A DNA stretch of 63,789 bases, filler included, from Octopus bimaculoides (Eukaryota): assembly GCF_001194135.2 (NCBI RefSeq). It is 7 parts of 7 records of this genome, joined end to end, with 100 filler letters (N's around TTAATTAATTAA, not from the genome) between each part and the next. Parts side by side here need not be neighbours in the genome. Positions count along the whole stretch, not along the records: positions 1 to 15,084 come from NC_068985.1; 6 more parts are not named here. The stretch is one strand, 5' to 3'. The notes below the pieces were generated by a model, which was not told where the DNA came from, ran no database searches, and saw nothing but the letters and a program-made list of their open reading frames with translations. Numbering within the stretch: the first letter of the stretch is position 1; the number at the start of each line of letters is the position of its first letter. The translations under genes were made by a program, and so were the position numbers. Positions 1 through 63,789 of the stretch are shown one piece after another.

Positions 1-44
<44 letters not shown>

Positions 45-206
45 GAAAACAATGCACAATAGACTGGTGTATATACAATACGATTAGATTAGGATACACA
101 CACATACACACACACACACACGCACACGCGCGCACACACACACACACACAAACACACATGCTCACACAAACACACATGCACACACAAACATATATACATA
201 TATATA
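1..206. repeat. (TA)n and (CA)n microsatellite mosaic
   Basis: Directly visible dinucleotide runs at 1-41 and about 95-206. Confidence 0.95.
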
Positions 207-534
207 TCTTAGCATCGCTTCGCTGAAGAATATTAAGAAGGCTGTTGCGCACGTCATCGGCACGCTCGTTCGTGGCTGATAAGGGCGATGTGGGATCGAC
301 ATATCCAACCGCAGTGTTGTCAGTGGTATGGTTGTTCAAGGTCTGATGATGCAGCTGCATTTTTATTTCGCCTCTAACGTTTGTCTTCAAAAGAGGGACC
401 GCGAGAGATGTCAAAGGGGGAAACAACATCGCTATCAGAGAGGACTACTCACGGCAATCAATGTCAGAAATGCCAAAGGACTGCTTCATGCAGTCCTTGC
501 AACGCTTCCTTGGTGCCCAGCTTTTTAGGAATTG

Positions 535-1860
535 AAATTTAGTGCATGAGTGAGTTTGATGCCGCTGCCCTCATCTAACCATCCTGCCACAAAGTTGGTT
601 CATCTGGGACACTTGATAGTAATAGGTCCAACTTTATTTTGAAGATACCTACATCCACCTCATGCAGGTCTCTCAGTTCCTTCGGGAGGATATTGAAGAG
701 CTGTGGACCTCTGAAGCCCAGGCTATTGCAGTATCTTGTCCTACATCTTGATGGCAAATTTGGAGTCCTTGATGGTTTTCTAATCTCTTGTTCTAAACCT
801 TTTAAGAATACATCCGGTCGGCCACCTGTATTTCATTGCCAATTTAGCAACATGCACATGAAAGAATGCATTATTACTCATGTAAATGCCCTGGTCTCGC
901 ACTGACTGTGCCTCTGAGATTGCAATCCCTCCAGGTCCAGTTTATTTAATGGGTATTGCATTTAGTTTTGCATGCTGATAGCATAAGGGTTGAAACTTTT
1001 CAGCATTAAACTGCATGCTATTCTTTTCTGCATATTTGTATAATTCATTCAGCACACATTGCAGGTGCATAGTGTCTTCAGGGTTCTGTATTACCTGTGA
1101 AACTTTTATATCATCTGCATAACTTGTGATCGTGGCTCTCTGTGTGGCTTAGGGCATGTCTGAGAGGGCCATTATGAACAGTAGTGGTCCCAAAACAGTG
1201 CCTTGCGGAACACCGCTTATTATTTGTGTGTCATTGGAGGTAGCCCCATTGGCTACTACCACATGACTTCTATCTTTCAGAAAGTCATAAAGCCATTGTC
1301 CCAAACTTTCCAACTATGCCGAGATCACGCAGTCTGTGACATATCATTCCATGATCGACTATTTCAAAGGCCTTTCAAAGTCGAGATATATCACTTCCAC
1401 ATTTGATTGGTTGAGCAGTTGTTTCTGCACTCAGTCATAGTGTTGTAAGAGCTGAGTCAGGCAGCTTCTTCCTGGTCGGAAACCATGTTGGGTGTCAGGC
1501 AGCAAGTAATTTTCTTTAAGGAAGGCGATTAGCTTTCTTCTGACTATTCGTTCCATGACCTTGCTGATGTGCGAGGTCAGAGAGATAGGTCTGTAGTCCT
1601 TGGCCTCCGCTCTGCTACCTCCTTTATGAATAGGGCATATTTTACCCTCCTTCAGTTTACTTGGAAGTTTGCCAGTTGCAAGGATGCTCTGAAAGAGGGG
1701 ACTCTATTGGTCTTGCTTGGACTCGCTTAAATACTTTTAGAAGGATTGCTGGGGAATCCATCTTGACCAGTAGCTGAGTTTGGATTCATTTCATCTTCAT
1801 AAGGGACACCTTCATAACTTTATTCCATTAAAATTGAAAATGGCATTGGTGAAACTGAAA
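535..1860 (-). mobile_element. Degenerate CR1-group non-LTR retrotransposon, reverse-transcriptase region (ORF2 pseudogene)
   Basis: Manual minus-strand translation gives the RT motifs in order: SATGQDGFP; KICPIHKGGSRAEAKDYRPISLTSHISKVMERIV (about 1550-1665); QHGFRPGRSCLTQLL (about 1445-1490); IYLDF..AF..VDHG; SGVPQGTVLGPLLF (1176-1217); YADD (1110-1121); C-terminal SLGFRGPQLFNILP...FKIKLD (ORF 575-757). There is an in-frame TAA at 1149-1151 and several frameshifts. The element may extend to about 2250. Confidence 0.93.
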
Positions 1861-4142
1861 TTTTGGTGAAACAGTCGTTCCACGTACTGTGCATAAGTTT
1901 AGAATCTGGAATCATGTTAGTCTAATAGAAACATCTTAGCCATACAGCCATATTTGTGTCCATGCAAATTTGACTTAACGCCATGATCTAACTTTCCCTT
2001 ACGTTGTTCTGTCTATATACGAACATATTTCTTGTCTTAACAAGAGAGTAGTAATTTCGTATTTTATGTAGGATTTCTGTGGTTTATGAATTGTTTCCTT
2101 ATGTTTTAAAAAGATTTCTGATGGTTTCAATTCGCTTGAGGTGTTAGAGGTTTGTTACTCTGTAATTAGTCTATAATTCTTTCCTGTATGCGCAACCTAT
2201 TGTTGGTTTCAGTGAAAATAGAAAACACTCTTTGTTCGTGTCTTCTCCTTTCGTAGCTATAGGTAATAGATTCCTATTATTGATTATCTTCGAAAGTTAT
2301 TGTGCTCACGAAGATATTCCACTTACTCGCCGGAGTTTTATGGCTAAAACTTATAACTTTTATTACATTAGCGTTTACAATGGTGGCGAGCTGAAAGAAT
2401 CGTTAGACAGTCGCCGAAATAAAAATACTTTGTGGTATTTCTCCAGGCTGTTTATATTCTGAGTTCAAATACCGGCAAGTTCTTAACTTTTCACGCCTCT
2501 GGTGTGGTTTAGACAAAATACTAGTGTAGTGAAGAGTTCGGTCTAATCAACTACCACCTTCTCCACAGAATCACTGGTCTTACGCCTTAAGCCCATACAT
2601 TTGTTCACTACAAGCAAATCATTTCTGCAGGTTGTTTAACAAGGCATTGCAGACCCGTCTTTTTCAAACAATGAGAGACTGTTATCATATGCTTCTGGAA
2701 GATGTTTATTTTCTGTAAGTCCAATTACCTGTGGAATTGTTTTGTTTTTTTATCAATGAATAAGATTCATACATTTGCTGGTTATTAGTTCTTCATTATG
2801 TGTGAATAATAATTGCATGATCTACAATAAGCCAATATTTGTCTGGTGACTTTTTTTTATTTGTTATCATCTCAACGAATCTTTGTGTATACCAGAAATA
2901 ACAGAATTTAATCCAATTAACTATATACTGTTCTACTAATGTGTATTCATGTATTCAATCAAGACGTAGAGTTAAAAATGTGATATAAGAAATAAAGCAG
3001 TATATAAACTAATGCATCATTTCAATTTTCACAAGAGCCGTATTCACTTCTCCTCAAAGATTAATTTTAATACATAGAATGTCAGACTCACATATAGAGT
3101 TTCTAAATCTTGATAGGAACAAGTGATTTTTAGGTTGTGGTTCAAAACTTCTGTTGTAACGTAGTTACACGTCGCCAATTAATGTAGTATCGCCACTATT
3201 TATGTCGATACTTATTTACACTATACGGAAATTCTCTGTCAATGTTGACGAACCGCGATGGATATTTAATTGACCCTAATAATTAAATTCTAACACAAGA
3301 ATTTAACTCATGCAGCTCAGAATTCTGTATCTAAATCGGCTTATCACAATACTACACGATTGAGCTTATGAAATAAGGATGCAATTCGCAAGAAAAAAAA
3401 ATAATCTCAGTTTATTTAGTCTCACTAAAAAAAATAAATAAAAATAACAAATGCTGCATTTGGTGAGATTTGAACCCAGTGCTTTGACACTAGTACTAAA
3501 TACTATTAGAAATGGCCATTTAGATTCTAAAGAGTTCCCCAATTCATCGCTTTCTTCTAAGCATTTTATCTTAACTTGTTATAGCTTTTATATATTTTAT
3601 CTAATATATTTTTGTATATTTTTCTTATTCAGATTTTGTTATACTTTAACTGTGATATTTTTCATTTTCTGTTGTGCTACTTTTTTTATGTTATACACTA
3701 AAGTATTTGCATTTCGTTTGGTTTAAACGATGATGGTTTCTTTAAATATCATTACATCCGTATGAGTTAGATTTGACTCGAACATATTAAGAATACTTTT
3801 TTAGATTAAATTTTTTTCTTGTCAGTGGAGTGCAATAATATTTAATTTAATTCTTTTCAAGAATTTTGGTTCTATGTAACTTTTTATTAAATATCTTTTT
3901 AATTTCACTTTTTCGATAAATTCAATCGATTCCATTTCTTCAGTGTCTTCTGGTCAGACTTTTGAGAATTATCGCATGTTTTTTCTCCATACTATCAGAA
4001 ATAACAAGACCGCATGGCAGGAGCTATATGTATGTATGTATGTACGTATGTATGTATGTATGTATGTATAAAAAGATATATATACACATATATGCTTATA
4101 CATACAAATATTCATAGATATGTGTGTATATAGACACACACA

Positions 4143-4189
<47 letters not shown>

Positions 4190-6042
4190 CATATATATAC
4201 ATTATACATATTCATATATATCTATATCTATATCTATATACATATATNNNNNNNNNNNNNNNNNNNNNNNNNNNNNNNNNNNNNNNNNNNNNNNNNNNNN
4301 NNNNNNNNNNNNNNNNNNNNNNNNNNNNNNNNNNNNNNNNNNNNNNNNNNNNNNNNNNNNNNNNNNNNNNNNNNNNNNNNNNNNNNNNNNNNNNNNNNNN
4401 NNNNNNNNNNNNNNNNNNNNNNNATATATGTATATATATGCACGTGTATATATAAATGTGTGTGTGTGTATATATGTGAGCATGTATATTGGAATTTTGT
4501 TTGTTTCTTTTATTTTAATAATTCCAAAGAAAACTCCAGACGATTTTTTTTTTGTGCAATTTTAATACGCTTCGTACTTGAATGTTTAAAGTTCAGACAG
4601 TCTGCAGAAATATTGAGCTGAACTACAAAGTCTGGCAGCTGCGGTGTTGTCTAGGTAAAATGAATTGCATGCGCCATCTCACTTGTCACGGTTCACGATT
4701 AACCGAGCAAAAAATTAACATATAGCTCCTGTATCACAGACCAGTGGATTAGCAATAAGTTCGTTAACAGAGAACATTATACATAACCATGAACATTATG
4801 GTCATCATCATCATCTACATCTCGCTCAACGTGATCATCATAGTCACTATTATTACCTCAGCAGAATAAAACACGTGTTAATCTGAGGCAGTTTCGTCGT
4901 GATACACTGTGTTGAAAATTGTATCTGCCTGAGACATCACGCAGCGAGGTCAAATTCGGTAACTCGTTTTTGCAAAGTAACCTTCTAAATCATTCAATCA
5001 CACTTTGCCTCCATTTATAATGATGGATGTAAATGTTTATGTGTGTATGTATGTATATATATTTGTGTTTGTGTATTTGTGTAAATATAGTTAAAGATTT
5101 ATATATTTTTCTATGCAAAAAAGAACATCGAACATAAAGTAAAGGACTTCATACATAGTTAATTTTTGATCTTGTAACGTTAGCCATTTTTTCTTTTAAG
5201 TTCCCTTCCGCTGGTGTATAGTTTATACGTTTCGCTACTACCATTTCTTCTATTTTACTTCCTTTCTGATATTTGTGGTTGACTTTGAATGCATAAAGAC
5301 TTCGCCTGCTGGTTATAAAGTTACGTTTGAAATATCGTCTTTTAAGAGAAGTCTGTTGAAATTTAAATTATATTTTCAAAAGATTTCTACTATAACTTTT
5401 TTGAAGTTACATATATATATATATATATATGCGTATATGCGTGTTGTTATTTATGGCATAAGGATTTAGAAACTTCGAGAGATATGAAATAATTGCTTGT
5501 TAAATGGTGGAACTCAAGGTTGATTATGCGAGAAATAATATCACGTAGATATTGAGGTAATAAATTCCTTGGTTAGAAGCACTCGTAGGTTACCTATGGG
5601 TCGGAAACCAATATTATCTGTAAACATAACTGATCTGTCATAAGTCAAAGGGTGCACATAGAAGTTGGGTAGGCTTTGACAACTGGCTGTCTTGTTTACA
5701 GAGAATATGGGTAGTCATGAAATGAATCTGAAAAATATCCATATTTAATTACCCAAAGGTTTTAGACAAAAAAGCGTAAAAGGAGAAAGGATGGTTAATC
5801 CTTGACACCTGTCACAGTTCGCCACAAACTAAAATTCACATTTGCAGCGAAATTTATGTCTGTGATAGATTGCACAGATATGGTGAAAAGTTTTACAACA
5901 TAAGACGAATATGAAAAGTAACTATAAAATATATTTTGTTTTTAAATATAAGCTGATATAGATCTCCAACGAGCATGATGATACAACCCCGCCACACACA
6001 CAAAGATATGTGCATGTATATATTTGTGTGCGGGTTTATATA

Positions 6043-6660
6043 CAGGGTGCGATGGGTAAATGGTCGCCAGTTTATATTTTTAATTTCACGCACACACATT
6101 GTTTGTTTTTGATTTTGTCGACTACACACACAGTATAGTAGCGTCAGTTGGGCACCGTCTGTGAGAAAAACAGCACTATGGCGCCATTCACTCTGCCAGG
6201 AATTTGGAAACGACATACCTGTACTGCTTGGCATTTGCACCTGAAGCTCCAATATAGAACATTTTAGTGTGTGTGGGTGTCAACCAGAGGACCGTGAGTG
6301 ACAAAAATAAAATACCCAGTCAACATCATGGTGTTTGGAGTGATGACTTGAGATAGAGCTGCTCTGGGCCAAGCGGTTGGATGCTGGAAGACCCTATGTC
6401 TGGCAACAGAACTCTTTTCCAACCACATTACCCCTAACATCTGGCCACCTAACTCCCCAGGCTGCAATCCCCTTGATTATGTGTGGGGCGCAGTTGAGCG
6501 AGAGACCGACAAAACTCCTTTTAACACCAAAGATGAACTGAAAGCAAAGATTATGACAACATTCACGAACTTAAACAAGGAAGCTGTCCAGAAGAGATGC
6601 AGGAGATTCTGAAGTCGTCTGCAGGCCGTGATTGAAGCGAATGGCGATTTTATTGAGTGT
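6043..6660 (+). mobile_element. Internally deleted Tc1/mariner-superfamily DNA transposon remnant
   Basis: Starts TA|CAGGGTG (TA target plus TIR start). The C-terminal transposase segment IWPPNSPGCNPLDY..VWGAVERET...TKDELKAKI...CRRF*SRLQAVIEANGDFIE begins near 6440. The central catalytic region is largely deleted and no right TIR is seen. Confidence 0.85.
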
Positions 6661-7099
6661 TATATTCGCTTTTCTCGTTGAAAGTATTAACAACTCATTT
6701 GTCATTAAATAGCTGTTGCAAAATATAGACGTTTCAGTTTCAACACATGATCTGAGATCAACAATTTGTTCTATAATTTCAAAAATAACCTTTTTCTGTC
6801 TCGAATTAAAGTTGTTCTATGTATTTTGGTGTTGTACTATCTATCACAGTATCCTGTCAAATGCCTATGTAGTTTCATCTGCTTGTTTGCCAATATGTCT
6901 GTTAGCGATCTAAGCATTAAATATCATTGTTGTTTCAACTCAAATCTGCGTAGATATTTACGAAGGTATCGTACGATGAGACACTGAAAATCTGTATAGC
7001 AAAACTTGAGCTTTTCATTTCTATATTTGTAGTCTGAGATATGTAGTGTGTGCAGAGATTCCAAATTTCTTTAAGATGAAATGCCTTGTGACGTTTCTT

Positions 7100-8690
7100 C
7101 TGGGTCTTTATTTTCAATTCTGTTCAACTTCAGCCAGGGTCGAATTTGCCTCTCATCCTTCGGGGACAAGAAAATAAGTACTAGTCAATTATGGAAGTCG
7201 ATATAATCGACTAGCCTCTCCGCATCCCACCAACTTTTCAAAATGCTGACCTCGTGCCAAAATTAGAAAGAAATGCTATAAAGAACATTTCAAATTCATT
7301 CTAATAATCCTTTCTACTATAAGCACAAGACCTGAAGTTTGGGGGAGGGGGATAGTTGATTAGATCGATCCCAGTACGCAACTGATACTTCATTTATCGA
7401 TCCCGAGAGGATTAAATGCAAAGTCGACCGTGGCTAAATTTGAACTAAGAACGTAGCGATGGACAAAATACTGCTAAGCTTGTCCCCCAGCGAGCTAGCA
7501 ATTCTCCCAGCTCGCTGCCCTCATATTTATTCTAATAATGGCTGACGAAAGGGTGTTTTGTAGAATCGCTAGAATTCTGAGTTCTAATCCTTCTGAGGAT
7601 GACTTTTTTCCTTACTTCCCACGAATTCGCTAAATTAAGAACAAGTGAAGTACAAAAGTCGATATAAACGATTATTCTCTTCAGAAGTTTATGAATTTGA
7701 TCCTATGTGAGAAATCATTATAATAATTGTTTTTGATTTAGTTATTACGTCAGCAGTTTTCAACAGGTAAGGTTAGTTTTACTCTCGACCCCACTCTTTG
7801 ATTAATACTTTATTTTATTGACATCGGAAAGATGAAAGGCAAAGTTGACCTTGACAGACTTTGAACACAGAATGTAAAAGAAGAGAAAAACGGGAAAAAT
7901 TTCGAAAAAATTGTTTATGGTGTTTGTTTCATCCCTTTATGTTCTTGGTTTAAATCACGCCGAGGCCAATTTTGCTTTTCATTATTTTGGAGTCGATAAA
8001 ATAAAATACCCTGAAGTAATGGGGTTGATCGTATCAATTATCTCTTCCTCTCAAAATCGTATGCCTTTTGCCTGCCTTAGAAACGAAAAGAAATCATTGT
8101 AAAAATGACTTGTAAATTAGATATAGGACACTAAATACTTGTACTGGTACTTTATTTTATCGATCCTCCAGGGATAAGTCCTCTATCAGATACGGCAGAA
8201 TTTCGAAACAGAATGAATTAAATACTGAAGAGTATTTTGTTTGACATTCTATCAGTAATCATTTAAGGTAATATTATTTGCGAAATTAGAGAGAACACCT
8301 CACACATTTTCTTGGAAGTGGAGATGGGTACAATTCCACAACAAAATTTGATCACTATTTTTTAAGCCCCAGTAGGATGAAATGCAAAGTTCACATCGGA
8401 GAAGTATTAATACAAGACGTGAATAAACAACGTGAGATATATCAAAAACGAATGATATTATTTCCCATATTGTAGGCGGTGACCTAACAGAAGTGTTAGT
8501 ACACAGGACAAACTGCTTGGTGAGATTTGGTCAGTCTTTACATTCGAAGCTCAAATTCCGTTGAGGTCGATTTTGCCTTTCATCATTCGCAAGTGCCAGT
8601 CAAGTATCGGAGTCTATGTATTCTATTTCTTCCTGCCTTCACACCACCAAAAATGCTGGTCCTGAGCCAAAATTTAAAGCTATTATTTAC
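7100..8690. mobile_element. Cluster of about 7 degenerate copies of tRNA-derived SINE family A in both orientations
   Basis: Recurrent core GAGTTCAAATTCC..GAGGTCGACTTTGCCTTTCATCC...GGGGTCGATAAA..AAGTACCAGT or its reverse complement at about 7120-7270, 7300-7520, 7540-7700, 7750-7880, 7940-8080, 8110-8260, 8290-8420 and 8470-8690. Confidence 0.8.
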
Positions 8691-8898
8691 CATATTGTGA
8701 GAATTTGTGAATGAAACAAAATAACATCACTTGAAGTGAAACAAAAGCAAGCTTCAGTAGGAATAACAATTCCGCTTCTCAGAAGATCTGATAAAAGTAT
8801 ATCATTTATTTGATCGTTCAAATTACACTATAAAGTAAAAACCATAAGAAATTTTGAAATTAAAACAATCACACAATATGCATCAGAATTCAGTACAT

Positions 8899-8904
8899 TT
8901 TATT
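8899..8904 (-). promoter_or_regulatory. Probable polyadenylation signal (AATAAA) of the S-crystallin gene
   Basis: TTTATT on + (AATAAA on -), 50 nt downstream of the TAA stop at 8954-8956. Confidence 0.6.
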
Positions 8905-8953
8905 TCAGGTCGGTAACAATCTTCAATGCATGATATCTTAACCTTATTTCCAT

Positions 8954-9118
8954 TTAGAATTCAGTACGACTGCGTTTCTGTAAGTACGATGACAATTTGG
9001 TGTGATTCATAACACGGGTTCTCAACGCTTGAAGTTTCGGGTAGTTGTTGAGAAGAGCAGAATCATCCCTCAGTGGATTCTCAAGAGCGCAATAGCACAT
9101 CATATCAGCCATTGTGAA
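8954..9118 (-). CDS. S-crystallin (sigma-class GST-derived lens protein), last coding exon
   Basis: Acceptor aaattttcattttAG (AG at 9120-9119), phase 0, 55 codons: [54 protein letters not shown]. It matches the cephalopod S-crystallin C-terminus ([14 protein letters not shown]...YPKL..LR.RVM.H.K...YL..R.RT[DE]F) as I recall it from Enteroctopus dofleini S-crystallins. Confidence 0.97.
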
Positions 9119-9204
9119 CTAAAATGAAAATTTAGTATAGGTTTGTAAAATGAGAGAAGAAAGTATAAATATGCGGATATATACATACATACATACATGC
9201 ATAT

Positions 9205-9258
<54 letters not shown>

Positions 9259-9943
9259 GTATATGCATACACAGAATATGAGGAGTTTAAGTCAAGAAAG
9301 ATAGCCCAGACTAATAGGTATGAGGTCTAAGTGCTCTTACCAGGATTTATTATTTATTTATAAACCTCCCCTTCGTTCAGCTTTACATTTCTAATATAAT
9401 GTATTTATATATCTATCTGCTTTCTCTCATATTAAAGCACGTTATTAATTCTGCCTCTCATTGTTCACTCGGACCTACAAGCTGCTAGCGCTACCTTTTC
9501 CCTTCTCGCAACTGGATACATTAACTAAACTTTATTTTCAACATGAACTTTTCCCAGTGATGTGCAACAGGAAGAGCCCTCTCATATGGATGTGAATAAA
9601 TCTCTCTACCCCCCGGAACACGATAACCTATGAACTGTAACGAACTATCATCTTTCTACCGTACTACGCATTTTTCTACAACAAATTTTCCTGTCAATAT
9701 ATTCCTGCTTCTATTTCGTATATTTCTCCGAAGACGGAATATCCAATATAAGAAACCACAGGTCGATATGGTGATCCAGTACCTGGGATATCCCGGAAAC
9801 AGCTGCAAGAGGCTATATCCATTAATTCTACTTACATTCCATTAGCATTAAATTTCTTAAATTAAACTAAATTAATTTAAATTCTATAATCCTGCCTTGA
9901 TTGTTTTCCTCCTCTTCAACTCATACACACACACAGACACACA

Positions 9944-9989
<46 letters not shown>

Positions 9990-9999
9990 NNNNNNNNNN

Positions 10000-10064
<65 letters not shown>

Positions 10065-10381
10065 GCATACATGCATACAAGTGTAAAGATTTATGAAAAT
10101 ACCTCGTGATGTATTTTGACAGAATAAATTGGATTATTAAACATGTGTGCTAGTGTTAATCAGTTCTAGTGTTAATCAGTTAATTAGAATTTTAAAAAAA
10201 TAGTATCACTTATATGTATAAGGGTAACGAATTAGCAAAATCGTTATATCATTGGGCAAGATGACGTGCGCCATTTGTGTAAGATTTTTAAGTTCTGATT
10301 TCAGATCTTGCTACGATGAATTCTGTCTTAAGCATACCGAATCCATAAAATACAACTAAAAGTTATGATAACAACATGCAC

Positions 10382-10449
10382 ATAGGCTCTTTGAGCTGGA
10401 TCGGCTCTTTGGGCTGGATCGGCTCTTTGAGCTGGATAGGCTCTTTGAG
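10382..10449. repeat. 18-bp tandem repeat, about 3.7 copies (GGCTCTTTGAGCTGGATC), in the last S-crystallin intron
   Basis: Units at 10385-10402, 10403-10420, 10421-10438 and a partial unit at 10439-10449; one substitution each in units 2 and 3. Confidence 0.95.
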
Positions 10450-10879
10450 AGGTAAATATATGGGCACTCATTAAAGCAGACGATACAACTGCTATTTATA
10501 TGGTGTGAATGTATTGATCTTGGCCACCGGTATCTAACTGGGTGTTGATACAATGGAAATTTTATCCTATGACAAAATGATCTTAGATACGATTGCCAGA
10601 TTATATGGTACCTGGGCCATTGATAAACTGAGTAATGTAGAAAGATAGATGTATCTATATCTTAAAAAAAAGACCTTATCTACAATTTGCGTGTTTCTTG
10701 AAATTACATGTTGTTGTTTTAGTGCATTTACAAAAATAGCTTTACATATATTTCATTTCCAATTTAAACTATAGTCAATGTTATTTGCCGTTATCAGAAA
10801 GTGTGAAGTTCTTCCATAAATATAAAGCCCTTTTTCATCAACACAAAGATTGAAAATACGAAGAAATATTTCGTCAAAC

Positions 10880-10987
10880 CTGGTCTCCCATGAAATATTG
10901 GTTGCCATTGTTATACATTTCAAGGGTTTTCTCCATGAATGGCAGAATTCTGCGCAAAGTTTCTTCATATCTCATACGTCTTTCTGA
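10880..10987 (-). CDS. S-crystallin penultimate coding exon
   Basis: Acceptor tatttctttgatctgcAG (10989-10988), donor CAG|GTTTGA (10879-10878), 108 nt, phase 0-0: [36 protein letters not shown], matching the S-crystallin segment [26 protein letters not shown]..[FY]FMGDQ. It joins in frame to exon 9118-8954. Confidence 0.97.
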
Positions 10988-12313
10988 CTGCAGATCAAAG
11001 AAATATATCAAATATGAAAATTAATATCTTTTATAACAATATAGATTAACAAATTTGTAAATGTCTTTTTCTTGTTATTATTGGTGTAATTATTATTGAA
11101 GATGGCAAATTGGCACGAACATTAAGGAATCAGAAAATGTGATTTACAAAATCCGCTGCGGTTTGAAGTTCTGAGTGCAAAATTTAGCCTCCCTCTCATT
11201 GTTTTGGAGGGATTCGATAAAGTAAACTACCAATCTAATACAGACGACAATAATATCGATAATTTTCCCCACATTTCTAACACTGTGCGTAAATCAAAAC
11301 CATTTGTATACAGCGAACTATATTCAGTGCTTATGTAATTTTTCACTAGATACATATTCAACGATTTTTTATTCAGACTTATTATTTTCCACCATTACGA
11401 AATGTTTCGTTACTTAAAACGTCTAAATGATATATCACGGGTTATGTCAAGCTGATTATTTCATAGTAGATTTAAATTGTACCATATATGATTAGAAAAT
11501 TTACATGAGTAATAAAATATCTTAACTATGTACATTTTACGTATCTTTTCTTTCAATTTCAAATTTATACTTGTAGCGCTGCAAAAAATTATGAAGAAAT
11601 TATCTCCCTTGCATAAATTGTTCTCTAGTGTATAAAAGAAACAAATCCTAGCGAAAGTTGTATGATGACACTTTCTGAGAATGAAGACAAATTAAAGAAA
11701 AAAAAAAACGTTCGTTGCTTAGGTACAAGACCAGCAATTTCTTTTTTTTTTATATATATAACTGGATTAGTGTGTACTTGAGTAGTGCATTGTTTTTATC
11801 GACCGTGGTAGGATGAGAGGCAAAGCTGGCTGCATCAGAAATTGAAATACGAATATAAAGTTTTGAAACAGAAACTCCACTATTCCATACCAATGCACCG
11901 AAAGAATTTTAAGAAATTATTTAAAACATTTTAATGATATTTGTAAAAGATGGATTTTTGCAATAATAGTGTGTAAATGAATTGTGAAATTCAATTTCAA
12001 ATTCTGAAAGTTCGGTAATAAACACCCCTAAGGGTTTTATTTTCACTCTCAAATTTGAAAGAAAGTGAGTACCCAATGGGTAAACTGCTGTAGATAAATT
12101 ATTGTATAAATGAAAATTCGTATATTCTCCTAGGTAGTTAAACACGCTGATATATTTACACATTGTGAATTACTTGGAATTTACTAGGAAATTATATTTT
12201 TATATTAACATAGCAGAACATAAATATGAGAAAATACTAATAAACATCAGCAATCTAATTTAACAATAAGGATATACTGAAAATATTTTAAGTGGAAAAT
12301 ATGTAATACTTAC

Positions 12314-12343
12314 TGAGATGTTAGAATCACTTGAACGCTGGAA
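12314..12343 (-). CDS. S-crystallin 30-nt microexon (central loop)
   Basis: ttttttacgtatattatAG|TTCCAGCGTTCAAGTGATTCTAACATCTCA|GTAAGT; phase 0-0; encodes FQRSSDSNIS, matching the FQRSRDMSSS segment that precedes SEKRMR in octopus S-crystallins (recalled). Confidence 0.9.
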
Positions 12344-12423
12344 CTATAATATACGTAAAAAATTGTTATTTGGTTTAAAAGCGATAAATGGAAAAATAAT
12401 CATATTAAAATGTATATATATAG

Positions 12424-12457
<34 letters not shown>

Positions 12458-13415
12458 NNNNNNNNNNNNNNNNNNNNNNNNNNNNNNNNNNNNNNNNNNN
12501 NNNNNNNNNNNNNNNNNNNNNNNNNNNNNNNNNNNNNNNNNNNNNNNNNNNNNNNNNNNNNNNNNNNNNNNNNNNNNNNNNNNNNNNNNNNNNNNNNNNN
12601 NNNNNNNNNNNNNNNNNNNNNNNNNNNNNNNNNNNNNNNNNNNNNNNNNNNNNNNNNNNNNNNNNNNNNNNNNNNNNNNNNNNNNNNNNNNNNNNNNNNN
12701 NNNNNNNNNNNNNNNNNNNNNNNNNNNNNNNNNNNNNNNNNNNNNNNNNNNNNNNNNNNNNNNNNNNNNNNNNNNNNNNNNNNNNNNNNNNNNNNNNNNN
12801 NNNNNNNNNNNNNNNNNNNNNNNNNNNNNNNNNNNNNNNNNNNNNNNNNNNNNNNNNNNNNNNNNNNNNNNNNNNNNNNNNNNNNNNNNNNNNNNNNNNN
12901 NNNNNNNNNNNNNNNNNNNNNNNNNNNNNNNNNNNNNNNNNNNNNNNNNNNNNNNNNNNNNNNNNNNNNNNNNNNNNNNNNNNNNNNNNNNNNNNNNNNN
13001 NNNNNNNNNNNNNNNNNNNNNNNNNNNNNNNNNNNNNNNNNNNNNNNNNNNNNNNNNNNNNNNNNNNNNNNNNNNNNNNNNNNNNNNNNNNNNNNNNNNN
13101 NNNNNNNNNNNNNNNNNNNNNNNNNNNNNNNNNNNNNNNNNNNNNNNNNNNNNNNNNNNNNNNNNNNNNNNNNNNNNNNNNNNNNNNNNNNNNNNNNNNN
13201 NNCACACACATTTATATATAAGTATATACATAATTGTATGTGTGATATATAAATATATATATATATATATTCATAAATATTCAATTATGATTCATATAAA
13301 GTGCGTATATTTAAATATGATTATAATTGATGTAAATTATATATGCGAATGTATGTGTTGGGGTGGGTTTGTGCGTATGTGTTCACGTACATGCCCACTT
13401 ACAAATTTATATACA

Positions 13416-13450
<35 letters not shown>

Positions 13451-13710
13451 TATATATACAAACATACACATAATGTATGTTTGTATCAAGTTGCACGACT
13501 GAATGTCAATTTGGTAATTATTTAGCGTCTCTAAAGATTATTTCAGATGTTCAAAAAGTGCACTTTTAAAAGGAAACAGCAGTTTACAGCAATCTCATAT
13601 TCCACTACTGAAGTAATGAATGTTCCAGCTCCTGACAAAATTAAATAGAATCTATGTTTGCATTAATATATTTGTAACGCAAAAGATATGGCTTCTATCG
13701 AAAGACTTAC

Positions 13711-13741
13711 TTCTTGGATCATACAGCTACTGTCACAAAAC
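13711..13741 (-). CDS. Probable S-crystallin 31-nt microexon (central loop)
   Basis: atatttatttctccaaaAG|GTTTTGTGACAGTAGCTGTATGATCCAAGAA|GTAAGT; phase 2-0; encodes (x)FCDSSCMIQE. It ends in the phase needed to join FQRSS and aligns loosely with (M)YQDGNCRMM of octopus S-crystallins. Homology is weaker than for the 30-nt exon. Confidence 0.65.
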
Positions 13742-14204
13742 CTTTTGGAGAAATAAATATATATATGAGAAATCTGATTGGCTTCTGTTTGGTCCTCGCC
13801 AACAGCTACGATTTTATATACCAACAATCACACATTGAGTTACTTCAAAGACAATACTTTTCAAGCACAATCAATAACCACACGGTGATTATTATTATAC
13901 TGGCACCGGTTTTAATAAGGAAATATTACTGGTGGTAATTTCACAACCGTCCATTTTATCCTTGCGATGAAGGTGCTGACTGAAACATCATATATAGAGT
14001 ACCAAGTACTTCATACAGGTGGAATGAATAAGATTTTGGCTACGATCTGGCTACATTATCAGTTACTGGCAGCTGGTAAATTTAAAAGAACTTGAGAAGC
14101 TCAAGCAATGAAATACAACTTGCCTTCTTCTGAGAAATGAGTGAGTTGTATTATGAAATCTTAAATCCCCTTTTCTAACTAGTTAAGAGACAAACGTACA
14201 TACA

Positions 14205-14283
<79 letters not shown>

Positions 14284-14523
14284 TGTGTGTGTGTGCGTTT
14301 GTATGTGTGTGCGTGGGTGAGTGTATGTGTATGTACATATACATTTATATATATAACTATCCCTGAGGAAGACCATCCCATGTTCGCAGCGGCATTCTCA
14401 TACTCGATCAAGTACCAGATAGTGATGGATGTTTATACATATACTTATATGTATATATGTCTCTATGTATGTATGTTTGTATGTCAGTATGTATGTATAG
14501 GCATACGCACATACACACGCATA

Positions 14524-15050
14524 CAGGTGGTTGATAAAATAATGGAAAAACCTTAAAATTTCAGACAAATTAATTTTAATATGGGATAGGACCACCTTTG
14601 GCAGTAATCGCAGCCTGAATTCTACGAGGTATGGACTCGTACAAAGTTTGAATTGTTTCCAAAGGAATTTTTATCCCTTCTTCAGCTAAAACAGTTTCTA
14701 ACTCTTGTAGTGGTGATGGTGGAGGATATCGACTCCTTACTTGTTTTTCTAACACACCATAAATGTTCAATAATATTGAGATTTGAGTACTGTGTTGGCC
14801 AGATAAGATGACCAACTTCACTAGAATGTTTGTCGTGCCATTCAGTAACGATTATAGCTGTGTGAATTGGTGCGTTATCATCCTGAAAGATTTCGTTTCC
14901 CTCCGGAAACAGTTCCGCAAATATAGGATGAATTTGATCAGATAAATTGCTTAAATAATCTTGACTATTAATTCTGCCATGAAGGGAAAGCATTGGGCCG
15001 GCGGATTTCCAAGATATAGCCCCCCCCCCCCAGATCATCACAGATCCTCC
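14524..15050 (-). mobile_element. Tc1-like DNA transposon, 3' half, degenerate, truncated at a scaffold join
   Basis: ORFs 14682-15041 and 14576-14821 give MIWG.ISW.SAGPM...GRINSQDY...IFQDDNAPIHTA...WPTQYSNLNIIEHLW...LEKQVR...IQTLYESIPRRIQAAITAKGGPIPY*, which is Tc1 DDE-domain-like with a frameshift. The TIR starts TA|CAGGTGGTTGATAAAATAATGG at 14522-14545. Confidence 0.92.
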
Positions 15051-15084
15051 TGCAATTTTAGCAAAACATATTAAGAAACACTAA

Positions 15085-15184
15085 NNNNNNNNNNNNNNNN
15101 NNNNNNNNNNNNNNNNNNNNNNNNNNNNTTAATTAATTAANNNNNNNNNNNNNNNNNNNNNNNNNNNNNNNNNNNNNNNNNNNN
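15085..15184. other. Artificial 100-bp scaffold spacer (44 N + TTAATTAATTAA + 44 N)
   Basis: The 12-mer at 15129-15140 has stops in all six frames; an identical construct recurs five more times. Confidence 0.95.
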
Positions 15185-15245
15185 TCCCCAGGCATTAAAC
15201 ACCCTCTTCTCACAAAATGTGAATGAAGTCTAATACAGTGAAGAC

Positions 15246-15550
15246 GCGTGGCTCTATGGTTAGGGTCTTTGCCTCACGATCGTAAGGTCGTAAGTTCAAT
15301 TCCCGGCGGCACTTGAGCAAGACACTTTACTTCACGTTGTTCCAATCCACTCAGCTGGCAAGAATGAGTAGTACCTGTAATTCAAAGGGGCCAGCCATAT
15401 TACATCCTGTGTTACGTTGAATCTCCCTGAGAACTACATCAAGGGTACACGTGTCTGTGGAGTGCTCAGCCACTTGCACGTTAATGTCACGAGCAGATTT
15501 TTCCGTTGAGAGGATCAGCTGGAACTCGTGTCGTCGTAACCGACGGAGCA
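15246..15550 (+). mobile_element. SINE family C copy (tRNA-like head, GGGTACACGTGTCTGTGGAGTGCTCAGCC core)
   Basis: Head GCGTGGCTCTATGGTTAGG...GTAAGTTCAATTCCCGGC; body shared with 20326-20681, 37620-37890 and 39889-40184. Confidence 0.8.
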
Positions 15551-16114
15551 CCAAGTTAGTTATTTCCAATACAAGCGCAAAGTCAATGGAATCAGATACG
15601 GTTACAGTCGATTATATCGACCCAATTACATGACTGGAATTTATTTTAGCGACCCTCGGAAAAAAAAATATATATATAATCCGAAGTTGATTTCGGTAGG
15701 ATTTGAACACTAACCCTAAAAAAACATAAGCAAACGTCATAAAATATTTTTGCAGGGGCTCTACTGATTTTGTTACCGATTGCCCTCAAGAGCTAATATT
15801 AATTAACTCGGAAGCAGGAAGCGAATAGCTCGTCAACATTACATTCGAATAACATTCGCATTTGTACGAGTGACAGGGAGGGCAGTTTATGTAAACATGT
15901 AGCAGTCCTCGAGAATGTGCATGTAATTCTGCCTGCATGGGATTTTTTTCATGCATGCCTTCATAGACGTACGTATATATATACTTACCAATGTGCGCAT
16001 GTATGTCGGCAAATATGTACGGGTGACTGTGTGTATACACGTAGTAACTACACATAGTGCACACACACATGAATATATATATATACACACACACACACAT
16101 ATGTGTATAGGTGT

Positions 16115-16148
<34 letters not shown>

Positions 16149-16166
16149 AATGTATATGTAAGTTTA

Positions 16167-16199
<33 letters not shown>

Positions 16200-16214
16200 G
16201 CATATGTAAGTTTA

Positions 16215-16245
<31 letters not shown>

Positions 16246-17171
16246 NNNNNNNNNNNNNNNNNNNNNNNNNNNNNNNNNNNNNNNNNNNNNNNNNNNNNNN
16301 NNNNNNNNNNNNNNNNNNNNNNNNNNNNNNNNNNNNNNNNNNNNNNNNNNNNNNNNNNNNNNNNNNNNNNNNNNNNNNNNNNNNNNNNNNNNNNNNNNNN
16401 NNNNNNNNNNNNNNNNNNNNNNNNNNNNNNNNNNNNNNNNNNNNNNNNNNNNNNNNNNNNNNNNTTTATATGTATATGTAAGTTTTTATATATATATATG
16501 CATGTGTGTGTGTATGAATGTATGTATGTACATAGGTGTATATATATATATATATATATATATGTATTCATACACAAGCACACGCACACACACACACACA
16601 TGTGTAAATGTATGTATGTATGTATGTACGTATATAGGTATGCGTGTATGCATGTATGTATATTATATATATGACGTGTCTTCTTTCCAAAGTTCATTTG
16701 GCAGAACAACAGGATCAGTTCTTAAAGGGGACAACAAAATTCTTTTGTCGTCGGAATTTTGACAAGTTGAGTGAAACGTCGGATTTCTGCGAAGTCTTAC
16801 ATATTTTCACTCCACTGCTAATGGACTGAATTAGAGAAGGAAGAAATTCTAAAACAATTTACATAACCCATTCTTATTCACGATGTTGTTGCCGCTGCTG
16901 TTTCTGTAGTTGTTGTTGCTTTTTGCTGAGAACTTCAACTACGTTAGTTTTTTTTCTTTAACGTTTGGCTGTGTAATTTAACTCAAAGATTTATTTATAA
17001 ATTTCAAACTTGTAACCTGGGCTGCGAACATTCGAAGTTAAGCTATGCCCCAGAGGATTCGAAATATTAGTTTCCAATACAACTAATGGTATCTATAAAA
17101 TAATACATATCGCCAATGAGGACATAACTTAAATCCCATCAGACATTTCGTTCGTTACTTTTACGATTCTT

Positions 17172-17253
17172 GCCCTCAATACACCAATAGCCCTCAGTAC
17201 ACCCATCGCCCTCAACACACCAATTGCCCTCAATACACCCATCGCCCTCAATA
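17172..17253. repeat. 18-bp tandem repeat, about 4.5 copies, with 36-bp higher-order alternation (GCCCTCAATACACCAATA / GCCCTCAGTACACCCATC)
   Basis: Units start at 17172, 17190, 17208, 17226 and 17244. Confidence 0.95.
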
Positions 17254-17559
17254 GAACTGATATCTATAACAAACAGTACTTAAACGGTTCCAAACCAAAC
17301 TTAATATCTATGATAACTTCAAGGCAGCAAGCTGGCTGAACTATTAGCGCACCAGACAACATGGTTTTAGCAGTATATCTTACGATAGCAACTTATTACG
17401 TTCCGTGCTCAAATCCCACTGGAGTCGACTTTGCTTTTCATTCTTTGGGGGTCAATAAAATAAAATACCAGTCAAGTACTAGGGTTGATGAAATTTCCGG
17501 CCTAGTGCCAATATTAGAAACAACAATGTATGTATGTTCTTCTGTTTCTCTTTTTAATT

Positions 17560-17887
17560 CGATTCAAATTTTGTAAGCCTAGTACTTATTCTATCGGTCT
17601 CTTTTGCCGAACCACTAAGTTACGGGGAATAAAACACACCACCATCGGTTGTCAAGCGATGTTGGGGGACAAATACAGACACACAAACATATATACACAC
17701 ATACATATATATATGTATATAAATATATACGACGGGATTCTTTCAGTTTCCGTCTACCAAATCCTCTCACAAGGCTTTGGTCGGCCCGAGGCTATAGTGG
17801 AAGACACTTACCCAAGGTGCCACGCAGTGGGAATGAACCCGGAACTTGTGGTTGGTAAGCAAGCTACTTACCACACAGCCACTCCTA
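17560..17887 (-). mobile_element. SINE family B copy (GTGGCTGTGTGGTAAGTAGCTTGCT...GGCACCTTGGGCAAGTGTCTTC... with internal TA/CA microsatellite)
   Basis: Near-identical blocks recur at about 25845-26280(+), 27860-28480(+), 29215-29705(+), 29788-30305(-), 34375-34683(-), 36362-36535(-), 49580-49903(-), 57050-57220(+) and 60305-60445(+). Confidence 0.88.
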
Positions 17888-20019
17888 AAGGAAAATAACT
17901 CCCTGTACAGAACACCAAATTAGTGCTCTAATTAATAGAGCAACAAAGCGAACAAATTTCAGGATTCAGAGTTCATTTTGTCAATATATTTCCCAACATC
18001 GGAATACTTCATAAAAATATACGTAAATAAAAATATGCAGATACGAAATATAAAGCATAAATATACTCGCATGGCATCGTATAGAATTGTATGTCCGTGT
18101 TTGGAATCAATGAGAAAGTTATTATACATGCACGGTCAAAATTGCATTAATCGAAATTGTCAAATGGACGAAAGGGTGGTTCAAAATGATTTTAAGAGGA
18201 ATCCATAGGTAAATCCAGTCAAAGTTCAGATTCTTACGGCCGTTTCAAGAACATGTGGTATGAAATGGGCGAACCATTTCCATTCATCTCAGTTATCCAC
18301 ATTTCTTTCTTGAGAGACGACTTAAGAGAATTTAAAAGATTTAAAAAAAGAATTTTTAAATATGTTCAAAAATATTTTAAATTTAAAGAATTTGAAGCTT
18401 GATACGAAAGTACTTGCTGTTCAGGCGTATGAAATAAAATAGATGCTGGATTTTAGTGTTTAAATAGACAGCAGAACGTTTAGCGGTAATGCTAATAGAC
18501 GAGGCCAAAATATAATAAGGGTTGACGGTTAAAATTATATACAGTCTGACCATTTAACGAGAGAAAAATTCGAAAGTTGAGAAATATATAAATGTATGTA
18601 TGTACACACACATATGTATATATGGGGTTAAAGAGAGAGAGAGGGGGGGGGATCCTTGTCACGCATAGTGTCACGGCACTAATTTCGTCTGGAGAGATCA
18701 CTTTAAGTCCCTAAGTCTCTGTGGGATACACAACCACGTACGATCTAGTTCAATGAATAGGCAGTTCGGTAGATCGTCGAAACCGACCGAGGATTCGTTT
18801 ACTTACTTACCTACCTTCCCTGCCGTTCGTCAGTGACCACACTCCAAGCACTGATGATGATGATGAGGATGATGATGATGATGATGCGGAGGAAGATGAC
18901 AATGATGATGATGATGATGCTGGTGGTGCCTGGTGGCGATGGCGGTGATGGTGGGAATTGTAATGACGATACTGCCAGTATTATCTGTAAGCAATTTCGG
19001 TTAAAATATTACTTTCGAAAACAAACAAATAAATAAATAAATAAATAACGAAGCCTTAATTTAAGAACAGAAAAAAATATGAAAAAAAAAAAATAAATAA
19101 AATAAACTGTGTTCATTCCTTCTCGTATCAAAACAAATTTGAATTAATTACTGTAGTGTCTCTACCATCATGTAAACGATCCGTTATTTTGGTCTCGAAA
19201 CGCAAATTTCAATTTGTATTACTTGTGCCAACCAATGTAAAAGAAACACACAAATAAAAGAAAAACAAACACGTTATTATTAGTAGTAGTAGTAGTATTG
19301 CTGCTGTTGTTGTTGTTCTTACTTCTCATTACAATAACATGGTTATTTGATTTGTAATGAAACCCAATGCAGAAGAAGATAACTATTTTTTCGGTTTCCC
19401 CAAAACTAAACCAACGCTAAAACATCACGCTTTTCCCCCCGTTGCCCTCTTCTCCACCTTGACGTGTCCGTGTCCGCTCTCTGATTAGATAACATGCTAT
19501 CTGTCTGTGTGTACCTCTCTACCCCCCCCTCTCTCTCTCTTTGCCTGCCTGTCAAACCTTTAATCCTGAAATGTTTGTAACTTAAAATACCAGAAAATAC
19601 GATATTTTTGCCCCGCCATAACATCTATATCCTGACGTCTATCTTGAAAAGATTGTTTTTCTTTTCATCTTCATACTCTTGCACCGTCGCTGTCATCATC
19701 ATCGTCATCGTCATCATCATCATCATCATCATCGTCATCAGCAGCATCGCCGTCACCATTGACAATATCGTTAGATCGTCGGGGAAAAATGGCTTGCGTT
19801 AATTCTTTTGGCTCTTTACGTCTGAGCAGCATTATAGGCCCCTAGGCAAATCAATGCGCTGGACCCTATAGCATTATTTAGCGATAACCGGCCACAGCAT
19901 ACATAGTTTAGAATTGAGCCCCTAAACCAGTGAAGTCCTTGGGTAACTGTCCAACGTGCCTATGACTTAAGATGGCGTAGGTTCTGAGCTCAAATTCCTT
20001 CGAAGCCAAACTGGCAGGA

Positions 20020-21600
20020 CAGGTGATGATCTGGTTGAAAAGATGGCTTGCTGATAGACTCGTCAGAGCATCTGACAAAATGCATTACGGTATTTTCTTT
20101 CGGCTTTTTATGTTCTGAGTTCATATCCCATCGAGGTTAACTTCGCCTTTCATCCTTTCGAAGTCGATCAATGCTGGCGTTCTTCCTAAATTAGAAACCA
20201 CTGGCAAATTAGCAGAATCGTTAGAACATTCGGACAAAACTTTTAGCGGTATTTCTTCCGGCTTTTTACAAAAACCGTCAAAGTCGACTTTCCCTATCCT
20301 TTTTACATTTTTTTTNNNNNNNNNNACTCGCGGTCATAGGATCACAATTTCGATTCCCAGATCGGGCGTTGTGAGTGTTTATTGAGCGAAAACACCTAAA
20401 GCTCCACGAGGCTCCGGTAGAGGATGGTGGCGAACCCTGCTGTACTCTTTCACCACAACTTTCTCTCACTCTTTCTTCCTGTTTCTGTTGTGCCTGTAAT
20501 TCAAAGGGTCAGCCGTGTCACACTCTGTGTCATGCTGAATATCCCCGAGAACTACGTTAAGGGTACACGTGTCTGTGGAGTGCTCAGCCACTTCCACGTT
20601 AATTTCACGAGCAGGCTGTTCTGTTGATCGGATCAACTGGAACCCTCGACGTCGTAAGCGACGGAGTGCCAACAGCAACAGGGTGGGGGGAGTCAATAAA
20701 ACATGAACCAAATGGAGCACTAGAAACGATGTAATCCACTGCCCCACCCCACCCACTCTCCTAAAAATTCAGGTGTCCTTCGCGCCGGACAAAATGTTTA
20801 GCGTCATTTCTTTTGGTTTTACATTCTGAGTTTAAATCCTGCCGAGGTCGACTTAGCCTTTCATTCCTTCAGGGCTGATGTAACAACTGCAAATCAAGTA
20901 CAGGGGGCAATGTAATCAACTGGCATCCTCCGGCAAAATTCCAGACCTTATGCCTGATCAGCTGGTAGAATCGTGAGCACGTGAGACAAAATTCTTGGCA
21001 GCATTTCTAATCTCTCTCAATGTTCTCAGTCCAAATACTGCCGAAGTCAACTTTGTCTTTCATCCTTTCGGAGGTCGATAAAGTAAAGTATCAGTAAAGT
21101 AGTGAAATCGATGGTATCGACTACCCTCCTCCCCCTCCCCCACTTCAAAAAGAAAACTACTGGTCTTGTGCCAAAATTTGGTCGGGCGAAATACTTGACG
21201 ACATTGTATCTGTCTTTCTGTTCTAAGTTCAAATTCCACCGAGGTCGACTTTGGCTTTCGTCCTTTCGGGGGTCGATGAAATACATACCAGTCACGTACT
21301 GGGGTCGATATAATCGACTATACCCCCTCCCCCAAATTTCAGCCCTTGTGCTTATAGTAGAAAGGATCATCATCACCATCATCATCATCATTATCATCAT
21401 TATCATCATCATCATTATCATCGTCATCATAACAGTAGAGCGTCGACTAAAAGCTCTGTGATATTTGCTCTGAATCTTAATGTCCTGGGTTCAAATCTCG
21501 CGAAGTTGAACTCTACCTTTCATCCCTCTGAGGTCGATAAAATAAATTACCGGTCAAGAGCTGAGATCGATTTAATCGTGTAGCTGCAAATTTTTTAGCT
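20020..21600. mobile_element. Dense SINE cluster: one family C copy (20326-20681) among about six family A copies
   Basis: Family A core repeated at about 20020-20180, 20200-20310, 20780-20950, 20960-21180, 21181-21368 (followed by a (CAT)n tail to about 21430) and 21440-21600. Confidence 0.85.
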
Positions 21601-22131
21601 TTCTAAGACGTTATTAGATAACTTAGGAATGCATGGATGTTACGCAACTATTGCCTTACAAAGAAACACCACGTCTTGACCACCAAAAATGCAATCCTAA
21701 AAATAAAGTCACGATCTATTCTCGATCAGTCAGTGCATCACGTTCTTGTGACTCGAGAATTTGAAACAAATCCCTCTTGATGGATGCAGAATGGCGGTTG
21801 ATGATCACATGACCACTTCAGAACGCTTCGATCGCAATATACATGATTACTCAATGAAGACGATTACCCAATCAATGCACAGTCGTGTACAGTCGACCGA
21901 TTGAACGAAATCGTGGGTCGGAAAAATAATTCCTTTTTAATTCATACATATTCGCGCGCGCGCACTCACACAACATACACACACACGCACACATATATAT
22001 ACAAAATACTTCTACATATATACGTATATACGAGGATGTGTGTGCGTGTATGTATATACGAGGATATTTATATATACATATATATGTGTGTGTGCGTATA
22101 TGTGTGTATATATATATATAATTTGTGTATA

Positions 22132-22300
22132 CAAATTTAATTTGCGGTCCATGGGAAGAGCCGTTTTAACGATGCGTCCTACCCAGCTCTTCGAAACGCC
22201 GGTGTTAAAACGGGGGTAGCTGATGAAGGTAAATGTTCTCTATGTGGCTTGTGCGTTTTCTTGTCTACGTTTTGTTTGCAATGTCCTGTACCCAGATATG
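22132..22300 (+). mobile_element. Probable Penelope-like element terminal-repeat fragment
   Basis: CAAATTTAATTTGCGGTCC...CGAAACGCCGGTGT...CTGATGAAGG...TTCTCTATGTGGC; the CGAAAC and CTGATGA words are typical of PLE pseudo-LTRs. The family assignment is by recall only. Confidence 0.45.
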
Positions 22301-22649
22301 CACCTATACATACAGGTGGATGTCGGTATGCACATACCTGTACGTATATATGCATATACTCATTTACTATTTGTTTAAATATATATATNNNNNNNNNNNN
22401 NNNNNNNNNNNNNNNNNNNNNNNNNNNNNNNNNNNNNNNNNNNNNNNNNNNNNNNNNNNNNNNNNNNNNNNNNNNNNNNNNNNNNNNNNNNNATACAACA
22501 TGTGTATTAACACATGCATAAATGTTGATTAGCTGACATTATTGTTCACTAAATTATCCGGTAACTGATAGTTACCGGAAGTTCACAAAAAGAGAAAGAC
22601 GAATGCCAGGAACCTCAAGCCGATAAGATTGTGCTGCAGCTGGTTACGG

Positions 22650-22870
22650 CGATGATGATGATGGTGGTGGTGGTGGTGGCGGCGGCGGCGGAGATAATGA
22701 TGATGTCGTTGCTAGTGATGATGACGATGATGGCGCTTATGGTGATGATGATAGTGATGGTAATTGTGAGAATGATGATGATGAGGAGGGGCAGGAGCAG
22801 GAGGAGCAGGATAAAGATGGCGACGATAATGACTATGATGATGATGATCATGATCATCATCATCATCATG
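22650..22870. repeat. Compound trinucleotide microsatellite (GAT/GGT/GGC/CAT)
   Basis: Visible; it produces the spurious poly-M/poly-I ORFs 22615-22956 and 22631-22930. Confidence 0.9.
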
Positions 22871-23125
22871 ATAAACACAGGAATACAACGCCTGCACTTC
22901 ACCCTCGCCCCTCTTTTGATATCTTTGTGAATGTGAATCGAGATAAAGTGATTCAACTCACCTATCCACCACTTAACTGCACTTCCCGCCCAAACCTCCC
23001 GCCCTCCTGCTAGTCCTGTTTACACACATACACACACATATATGTGTATGTATGCATATAAATATATATGTATATTCATACTTATATGCATATGTATGTA
23101 CACATACATATATGCATATGTATGT

Positions 23126-23184
<59 letters not shown>

Positions 23185-24261
23185 NNNNNNNNNNNNNNNN
23201 NNNNNNNNNNNNNNNNNNNNNNNNNNNNNNNNNNNNNNNNNNNNNNNNNNNNNNNNNNNNNNNNNNNNNNNNNNNNNNNNNNNNNNNNNNNNNNNNNNNN
23301 NNNNNNNNNNNNNNNNNNNNNNNNNNNNNNNNNNNNNNNNNNNNNNNNNNNNNNNNNNNNNNNNNNNNNNNNNNNNNNNNNNNNNNNNNNNNNNNNNNNN
23401 NNNNNNNNNNNNNNNNNNNNNNNNNNNNNNNNNNNNNNNNNNNNNNNNNNNNNNNNNNNNNNNNNNNNNNNNNNNNNNNNNNNNNNNNNNNNNNNNNNNN
23501 NNNNNNNNNNNNNNNNNNNNNNNNNNNNNNNNNNNNNNNNNNNNNNNNNNNNNNNNNNNNNNNNNNNNNNNNNNNNNNNNNNNNNNNNNNNNNNNNNNNN
23601 NNNNNNNNNNNNNNNNNNNNNNNNNNNNNNNNNNNNNNNNNNNNNNNNNNNNNNNNNNNNNNNNNNNNNNNNNNNNNNNNNNNNNNNNNNNNNNNNNNNN
23701 NNNNNNNNNNNNNNTGTGTGTGGGGGTACGCGCGTGTCTACCTATCAACCACTTGATAATTAGTGCTAGTGTGTTTACGTTCTGGTAACTTAGCGGTTCG
23801 GCAACAGACACTGGCAGAATAAGTACCAGGCTTTAAAAAAAATGAATAGTGGAGTCGATTTGTTCTACTGAAAATTCTTCAAGGCGGTGCCCCAACATGG
23901 CCGCAGTCTAACGATGACTGAAACAAGTATAAGATGTCTTAAGAAATATTGGAATTCTTCATCCCAAAATATAAAGGGGGGAATTATTTTCATAAAGACT
24001 GATTCAATGATAAGAGGAAAAAGAAAAAGGAAATTTTAAAAAAAAGCAAAGTAAGAGAGAAATAGATAAATAAAATCAGCGAAACGTATCGACGCCGTTA
24101 CAGTTGGTTGCTTCTTAGATTGTCAGGACATAAGATCTATCAATCTCTATCGTCAGTGAGAGACGTCTGTACAGACTCCACAGACTCCAATAACGTTCGC
24201 TCCACTGCTTCTTTCTGTTCATTCCCAGTGCACTTAACCTCGTAAAGAGCCGACGAGAGAG

Positions 24262-24545
24262 CCCTCTACCCGGTCGGTCAGATCTGCCAGAAATTGCAGC
24301 CAAACCCACAAATCACTCCCTTATTGTCTTAAGCAGGAAGGATATGTCGGATGACGTAGTTTTAAAAATTCTAAGAATATGGCTCTACGCGGTCGGTCAA
24401 ATCTGCTAGAAATTGCAGCCATAAGAAAATGGCTGGTAAAGAGACCCCTCTATGCGGTCAGTCAAATCTGCTAGAAATTGCAGCCAAGCTTCCCACAAAT
24501 CACACCCTTATTATCTTTAACAAGAAGGATATGTCGAATAATGTA
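24262..24545 (+). repeat. Three partial tandem copies of an interspersed repeat (CTCTA[CT]GCGGTC.GTCA.ATCTGC[CT]AGAAATTGCAGCC...)
   Basis: Copies start at about 24262, 24383 and 24447; related pieces occur at about 27495-27740(-) and 31320-31420(+). Confidence 0.75.
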
Positions 24546-25774
24546 GAAGACAGGCAGTAAACAAAAAAATAAAACAGAACAGAGTGGTGACATTTAGTAG
24601 AGATGACCCGGAAGTTGTTCCTCTCCGATTACTATCGCAAACAACAGTAGCTTTCTTCAACTGAATGCACGTCGTTGATTGGCTAAAATTACCCAAATAC
24701 GACAACTTTAACACAAAATAACTTCTAAAATACGAAATTTTGTCAAACATGTTCAAAGTAAGCCGTGTTCTTGGTGAGAAATTCCATCAGTATACGATGT
24801 TTCAAACTGTTTGGTTAAAAAAAATTAATTAAAACATCTGTGAGCCAAATTGAACAGATCCCATTAATATACATACACACACACATTCACTCACTCACTC
24901 ACTCACACACGCATATGTAATGTATAAAGGTTAGATGGTCTAAAGTTTGACATGTGCCATGCTCGAAACTCTAAGATCATGAATCACCAAGTCACTTAAT
25001 AGCTTTAAACATATATATATATATATAGAGAGAGCGAGAGAGAGAGAGAGAGAGAGAGTGAGAGAGAGAGAGGGGNNNNNNNNNNTGAGAGGGAGAGAGA
25101 GGGAGAGAGAGAGAAAGAGGGAGAAAGATGTAAGGTGGCGCATGTCTGTTTTATATTGTCTTGGAGTAAATAGAATCGGTGCACCGAACAAAATATAGCA
25201 CGCGGCATTTAATTTCAAGCGAGTTACGTCCTTTAACGCCAAGGTCAAATTGGCTTTCCTATCTTACGAGGTTTATAAAATAATTACCTTATAAAGTACA
25301 GAGGCCGATACAATTGACTAAAACCCCTCAAAGGTAATGCTGTAGCTTGGCCGCAGTCCAATGACTAAAACTAATAGAATAATAAAAAGTGCCAAAGATT
25401 TACTAGATAACTTTTTTCTTTTTTTTTACTTTGTTTTTCTTTTACCTTTCTCTTCATAAAATTTACTGTGTGAATATCTGCCTGCAGGCTATAGGCACGG
25501 CGTTGAGATGATGACGTCGGTTTAAACAAGTCTTCGTAATTAGCTCAATGCCTTCCAGTGAAAGACATTAATACTTCGACTAAGTTCGTTGGTATGTGTC
25601 GATACGTGCCTCTGTATATAAGTATTTGTGTCTGTCGGTATCTATGCGGTGGGGGTATGTGTGAGCGTATGCATGCATATAAGCGGATGCGTCATGACAG
25701 ATTGGATAAGAAGTTCGCTTGCAAGGACTAGATCCTAGGTTCCATCCTACCTTGTGCCATCTGGAGCGAACGCT

Positions 25775-25835
<61 letters not shown>

Positions 25836-26025
25836 TACCATAGCATAGACGCAGGCATGCCTGCATGGCTAAAAACCTCAGTTTACAGCCACGGGGTTTC
25901 AAGTTCAGTCCTGCTGAGCGGCACCTTAGGCAAGCATCTTCTAAAATAGCCCCGGACCGACCAATGCCCTTTTAAGTGAACTTGGAAGGCAGAAATTGTA
26001 TGGAAGCCTCTCTTTCTCATAGATG

Positions 26026-26076
<51 letters not shown>

Positions 26077-27053
26077 GTACGTACGTAGGTATATGAATGT
26101 GTCTTTGTGCTTGTGTTTGTCTTATACCACCGCTTGACAACTTTTGCTGATTTGTTTACGCCCCCGTAATTTAGCGGTTCGATATAGGGTTCGATGGAAT
26201 AAGTACTGAGTCAATTTGTCCCACTAAAGCGGTGTCTAGGCATGGTCGTAGTCCAGTGACTGAAACAAGTAAAAGATAAAAGGCACAATGTACCTAAGAC
26301 TACATTATCCAGCATGTCTTTCCCGTTTTTAAGATTGTAATTCATGACTTAAGCCGTGGTTTTTAGCAGTAGATCGGGCGATAACACGGAGTTTTTCCCA
26401 TTGACTCCCAGATTTGATGACGCAGTTAGCTGACTTCTGACACTTATGTGTTGATCCCACATTCACGGAGGGAATTATTGATAAGCGAATATTTGGTTTC
26501 AGTTCAATAATCTTGCGGATAAGAATTATTGTTTGAAGCGAAGAGATTATAAAACTACAAGTTTATAACAATAAAACAGGTTTTCGACGTCACAAACGTC
26601 AATGTAGATAGCGCTGTCTTCAACGATGTTGTAAATAAGATAAGCAGCTAAATGCCGTACACTGCAGCTAGAAACCAAATTTCAGGCTATTGGAAAATAT
26701 CATTGTTGTTGATATTAATGTCGTTGCTGTTCCTATTATTGTTGATGTTATTGTTGCTTTACTGTTGTTACTGCTGTGTTACACTTGTGTTGTTGTTGTT
26801 GTTGTTGTTGATGATGTTGTTGTTGCTGCTACCGCTGTTACCGCAGTTATTTCCGTCGCTGTTCTTGATGTTATCATTATTATTGTTGCTGTTGTTATTA
26901 ACCCTAGAGCAGTCTTGACCAAAGGCAATCCAGATGTGACTACACCACTTTCTCTTTTTCATCTTTCTCAAACAGAATGTATCAGGATTACGTCATTCAC
27001 TGTATCTTATTTCTTAAAGATCGTAGTATTGAAGGAGACACAGCTGCTATTTC

Positions 27054-27271
27054 TTATTTCTTTATTGCCCACAAGGAGCTAAACATAGAGGAGACAAAGG
27101 GATTAAGTCGATTATATCAACCCCAGTGCGTAACTGGTACTTGATTTATCGACCCCGAAAGGATGAAAGGCAAAGTCGACCTCGGCGGAATTTGAACTCA
27201 GAACGTTAAGACAGATGAAATACCGCTAAGCATTTCGCCTGGCGTGCTAACGTTTCTGCCAGCTCGCCGCC
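27054..27271 (-). mobile_element. Well-preserved SINE family A copy
   Basis: Reverse complement reads GGCGGCGAGCTGGCAGAAACGTTAGCACGCCAGGCGAAATGCTTAGCGG...GAGTTCAAATTCCGCCGAGGTCGACTTTGCCTTTCATCC...GGGCAATAAAGAAATAA (A/B-box-like head). Further copies at about 45960-46320, 55490-55906, 56190-56400 and 56745-56960. Confidence 0.9.
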
Positions 27272-27957
27272 TGCTATTTCTAACGAACCAAATGACCACG
27301 TAGATGTTCCGACGCTGGATCGATGTCACTATTGTTGTTATTTAGCCCTAGGTTCACCCCGATCTCGTAGACATATGATCAAAAGCGTTCCCTCCATGCC
27401 CACGTCTTGTACATTCAAAAGCACGTAAAAGCATTCCATCCACGTCTTTTTAGCAGTATGCATTATCAAATGTACTCGTCCCACCCATAGTGGATTGTGA
27501 TCCGAGGAAGATTTAGCTGATATTTCAAGCAGGTCGAAAGACCACATAGAGTTTTCCACGTTCACTCTTTGTTACTGTTGTTGTTTTCGAGCCCCGATGA
27601 AATTGATCTCCCTACCATGACCATTCTATCTCTTCCCTATTTGCAAGGAGACGAAAAACCTTTTTCTAAGACATCAGGGTATAACTTAAAGGATATTTGG
27701 CTACTATTTCTTGCAGGTTGAGTGACCACGTAGAGGCTCCTTTAACTTAGCTGCAGTGATTATGACCCCTTCTCATTTAAATATCGTATCAAGATAAAGG
27801 AACGCAAATATACCCCTGTTTTAAATTTCAGCATAGAAGATGAAAATACATTGGCAAGGAGTATAAATAAGGTCTTGCGACCATGTGGTTTTGGGTTCCG
27901 TTCTGCAGAGCAGCACCTTGGACGAGTGGCTTTTACTAGAGCCTCAGTCTAACATGT

Positions 27958-28019
<62 letters not shown>

Positions 28020-28169
28020 NNNNNNNNNNAAGAGAGAGAGAAAGAGAGAGAGAAAGAGAGTGTGTGTGTGTGTGTGAGAGAGAGAAAGAGAGTATATGTG
28101 TGTGTACGTGCATGTGTGTATGTCTGTATGTATAGATATATGCATGTATATATTTCATATACATATATT

Positions 28170-28203
<34 letters not shown>

Positions 28204-29124
28204 CATGTCAATGCTTGTATATCTTAGTGTCTGTGTTTGTAACTCTTCCCCACCGTTTGGCAAAGCGTTGTTGCTTTGTTTACATCCCCGTGATTTAAGA
28301 ATTCGGCGAAAGAGACCAATAGAATAAGTGCCAGACTTCAAAAATACAAAAATAAAAATAAACATGAATAATGGGATCGATTTGTTCGACTAAAACCCTT
28401 CAAGGTGATTGGGTGGTACCCCCAGCGTGGCTGCAATGCCAGACCTGATACAGGTAAAGAATAAAAAGATAAAGAAAAAAAAACACAGAAATAACCTACA
28501 GTCACAAGTAAGATTCGAACTCAGAACCGGCGATTGACAAAACCCAATACAGTAACCACCCAACTACTCCCTTGGCCATTTCTTTACCCTTTTTGCCGTT
28601 ACAGATGTTGCTGCTACCCATTGTCTTCTTTGAACTTTTCCATATCACATAGCCTTCTCTTTAATTGCTATCATATATCAGCCGTTTAAATTCTTCCTGT
28701 TTATTGGCGAGCCAATATTGACAGCTTCACCTTCAATGGAATCTTCAGGCCTCCTTTTGTCTGTTTATTACGGTCCACAACATATCGTCTTCTCGCCCGA
28801 ATTCTTCAGCAATTTCCATTCCATTAGAAATACCTACACATTCCTTTTAAAACGTCTTCGCCATAGGTTTCTAAACACCCCGTCCCGTCATTTCATTTCA
28901 GTATCCGCTATCTTTCCTCGCCTGCAATCCATCGACAAAAGATCCTGCTAACGTCGGCAACCAGGCCGTGACCTTTTGAGCGCCGTTCATTACAATCATT
29001 TTTTGTAGTAAACCAGACAAATAAATAAATAAATGAACGAAAAATAAAACTTCAACTGATTTTTATTGAAAAAAAAAATAGAGAAAAATAAGAAATCAGT
29101 ATCTTTATCATATTTTAATTTCAA

Positions 29125-29156
<32 letters not shown>

Positions 29157-29359
29157 AGTATATGTGCATGTGAGTGTGTGTATATGTGTATGCGTGTGTG
29201 TATACGTTGTGTGTGTGTGGCAAGAAGTTTGCTTCCCAGCCACATGGTTTCCGACTCAGTACCACGGCGTGGCACCTTGGGCAAGTGTCTTATATTATAG
29301 CCTTGGGCCGTCCAAAGCCTTGTGAGTGCATTTGGTAGAGAGAAACTAAAGAAGCCCCA

Positions 29360-29440
<81 letters not shown>

Positions 29441-30547
29441 GTATATGCAACAGGATTCTTAATATATATGCGTGTGTGTGTATGTGTGTGTGTGTGTGTG
29501 TGTGTGCGTGTGTGTATGTCCCTACCATCACTTGACAATCGGTGTTGGTGTGTTTACGCCTCCGTAACATTAGTTATTCGTCAAAAAAGACCGATAGAAT
29601 AAGTGTCAGACTCTAGAAATAAGCACTGCGGTCGATTTCTTCGACATGAAAGCGGTGCTCCAGCTTGGCCGCAGTCAAATAACTGAAACAAATAAAGAAT
29701 TAAAAAGAGCTAAGCGATACAAATGTAATAAATTATAAAGATAACGCAAAACAGAATCGAGAGCAAATTCCTTTGATATTCCTTTATTCTTTTACTTGTT
29801 TCTGTCATTTCACTGCGGCCATGCTAGAGCACCGCCTTAAAACGGTTTTTTTTTAGTCAAAGGAATTAACCCCTAGACTTATTTAAACTTAGTACTTATC
29901 CTACCGATATCTTTTGCAGAACCACTAGGTTACCGGGACGTAAACACACCAACACCGGTTGTCAAGCGGTGATTAGGAGACAAACACACACATATACACA
30001 CATATATATATATACGACGAGCTTCTTTCAGTTTCCGTCTACCATTCCACTCACAAGACTGGCCANNNNNNNNNNNNNNNNNNNNNNNNNNNNNNNNNNN
30101 NNNNNNNNNNNNNNNNNNNNNNNNNNNNNNNNNNNNNNNNNNNNNNNNNNNNNNNNNNNNNNNNNNNNNNNNNNNNNNNNNNNNNNNNNNNNNNNNNNNN
30201 NNNNNNNNNNNNNNNNNNNNNNNNNNNNNNNNNNNNNNNNNNNNNNNNNNNNNNNNNNNNNNNNNNNNNNNNNNNNNNNNNNNNNCCACACGGCCACGCC
30301 TGCGCCTAATAGTTTACCAAAAATCTAAAACAGTGGCGAAATGGTACTATCCACGACTACCAGAAACTTTAATTAAAGAATTATATGGAAATATGGAAAT
30401 ACGGAATAATGTCTGCTCTTTTTAATTTTTGATAATCATTTTTCAACATAAGGAAAAAGTAAACCTAGAGCGATTCTCTCCACTTAAATAACACATTCTC
30501 TCTCCCTCCCCCTTTCTATCTATCTATCTATCTATTTATCTATCTTT

Positions 30548-30606
<59 letters not shown>

Positions 30607-31095
30607 CTTAAGTAACAGTTCCCAGTGAACCCGGCACGTGTACATTAGAACTAAAAGATTGAACGCATAATCTTTACTCACGACCCTTCCTTTTTCGAGA
30701 TTAAAGTATTGTTGGAAATAAGCTGAGGAAATGAAGCATAAAGTATACTATAAAGGATTGAAAGGATTATTCTTGCAAAGGATTATTACTGAATGGATTA
30801 GTATAGCAAAGAAATGTGATACCTATCGAATAGGGATGAAACCAAACATCCAAATCCAGTTCTGTGAAAAAGAATTGCTTCTACCAGATCCTCTTTTATA
30901 GAAGCCCTTGAATTTAATTTGATTATTTTTCAGACCTGAACCTATGAAGTTGGTAATTATAACATACATTTACATTAAGCAGGAGTCAGAGTCGCAATTG
31001 CTTTATTTTGATCAACTGACTCCAGCTCCGATACTGACTCCACGACTCCAACTCTGACTTCACAGACCTGACTTGACTTAACATTTAAAGATAAC

Positions 31096-31156
<61 letters not shown>

Positions 31157-32153
31157 AAAAGAAAAACAGAAATGATCTACAGCCACATGTAAGATTCGAA
31201 CTCAGAACCGGCGATGACAATAAGTAACCACCCAACTACTCCCTTGGCCTTTTCTTCACTCTATCTAACGACTTAACATTCACTGGACGCTTACAGGACA
31301 AAGCAGTACCTTGAGTTCGTTAGGGAGTCTCTACGTCTGCATGGTCGTACGGCGTGTTACAAACAGCAAGCTAATCTTCTCCAATTCACATTATGCCACC
31401 TTAAAAAAAGGAAGGACATATTGGACAGAATTGTCCAGTATATTCCATCTGTATAAAAAAATTTTAAAAAAGACGTGCTGGTCACATTTGAGAAGTCTTT
31501 GATCATAAATTTGCAAAATTGGGGCCAAGATTCAGTGCAAAACAACAACAGGTTGCAGAGATAGTTTTGTGGTTAAAAAATTCGCTTCGTAATCACACGT
31601 TTCTGGATTTCAATCTCATTGCCTGCTACGTTAAGCATTGTTTCGGATTGACCAGTATCTTCTGAGAAGAGTTTGGTAATCGGAAACTGCGCAGAAAATC
31701 ACAGGAGAAGGGATTCGTTCTTGTTGTAGCGGTATTTAAACACCACAACGGACAGCATGTGCTTTCGGGGGAAGATGGCTTCCTCCCTTACTTGGAACAA
31801 TCATGAAAGTTCAGTAAAAGGTTTAAGACGGGCGACACCCTTTCTTCTCTGAGCAAATCATTAAATCTTAAAACATAAACAACAGCAGCAACAATAACAA
31901 AAACAAGAGTTTTGAAATACAGTTCTCCATTAAACGAGCTCACACACACACACNNNNNNNNNNCACACACACACACACATACACACACGCACACACGCAC
32001 ACGCACACACACACGCACACACACACACACACACAGAGGCACAGGTGTGTGTAGGATGTATGAGTGCGTACGTATTTGTTTGTGTATGTGTGCAGTTTAG
32101 TTAAACTGAAATCTTTTTTCTCGCACTCGAGTTTCACCCCACTGAGATCATCA

Positions 32154-32193
<40 letters not shown>

Positions 32194-33214
32194 NNNNNNN
32201 NNNNNNNNNNNNNNNNNNNNNNNNNNNNNNNNNNNNNNNNNNNNNNNNNNNNNNNNNNNNNNNNNNNNNNNNNNNNNNNNNNNNNNNNNNNNNNNNNNNN
32301 NNNNNNNNNNNNNNNNNNNNNNNNNNNNNNNNNNNNNNNNNNNNNNNNNNNNNNNNNNNNNNNNNNNNNNNNNNNNNNNNNNNNNNNNNNNNNNNNNNNN
32401 NNNNNNNNNNNNNNNNNNNNNNNNNNNNNNNNNNNNNNNNNNNNNNNNNNNNNNNNNNNNNNNNNNNNNNNNNNNNNNNNNNNNNNNNNNNNNNNNNNNN
32501 NNNNNNNNNNNNNNNNNNNNNNNNNNNNNNNNNNNNNNNNNNNNNNNNNNNNNNNNNNNNNNNNNNNNNNNNNNNNNNNNNNNNNNNNNNNNNNNNNNNN
32601 NNNNNNNNNNNNNNNNNNNNNNNNNNNNNNNNNNNNNNNNNNNNNNNNNNNNNNNNNNNNNNNNNNNNNNNNNNNNNNNNNNNNNNNNNNNNNNNNNNNN
32701 NNNNNNNNNNNNNNNNNNNNNNNNNNNGGAGAGAAGGAGGAGAGAGTGAGAGGGAGAGAGAGAGAGAGAGAGAGAGATAGAGAGAGAGAGAAACAGACAA
32801 ACAGGCGGATGGAAACAGAAAAGAGAGGAGAAAGAGAAGCGGGAAAGGTAGTGAGGGAGAGGGAGAGAGGGGTACGAGGGGGGAAGAGAGAGAATAGATG
32901 AGGCATTGATAGAGTGAGATTTCTCGCTTTACGATAGTTGGACTCTTGAAGTTGCAGTGAACATACCGACAAGGGGGGAGGAGAAGAAGAAGAAGAAGAA
33001 GAAGAAGAAGAAGAAGAAGAAGAAGAAGAAGAGGGAGAGAGAGAGGGAGAAGGGGGACAGAAATGGAAAGAGTTGATGGAAAAGAAATATTTACAATAGG
33101 GAAAAGACAACATGGAGCAATAGGAACAGTGTGAATAACGAGCAATAATAATAATAATAACAATAATAGATAAATAAATAAAAATAATAAATAAATAAAT
33201 GAATAAATAAACAT

Positions 33215-33623
33215 ATGGACGACGACGTGAGATTGTTGTGGGATTTTCTTATACAAAGCGAAAAGAGAACGGAGCAAAGCAAGTCGGATATTGTAATCGT
33301 TGATTTGGAGAAGTAAGTTTGTTTGTAATTAACGTGACACGCTCATTTGACACCAGAGTCAAGAAGACGCAAGACCCCAAAACAAAAAAAATACTAAGAT
33401 AATATAATATCGACTTAAAGTGTGAAATTCTCAAATGCTGGAATAAAGAAGTTGACAAGGTCATGATCCTGCCAGTTATCTTTGGGGCTTTGGAAACTGT
33501 GACGAAGAATTTGAGATTAAAAACTTTGGAAAGTTAGATGTTAATCTGGGAGTGGATGGAATTTGGCAAAGCTGTGTATTTGGTTCAGCCAGAATTATGT
33601 GGAAAGTCCTCGATGCAGAGTAA
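33215..33623 (+). mobile_element. R4/Dong-clade non-LTR retrotransposon, C-terminal restriction-like endonuclease domain, 5'-truncated and degenerate
   Basis: Piecewise translation: DDVRLLWDFLIQSEKRTEQSKSDIVIVD...DLKCEILKCWNKEVDKVMILPVIFGALETVTKNL...GIWQSCVFGSARIMWKVLDAE*, fitting the LWDF.IQ.D......PDIV.VD...PV..GALG...GTARI...VL pattern of R4 REL endonucleases. Stops and frameshifts are present. Confidence 0.8.
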
Positions 33624-33938
33624 GGAGAGATATATGAACAGCACACAAAGACCATAACAGAAGAAGGGACACGAATGTTTCTCATCGAAGGCCAACGGTT
33701 GCGATCCGATAGGAAACGTAATGAAACCAGTTTCACCATCAATATGGTATAAAAGCAACAACATAATAATAATAATATGCATACAATGAGTTTCTCTGCC
33801 CTAGGTGTACGGAAAAAAACTCGGCAAGAAATGGAAGAAAAGAGAAAAGAAAAACATAATAATAATAATAATAATAATTAATTCGTTTTATTGGCCACAA
33901 GGGCTAATATCAATCAAAAACATGTAAGGACAAAGATA

Positions 33939-34079
33939 ATAGAAGAGTGCCATTGTTATCAAGTGAACGTTATTCGACATCTCGTGTATCTTCCACAGGT
34001 TCAAAAAATAAACTTGTCAATCTACTTCATTTTAGTTAATATATATATCGTTCATTTGATAACAATGGCACTCTTCTAT
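33939..34079. repeat. 141-bp MITE-like unit with 31-bp inverted repeats
   Basis: 33939-33969 ATAGAAGAGTGCCATTGTTATCAAGTGAACG versus the reverse complement of 34049-34079; one mismatch. Confidence 0.85.
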
Positions 34080-34923
34080 TTTTGCTTCTATATCTTCTGG
34101 AGGAGTTAACTCAGTCCTAATAATAATAATAGTTTCTTTAATGCCCACAAGGGGCTAAACATAGAGGGAACAAACAAGGACAGACAAGGNNNNNNNNNNN
34201 NNNNNNNNNNNNNNNNNNNNNNNNNNNNNNNNNNNNNNNNNNNNNNNNNNNNNNNNNNNNNNNNNNNNNNNNNNNNNNNNNNNNNNNNNNNNNNNNNNNN
34301 NNNNNNNNNNNNNNNNNNNNNNNNNNNNNNNNNNNNNNNNNNNNNNNNNNNNNNNNNNNNNNNNNNNNNNNNNNTGTAAGAACGATAGAATAAGGACTTA
34401 TTCTATCGTTCTCTTTTGCCGAACCACTAAGTTACGGGGACGTAAACACGCCAGCATCGGTTGTCAAGCGATGTTGGGTGGGGGGGACAAACATAGACAC
34501 AAACATTTACACACACACATATATACGACAGGCTTCTTTCAGTTTCCGCCTACCAAATCCACTCACAAGGCTTTGGTCGGTCCGAGGCTATAGTAGAAGA
34601 CACCTGCCCAAGGTGCCACGCAGTGAGACTGAACCCGGAACCATGTGGTTGGTAAGCAAGCTACTTACCACACAGCCACTCCTGTCAATATCTATTAAGC
34701 GAGATCTAAAGTACTTCGCTGTCTGTCCTAATTTTCGACCTAAATACAGTTGCTGTAGTTGTAGATGTTGTGGCGGTGGTTACTAAGGGAACGACTGTTG
34801 TTTCTAAGATGAAGAGATTATTCTTGGAAGAGATTTACACAAAATATCAATTCATTTATTCATTTATTTACTTTTACTGTCGCCTCAATCACCGCTTGAT
34901 GGTTTTATTAAGATTTGTAAGTT

Positions 34924-34955
<32 letters not shown>

Positions 34956-35145
34956 CAAGGGAGGGAAGAAGAGGGGGGAGGAAGAGAGAGGAAGGGAACG
35001 AGTGTGTATGTGTGTGTGCGTGTGTGTGACAAATCAAGATAGAAATAAGAATGAATGAGAAATACAGAGAGAGTTTGTCTATCTGGAATTGTGTATGTAC
35101 GTGTGAAAGCAGGAGGGGAAGGAAATGAAAGACTTGTGTGTGTGT

Positions 35146-35192
<47 letters not shown>

Positions 35193-37013
35193 AATTTGTC
35201 CCCCACCAATGCTTGACAACCGGTGCTGCTTTGTCAATATTCCAGTAACTTGGTGGTTGCAAAAGTGATCGAAAGAGTAAATACCAGGCTTAACAAGTGA
35301 GCACTGAAGTCGATTTGTTTGCCTGCGACCCAAAGAATGAGACAGATTAAACACATTTTTTTAACGTTTGTTTTCAGTTATAATAAAAACAAGGATATTT
35401 GTGGCTTTCGTCACTGTTTACAATTTTATTCCAATTGCTTTCAGATTTGATATATGAATTAAATTTTGTATACTAATTATGAAAATGAAATTCATTTTCC
35501 TTATAAATCCATAATTAAAAAGTTATTAGCCTTTAAAATATACAGAATTTGGGTATTTTAGTTAGTCAGAAGCGAGTATTTTACACATCACCGTGGCGAA
35601 AAACTCTGTTTCCACAGTAACCAAAGATGCTGCGCATGCGCACAAGGAGGAGAAGGAGACACGAGAAAGATAATCTTCTTACTACAATAATACTCTTGTG
35701 TTTTTCTCCGTGTGAACATATGAATGAGAAAGGAAGGGGTAATAAATGAATAAGGAAGGAAGGGTGATGGCAAACAGGTAGTGATGATGGAAGAGGCAGC
35801 GAACGTGCTGTTTTCTGATTGGCTGAAAATTCTGAAAATTATCAGACTTGGAACACCTGTAACATTTTTGCAAAATTTTTCTGGATTAAATGAATAACAA
35901 ATTCGGATTCAGCGTCAAAAATTACATCTTTAGGATACATTAAGAAAATTTTTAAAGACAATTGTAAACAGTGACGAAAACCACAAAGATCGAAAAACAA
36001 TATTCTTTTACTCTCTTTTACTCTNNNNNNNNNNNNNNNNNNNNNNNNNNNNNNNNNNNNNNNNNNNNNNNNNNNNNNNNNNNNNNNNNNNNNNNNNNNN
36101 NNNNNNNNNNNNNNNNNNNNNNNNNNNNNNNNNNNNNNNNNNNNNNNNNNNNNNNNNNNNNNNNNNNNNNNNNNNNNNNNNNNNNNNNNNNNNNNNNNNN
36201 NNNNNNNNNNNNNNNNNNNNNNNNNNNNNNNNNNNNNNNNNNNNNNNNNNNNNNNNNNNNNNNNNNNNNNNNNNNNNNNNNNNNNNNNNNNNNNNNNNNN
36301 NNNNNNNNNNNNNNNNNNNNNNNNNNNNNNNNNNNNNNNNNNNNNNNNNNNNNNNNNNNNNNTATATATACGACGGGCTTCTTTCAGTTTCCGTCTACCA
36401 AATCCACTCACAAGGCTTTGGTCGGCCCGAGGCTATAGTAGAAGACACTTGCCCAAGGTGCCACGCAGTGGGACTGAACCCAGGACCATGTGGTTGGTAA
36501 GGAAGCTACTTACCACACAGCCACTCCTACGCCTATACATTTATCTGAAGGGTTACATTTGTAGACTACAGATTTATTATTCTTAAACAAGAATATTGCT
36601 GATAGTGACTTCGAAGTTAAGCCATCGTCAGAATGTAATGCATTGAAGTCCTTATATAGTCTCTGTTGGGTTGAAGTCTTCTTTGGACGTGTGGGTTTGA
36701 ATGGAGGGTAATTAGATTTTAGGGTGGGCTATTATGGAAAGGTGTATTGGAGAAAATTTTATTGATTAAACTTGGGGTTTAGAATTTATTCATGTATGCA
36801 GAGGAGTGCGTATGTCTGGGTGTGTTCCTTTTGTTTAGAAGATACAGGAAGTGTTATTAGTTTAGTTGTTTTTGTATTTTATTTATTTATTTATTTTTTT
36901 GGTTTTAATGCATTTAATTCTTTGCTTTGACAATGAAAAGGTCAAAGGAACAAAGTCCAGTATTTAAAACCTTAATAATTGGGCGTGTCAGCATTTTTGT
37001 AATGGAATTTTAA

Positions 37014-37113
37014 NNNNNNNNNNNNNNNNNNNNNNNNNNNNNNNNNNNNNNNNNNNNTTAATTAATTAANNNNNNNNNNNNNNNNNNNNNNNNNNNNNNN
37101 NNNNNNNNNNNNN
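37014..37113. other. Artificial 100-bp scaffold spacer
   Basis: 44N-TTAATTAATTAA(37058-37069)-44N. Confidence 0.95.
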
Positions 37114-37619
37114 ATGACTACAAGTGGAATGGAGGTGGAGGTGGAGGCGGGGGGGGGGGAATAATGGGAGAGGAGGCTTGAGGTTGTGGTGGGAGGAAAA
37201 GAGAGTAAAAATGAAAACACGTCCATCAAAGCTGAGGAACAACTCAAAAATAAGACGTAATAGTCGATAAAGTTAGGTCAATAACGAAGTCGGAGATAAT
37301 GAGAGAGAGAGAGAGAGAGAGAGAATGGTGAGAGAAAGAGAGAGAGAGAAAGAGAATAGGTAATTGTCTCTATAAGCAACAATAACAACAGCAGCAGCAG
37401 TAACAACACGAATACCATCACCACCGTCGCCCCACTATCATCACCACCATCATCATCACCTTGATCAATAACATTTACATCATTATAACTGAATACAGTC
37501 TCTGTCAATTCAGAATATAATGGATTTCTTTCTTTCTACGTTGGATAGAAAACCTTACAAGGAGAACTTACAGAAGCAATGCTGTGGCTGAGATGGGGTT
37601 ATATCTTGTTTCGACGCCG

Positions 37620-37890
37620 TCGCTGACGACGTCGAGGGTTCCAGTTGATCAGATCAACGGAACAGCCTGCTCGTGAAATTAACGTGCAACTGGCTGAGCA
37701 CTCCACAGACACGTGTACCCTTAACGTAGTTCTCGGGGATATTCAGCGTGACACAGTGTGACAAGGCTGACCCTTTGAATTACAGGCACAACAGAAACAG
37801 GAAGTAAGAGTGAGAGAAAGTTGTGGTGGAAGAGTACAGCAGGGTTCGCCACCATCCCCTGCTGGAGCTTCGTGGAGCTTTAGGTGTTTT
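37620..37890 (-). mobile_element. SINE family C copy
   Basis: Reverse complement of the 20326-20681 body; runs into an N gap at 37891. Confidence 0.88.
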
Positions 37891-39251
37891 NNNNNNNNNN
37901 NNNNNNNNNNNNNNNNNNNNNNNNNNNNNNNNNNNNNNNNNNNNNNNNNNNNNNNNNNNNNNNNNNNNNNNNNNNNNNNNNNNNNNNNNNNNNNNNNNNN
38001 NNNNNNNNNNNNNNNNNNNNNNNNNNNNNNNNNNNNNNNNNNNNNNNNNNNNNNNNNNNNNNNNNNNNNNNNNNNNNNNNNNNNNNNNNNNNNNNNNNNN
38101 NNNNNNNNNNNNNNNNNNNNNNNNNNNNNNNNNNNNNNNNNNNNNNNNNNNNNNNNNNNNNNNNNNNNNNNNNNNNNNNNNNNNNNNNNNNNNNNNNNNN
38201 NNNNNNNNNNNNNNNNNNNNNNNNNNNNNNNNNNNNNNNNNNNNNNNNNNNNNNNNNNNNNNNNNNNNNNNNNNNNNNNNNNNNNNNNNNNNNNNNNNNN
38301 NNNNNNNNNNNNNNNNNNNNNNNAGTATTTATATTTTGGTTACTTTCTAAGTGGCGCATGGCTCTGTGGTTAGTGTCGGACTCACAATCATGAGGTATTT
38401 AGTTCGATTCCCGGACCGGGTTGTGTGTTGTGTTCTTGAGCAAGACACTTTGCGCCAGTTTACTCAGCTGTAGAAATAGGTTGCGTCATCACTGATGCCA
38501 ATCTGCATCGGCCTGGAAGGACCATTGACAAGGAAAGGAGATTATGAAGAAGGGTGGAAAAAGCTGAAATGTGACAAGAACAGTGGCAGAAAACTGCTGG
38601 TTGGAGAGAACGGGTTTCGGCCTTATTTGCTTCTTGTCATGGAGAGAACAAACTAACTAAATTCTGTTATGTCTTTCCCTTAATAGAGATGTCCGAGACG
38701 GAACGGGGCATAAGCTTTTGCTAATAAATCGTTGATGGCGTGGAGATATAGCTGGTGTTTGTCTCTTTGAGAACAACCGTATAAATGGACGGTCACACAA
38801 ATACACACTAACACACACGCATGCACACACACACATACACATATACAGATGCAATCACACCGATATGCTCAGATGTACAAACACACACACACACTCATGC
38901 ATCCATATATTGACAGTCACACACATACACAAACGGAGTCACAAATACACACATGTACATAGGCACACACATTCACACATACACACACACACGCAGGCAC
39001 AGTGATATATACTAATGTATTAATATGCAGTTACACACACAAATACACACACACGCACAAGTACCACAAGAAACTCCACCAGGCGGCCTACATTTTGACC
39101 TACATCATGGGACTTTCTCCACATACATTTCCTACTTCCCTTTCTTTTCCCCACCGTCGCCATCTTCTTATCTTCATCGATTTATCTTCCTTTCTTTCTG
39201 TCTCCTTTTCACACATTCACTCATTCTCTCTTTCTTTCTCTCTCTCTCTAA

Positions 39252-39308
<57 letters not shown>

Positions 39309-39888
39309 NNNNNNNNNNNNNNNNNNNNNNNNNNNNNNNNNNNNNNNNNNNNNNNNNNNNNNNNNNNNNNNNNNNNNNNNNNNNNNNNNNNNNNNNNNNN
39401 NNNNNNNNNNNNNNNNNNNNNNNNNNNNNNNNNNNNNNNNNNNNNNNNNNNNNNNNNNNNNNNNNNNNNNNNNNNNNNNNNNNNNNNNNNNNNNNNNNNN
39501 NNNNNNNNNNNNNNNNNNNNNNNNNNNNNNNNNNNNNNNNNNNNNNNNNNNNNNNNNNNNNNNNNNNNNNNNNNNNNNNNNNNNNNNNNNNNNNNNNNNN
39601 NNNNNNNNNNNNNNNNNNNNNNNNNNNNNNNNNNNNNNNNNNNNNNNNNNNNNNNNNNNNNNNNNNNNNNNNNNNNNNNNNNNNNNNNNNNNNNNNNNNN
39701 NNNNNNNNNNNNNNNNNNNNNNNNNNNNNNNNNNNNNNNNNNNNNNNNNNNNNNNNNNNNNNNNNNNNNNNNNNNNNNNNNNNNNNNNNNNNNNNNNNNN
39801 NNNNNNNNNNNNNNNNNNNNNNNNNNNNNNNNNNNNNNNNNNNNNNNNNNNNNNNNNNNNNNNNNNNNNNNNNNNNNNNNNNNNNNNG

Positions 39889-40184
39889 ACGACGAGGGTT
39901 CCTGTTGATCTGATCAACGAAACAGCCTGAGTACTCCGCAGACACGTGTAATCGAGGAGATTCAGCGTGACACAGAGTGTGATAAGGCTGGCCTTTTGAA
40001 ATACAGATACAGCAGAAACAGGAAGAAAAGGTGAGAGAAAGTTGTGGTGAAAGAGTACAGCAGGGTTCACCACCACCCCCTGCCGGACCCTCGTGGAACT
40101 TTAGGCGTTTTCTCTCAATAAACACTCACAACGCCCGGTCTGGGAATCGAAACCGCAATCCTACGACCGCGAGTCCGCTGCCCT
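39889..40184 (-). mobile_element. SINE family C copy with internal deletion
   Basis: Head AGGGCAGCGGACTCGCGGTCGTAGGATTGCGGTTTCGATTCCCAGACC (reverse complement at about 40137-40184), followed by the family C body. Confidence 0.88.
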
Positions 40185-41499
40185 AATGAAAACACACACA
40201 CAAACAACTCATACACATACAAACATGTATATATAGGCACAAACGTATATACAGATACGTACATGCATACGTACGTACACGCATTCACCTTTTCTTGGTG
40301 TGTCTCTCAGAACGGAAAATTGAGCAACGCAACCTTGCTTGTGACATTACTGCTTCATAGATAATTGCTTTATAAAACACCCGTTACCTTTCGTAGCTAC
40401 AACTGAAAGCTGACGTCACAAATCGTTCGACCAATCATAAGATTCTTTCGTATCTTACCGGACTTCATTTTTGTAGGATCGGATATAATTAATATGATTC
40501 AATTTATGCATTAAAAGCTTGTTAACTAAAATATATTATTAGTTTTTCAGTTTTTTACTGCTGTTTTTTTTTTAAGCAATAACTGGAGATATAAAGTAGG
40601 TTTTTTTACATTCGAGAGAGATGTAGCTGTTGGGAATACACCAAGGTCATTAACAAGCCAGTGTTTGGGGGTCCTGCAAGATTTGGTTAGGATTCTACTA
40701 TGTAATATGATTGCATTCAGACACACACACACCTGTATAGCTTTATAATTATATAGCAAAAATGTAGCACAAACAAGCAACAACAAAATATGCAGGAAAA
40801 ACAAAAATATAGAACACGAACGGACGCGCATAAATCTGATTCTTTCTTCAGTGGTCAATTGAAAATCATTAGAATATATATATATATATATANNNNNNNN
40901 NNNNNNNNNNNNNNNNNNNNNNNNNNNNNNNNNNNNNNNNNNNNNNNNNNNNNNNNNNNNNNNNNNNNNNNNNNNNNNNNNNNNNNNNNNNNNNNNNNNN
41001 NNNNNNNNNNNNNNNNNNNNNNNNNNNNNNNNNNNNNNNNNNNNNNNNNNNNNNNNNNNNNNNNNNNNNNNNNNNNNNNNNNNNNNNNNNNNNNNNNNNN
41101 NNNNNNNNNNNNNNNNNNNNNNNNNNNNNNNNNNNNNNNNNNNNNNNNNNNNNNNNNNNNNNNNNNNNNNNNNNNNNNNNNNNNNNNNNNNNNNNNNNNN
41201 NNNNNNNNNNNNNNNNNNNNNNNNNNNNNNNNNNNNNNNNNNNNNNNNNNNNNNNNNNNNNNNNNNNNNNNNNNNNNNNNNNNNNNNNNNNNNNNNNNNN
41301 NNNNNNNNNNNNNNNNNNNNNNNNNNNNNNNNNNNNNNNNNNNNNNNNNNNNNNNNNNNNNNNNNNNNNNNNNNNNNNNNNNNNNNNNNNNNNNNNNTTA
41401 TATTTCTGCTGCTTTTAAATAAAGTATATATATATATATATATTTCAAATACGTGTATTTGCGGATATAATATATATGTGTGTATGTATGTATGTATGT

Positions 41500-41558
<59 letters not shown>

Positions 41559-42317
41559 CAAATATATGTGTATATATATATAGGGAGAGAGAGGGAGAGA
41601 GAGGGAGAGAAAGAGTCTGTCAGACAGACAGACCGACAGACAGAGACATCCATACATACATACATCCATACATCCATACATACATGTATGCATATATGCA
41701 TCCATATGCGCATACATGTGTGTATATACGTCTATCTATGCGTATCCCTATCCATCTGTCTTCGTCTACTTCTCTGCCTGCTGCTCCCTCTGTCTGACGT
41801 TATCTATAATAGTCTGGTAAGGTGGAATGCTATGCGAGTCGTTGTGATGTTTCGTCAACCAGTCGGCTGACAGTTGTCTAACTATCTGTCTTTTGATAAC
41901 ATATCATCGCCAATTCTCTGAAAACAAAAGCGGAAGAAAGCCTTTTACACGTTCACTCGACCTGCTAAAAACAACGACCAAATCCCCGCCTGAATTCATA
42001 TTGAACTTTCTTTAGGAAGAAAAACACATTGAAAAATATCGTTCTCAATATAGTTTATAATATTTCAGTCCTTATGTCTATAGTAAAAAAAAAGGATTAA
42101 TACTGTCTCCTTATACACCTCTATCTCTTCCACTCAGGTATGTTAATTAATGACTAGTTAAGCTGAACACGTTTTATTAACTTTAACAAGATTGCAATGG
42201 CGATGAGAAGAGTAGAAACACTGACGACCTCGTTACATTTCCGGTTACTTATCTCTCACCGCTTCACCTTCTCTCTCGTTTTCTCTTTGTATCCTTTTTC
42301 TATTTCCTTTTCCCCCC

Positions 42318-42349
<32 letters not shown>

Positions 42350-42897
42350 CCTTCACCTGCAAGATATTTGCATTTAACAGTCTGAGACTTACGAACAATG
42401 ACGCCACTGTTATAGAAAAGTATTCTCTTGGATTCAATCACGTCATTACAAGCTTGTCATTGTAAACTTGTGACTGTGAATTGAAGTCATAATATATTCG
42501 TGACCTCACTACAAGACTAAAACGGACTATAAGACTTCACTATTAGACTATGACATCCTTTTTTTCAATCAGAAACTTCAATTTCCTTTACTCGTTGCAT
42601 GGTTAAGGTCGTTGATAAATAATTCTTAGTTCATTAGATTACTCGTACATATCTAAGCCCCAGTTTATCACTATACGCTTACCACGACACTATAAGCTAA
42701 TTACGTCACTATAAGCTAATTACGTCTCACACGCTAATTATGTCATCCAAAGTAATGGAACAACATCGTATAATTAAATCTAAAGACTTAATTATACGAT
42801 ATGTTTGCGTCTTTATATATATACATATATACTTGTGTGCGTGTATGTATGTATGTGTGAGTGTGTATATGTATATGTGTATTTATGTGCGCGTGTG

Positions 42898-42954
<57 letters not shown>

Positions 42955-43054
42955 NNNNNNNNNNNNNNNNNNNNNNNNNNNNNNNNNNNNNNNNNNNNTT
43001 AATTAATTAANNNNNNNNNNNNNNNNNNNNNNNNNNNNNNNNNNNNNNNNNNNN
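42955..43054. other. Artificial 100-bp scaffold spacer
   Basis: 44N-TTAATTAATTAA(42999-43010)-44N. Confidence 0.95.
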
Positions 43055-43156
43055 AGAAGAAGAAGAAGAAGAAGAAGAAGAAGAAGAAGAAGAAGAAGAA
43101 GAAGAAGAAGAAGAAGAAGAAGAAGAAGAAGAAGAAGAAGAAGAAGAAGAAGAAGA
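43055..43156. repeat. (GAA)n microsatellite
   Basis: About 33 perfect units; another (GAA)n lies at about 32985-33030. Confidence 0.95.
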
Positions 43157-43569
43157 AAATAAGGTGGGAGTGCTATGATTGTTGTAGGATGTTAAATTGT
43201 CAAGTGCAATGAAAGTGACTTGTTGTACATGGTAGTAGTGATCAAATTCTTGAGATCTCCTTTGAATGTATTGTTTATATTTGCATAGGTGTTATTCTAA
43301 ACAGCAGTAGTAGTAAAGTAAGGAAGGGGATGGCGGGTAGGAAGAAGAAGACGAAGAAGAAGGATACAGAGAAGAAGAGACTGAATAATAAGAGAATGCA
43401 GGATGGTAGGATGTTAAATGGTCAAATGACCTATAAGTGGATCGTTGTGAATTATAGCAGTGATCGGGACTGATTTTAATGAATTCTTGGATATCTTTTT
43501 TCAATGTTTTTTTTTAATATTTGCGAGTGTTATTCTAAGATCGCGGTAGATATGTTATTTGTTGTAGAT

Positions 43570-43800
43570 GCGTTCAAAAGGGGTCTGTATTTTGTAATAA
43601 AGAGAAACTCTTTACGAATTCGTTGGCTACAGGTTGTGTCCTCCCTGAATTGATAGAGGGGGAAATTCTGAAGCCTGGATTTTGGTTATTGGTGCAAATG
43701 TCGATGTGTTGGCTGGATGCTATTTTTCTGTTTTGGGAATTTTGATCTGGGATCTGTGCAGAGCCATCCTTTGACATAGGCTGTTGTTTGTTTGGAAATA
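43570..43800 (-). mobile_element. Penelope-like element GIY-YIG endonuclease C-terminal fragment, degenerate
   Basis: With frameshifts the minus strand reads QTNNSLCQRMALHRSQIKIP..RKIASSQHIDICTNNQNPGFRI.P[L]YQFREDTTCSQRIRKEFLFITKYRPF.LNA. This fits the (YIG)QT...L..R...H...I...E..FI..Y.P.LN pattern of PLE GIY-YIG domains. Upstream sequence to about 44240 may belong to the same element. Confidence 0.65.
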
Positions 43801-44937
43801 GTTTAATAATATTTATTTTTGTGTATTTTTATCATAATTATTAAATTGTTGAAAAGTATGTACTTTTTTAGAATATTAGGTAATAAAAGTTGAATAGCGA
43901 TGGCTGCACCGTGAACCAGTATGTATAGTTTTTTGTTAAACTTTACTATGTGGTTCTTCAAGGTGGTTTTTACACTGTCCCCTTTTGCATGTGCAATCAT
44001 TTCTTTCACCTGATTGTTGTTCTCAGGGTTTGGGGCGCGTGCGGCCCAGCCACTCCAGCACTTTCTGGTGCTTTTCTTCACTGCTGAAGTGATAGTGGGT
44101 GGTCTTCCCTTCTGTAACTTCATGGGGCAGAAACACTGAGGTCATGGTCATCAAAATATTCACTTTTGTAGCTTAGTCTAAGGAGGAGGCCCAGTTCCCT
44201 CGTATTTACCTTATAGAACTCTACTCTCACTACACAATCTGTGATGTCGTTGGAGTGGTTTCATNNNNNNNNNNNNNNNNNNNNNNNNNNNNNNNNNNNN
44301 NNNNNNNNNNNNNNNNNNNNNNNNNNNNNNNNNNNNNNNNNNNNNNNNNNNNNNNNNNNNNNNNNNNNNNNNNNNNNNNNNNNNNNNNNNNNNNNNNNNN
44401 NNNNNNNNNNNNNNNNNNNNNNNNNNNNNNNNNNNNNNNNNNNNNNNNNNNNNNNNNNNNNNNNNNNNNNNNNNNNNNNNNNNNNNNNNNNNNNNNNNNN
44501 NNNNNNNNNNNNNNNNNNNNNNNNNNNNNNNNNNNNNNNNNNNNNNNNNNNNNNNNNNNNNNNNNNNNNNNNNNNNNNNNNNNNNNNNNNNNNNNNNNNN
44601 NNNNNNNNNNNNNNNNNNNNNNNNNNNNNNNNNNNNNNNNNNNNNNNNNNNNNNNNNNNNNNNNNNNNNNNNNNNNNNNNNNNNNNNNNNNNNNNNNNNN
44701 NNNNNNNNNNNNNNNNNNNNNNNNNNNNNNNNNNNNNNNNNNNNNNNNNNNNNNNNNNNNNNNNNNNNNNNNNNNNNNNNNNNNNNNNNNNNNNNNNNNN
44801 NNNNNNNNNNNNNNNNNNNNNNNNNNNNNNNNNNNNNNNNNNNNNNNNNNNNNNNNNNNNNNNNNNNNNNNNNNNNNNNNNNNNNNNNNNNNNNNNNNNN
44901 NNNNNNNNNNNNNNNNNNNNNNNNNNNNNNNNNNNNN

Positions 44938-44972
<35 letters not shown>

Positions 44973-45230
44973 TATATTTATTATATATGTATTGTATGTA
45001 TTATATATATAGTATATATATTATATATGTATTATATATTATATATATACTGTATATACATATTATATATATATATTGTATGTATGCATATATATCTTTA
45101 TGTATCTAGTAGAGTCAACGTTTATATATGCTTATGTAAGTAAGCATACACACTCATATATATATATACAGGCACACGTATGCATATATGCATACATATG
45201 TGTGTGTGTGTATCCCTGCACATATGTATG

Positions 45231-45298
<68 letters not shown>

Positions 45299-47022
45299 TT
45301 CAGTATTATCAATGTGTGCCTATTAAATCTATAACCTAAGGCGGAGTATATTATGTTTACATATAGCTGCTTTTTTCAAAAAGAATTATTAACTCCTGTT
45401 GCCTTAGAGATAATTTTCGCACACCCATACTCGCCAACACACACACACACACACACACACAAAGATATATGTGTATATTTACATATATACACTTACGTAT
45501 TTATATACACATATACATTATGTAAGATATATATATGTATACATACTTTAATTCGTGTACTGAGGTGGCGAAAGTTTGTTAGTACACGTAATTATATCAT
45601 CTAAAGCTATTACTTGTTAAATACACACACATATACATAAACATTAGCAATTGTATACGTACACGTCTTTTCGGCAAAAATTCTTTTGAAATTCAGTAAG
45701 AACCAAAACTTTTGATATTTCTATAGTTTCTCTTTATTTTAATTTTATTATTTTTCTTGACTACAAAGTGTAATTGGATTTTTCATATAAAAGCGATTTG
45801 AAAGTTTTGTTGTGTTTCGATTCGTAAAGTATGTCAAGAAATCTATATTGCAGCACATCGTTCTAACCATTAACACAACGTATAAGCCATTAAAAATCCA
45901 ACGAAAGAGGGCCCTGTTTGTTACGTCATACTGTGCAAAGTGAATTAATCCATTCTACCTCTATATGCAACAAGCCTGAAATTTTTTGAGGGGTGAGGGA
46001 GGGGGCTAGTCAATTACGCTGACTGGTACTTTTTTATCGACCACGAAAGGATGAATAACAATGTCGACCTCTGCAGAATCTGAACTCAGAACGTATAGAA
46101 AGATGACATACTGCTAAGCATTTTGCCTGGCGTGGTAACGATTCTGCCAGTTTACCACAGACAATTTTTTAAATAATCCTTTTTATCGTAGACTGAAGAC
46201 CTGAGAATTTGGTTGAGGGAGAAAGTCGATTGCAATAATCTCGGTGATCAACTGGTACTTTTTTCATCGACTCAGGAAGCGTGAAGGACAAAGTCGACCT
46301 CGGCAGGATTCGAACTCTGTTACCTGAAATAATGAAACGATAAAAGAACATTATAAATCGTAATCCAGAATACCATTCAATTACAGGATGGCCACGTCGA
46401 GAATATCTTTCATCACATGTATAATCACCATACTTTAATCTGGCTCTAAATAGCTATAACAATATTAACAGTATCTAGGTCACAAACCCGAAGTAATCCT
46501 CTTAGAAATATCACTTATACTCAATCACATCGATCTGCGTTAAATGAGTGGGAGAATCTATGTCTGAAAAAAGCGAACGTTCATAAGGTTACGTTTTTGA
46601 TCATAAATTTCCTAGACGATGGCTGAACTTAAGCTAAGACAATAATATCAGAAAATATTACGTCATGTTGATGTTTTGTTCAATAGTAAGTTTTTAACTC
46701 AGCTAAAGAAATACTCGTTTAATAATTTCTCTAGTTTTTTCTGTCAGGATTCAAAAAGGTTTCCATCTTACCTTACATATGTGAGGATCTTTGTGTTTTT
46801 AACTCAAGCTAGAATTACACACTTGTATAGTTTTTTTAGCAACTATTACATATTAAATATATCAATGCACCTTGTATGCGTCATATGTGTTTGTGCATGT
46901 GTGTGTGTGCATCTATTCATAAGTTGTCAATATCAAATGAGTATGAGGTAATCCTGTTCAGTCTTTTCAATGCTTACTATATTAGTTTTGGTTGCGAAAT
47001 AATTGCATGCCGATATAAACAT

Positions 47023-47064
<42 letters not shown>

Positions 47065-47119
47065 GCTCGCTCGGTCACTCGCTCTCTTCCTTTCTCTCTC
47101 TCTGTATATATATACATAC

Positions 47120-47158
<39 letters not shown>

Positions 47159-47258
47159 NNNNNNNNNNNNNNNNNNNNNNNNNNNNNNNNNNNNNNNNNN
47201 NNTTAATTAATTAANNNNNNNNNNNNNNNNNNNNNNNNNNNNNNNNNNNNNNNNNNNN
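47159..47258. other. Artificial 100-bp scaffold spacer
   Basis: 44N-TTAATTAATTAA(47203-47214)-44N. Confidence 0.95.
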
Positions 47259-47536
47259 GGGGGGGGTTATTTATTTTTTTGAAAAATTGAAATTTTACTA
47301 TTTTTTTTTTCAGAATCACAATCTCCGTATTTTTTACGTATTTCGCCCCACGAATTTTTTTTTAAAAAGTGAAAATTTAAGAAGTTTGAGGGTGGGGGTG
47401 CAGATTCGGAATTTCTGCCCTCAACATAGTGTGTTCCTCTGTAAAAAAAAAAAAAAAATCCAAAAAGGCGATCATTCCACTTTTGTTGCATTTGAACCTA
47501 GCTCCTATTTCCGTTAGATCTATGCAAGAAAAAACT

Positions 47537-47781
47537 TTCTCGTCTGGAAAACCCATGACAGTACTTTAAATAAATTTAAAAATTGCTATAGGCTTCAAGA
47601 AGTTTCACTGAAAATCTACGCATGTGGTGCCCAAAAGGGTTGTTTAATTCGTTTGACGCGTGCGCAAACGAATTTAACCCTTTTGGTCATCACATGCGTC
47701 GATTTTCATTGAAAACCTCTCGAAGCTTATAAGGACTTTTAAATTTATTTAAAGTATTGTCATGGGTTTTCCCTACGAGAA
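47537..47781. repeat. About 245-bp imperfect palindrome (foldback/MITE-like)
   Basis: Outer arms TTCTCGTCTGGAAAACCCATGACAGTACTTTAAATAAATTTAAAA versus TTTTAAATTTATTTAAAGTATTGTCATGGGTTTTCCCTACGAGAA; inner arms ATTCGTTTG / CAAACGAAT around a 9-nt centre ACGCGTGCG (about 47656-47664). Confidence 0.92.
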
Positions 47782-48549
47782 TGATCATAGGCCTGTTCTA
47801 TCATTGTTAACCTGTGGCTAAACATCAAAACAACTGAAAGACAGCTTTCAGTGGTCCTTCAACTGTCAGAAATACCAGCCATCACTACTGTCTGTCTTAA
47901 ATAAAGGCAATGTAACCAGAGATTCTCTAAAAAGAGGAGATGGCCACGACTGAAATGCTTTTGATTATTGGCCTGATCTGGGTTAAAAAATAACACCGAT
48001 ATATCCCACGAACAAACGAGAAAGTCTGAACGTGGACGTCCGAACTTAGCAAGCAAATTTCGTTTAAGATCACACTGGGAAACAATGTAGTTTCAGATAC
48101 CCAAGAAAAATAAAAGAAAAGAAAGGGTGATTACAGGTCGAATACTCTTGGTTGGAGGTCTGTTCGATCACAGTTGATTGAGTATGAACAACAAACTATA
48201 TATTCAAAGATAGTATGAATGAATAAAACAAAAATAACAAACAAAATTGGATGGCCACAGATAGAAGGTTTTTCATCAGATCTGCTCACAACACGGCAGC
48301 ATATCAACAGATAATTTACAATAAATGTACACGATAAAAAAAGTAAACAAGTTGACTGCGGTAGAGATGGACTATATGTAATCTGAACCTTCCCCCCCCC
48401 CTTATTTATTAATGTTTTTTACGGAATCCCACGTTTTAGGCTATGGAGATTCCGATTCTGAAAAAAAAATGTTTTGAAAAATTTCAATCCCCCCACCAAG
48501 CAGGCTATTTACATGCTAGAATTAACAGCCAAATCTCACAAAACTAGTG

Positions 48550-48588
48550 TTAGGGTTAGGTTTAGGGTTAGGGTTAGGGTTAGGGTTA
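48550..48588 (+). repeat. Short interstitial telomeric-type repeat (TTAGGG)n, about 6 units
   Basis: TTAGGGTTAGGTTTAGGGTTAGGGTTAGGGTTAGGGTTA. Confidence 0.9.
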
Positions 48589-50117
48589 CATATACTCCAT
48601 CTCCACCAAATTAGCACTGACAGACCATTATTCTTTTTAGTGTTTATATTCGATGTCTGATGTTTTGAATGCTAAAAAAACAAAATGGTTGTAATTTGTT
48701 GTCATTTTAAGCGATATCTAGTTTAAAGAACTCACCATAAACTCCTTCCATGTTCCCAGAAACACCATTATTCACTTCTTTCACACCAACATGTATTTTC
48801 TTTTGGATGGGAGGTTCAAAAAAAGGGCAGCTACGTTTACCCATTGTACACAAAAAAACCGCGCGAAACACAACAGCGAAAGTGTTGTTACATAAAGCTA
48901 TTTACTGCGTTGGTAGGGAAATGTCGTCACACGAAAATAGACCGATGAAAAATCCAACTTCAGAGGGCGTTAAATAATTAGTCTCTTCTAAAATGGAACC
49001 CAAACCAAAATATATGAGTGTAAAAATAAAAAAAATAAAGATTTTGCAGAGAGCCAATATTAGACGTAATCACCGATTACGATGAGACTTTGCATGACGG
49101 GAAACAAATTGTTCAGATTCCGAGCATACAGGTCTCTAAAAGATTTATTTATTTATTTATTTGTTTATATATTTATTTATAAGTGCTTTCTTTTTTAATA
49201 ACTGTTTTTTCTCTTGAAAATAATTAATGAAGCGCTCCAAGTGTAATTACAACTCATTTAATTAAACTTGACAGTTCCCCTCCCTCCCAGCTAATCGTTT
49301 AAGAAGCTACCTCGCTACCCACATATAGTTGTGGTTAGCTACGAAAAGGTAAACAGTCATCTGAGTTCTGTCTGGTTAAGTACATGAATATTTTTATTAA
49401 TATATCGTCGACTACAAGTAAAGGATCTATTCCATTTGAAGTGGATAAGCAACCAGACGATGTCACTGATTTCAGTACATAATATTTGTATCAGCAAATC
49501 GTTTCTTCTTTTTTTTTTTCGTTGTATTTTATAAAGTTGCTTGAGAGGGGAGTTGAAGCAATCTCCATACTCTTATTCTTTTGTTTGTCATTTGACCGCG
49601 GCCATGCTGGAGCAAATCGACATAAGGACTTATTCTTTGTATGCCTAGTATATCGGTGTCTTTTGCCGAACCGCTAAGTTACGGGGGACGAATACAGACA
49701 AACACACACACACACACACACACATGCACATACACACACACATACACGACGGGCTTCTTTCAGTTTCCGTATACCAAATTCACTCACAACGCTTTGGTCG
49801 GCCCGAGGCTCTAGTGGAAGACACTTGCAAAAAGTGCCACGCAATGGGACTGAAATGGGACTGTAGTAAGCAAGCTGCTTACTACACAGCCACACCTGCG
49901 CCTGTGTTAGCAGTAGTTTAGCTTGAGAGGAAAAACATATTTTCCAAAAGCGACGCCTTTTCAACAGTTTATTAACACCTTAGTTCACCTGAGCGATAAA
50001 GGAAGAATTTTGTTATTTGTTACTCCTTGATTTAAATCTTGGAAGATCCTCTTGAACTTAATATTTTAGTCAACTTAATATTTTAGTCAACTAATGTCTC
50101 AATGTTTTGAACTCTCT

Positions 50118-50257
50118 TGTGATGTGTTGTTCACCGCCGACTGACCCTCGTGCTTCACTGAATGCCTTATGTCCACCGCGGCACTTCCGGTGGGATCCAC
50201 AGGCCCCACTTCCGATAGGACATGCCATTCCCTCACTTCCGATCCTTCCCTACAACA
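50118..50257 (-). repeat. 3' LTR (shortened) of the gypsy element, with PPT-like AGGAGGGCG immediately upstream (50258-50266)
   Basis: Aligns by eye to 54084-54206 (GATGTG.TGTTC.CCGCCGACTGACCCTC...CCTTCCCTACAACA). Confidence 0.85.
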
Positions 50258-50559
50258 CGCCCTCCTGATCTGAAGATCATTCAACCAATCTGCCCATGCC
50301 CTCTTCTCAACCCCGACCACACACCTTAACTTATCTCGTAATCAGCCAACTAGCGAGGAAGGCACCGCTCCCTCTGTGACCGCTGTGGGACTTCAGGACT
50401 GACCTCAATTCCTGGTATGTTGCTACCGGCTTCGTCCTCTTGTCCATTACTGTTGGCCTCATCATCCGTCGCAGTGATGATCCGGCACACATGCAAAACA
50501 TGTCGTGGCATGCCATCTACGGATACGTTGTTCCTCAAATTCGCAGAGGTTATTGTCCT

Positions 50560-51290
50560 CTTTTCTCACTGATGTGCACCGCACATTTGGGGACTTAACC
50601 CAGACTTCTCCGACCTGCACAAAGGCACGCTCTCTCTCTTCTGCGGGACGCGGTGATGCAGTGCATGGATGCCTCTACTTGTACTTGAATATTTCCCTGT
50701 GTGGCACTGACTCCTTAGCCTGTCCCATCCTGGGTGACATATACCAAAAAGCGGCCTCAATTGGTTAGATGTGGCCCCTCACTGCTATGGTCTTGATGGT
50801 ACAATGATGCCTCTCCACAACCCCATTGCCACTTGGCCAGTATGCCGCCCCGAAGAAACAGCTCACATGCCACTTGTTGAGCATTTCCCCCAACACCTCC
50901 GAGTGAAACACAGTGCCATTGTCCACAAGCAGCTCATCCACAGGGCCTCATTCTAGGAATACCTCATTCAGTATTCTTATGATTTTCTCCCCAGTCCCCG
51001 TCTTCATCTCCCTCCATATGGCCAACCACCCCAGTCCGCAGTCGGCCATCGAGAGATATGTCCCATGCCGGTAGTGTGTCACATCCACTGCCAGTTGTTT
51101 CCAGTAGTGTTCCACTGGAATGCTTCTTGCTTCATGCAGACCTGGAGCGGGGTCAATGGACCTGTCAGTGGCACCTGTCGCAGCTCCCAACTACTGTTTG
51201 CACACTCTGCCTAGTCACATCAGAGTCATCTTTCCTGGCTATGAACAGGGTCCAGCCCACCCCCATGTGATGCATGGTATACAATCTCCT
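50560..51290 (-). pseudogene. Gypsy integrase region (HHCC zinc finger and degenerate core)
   Basis: HHMGVGWTLFIARK...VVGSCDRC (end of ORF 51165-51875), then WKQLAVDVTHYRHGTYLSMADCG...AIWREMK (ORF 50948-51190). Confidence 0.8.
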
Positions 51291-52650
51291 GAGCTCCGAG
51301 TCACTCAGTCGACACACCGCAGCTACTCCTTGCTCTAGATCCTCTGGCACCTGCAACCAGGCTTTCTTTACTCTAGTCAGGACGTCCACTCTATTCCTCT
51401 CTGAGGGCACAAAAACCACACTCAGCATCAGGTCAAACTTGGCAGCTAGCTCACCCAGAATCCCCAGACGGCGTTTTATCAGCATCTCTGCACCCCCTTT
51501 GGTTTGCACCCTCTGCTCACCTGTGATCACTGATCCCACCCACCTAAGTACAGTGGCCGAATCAGTCCAGATCTTGATGGTATACAGCCCCCACCTCAGG
51601 GCCAGGTTCAGCCCTTTCAGTATGGCATCCAGCTCCACCACATTGATGTGGTTACAGTCATCCTTCTTTCTAAGCCAGGCCGCATCCTCCACCATGACAC
51701 CTCCAATTTCCAGGACAACTCCCGTTACTATGCTGCTGGCATCACACCACACGATCCCCTTCTTTAATTTGGGCACATACCAGTTTCCTCTTGCTGGGTC
51801 CTCTACAGTCATTCTCTCCAAGACTCCTTGCATCATGGCAGTTGTCTTCTCACTCATGTTGTCACTCCACCTCACTCCTTCAGCTCACCTCTTGATGAAG
51901 CTGCATGCTGTCCGAAGCCATCCTGCAATTGTGTAGTGTCCCAGCAGCTTCCTACACACAAAACAGTTCCCGCCATCTTGTCTTTGAGCCCAGTTCTTGG
52001 ATTTCATTCCCCCTCCAAAACACCAACACACCAGCCTTGTCTTTCCATAGCTTGAGTCCCAGTGTAGCTCCTCTTTCCATTGCCTCCGGTGGTTTGGCAG
52101 TTAGCCCAAAACTCTTCAGGTGGCTTATGACCTCCTTTGCCAACACTATGTTCTCATCCACCAGGATGTCATCAATATAGGAATTGGTGGCTCTTTTCAC
52201 TTTGTCAGCCTTTCCCAGGATGGTCCTGTGAATTGTCACCATAATCTTCGGTACTGAATTCAGCCCGAATCCCAGCCTGGTCAGACATTACATCCATCTC
52301 TTATACCTTACCAGCTGATATTTCCACAGTCTCTCAGCCACATGCAGCTGCAAGTATGCCAACTTCAAGTTGATGATTCTGGAACCCCTGTCATCTGCCT
52401 CCACTCTCTCAAGGTTTCACTACAAATGTCTGTAGCTTCACTGCCTGTATGGCACAATACGTGGTCATTCAGCTCCCGGAAATCCAATACTGGCCTGACT
52501 TTATGTTTCGTTGGCTGCACCACTGCCATCAGTGGTAGCACTCCAGTCTTCACTTCCTCCTTCAAAGGGATTAGAATGCCCTCCTTGATCCACCGGTCCA
52601 CCTCTCCCTCAAACTTGCTTCTGGGAGCAGCCTACTGCATTTTTCAATGT
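51291..52650 (-). pseudogene. Gypsy reverse transcriptase and RNase H region
   Basis: VLPLMAVVQPTKHKVRPVLDFRELN (ORF 52365-52601); YIDD at 52168-52179; RNase H WCDASS...HINVVELDAILKGLNLAL...TDSATV...SERNRVDVLTR (ORF 51165-51875). Confidence 0.9.
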
Positions 52651-52849
52651 CGGAGAATCTCCCTTCCGGTGCCATTCCACTGTCCACTGCCAGCCATTGA
52701 ACATAGCTCGAAAATCTTTGTCTGTGATGGTATGTGCAGCATATTTTTCTTCGCAGCTCTCACCACTCTCCTGTCGTGAACTCACAGCACATAGCGCCCC
52801 TGCATCACTGAACACTACACTGGCTTCATTGACCATAACACCTCCCAAG

Positions 52850-53880
52850 TGTCCATCCCTATCACAACATTGATCCCGTCCACTACACGATCAATTACAA
52901 TAGCCCGCAACCTCAATCTTGTTCCTCATACCACCATTTCTACATCACTACTTCCTTTGCACTCAATTACCATACCGTCAACAACCCTTACACTACTCAC
53001 TCCACTCCATTCTTCTACCACTTCTGGAGTCATTAGGGTTGTTGAGCAGCTCGTGTCCACGAGGGCTTGTGACACCTTTCCGTTCACCACGACTTCTACT
53101 ACTGGCAACGACTGTAAACGCGCCTCTATTCCTTTGATGGGACAACTACCGGTGCAGTAGTCTCGCTTGGACTGTTTCCCTGCACACATTCACTAGCAAT
53201 GTGGCTTATCTGTCTGTATTGATAGCAAATCACTCCAGGCCTGGGTTTCCTGCAGTCCCTCACCATGTGCGAACCCTGACACCAAAAACACTGCCCTTTG
53301 AAGGGTTACGCACGTTCCTTGTTCGACCCTTCTCTTTGTTCATCCTCTTCTTGGTGTTGCAGTCGCTGCCAAAGGTGTCATCCTGCAACACAAGACAATG
53401 GCTCTGGCCCGAGAGATTACCTCTCCCATTGCCATAGAGTGAATATTCAGCAGCATTTGCAGCTCAACCGATACGTAGTCAGGAAATCCTGTTGCAAAGG
53501 CTAATTTTACGGTTTATTCTAATGCGCCATCTCTGTACCCAACGAGTCTAGCCAATCTCCTGATTTCGTTGGCAAACACATCGACCTGTTCGCCCATCCA
53601 CTTTGTTTACCCTAGTTGACTATATGCCATAAATGGCCCTTCTGTGATAGCCTCCATCAGCCGGCCTTCTATTTTTTCTGCATTCAACTTGTCCTTCTCT
53701 TCCATTTCCAGATATAGCGCCAATGCTGATCCATCAAGGTACAGCGGCTATAAAACCTGCTAGATCATCTATACCTTGGAGTCTTGCCACCAACTTAATT
53801 TTTTGCAGCCAAGCGGTCACATCTCCCTCGCCACAAAATGGCCTAACCGTCTCATTTGAAACACGGACCATACCCATCAT
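52850..53880 (-). pseudogene. Gypsy gag and aspartic protease region
   Basis: gag from ATG 53880: RPFCGEGDVTAWLQKIKLVARLQGIDD...PLYLDGSALALYLEMEE...EQVDVFANEIRRLARLVG; degenerate zinc knuckle CYQYRQISHIASEC (53186-53227); protease VVEVVVNGKVSQALVDTSCSTTLM (D at 53055-53057, DTG changed to DTS). Confidence 0.88.
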
Positions 53881-53910
53881 TTTTTTTTTCTCGTTTGAGC
53901 CAAAATAGCT

Positions 53911-54206
53911 TGTGATGTAAAGGAAGAAGAAAAAAAGACAGAAGTGAATAGAGAATTATGGTAGTCTTACTTGTCGGTCCGGAGAAAGGGTCACTTTCAA
54001 CATCCATGTGCCGTCACGATCTCCAAGGTTCACTCCGTGTCCACGTGCACTATCCAATGCTCTACCTTTTCACATGTCTGCTCTGATGTGCTGTTCGCCG
54101 CCGACTGACCCTCAGGCTTCACTGAATGCCACATGTTCACTGTGGCACTTTTGGCGGGATCCACAGGACATGCCTACTCCCTCACTTCTGATCCTTCCCT
54201 ACAACA
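53911..54206 (-). repeat. 5' LTR of the gypsy element (about 295 bp)
   Basis: Ends TG(TG)ATGTA...TACAACA (imperfect inverted termini); the distal part matches 50118-50257. Confidence 0.85.
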
Positions 54207-54983
54207 CAGCCTGGCTCATAACACCACATGATGATTGCAAAGATCAAGGTTAAGGTTCCATTTGGGTACAAATAAAAACAATTTTTTAGTAACTTTGTTT
54301 AGATGTTTGTTGAAAATTGTACATTACTAGAACATTATCCATTATAGGAAGGCGGTGCAAGTTGAGCCAGTTTTTAAACTAGGCATGTTAGGATTAAAAT
54401 TACTGATGATCTTGCAGAAATGAGTATCTTAGTTTCAAATTTAATCCTTAAGAAATATTTGTAGCTATTTCTAACTTTCTCTCCCCACACTGAAAGTCAC
54501 TGTGACCTTTGAAAAAAATGAATGTCAACTGGTTCTCTTGGATCAACTTGCTCGGAATGTGGGGTAAGTTGATCCAACCTCTTGGGTAAGTTGTATGACA
54601 TAAGGATAAGTTGATCAGTGTCTCGAATAAAGATAACTGAGATGCAAAGCCATTGTTCTGCCTGAAAAATATAATGTTATAACAACAATGTTGAATGAAA
54701 TGATTATTTTGTGCTTACGATTATAGCAGTCTGTTAAAAACAAATCGAGGCATAAAAAACGTCAAAAATGCCAACAGTGATAAGAAAAAGTTATCCCAAT
54801 TCAGTTGCCACAATTTCAAGTCACAATTAGATGAAAAGTGTCTCAAATGCACCCAGAAATGCCAACAGTCAGATTGTGACAACTGAGACACAATATCTTG
54901 CTTAACTCTGCCGGCTTCATCATTTTGATATGGAAATAGATGTCAGAAATCAAATCAATTAAGCTGCCACACTGACAACTTAC

Positions 54984-55254
54984 AGTTGAACACAAGCTGG
55001 CCAGAACAGCTGACAAACATGCCAACACTCTTAGGCTATGGCAGCTTATGCACAATGTTTTCCAGTTCAAAGCCTGCTTCATCTTTTGGATTTGGGACAA
55101 ACACTGGGTTGTCAGCTCTACCTTTTCCAGCAACCTTTTGCAGGAAGACACCTTCAAGCTAAAATTCTTCTCCATTGAGTATATCAACCCAAGCCCTGTA
55201 ATGCACAAATCATGATTTGCCAGCACATTTGACAACCACAAATGATATCCAGCA
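54984..55254 (-). CDS. Candidate 271-nt internal exon of an unidentified gene
   Basis: atatacAG acceptor (55256-55255) and ACT|GTAAGT donor (54983-54978) inside a stop-free non-repetitive frame (ORF 54843-55337): AGYHLWLSNVLANHDLCITGLGLIYSMEKNF...WKTLCISCHSLRVLACLSAVLASLCST. No family recognised; could be chance. Confidence 0.25.
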
Positions 55255-57544
55255 CTGTATATGTTATATGTGTGTGAGTGAGTGAGTGAAAGAGAGATAG
55301 AGAGAGAGAGTGTGTGTGTGTGTGTGTGTGTGTGCATGTGTGTGCGTATGTGTGTGCACTTGTGTAATTGTGCGTATTTGTACTCTTGTCAAGACATCAC
55401 TTGATGGTTGTATATGAGAAAAATTGTCATGCACGTGAGGTTGTTTGTTTCCAGTATTCTGTGAAAAACATGTCCAGCTGTGGGGAAATATTTTTTTCTA
55501 CTCAAGGCACAAGGCCCAAAATTTTTGGAGGAGTGGGCCAGTCAATTAGATTAATCACAATGTGCAACTGGTACGTAATTTATCGACCCCTGAAAGGATG
55601 AAAGGCAAAATTCACCTCGGCGGAATTTGAACTCAGAAATACCGCTAAGCATTTTGCCCGGCATGCTAACGTTTCTTATTTCTTTATTGCCCACAAGGGG
55701 CTAAACATAGAGGGGACAAACAAGGACAGACAAAGGGATTAAGTCGATTACATCGACCCCAATGCTTAACTGATACTTAATTTATCAACCCTGAAAGGAT
55801 GAAAGGCAAAGTCGACCTCAGAGGAATTTGAACTCAGAACGTAACGGCAGGCAAAATACTGCTAAGCATTTTGCTGGCATGCTAACGTTTCTGCCAGCTT
55901 TCCACCTTAGCTGTGGGGAAATATTAACCTTATTTGGACAGGATTGATGACAGGAAGGACATCCATCTGGCTGTAGAAAATCTGCCTCAACAAATTCCAT
56001 CTGACCCATGTAAGCATGGAAAACTGGACATTAAGTAATGGCGGTGATGATGATTGAGCTAAGGGAAATAACTGAAATGAGCTAATGGCATGGATGAAGA
56101 ATATGAATTTGAATAATGATGTAAAAAAAAAAATAAACAGGGCCAAATAAATAATAAACTAGAGAATTCATAAACTATTTGAATTCTTTGGTTTTTGGCA
56201 GAATTGTTAGCATGCTGGGCAAAATGCTTAACAGTATTTTGTCTGTCTTTTTATGTTCTGGGCTCAAATTCCACTAAGGTCAGCTTTGCCCTTCATCATT
56301 TCAGTGTCAATGAAATAATTACCAGTTATGTACTGGGATTGATATAATCAATTAGCCCCTCCCCAAAAATTCCAGGCCTTGTGTCTTTAATAGAAAGGAT
56401 TATTATTTTTATTTTCAATAACCCCTGTGATTATGTACAAATAAAATGTGAAAGATTATTAGTTAAATGCTGCAAGACAGCAAACCACTCGTGCTGGGCG
56501 GCAACAGCTTCAAGGTAAAGCCTTTTGTCATTCTGTATTGCTTTGCATAGAAAGATTATTAAATTACACTTATTTATTTATGTATATATTTCACACTTTG
56601 ACATTATTTCATAACTTTTGCTTTTATATTTAGTGTTAGCATCAGCAAAGAAGAAAACAGCTGAAAAATATATAAATCTTTTGCTGTTAAGTAACATCTT
56701 GTTTCTTCTTATAGGAATTACATTTTGAGAATTAGTCATGGGGATATTGAGCTGGCAGAATTGTTACTGCTCCAGACAAAATGCTTAGTGGCATTTCTTC
56801 CACCTTTATGTTTGGAGTTCAAATTCTGCCAAGGCTAACTTTGTCTTTCATCCTTTCAGGGTAGATAAAATAACGTACTTGTAAAGTACTGGGGTTGATG
56901 TAATCAACTATCTCCCTCCCCCAAAACTTCAGGCCCTGTGCCTATAGTAGAAAGGATTTCTTATGCTATAGTTTTTTTTTCTATATTTTTTTTCCTTAAT
57001 TAAAGAATCTTGAAGAATAAGATGTCTTCACTACCAGTAGTGACTTGTTTAGGCAAGGGCATGGCTGTATGATAAGAAACTTGCTTCCTAATCATATGGT
57101 TTTGGGTTTGCCCTCATTGTATGGCACCGTGGACAGGTGTCTTCTACTTTAACCCTGGGCCAACCAAAGCCTTGTGTGTGTATTTGATAGACAGAAACTA
57201 AAAGTAGCTAATCATATATATTGTTATGCCTCATGCAACCTTCTGATACCACTAACAGGCTCCAATAGTCTGTATCTGATAGCTCAGAAGACCGTAGGTG
57301 AACTCAGCAAATTAACTTGTTTAGAGCGGAAGAAGCAGTAGTCAAAGAAGTCAGGAGAGTTGAAAATAACAAACAAAACTGTTGAGTTTAACCAAAATAA
57401 AAGAACTTTAATTAAGAGGCAAATAAACATTTATGGAATAAATAGACAGTTTTTTAGAGAGTTTTTAGAGAGTTCTTTCATTTATCTCAAATGTGGAGAC
57501 TTCTTTTGGTGAGCTCTTCTTTTGTTTACCAGTCTAATGATTTC

Positions 57545-57845
57545 ATCATCATCATCATCAGTTGGACAGTTTGACTGGAGACTGGCAAGCCAGGTGGCTG
57601 CACCAGGCTCCAATCTGATCTAGCAGTGTTTCTACAGCTGGATGCCCTTCCTAACGCCAACCACTCCAAGAGTGTAGTGGGTGCTTTTACGTGCCATTGG
57701 CATGGGAGCCAGTCAGGCGGCACTGGCATTGGCCATGTTTGGATGGTGCTTTTATGTGCTACTGGCACAGGAGCCAGTCGGGGTGGGGAGATTGGCATTG
57801 ACCATGTTTGGATGGTGCTTTTTACGTGCCATTGGCACAGGGAGC
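57545..57845 (+). mobile_element. Interspersed repeat family D (CATCATCATC...CTACAGCTGGATGCCCTTCCTAACGCCAACCACTC...), probable antisense SINE/LINE 3' end
   Basis: The same block occurs at 62432-62940(+); a related piece lies at about 55908-56050(-). Confidence 0.8.
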
Positions 57846-58364
57846 CATATATATATATTTTTTCTATCTTATTTTTTTTCCAACTGGATTCTGTTGTTAA
57901 TTCTGAATTCATGGTACCATTCTGCATTCTTTATGTTGCCAAGTTCACACTATTTTCGCAGCAAGTTCAAGACCATCTACTATTCACATTAACCGCTGAC
58001 ACCAACTTCACACTCGACATCAAATATTGTGTCAACAGTTCCATACAAATTGTCCAGCATTATTTCACGTCCATTCCTCACATCAACTGCATGGCACCAA
58101 CTACTACATAAAACCACTTACATCAGCTTCCATCATATCAGATGTCAATGTCACACAGTGTCTTCCAGCAGACACCATTTCTGCCTGTTCACGTCAGCTT
58201 CCAGCATGAACTACCTCGCCACAGGCAACAGTAGTCTTTATACTTTGCCCACACTGTAAAAGCACCCCAAATTCATACCACCTACACTTTAAACAGTCAG
58301 GTGGCCACAAAGAATTATTTTTTTTCACCTTCGAGTGCAAAACCAGAAAGTGGTGTTCTAATTC

Positions 58365-58416
<52 letters not shown>

Positions 58417-58516
58417 NNNNNNNNNNNNNNNNNNNNNNNNNNNNNNNNNNNNNNNNNNNNTTAATTAATTAANNNNNNNNNNNNNNNNNNNNNNNNNNNN
58501 NNNNNNNNNNNNNNNN
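58417..58516. other. Artificial 100-bp scaffold spacer
   Basis: 44N-TTAATTAATTAA(58461-58472)-44N. Confidence 0.95.
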
Positions 58517-58592
58517 TCTAGTATTACCTCCCTGCTTCTATTTATTTCTGCTAAAGTGATAAATACCAATCACTAAATCAATCAATCAGTCA

Positions 58593-58666
<74 letters not shown>

Positions 58667-58866
58667 GTATATATATATGCATGTATGTATATGCATGTAT
58701 ATATGTATGTATGTATATATGTGTGTGTGTGTGTAAAAGGTGGAATTTATTCTTCACATCTTTCGCTCGACAAGAATTTATACACACACACTTGCACACA
58801 TATGTATGTGTGAGTGTGTGTGTATAAACTCATGTGCGCTTTTGTGTGAGTGTGCGTGTATGGTGT

Positions 58867-58907
<41 letters not shown>

Positions 58908-60577
58908 CTCCTATCGAGCGAATTTTTCCTATTTGTTTCAGATCTCAGAATAAGTGTTTACATAAGCATATTGTTTAATATCATTAACATAATATCCGTA
59001 GTTACAAAAGTAGCGCCGTCAGCAAAGATCAGTTCACAAAGAGTCTCCGTCTATGTTTTATGTGAACTTTGAATTATTTGTGATTGATTAGATCTCCATA
59101 CTAATGGTACTCTATGTTTGCTTCAAACTTGAGCAGATACGAAGAAAAAAACTGAGTAAATATTACTGACAACATTACAAGACTTTTCTTTGTGCTATTG
59201 ATTACTGGTAAACAGGGGAACGTTTTTGTATGTAGTTCGTAAATATGTAAGTACACTTATGTAAATATGTATTAACAAGCTGAAATCATCATTATTGATG
59301 GAACGAAAACATGATTTTTAACACTAGGTCCTGGATACTACATATACTCTGAATCAGCTGATGGTCTTCGAATGGTAGATGCTTATGATGCCATCGATTA
59401 CAGTTTAGAAGTCTCTATTTTCCTCACGTTCCTCTCCCTCAACTGCTTCGCTGCAAATGTATCAGTTGTGTTTGCTCCAGCGTGGAATACATATTGTGAC
59501 TCAGTAAAAATAGTTAAATAATGTTGCAGATAATTCTGTTTCGTATGTTTTGCATAAGCCTTTCACCTATATCTGACATGTGATAAGCCATGGTCGTTAA
59601 GGCCGTGTCATATTGTTTCTTTGTTTTTGAGTAGGTGAATCGCTATTGTTTCCGTGAAGTTTTAAGATACAATGTCTAATTCCTAACGAGATTAGAATAG
59701 CTACTGTGGTACATCCAGAAGATAATGCCTAGTTTCTAAAGAGATAATACCTTGTTCCTAACGAGATTAGAACAGCTAGTGTAGTACACCCAGAAAATAG
59801 CAGCTAAATTGCATGCATAAACTTCATGATACATGTCTGGTTACTATTCATTGCATATTTGTAGTTAGTATTCCACAATAGAGGGAGAGTTAAGCAGAGA
59901 ATTAAAATGTTTTGTATAATAATGCAATATGAGAATAGTTTTCCACCAAATGACTAATCAAAGAAAAAATTGGTTGCATTCATGTCATTTCTGTGTTCGT
60001 GAGGATCTTTCAAGCCGCCATACAATTGTTTACAGCCCTGCATCTGTTCGGATGTATTTGAATTGGAGAAACTTTGCATGGATCTCAGTTTCTTCTAGAA
60101 GTTCACGTCTGGTTGTCAGATAGTTCAGGTTTTTAATTTGTTCGTAATTAGACGGTTTGGTGATTATAAAATATGACATTTGCGTTTCCTCGAAGGTTTC
60201 CATTTAGTGTTAAGTTTCGATTTTGTTCCACATCAAAAGAAAATTATAATTATCATTTGATAAGACCAAGGACATCGTTAGAAGATTGATGGGGGTTAGT
60301 TCCGAGAGGTGTAGGCGTAGTTGTACTTTAAGAAGTTTGATTCCCAACTACACGGTTTCGGGTTCAGTCCCACTGCACGGCACCTTGAGCGAGTGTCATC
60401 CGCTATAGTCCAGGGTCCAACAAAGTCCTGTGAATGTATATGGTACGAAGGGCTAGAGGAGCATAACTTGAATAAAGTAAAGGGAAAAGCGATAACTTGA
60501 ATAAGGCAAAGAAAAGAAATACATAAATAAGCATGAATTTAAGACAAAACAGAAACATGGAAGGAAAGAAATATATA

Positions 60578-61241
60578 TTCAAATAAGTTATCATTATCTA
60601 TAAAAATAATCATAAAGTGGCCAGCAAACATTATTCAAATAAGCAAAATGTATAATGATAATAAAGAGTCAGGGTAGGATAAGTACCTATTTGCTTGGAA
60701 GAGGAGTTCAAATCCTCCAAAACCGCGCATCCTTCACTTATGTAAACATACACGAAGAATATAGCAATTATATTTCTCCGAAACAGTCCTCCCACTTGTA
60801 AGATACATAGAGTAAAATACAAATAAGATCATAGCCATTCTGGTATCAATTGATTTCGCTTTCTGTGTTGAAGCAACACTTAAAGCACGTCAGCCAGACT
60901 TAACATAAACTATTTCAAAAAACATATTTACCTCTCCGTGAGCGTTGTTTAACAGAAAGCCCCCTCGACTTTCAAACGAACGTTAGTGAGGAAGTATGAA
61001 TTAAAAAATTCAAATAAGTTATCATTATCTATAAAAATAATGATAAAGTGGCCAGCAAACATTACTCAAATAAGCTAAATTTAAAATAATAAAAATCAGG
61101 GTACAATAAGTACTTCTTTGCTTGAAAGAGTTTACACTATATGTAAACACGTACGGAGAAATGTAAACACGTACGGGGAATATAGCAAATATATTTCTCA
61201 GAAAATGTCCTCCCACTTGTAAGATACACATAGTAAAATAC

Positions 61242-61246
<5 letters not shown>
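60578..61246. repeat. Local direct duplication of an about 240-bp unit (about 60578-60827 and 61009-61246)
   Basis: Both copies start TTCAAATAAGTTATCATTATCTATAAAAATAAT.ATAAAGTGGCCAGCAAACATTA and end GTCCTCCCACTTGTAAGATACA.A.AGTAAAATACAAATAA. Confidence 0.9.
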
Positions 61247-61289
<43 letters not shown>

Positions 61290-61337
61290 CACACACACAC
61301 ACATACACACACACACACATACACACACACGCACATA

Positions 61338-62233
61338 CATGGTCTGATCAATAAATATCAGGAATGTTGTCATAGTGACGAAGCTAAAGGACGCAGAGTG
61401 AAGCCGCTTGACATAGATTTACCTTAAACACTGCCGTGCATGTGCACTAAGTTTTACCATTCTAGCTCACTTCCGCTGTTTACAGCAGTACTTGGAAGGA
61501 AGGTCTGTAGCGTGTGATCGTGGTACTGACCATGACAGGGAAAGTTGAGCAGAGAACCTGCATCAGATTTCGTTAAAAGCTTGGTGATACTCGCTCAGAA
61601 TTCTGCGCAAAGTTTTCAAAACAGTTTTCATCGTTCTCGACATAATCAAGGACATCTTGTACAACTGAAACCCGACTGCCTTCTTGGCCAGCTGAAAGCA
61701 GTTTTTGCACAAACTTGGCAGACACGCGTCTCATACCCAAATCTTCAGTGATAATGGACTGAACTGAACCGTAACTAATCTGCACATGCTCTGATAACTC
61801 ACGGATGGTGATTTGACGATTTCCCCTCACAGCTGCAAGCACATCTTCAATTTTTTTTCTCAGTTCTGCTGGTTGCAGGTCTCCAAGAACGTTCGTCAAT
61901 ATCGACATTTTTCGACAATTTTAGAAACGTCTGAACCACTCATACACTTGTGTGCGACTCATACACTCCTCTCCGTATACTTTCTGCAACATTGCGTAGG
62001 TCTCTGAGCAGGTATCACCACGACAACTTTCCCTGCCATGGTCAATGTGACGATCATATGTTACACACCTTCCTTATAAGGACTGCTGTAAACAGCGGAA
62101 GTGAGCTAGAGCGTTAAAACCTAATGCGCATGCAGATCAGAGTTCAAGGTCAATCTGTGCCAAGCAGCTTCACTTTGCGTGCTTTAAATTCGTTACTAGG
62201 GCAACAGTCCGGATACATATTGATCAGACCTAG
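61338..62233 (-). mobile_element. Non-autonomous mariner-like element with TA target duplication, made of two inverted 5' ends
   Basis: TA|CATGGTCTGATCAATAAATATCAGGA ... TCCGGATACATATTGATCAGACCTAG|TA. Inverted homology continues for about 230-260 bp. The minus strand encodes an N-terminal mariner transposase HTH region (SETYAMLQKVYGEECMSRTQVYEWFRRF*...IEDVLAAVRGNRQITIRELSEHVQISYGSVQSIITEDLGMRRVSAKFVQKLL). No catalytic domain is present. Confidence 0.93.
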
Positions 62234-62246
62234 TATATGTGTGTGT

Positions 62247-62294
<48 letters not shown>

Positions 62295-62394
62295 NNNNNN
62301 NNNNNNNNNNNNNNNNNNNNNNNNNNNNNNNNNNNNNNTTAATTAATTAANNNNNNNNNNNNNNNNNNNNNNNNNNNNNNNNNNNNNNNNNNNN
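62295..62394. other. Artificial 100-bp scaffold spacer
   Basis: 44N-TTAATTAATTAA(62339-62350)-44N. Confidence 0.95.
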
Positions 62395-62431
62395 TCTTGA
62401 CCATGTCAAATGTGGGAACTTTCCCTGCTGC

Positions 62432-62940
62432 ATCATCATCGTTTAACGTCCGCTTTCCATGCTAGCATGGGTTGGACGATTTGACTGAGGACTGGTGGAA
62501 CCCGAAGGCTACACCGGGCTCCAATCTGATTTGGCAGAGTTTCTACAGCTGGATGCCCTTCCTAACGCCAACCACTCAGAGATTGTAGTAGGTGCTTTTA
62601 CGTGTCACCCACACGAAGGCCAGTCAAGCGGTACTGGCAATGGCCATGCTCAAAATGGTGTATTTTATGTACCACCTGCACAGTCCAGCGGCACTGGCAA
62701 TGATCTCGCTCGAAAATCCTATGAAGGCCAGTCAGGCGGTACTGGCAACGGCCACGCTCAAAATGGTGTATTTTATGTGCCACCCGCACAAGAGCCAGTC
62801 TAGGGGCACTGGCAACGATCTCGCTCGAAAGTCCTTACACATGCCACGGGCACAAGTGCCAGGAAGGCGACGCTGGGCACAGGTGCCATCCCGATTTCGC
62901 TTTCACTTGCCTCAATAAGTCTTCGCAAGCTGAGTTTCGT
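62432..62940 (+). mobile_element. Family D repeat with an internal 108-bp tandem duplication (62615-62722 / 62723-about 62838)
   Basis: GAAGGCCAGTCA.GCGGTACTGGCAA.GGCCA.GCTCAAAATGGTGTATTTTATGT occurs twice; it explains the repetitive ORF 62495-62803. Confidence 0.85.
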
Positions 62941-63199
62941 GTTGCATATAAAATTTTAGGTATCTGTGTTAGAAAATTTCTTTCACTTTGTATGTTGTCC
63001 AGGTTTAAAAGTTGCCGAGAAGCTGTTTCCTGCGGGCTTGATTGTCGGTCACATCACACCGGAACCACACAGCAGACAGAAGATGGGGAACACATTGGTT
63101 GCTAACCAGACGGAGTTTTGCAGCAAGGACTTGGAAGAACTCAGCATATTCTTGGGCAAAGCATTACAAGACAAAAGTGTTGGCAGTGAGTGGACGTTC

Positions 63200-63690
63200 C
63201 AGCTGTGACCATCCCAACTTTTATTCAAGCATAGTGTATTTAGGACTACATTATCTAATGTATAGTATAGTAGTTAATATTAAGGGCTGATCCAGAAAGG
63301 CCTGTTTTTGTTAACCTCTAGACATATGATAAGACGTTCCACCTGTGACCATCCCATCTTTTATTCAGGCATAGTATATCTAGGACTACATTATATAATG
63401 CGTAGACGCTGTTGTTTAACCCCAGGTCAGTTCTGATCCAGACAGACCTATGATTAAAGACGCTCCATCTGTGACCATCCCATCTTTTATTCAGGCATAG
63501 TGTATCTAGGACTACATTATTGAATGTATAGTACAGTAGTTAGTATAAGTGGCTATAGTTGTTGTTGTTTAACCCTAGGTCAGTCCTGATCCAGACAGAT
63601 ATTTACAGCTAGAACATCTTTCTTCGTAGTCCTAGATACACATAATGTATCTAAGACTACATTACCTAATGTACAGTATAGTAATCTCGT
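63200..63690 (+). repeat. Tandem array of 3-4 diverged units of about 130 bp (CTGTGACCATCCCA.CTTTTATTCA.GCATAGT.TAT.TAGGACTACATTAT...)
   Basis: Unit starts at about 63202, 63342 and 63468, with a partial unit near 63615-63680. Confidence 0.88.
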
Positions 63691-63789
63691 ACAAGGGTGT
63701 CAAATTTATCTTTTACTTCAGCAATGGCAGGTTACACACGCACACACACACATACACTCACACACACACACATGCATATATATATATAT

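Follow-up and report, generated by a model that had tools for sequence, protein, structure and literature searches.

S-crystallins are lens proteins derived from the sigma-class glutathione transferases (GSTs). In the work of Tomarev et al. from 1992 and 1995 on squid SL20-1, SL11 and squid GST, the inserted central peptide, which separates the conserved N-terminal and C-terminal parts, was reportedly credited to exon shuffling, with the peptide encoded by a separate exon and absent from short-loop members. The exon-shuffling model is restated by Tan et al (2016; PMC4976375) in their description of OctvuS4 (5B7C), where the extra loop comprises residues 112-122, binds GSH and stabilises the protein, and where the substitutions in the H-site and active site are at positions 98, 99, 102 and 106 of GST-sigma. 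The loops of squid S-crystallins can be about 100 residues long (P0007-P0009), the long-loop proteins P0007, P0008 and P0013 being on record as transcript contigs, whereas the loop exon of the octopod genes is 30, 45 or 54 nt long. A search of the full-text literature returned no description of the exon structure of an octopus S-crystallin. A further comparison comes from a short-loop, sigma-GST-like paralog of Octopus bimaculoides (protein P0010, locus L004), whose exon 3 (measured at 117 nt) and exon 5 (108 nt) match in length and phase, as does the position of the intron; it differs in having no loop exon, and its protein is 10 residues shorter at exactly the loop point.

The window analysed is a stretch of 63,789 nucleotides of O. 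bimaculoides DNA, of which positions 1 to 15,084 concern us here. We conclude, with a probability of about 0.85, that its minus strand carries exons 4 to 6 of an octopod S-crystallin gene, a major one with very high expression, that the alpha4-alpha5 loop of this gene is supplied by the single exon 4, which is always included in the runs examined, that loop length is set gene by gene through this exon, and that the 31 nt at 13741-13711, taken as a further loop exon in a sequence-only reading of the same DNA, lie outside the mRNA. The positions are collected in Table 1.

Table 1. Features of the S-crystallin locus, in coordinates of the window.
Feature	Position	Strand	Description
Exon 4, "loop exon"	12314..12343	-	30 nt, phase 0-0, FQRSSDSNIS; RNA junctions on both sides; conserved in O. 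vulgaris and Argonauta
Exon 5	10880..10987	-	108 nt, SERRMR...GDQ; the conserved C-terminal domain of GST starts here; exact RNA contigs
Exon 6, coding part and stop codon	8954..9118	-	FTMADMM...QKRSRTEF; reading frame and RNA contig
3' UTR	8883..8953	-	AATAAA at 8904-8899; poly(A) addition at about 8883
31-nt "exon" of the sequence-only reading	13711..13741	-	Absent as an exon from the expressed mRNA; AG, open frame and GTAAGT most likely coincide by chance in non-coding, AT-rich sequence
Assembly gap	12458..13202	.	(TA)n on both flanks; non-coding, upstream of exon 4

The identification as an S-crystallin, already proposed from the sequence, is borne out by the protein comparisons. The encoded C-terminal part matches the Pfam families GST_C_3 (4.5e-17) and GST_C (2.3e-11), both beyond the curated cut-offs, and its best solved relative is OctvuS4, with a score of 159.7 bits (E = 1.1e-46) as against 64.8 bits (5e-17) for the squid GST-sigma 1GSQ, whose alignment begins only downstream of the loop exon. 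The protein is, therefore, closer to the S-crystallins than to the active sigma GST. Identity to OctvuS4, which is a different paralog and probably from a different species, is about 76% over the 100 residues encoded here, the comparison being of the C-terminal part only; both have the long alpha4-alpha5 loop, with a decapeptide of the form FQRS..S followed by SE(K/R)RMR. Neighbours in the databases carry the name S-crystallin 3 or S-crystallin 3-like, the closest being 66-70% identical across 94-98% of the query. No identical protein was on record in the protein searches, so that this highly expressed gene, which is cut by an assembly gap, appears to be unannotated.

The counterpart of exon 4 in OctvuS4 is the stretch of native residues 116-125 (residues 136-145 of the 5B7C chain, which carries a 20-residue tag), placing the inserted segment between helices alpha4 and alpha5 as is typical of S-crystallins. 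It is a short phase 0-0 microexon with a length that is a multiple of 3, and its canonical AG and GTAAGT flanks are as they had been read from the sequence, as are the letters of exon 5. Length, phase and boundary sequence (AG/TTCCAG...TCN/GTAAGT) are all conserved in two genes of O. vulgaris and two of Argonauta hians.

That exon 4 is a real exon is confirmed by RNA, and the view that this separate microexon encodes the extra loop is supported. The predicted junction 12314>10987 is crossed by contigs from runs X2 (three contigs, at a depth of about 25,000), X3, X4 and X13 and by two raw reads from X24, and the loose ends of contigs in X1 agree with it. The next junction, 10880>9118, is also present in RNA, with contigs of X3 and X13 extending into the last exon; the X3 contig, of 778 nt, has no differences over 8930-9120 before running on into exons 5 and 4. 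Exact contigs cover exon 5 with a word depth of at least 25,000 in X1 and X2, and others cover 8911-8998, across exon 6 and the 3' UTR, at depths of 14,000-25,000. Loose ends consisting of T-runs precede 8883 in both X1 and X2, marking the poly(A) site, and unspliced contigs at depths of 10-20 are seen over introns 4 and 5 in the same two runs. As the exact contigs cover the 3' UTR belonging to this locus, with its poly(A) site, and unspliced contigs cover its introns 4 and 5, the mRNA can be assigned to the locus in the window. Word depth is at least 25,000, and up to about 260,000, in X1 and X2 as against 5-13 in the other runs; the runs carry coded tissue labels, and from this extreme depth we infer that X1 and X2 derive from lens. 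Runs X23 and X24, which consist of raw reads, evidently come from something other than lens and have three reads in total on the locus. Most of the RNA evidence comes from Logan contigs, from which rare variants are dropped.

Upstream of exon 4 the transcripts depart from what had been proposed. In the sequence-only reading the loop was assembled from separate microexons, with the 31-nt piece spliced directly to exon 4. No junction 13711>12343 was seen, and all nine contigs that leave exon 4 in the upstream direction, from five runs (five from X2 and one each from X1, X3, X4 and X13), show a different sequence, ...GATGTTCCAGGAGAAAGATGGCAGAATGATG/TTCCAG, encoding MFQEKDGRMM/FQ. Compared with ...MYQDGNCRMM of O. 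vulgaris, ...MFQEKDGRMM is the canonical end of exon 3, which closes in phase 0 (...AGA ATG ATG). Exon 3 is known by these last 10 residues alone, taken from the RNA loose ends. The sequence GATGTTCCAGGAGAAAGATGGCAGAATGATG was not found in the window at up to three mismatches, and tblastn detected none of exons 1 to 3 anywhere in the window. The real exon 3 would thus be expected either inside the gap at 12458-13202 or past 15084.

The gap itself bears on how this upstream DNA is to be read. Both of its edges are (TA)n microsatellite within non-coding sequence, and hence no reading frame runs across it. A DNA contig ends at 12403, repeat contigs pile up at the gap edges by tens of thousands, and the apparent joints over the gap in X15 and X16 are all artefacts of the TA repeat. 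The intron length of 1.3 kb previously given for the region upstream of exon 4 is a gap estimate only. One alternative is that 13203-15084 has been misplaced beside the gene by a scaffolding error within a tandem array of S-crystallin genes, in which case the 31-nt piece would not even lie within an intron of this gene. S-crystallin genes do occur in clusters (PMC9068888), the gap bounded by (TA)n is crossed by no DNA contig, and there is no RNA over 13474-14180 as against the unspliced RNA at depths of 10-20 over introns 4 and 5 in X1 and X2. The depth of DNA is, however, equal on the two sides of the gap, at about 10-12, and a contig of X2 lying on 13203-13435 reaches 283 nt into the gap. 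In the octopus paralogs, moreover, introns measuring 2-8 kb are normal, and exon 3 could therefore lie far away without any misassembly; we regard a scaffolding error as unlikely. The depth of 6 of the X2 contig falls short of that over introns 4 and 5.

Comparison with homologous loci (L001, L003, the two genes of L002, L004, L006 and L007) shows how loop length varies. Exon 3 is always one exon of 116/117 nt that closes in phase 0. Exon 5 has 108 nt in all six loci where it was measured. The loop exon between them measures 30 nt, as in the window, in four further genes, all from O. vulgaris or Argonauta; in L006 (8729-8773) it has 45 nt and in L007 (51313-51366) 54 nt. In L004, the short-loop GST-like paralog, it is absent and exons 3 and 5 are joined across one phase-0 intron of 8.2 kb. 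For the seven octopod loci, therefore, the length of the alpha4-alpha5 loop is set by one phase 0-0 exon in a fixed intron, with the lengths of the flanking exons invariant. Exon 4 occupies the phase-0 intron across which the short-loop paralog joins exon 3 to exon 5, and the loop exon may have arisen by insertion or exonisation inside an ancestral intron. Of the earlier suggestion that loop length could be tuned by splicing or by gain and loss, the second part stands, in that length differs between paralogs through one exon, which is absent or has 30, 45 or 54 nt. Skipping of the 30-nt exon was not observed.

Whether exon 4 is nevertheless skipped in vivo, to give a short-loop isoform of the same gene, deserves consideration. 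The arithmetic put forward from the sequence is correct, as loss of a 30-nt exon of phase 0-0 would take out exactly 10 residues in frame, and the natural short-loop paralog has its exon 3-exon 5 join at the same point. No such transcript was found. Contigs over 10987 in X1-X4, X13 and X24 all go on into exon 4, with a loose-end agreement of 1.0, and no joint between exons 3 and 5 was present in these runs. Inclusion alone was thus observed in six runs, mainly in contigs that drop rare variants, where an alternatively spliced cassette would show inclusion and skipping both in RNA. One database protein, P0004 of Argonauta, is without exactly these residues, but its gene has an intact exon 4 (L002, 12459-12488) with AG and GTAAGT in place, and the reading of P0004 as a natural case of exon loss or skipping was rejected. 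Neighbouring O. vulgaris models each omit a different exon, and these omissions resemble errors in the gene models. Alternative skipping of exon 4 in vivo consequently seems very unlikely to us. Regulated skipping, which might for instance distinguish the periphery of the lens from its core or take place outside the lens, is given a slighter chance again; if it did occur, one S-crystallin gene would yield both long- and short-loop proteins, and a layer of splicing would be added to the control that paralogs exert over loop length in the graded-index lens.

The 31-nt piece at 13741-13711 has the sequence given for it in the sequence-only reading (G TTT TGT GAC AGT AGC TGT ATG ATC CAA GAA, between AG and GTAAGT); its donor is perfect and its acceptor tract looks good. 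Its proposed part in the loop is nonetheless not supported, as it is found in no transcript and has no counterpart in the seven homologous octopod loci, where the single exon 3 leads directly to the loop exon or to exon 5. DNA run X15 covers 13580-14180 at a single-copy depth of 11.7; in RNA nothing was found on 13474-14180 in any of the six runs. The piece is, furthermore, out of phase with the upstream exon 3, so that after phase 0 it reads GTT TTG TGA, or V-L-stop, and direct reading of the sequence shows that a TGA is also met when it follows exon 2 (phase 1). An AG followed by 20-45 open nucleotides and GTAAGT occurs at three more, unrelated sites in the 15 kb, and given these look-alikes the pattern alone is not beyond chance. 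Most likely, the segment 13741-13711 is a look-alike of splice sites within non-coding DNA, whether intronic or not.

It could instead be a genuine alternative exon, rare or restricted to some tissue, which would cause a frameshift after exon 3 and so serve as a poison exon, not as a module of the loop. Its canonical AG and GTAAGT, the pyrimidine-rich tract ahead of the AG and its location, on the strand of exon 4 and upstream of it, are all compatible with this, and minor isoforms containing it could be missed in contigs from which rare variants are dropped. Against this, it is present in none of the RNA contigs or reads of six runs, two of which have the gene at a depth of at least 25,000, it lacks a counterpart in all seven homologous loci, it would bring in V-L-stop after the phase-0 exon 3, and candidates of this kind arise by chance. 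We consider a genuine exon here highly improbable.

Least credible of all is that 13711-13805 represents a decayed copy of exon 3 from an exon or gene duplication, with the 31-nt piece as its 3' part: the idea was prompted by scattered identities to exon 3 in a global MAFFT alignment, and the distance by which it precedes exon 4, about 1.4 kb with the estimated gap counted in, is close to the length of intron 3 in O. vulgaris, but it was dropped when shuffle-controlled local alignments to exon 3 gave no signal, with shuffles equalling or exceeding the observed score at frequencies of 0.44-0.96 at the DNA level and 0.65-0.85 at the protein level, a number of segments elsewhere in the window outscoring it, and tblastn placing no exon 3 there.

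The arrangement of exon 4 fits the published exon-shuffling account of the S-crystallin central peptide, and the gene is an ordinary one of a known type; no new mechanism is opened by it, and evidence for tuning of the loop by splicing was not found. The analysis does correct a tempting gene model, in which the 31-nt exon would truncate the protein, and it brings to light that several database models of neighbouring S-crystallin genes drop one exon each. The rule for octopods that a single exon determines loop length provides a simple handle with which to catalogue loop lengths from genomes.

The S-crystallin gene at this locus is represented by its last three exons, which lie on the minus strand. 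The sequence letters quoted for it in the sequence-only reading proved correct when this strand was read again, and its list lacked the last exon. The 100 residues encoded by these exons make up the C-terminal domain of a GST (Pfam GST_C_3, 4.5e-17), match the solved Octopus vulgaris S-crystallin OctvuS4 (PDB 5B7C) at 1.1e-46 and match squid GST-sigma (1GSQ) at 5e-17, the last alignment starting only past the 30-nt exon. A tblastn search of the piece with full-length octopus S-crystallin gave none of exons 1, 2 and 3. O. bimaculoides has 27 S-crystallin genes, clustered on one chromosome (Albertin et al, 2022; PMC9068888), and the gene described here is a further, apparently unannotated, member of the family with a loop exon of a known kind.

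Features of the window gene, loop exons at homologous octopod loci and copies of the ~230-nt repeat
Feature	Source	Positions	Strand	Description
31-nt candidate	window	13741-13711	minus	AG / G TTT TGT GAC AGT AGC TGT ATG ATC CAA GAA / GTAAGT
30-nt exon (exon 4)	window	12343-12314	minus	FQRSSDSNIS; AG and GTAAGT on its two sides
108-nt exon (exon 5)	window	10987-10880	minus	SERRMR...FMGDQ
Last exon	window	9118-8954	minus	ends ...QKRSRTEF, then stop
Loop exon, 30 nt	L001, O. vulgaris	17999-18028		FQRSRDTNGS
Loop exon, 30 nt	L003, O. vulgaris	17679-17708		FQRSRDFGCS
Loop exon, 30 nt	L002 gene a, Argonauta hians	4852-4881		FQRSKESNSS
Loop exon, 30 nt	L002 gene b, Argonauta hians	12459-12488		FQQSKESNSS
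Loop exon, 45 nt	L006, O. bimaculoides (P0011)	8729-8773		
Loop exon, 54 nt	L007, O. vulgaris (P0005)	51313-51366		
Loop exon absent	L004, O. bimaculoides (P0010), short-loop, GST-like			exon 3 to exon 5 via one 8.2-kb phase-0 intron
~230-nt repeat	window	7302-7539, 7810-7891, 8472-8587		
~230-nt repeat	L001	13685-13871, 15021-15474, 26863-27710		
~230-nt repeat	L004	24580-24808		

The 30-nt exon proposed from the sequence is borne out by RNA. Word depth for the gene was at least 25,000 in RNA runs X1 and X2 and 5–13 in X3, X4 and X13. The joint 10987/12314 is present in X2 (three contigs), X3, X4, X13 and two raw reads of X24, with loose ends in X1 consistent with it, and a single 778-nt contig from X3 comprises 8930–9120, 10880–10987 and 12314–12344 with no differences. 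Exact RNA contigs cover the locus's own 3′ UTR, where poly(A) addition, marked by T-runs, occurs at 8883, 16 nt past the AATAAA at 8904–8899, and introns 4 and 5 carry unspliced contigs at a depth of 10–20. Together, the 3′ UTR contigs, exon joints and unspliced introns show that mRNA is made from this locus and that the 30-nt exon is real. Contigs of ~860–970 nt at 11687–11760 (depth 78–298; four runs, X3 and X4 and X22 among them) overlap the intron by only 22 + 18 letters near A/T runs and are probably an unrelated abundant transcript that shares low-complexity sequence with it.

The second, 31-nt loop microexon of the sequence-only reading did not stand, and with it falls the two-microexon modular loop. 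Every contig leaving the 30-nt exon upstream (nine contigs from five runs; agreement 1.0) reads ...GATGTTCCAGGAGAAAGATGGCAGAATGATG / TTCCAG in the mRNA sense, which translates to ...MFQEKDGRMM / FQRS and differs from the 31-nt piece. This is a typical octopus exon 3 end (the O. vulgaris counterpart is ...MYQDGNCRMM), found nowhere in the window in a search with up to three mismatches. No contigs or reads from six RNA runs fall on 13474–14180; the DNA run covers 13580–14180 at single-copy depth. Exon 3 proper closes with a full codon; in that frame the 31 nt begin GTT TTG TGA (V-L-stop), and the frame that exon 2 leaves, read directly, likewise meets TGA. The proposed frame would need a preceding exon that stops after the second base of a codon, and no family member has one. 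Global alignment suggested a decayed exon 3 at 13711–13805; local alignments against four canonical exon 3 sequences, run on both DNA and protein, were no better than shuffles, and higher scores came from other segments of the window. We therefore take the 31-nt piece to be a look-alike in non-coding DNA; the pattern of AG, 20–45 open nt and GTAAGT occurs at three more unrelated places in these 15 kb. The exon 5 donor at 10880, confirmed in use, is GTTTGA, far off consensus, whereas the unused candidate has a perfect GTAAGT, so splice-motif quality was no predictor of use between the two.

While the arithmetic behind the proposed in-frame skipping of exon 4 was right (30 nt, phase 0-0), no skipped form was found: every contig crossing 10987 goes on into exon 4. 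Low-level skipping may occur, since contigs suppress rare variants and the sole raw-read runs are non-lens. A minor variant in X2 (depth 31 versus ~25,000), seen as a junction 10987>12317 with TGC, differs solely in the last codon of exon 4 (12314–12316), where GCA (Ala) replaces TCA (Ser); it may be allelic or stem from a nearly identical paralog. The Argonauta model P0004 was considered as a natural loss of the ten residues and rejected, as its gene keeps exon 4 intact.

Upstream of the 30-nt exon an N run (12458–13202) with (TA)n at both edges lies in non-coding sequence and is crossed by no reading frame. The contig of DNA run X15 that holds 100% of query words ends at 12403, and apparent links across the gap were TA-repeat noise with inconsistent coordinates. 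The 1.3-kb intron reported earlier is only a gap estimate. DNA depth is ~10–12, equal on the left and right. A 516-nt contig from X2 (depth 6) matches 13203–13398 exactly, lies on 13203–13435 and reaches 283 nt into the gap, so missing gap sequence is present in public data; X2 RNA gave nothing farther right, on 13474–14180. Exon 3 may sit inside the gap or past position 15084 (octopus paralogs normally have introns of 2–8 kb); alternatively, the piece to the right of the gap may be mis-joined.

Upstream of the exons is a Tc1/mariner-type transposase fragment (14576–15041, minus strand; DDE_3, 2.5e-06) with a DDNAPIH motif and its frame split into two ORFs. Downstream, an ORF run at ~575–1556 (minus strand) with the reverse-transcriptase motifs FRPGRSC... 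and GVPQGTVLGPLLF and a weak RVT_1 match (0.0046) is probably a decayed non-LTR retrotransposon. An interspersed repeat of ~230 nt has several copies in both orientations at 70–78% identity, those outside the window being intronic or flanking at S-crystallin/GST loci of O. vulgaris and O. bimaculoides.

Exons were mapped at seven octopod loci. Each of them has one undivided exon 3 of 116/117 nt with a phase-0 end, exon 5 is 108 nt wherever measured, and the four 30-nt loop exons share the boundaries AG/TTCCAG...TCN/GTAAGT with the window exon. With exon 3 and exon 5 fixed, the long-loop crystallins exceed the short-loop paralog in length by exactly the loop exon, residues 116–125 in OctvuS4 numbering. 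Four gene models at L001, L003 and L002 each lack a different piece, the exons being intact in the DNA: P0001 (O. vulgaris) lacks exon 2, P0002 (O. vulgaris) uses an internal AG within exon 3, P0003 (O. vulgaris) lacks exon 3 and P0004 (Argonauta) lacks exon 4 and the C-terminus. Misannotation within tandem arrays is the likely cause.

In squid, Tomarev and colleagues reportedly placed the central peptide on a separate exon, with SL11/Lops4 and GST lacking it. Their model of gene duplication and exon shuffling is repeated by Tan et al (2016; PMC4976375), who set the extra α4-α5 loop at residues 112–122 and found it to strengthen both GSH binding and stability. The earlier observation is half borne out and its interpretation partly supported; the single loop microexon is real, conserved and, in the data at hand, constitutive. 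The observation that this exon alone accounts for variation in octopod loop length is a neat, if modest, addition.
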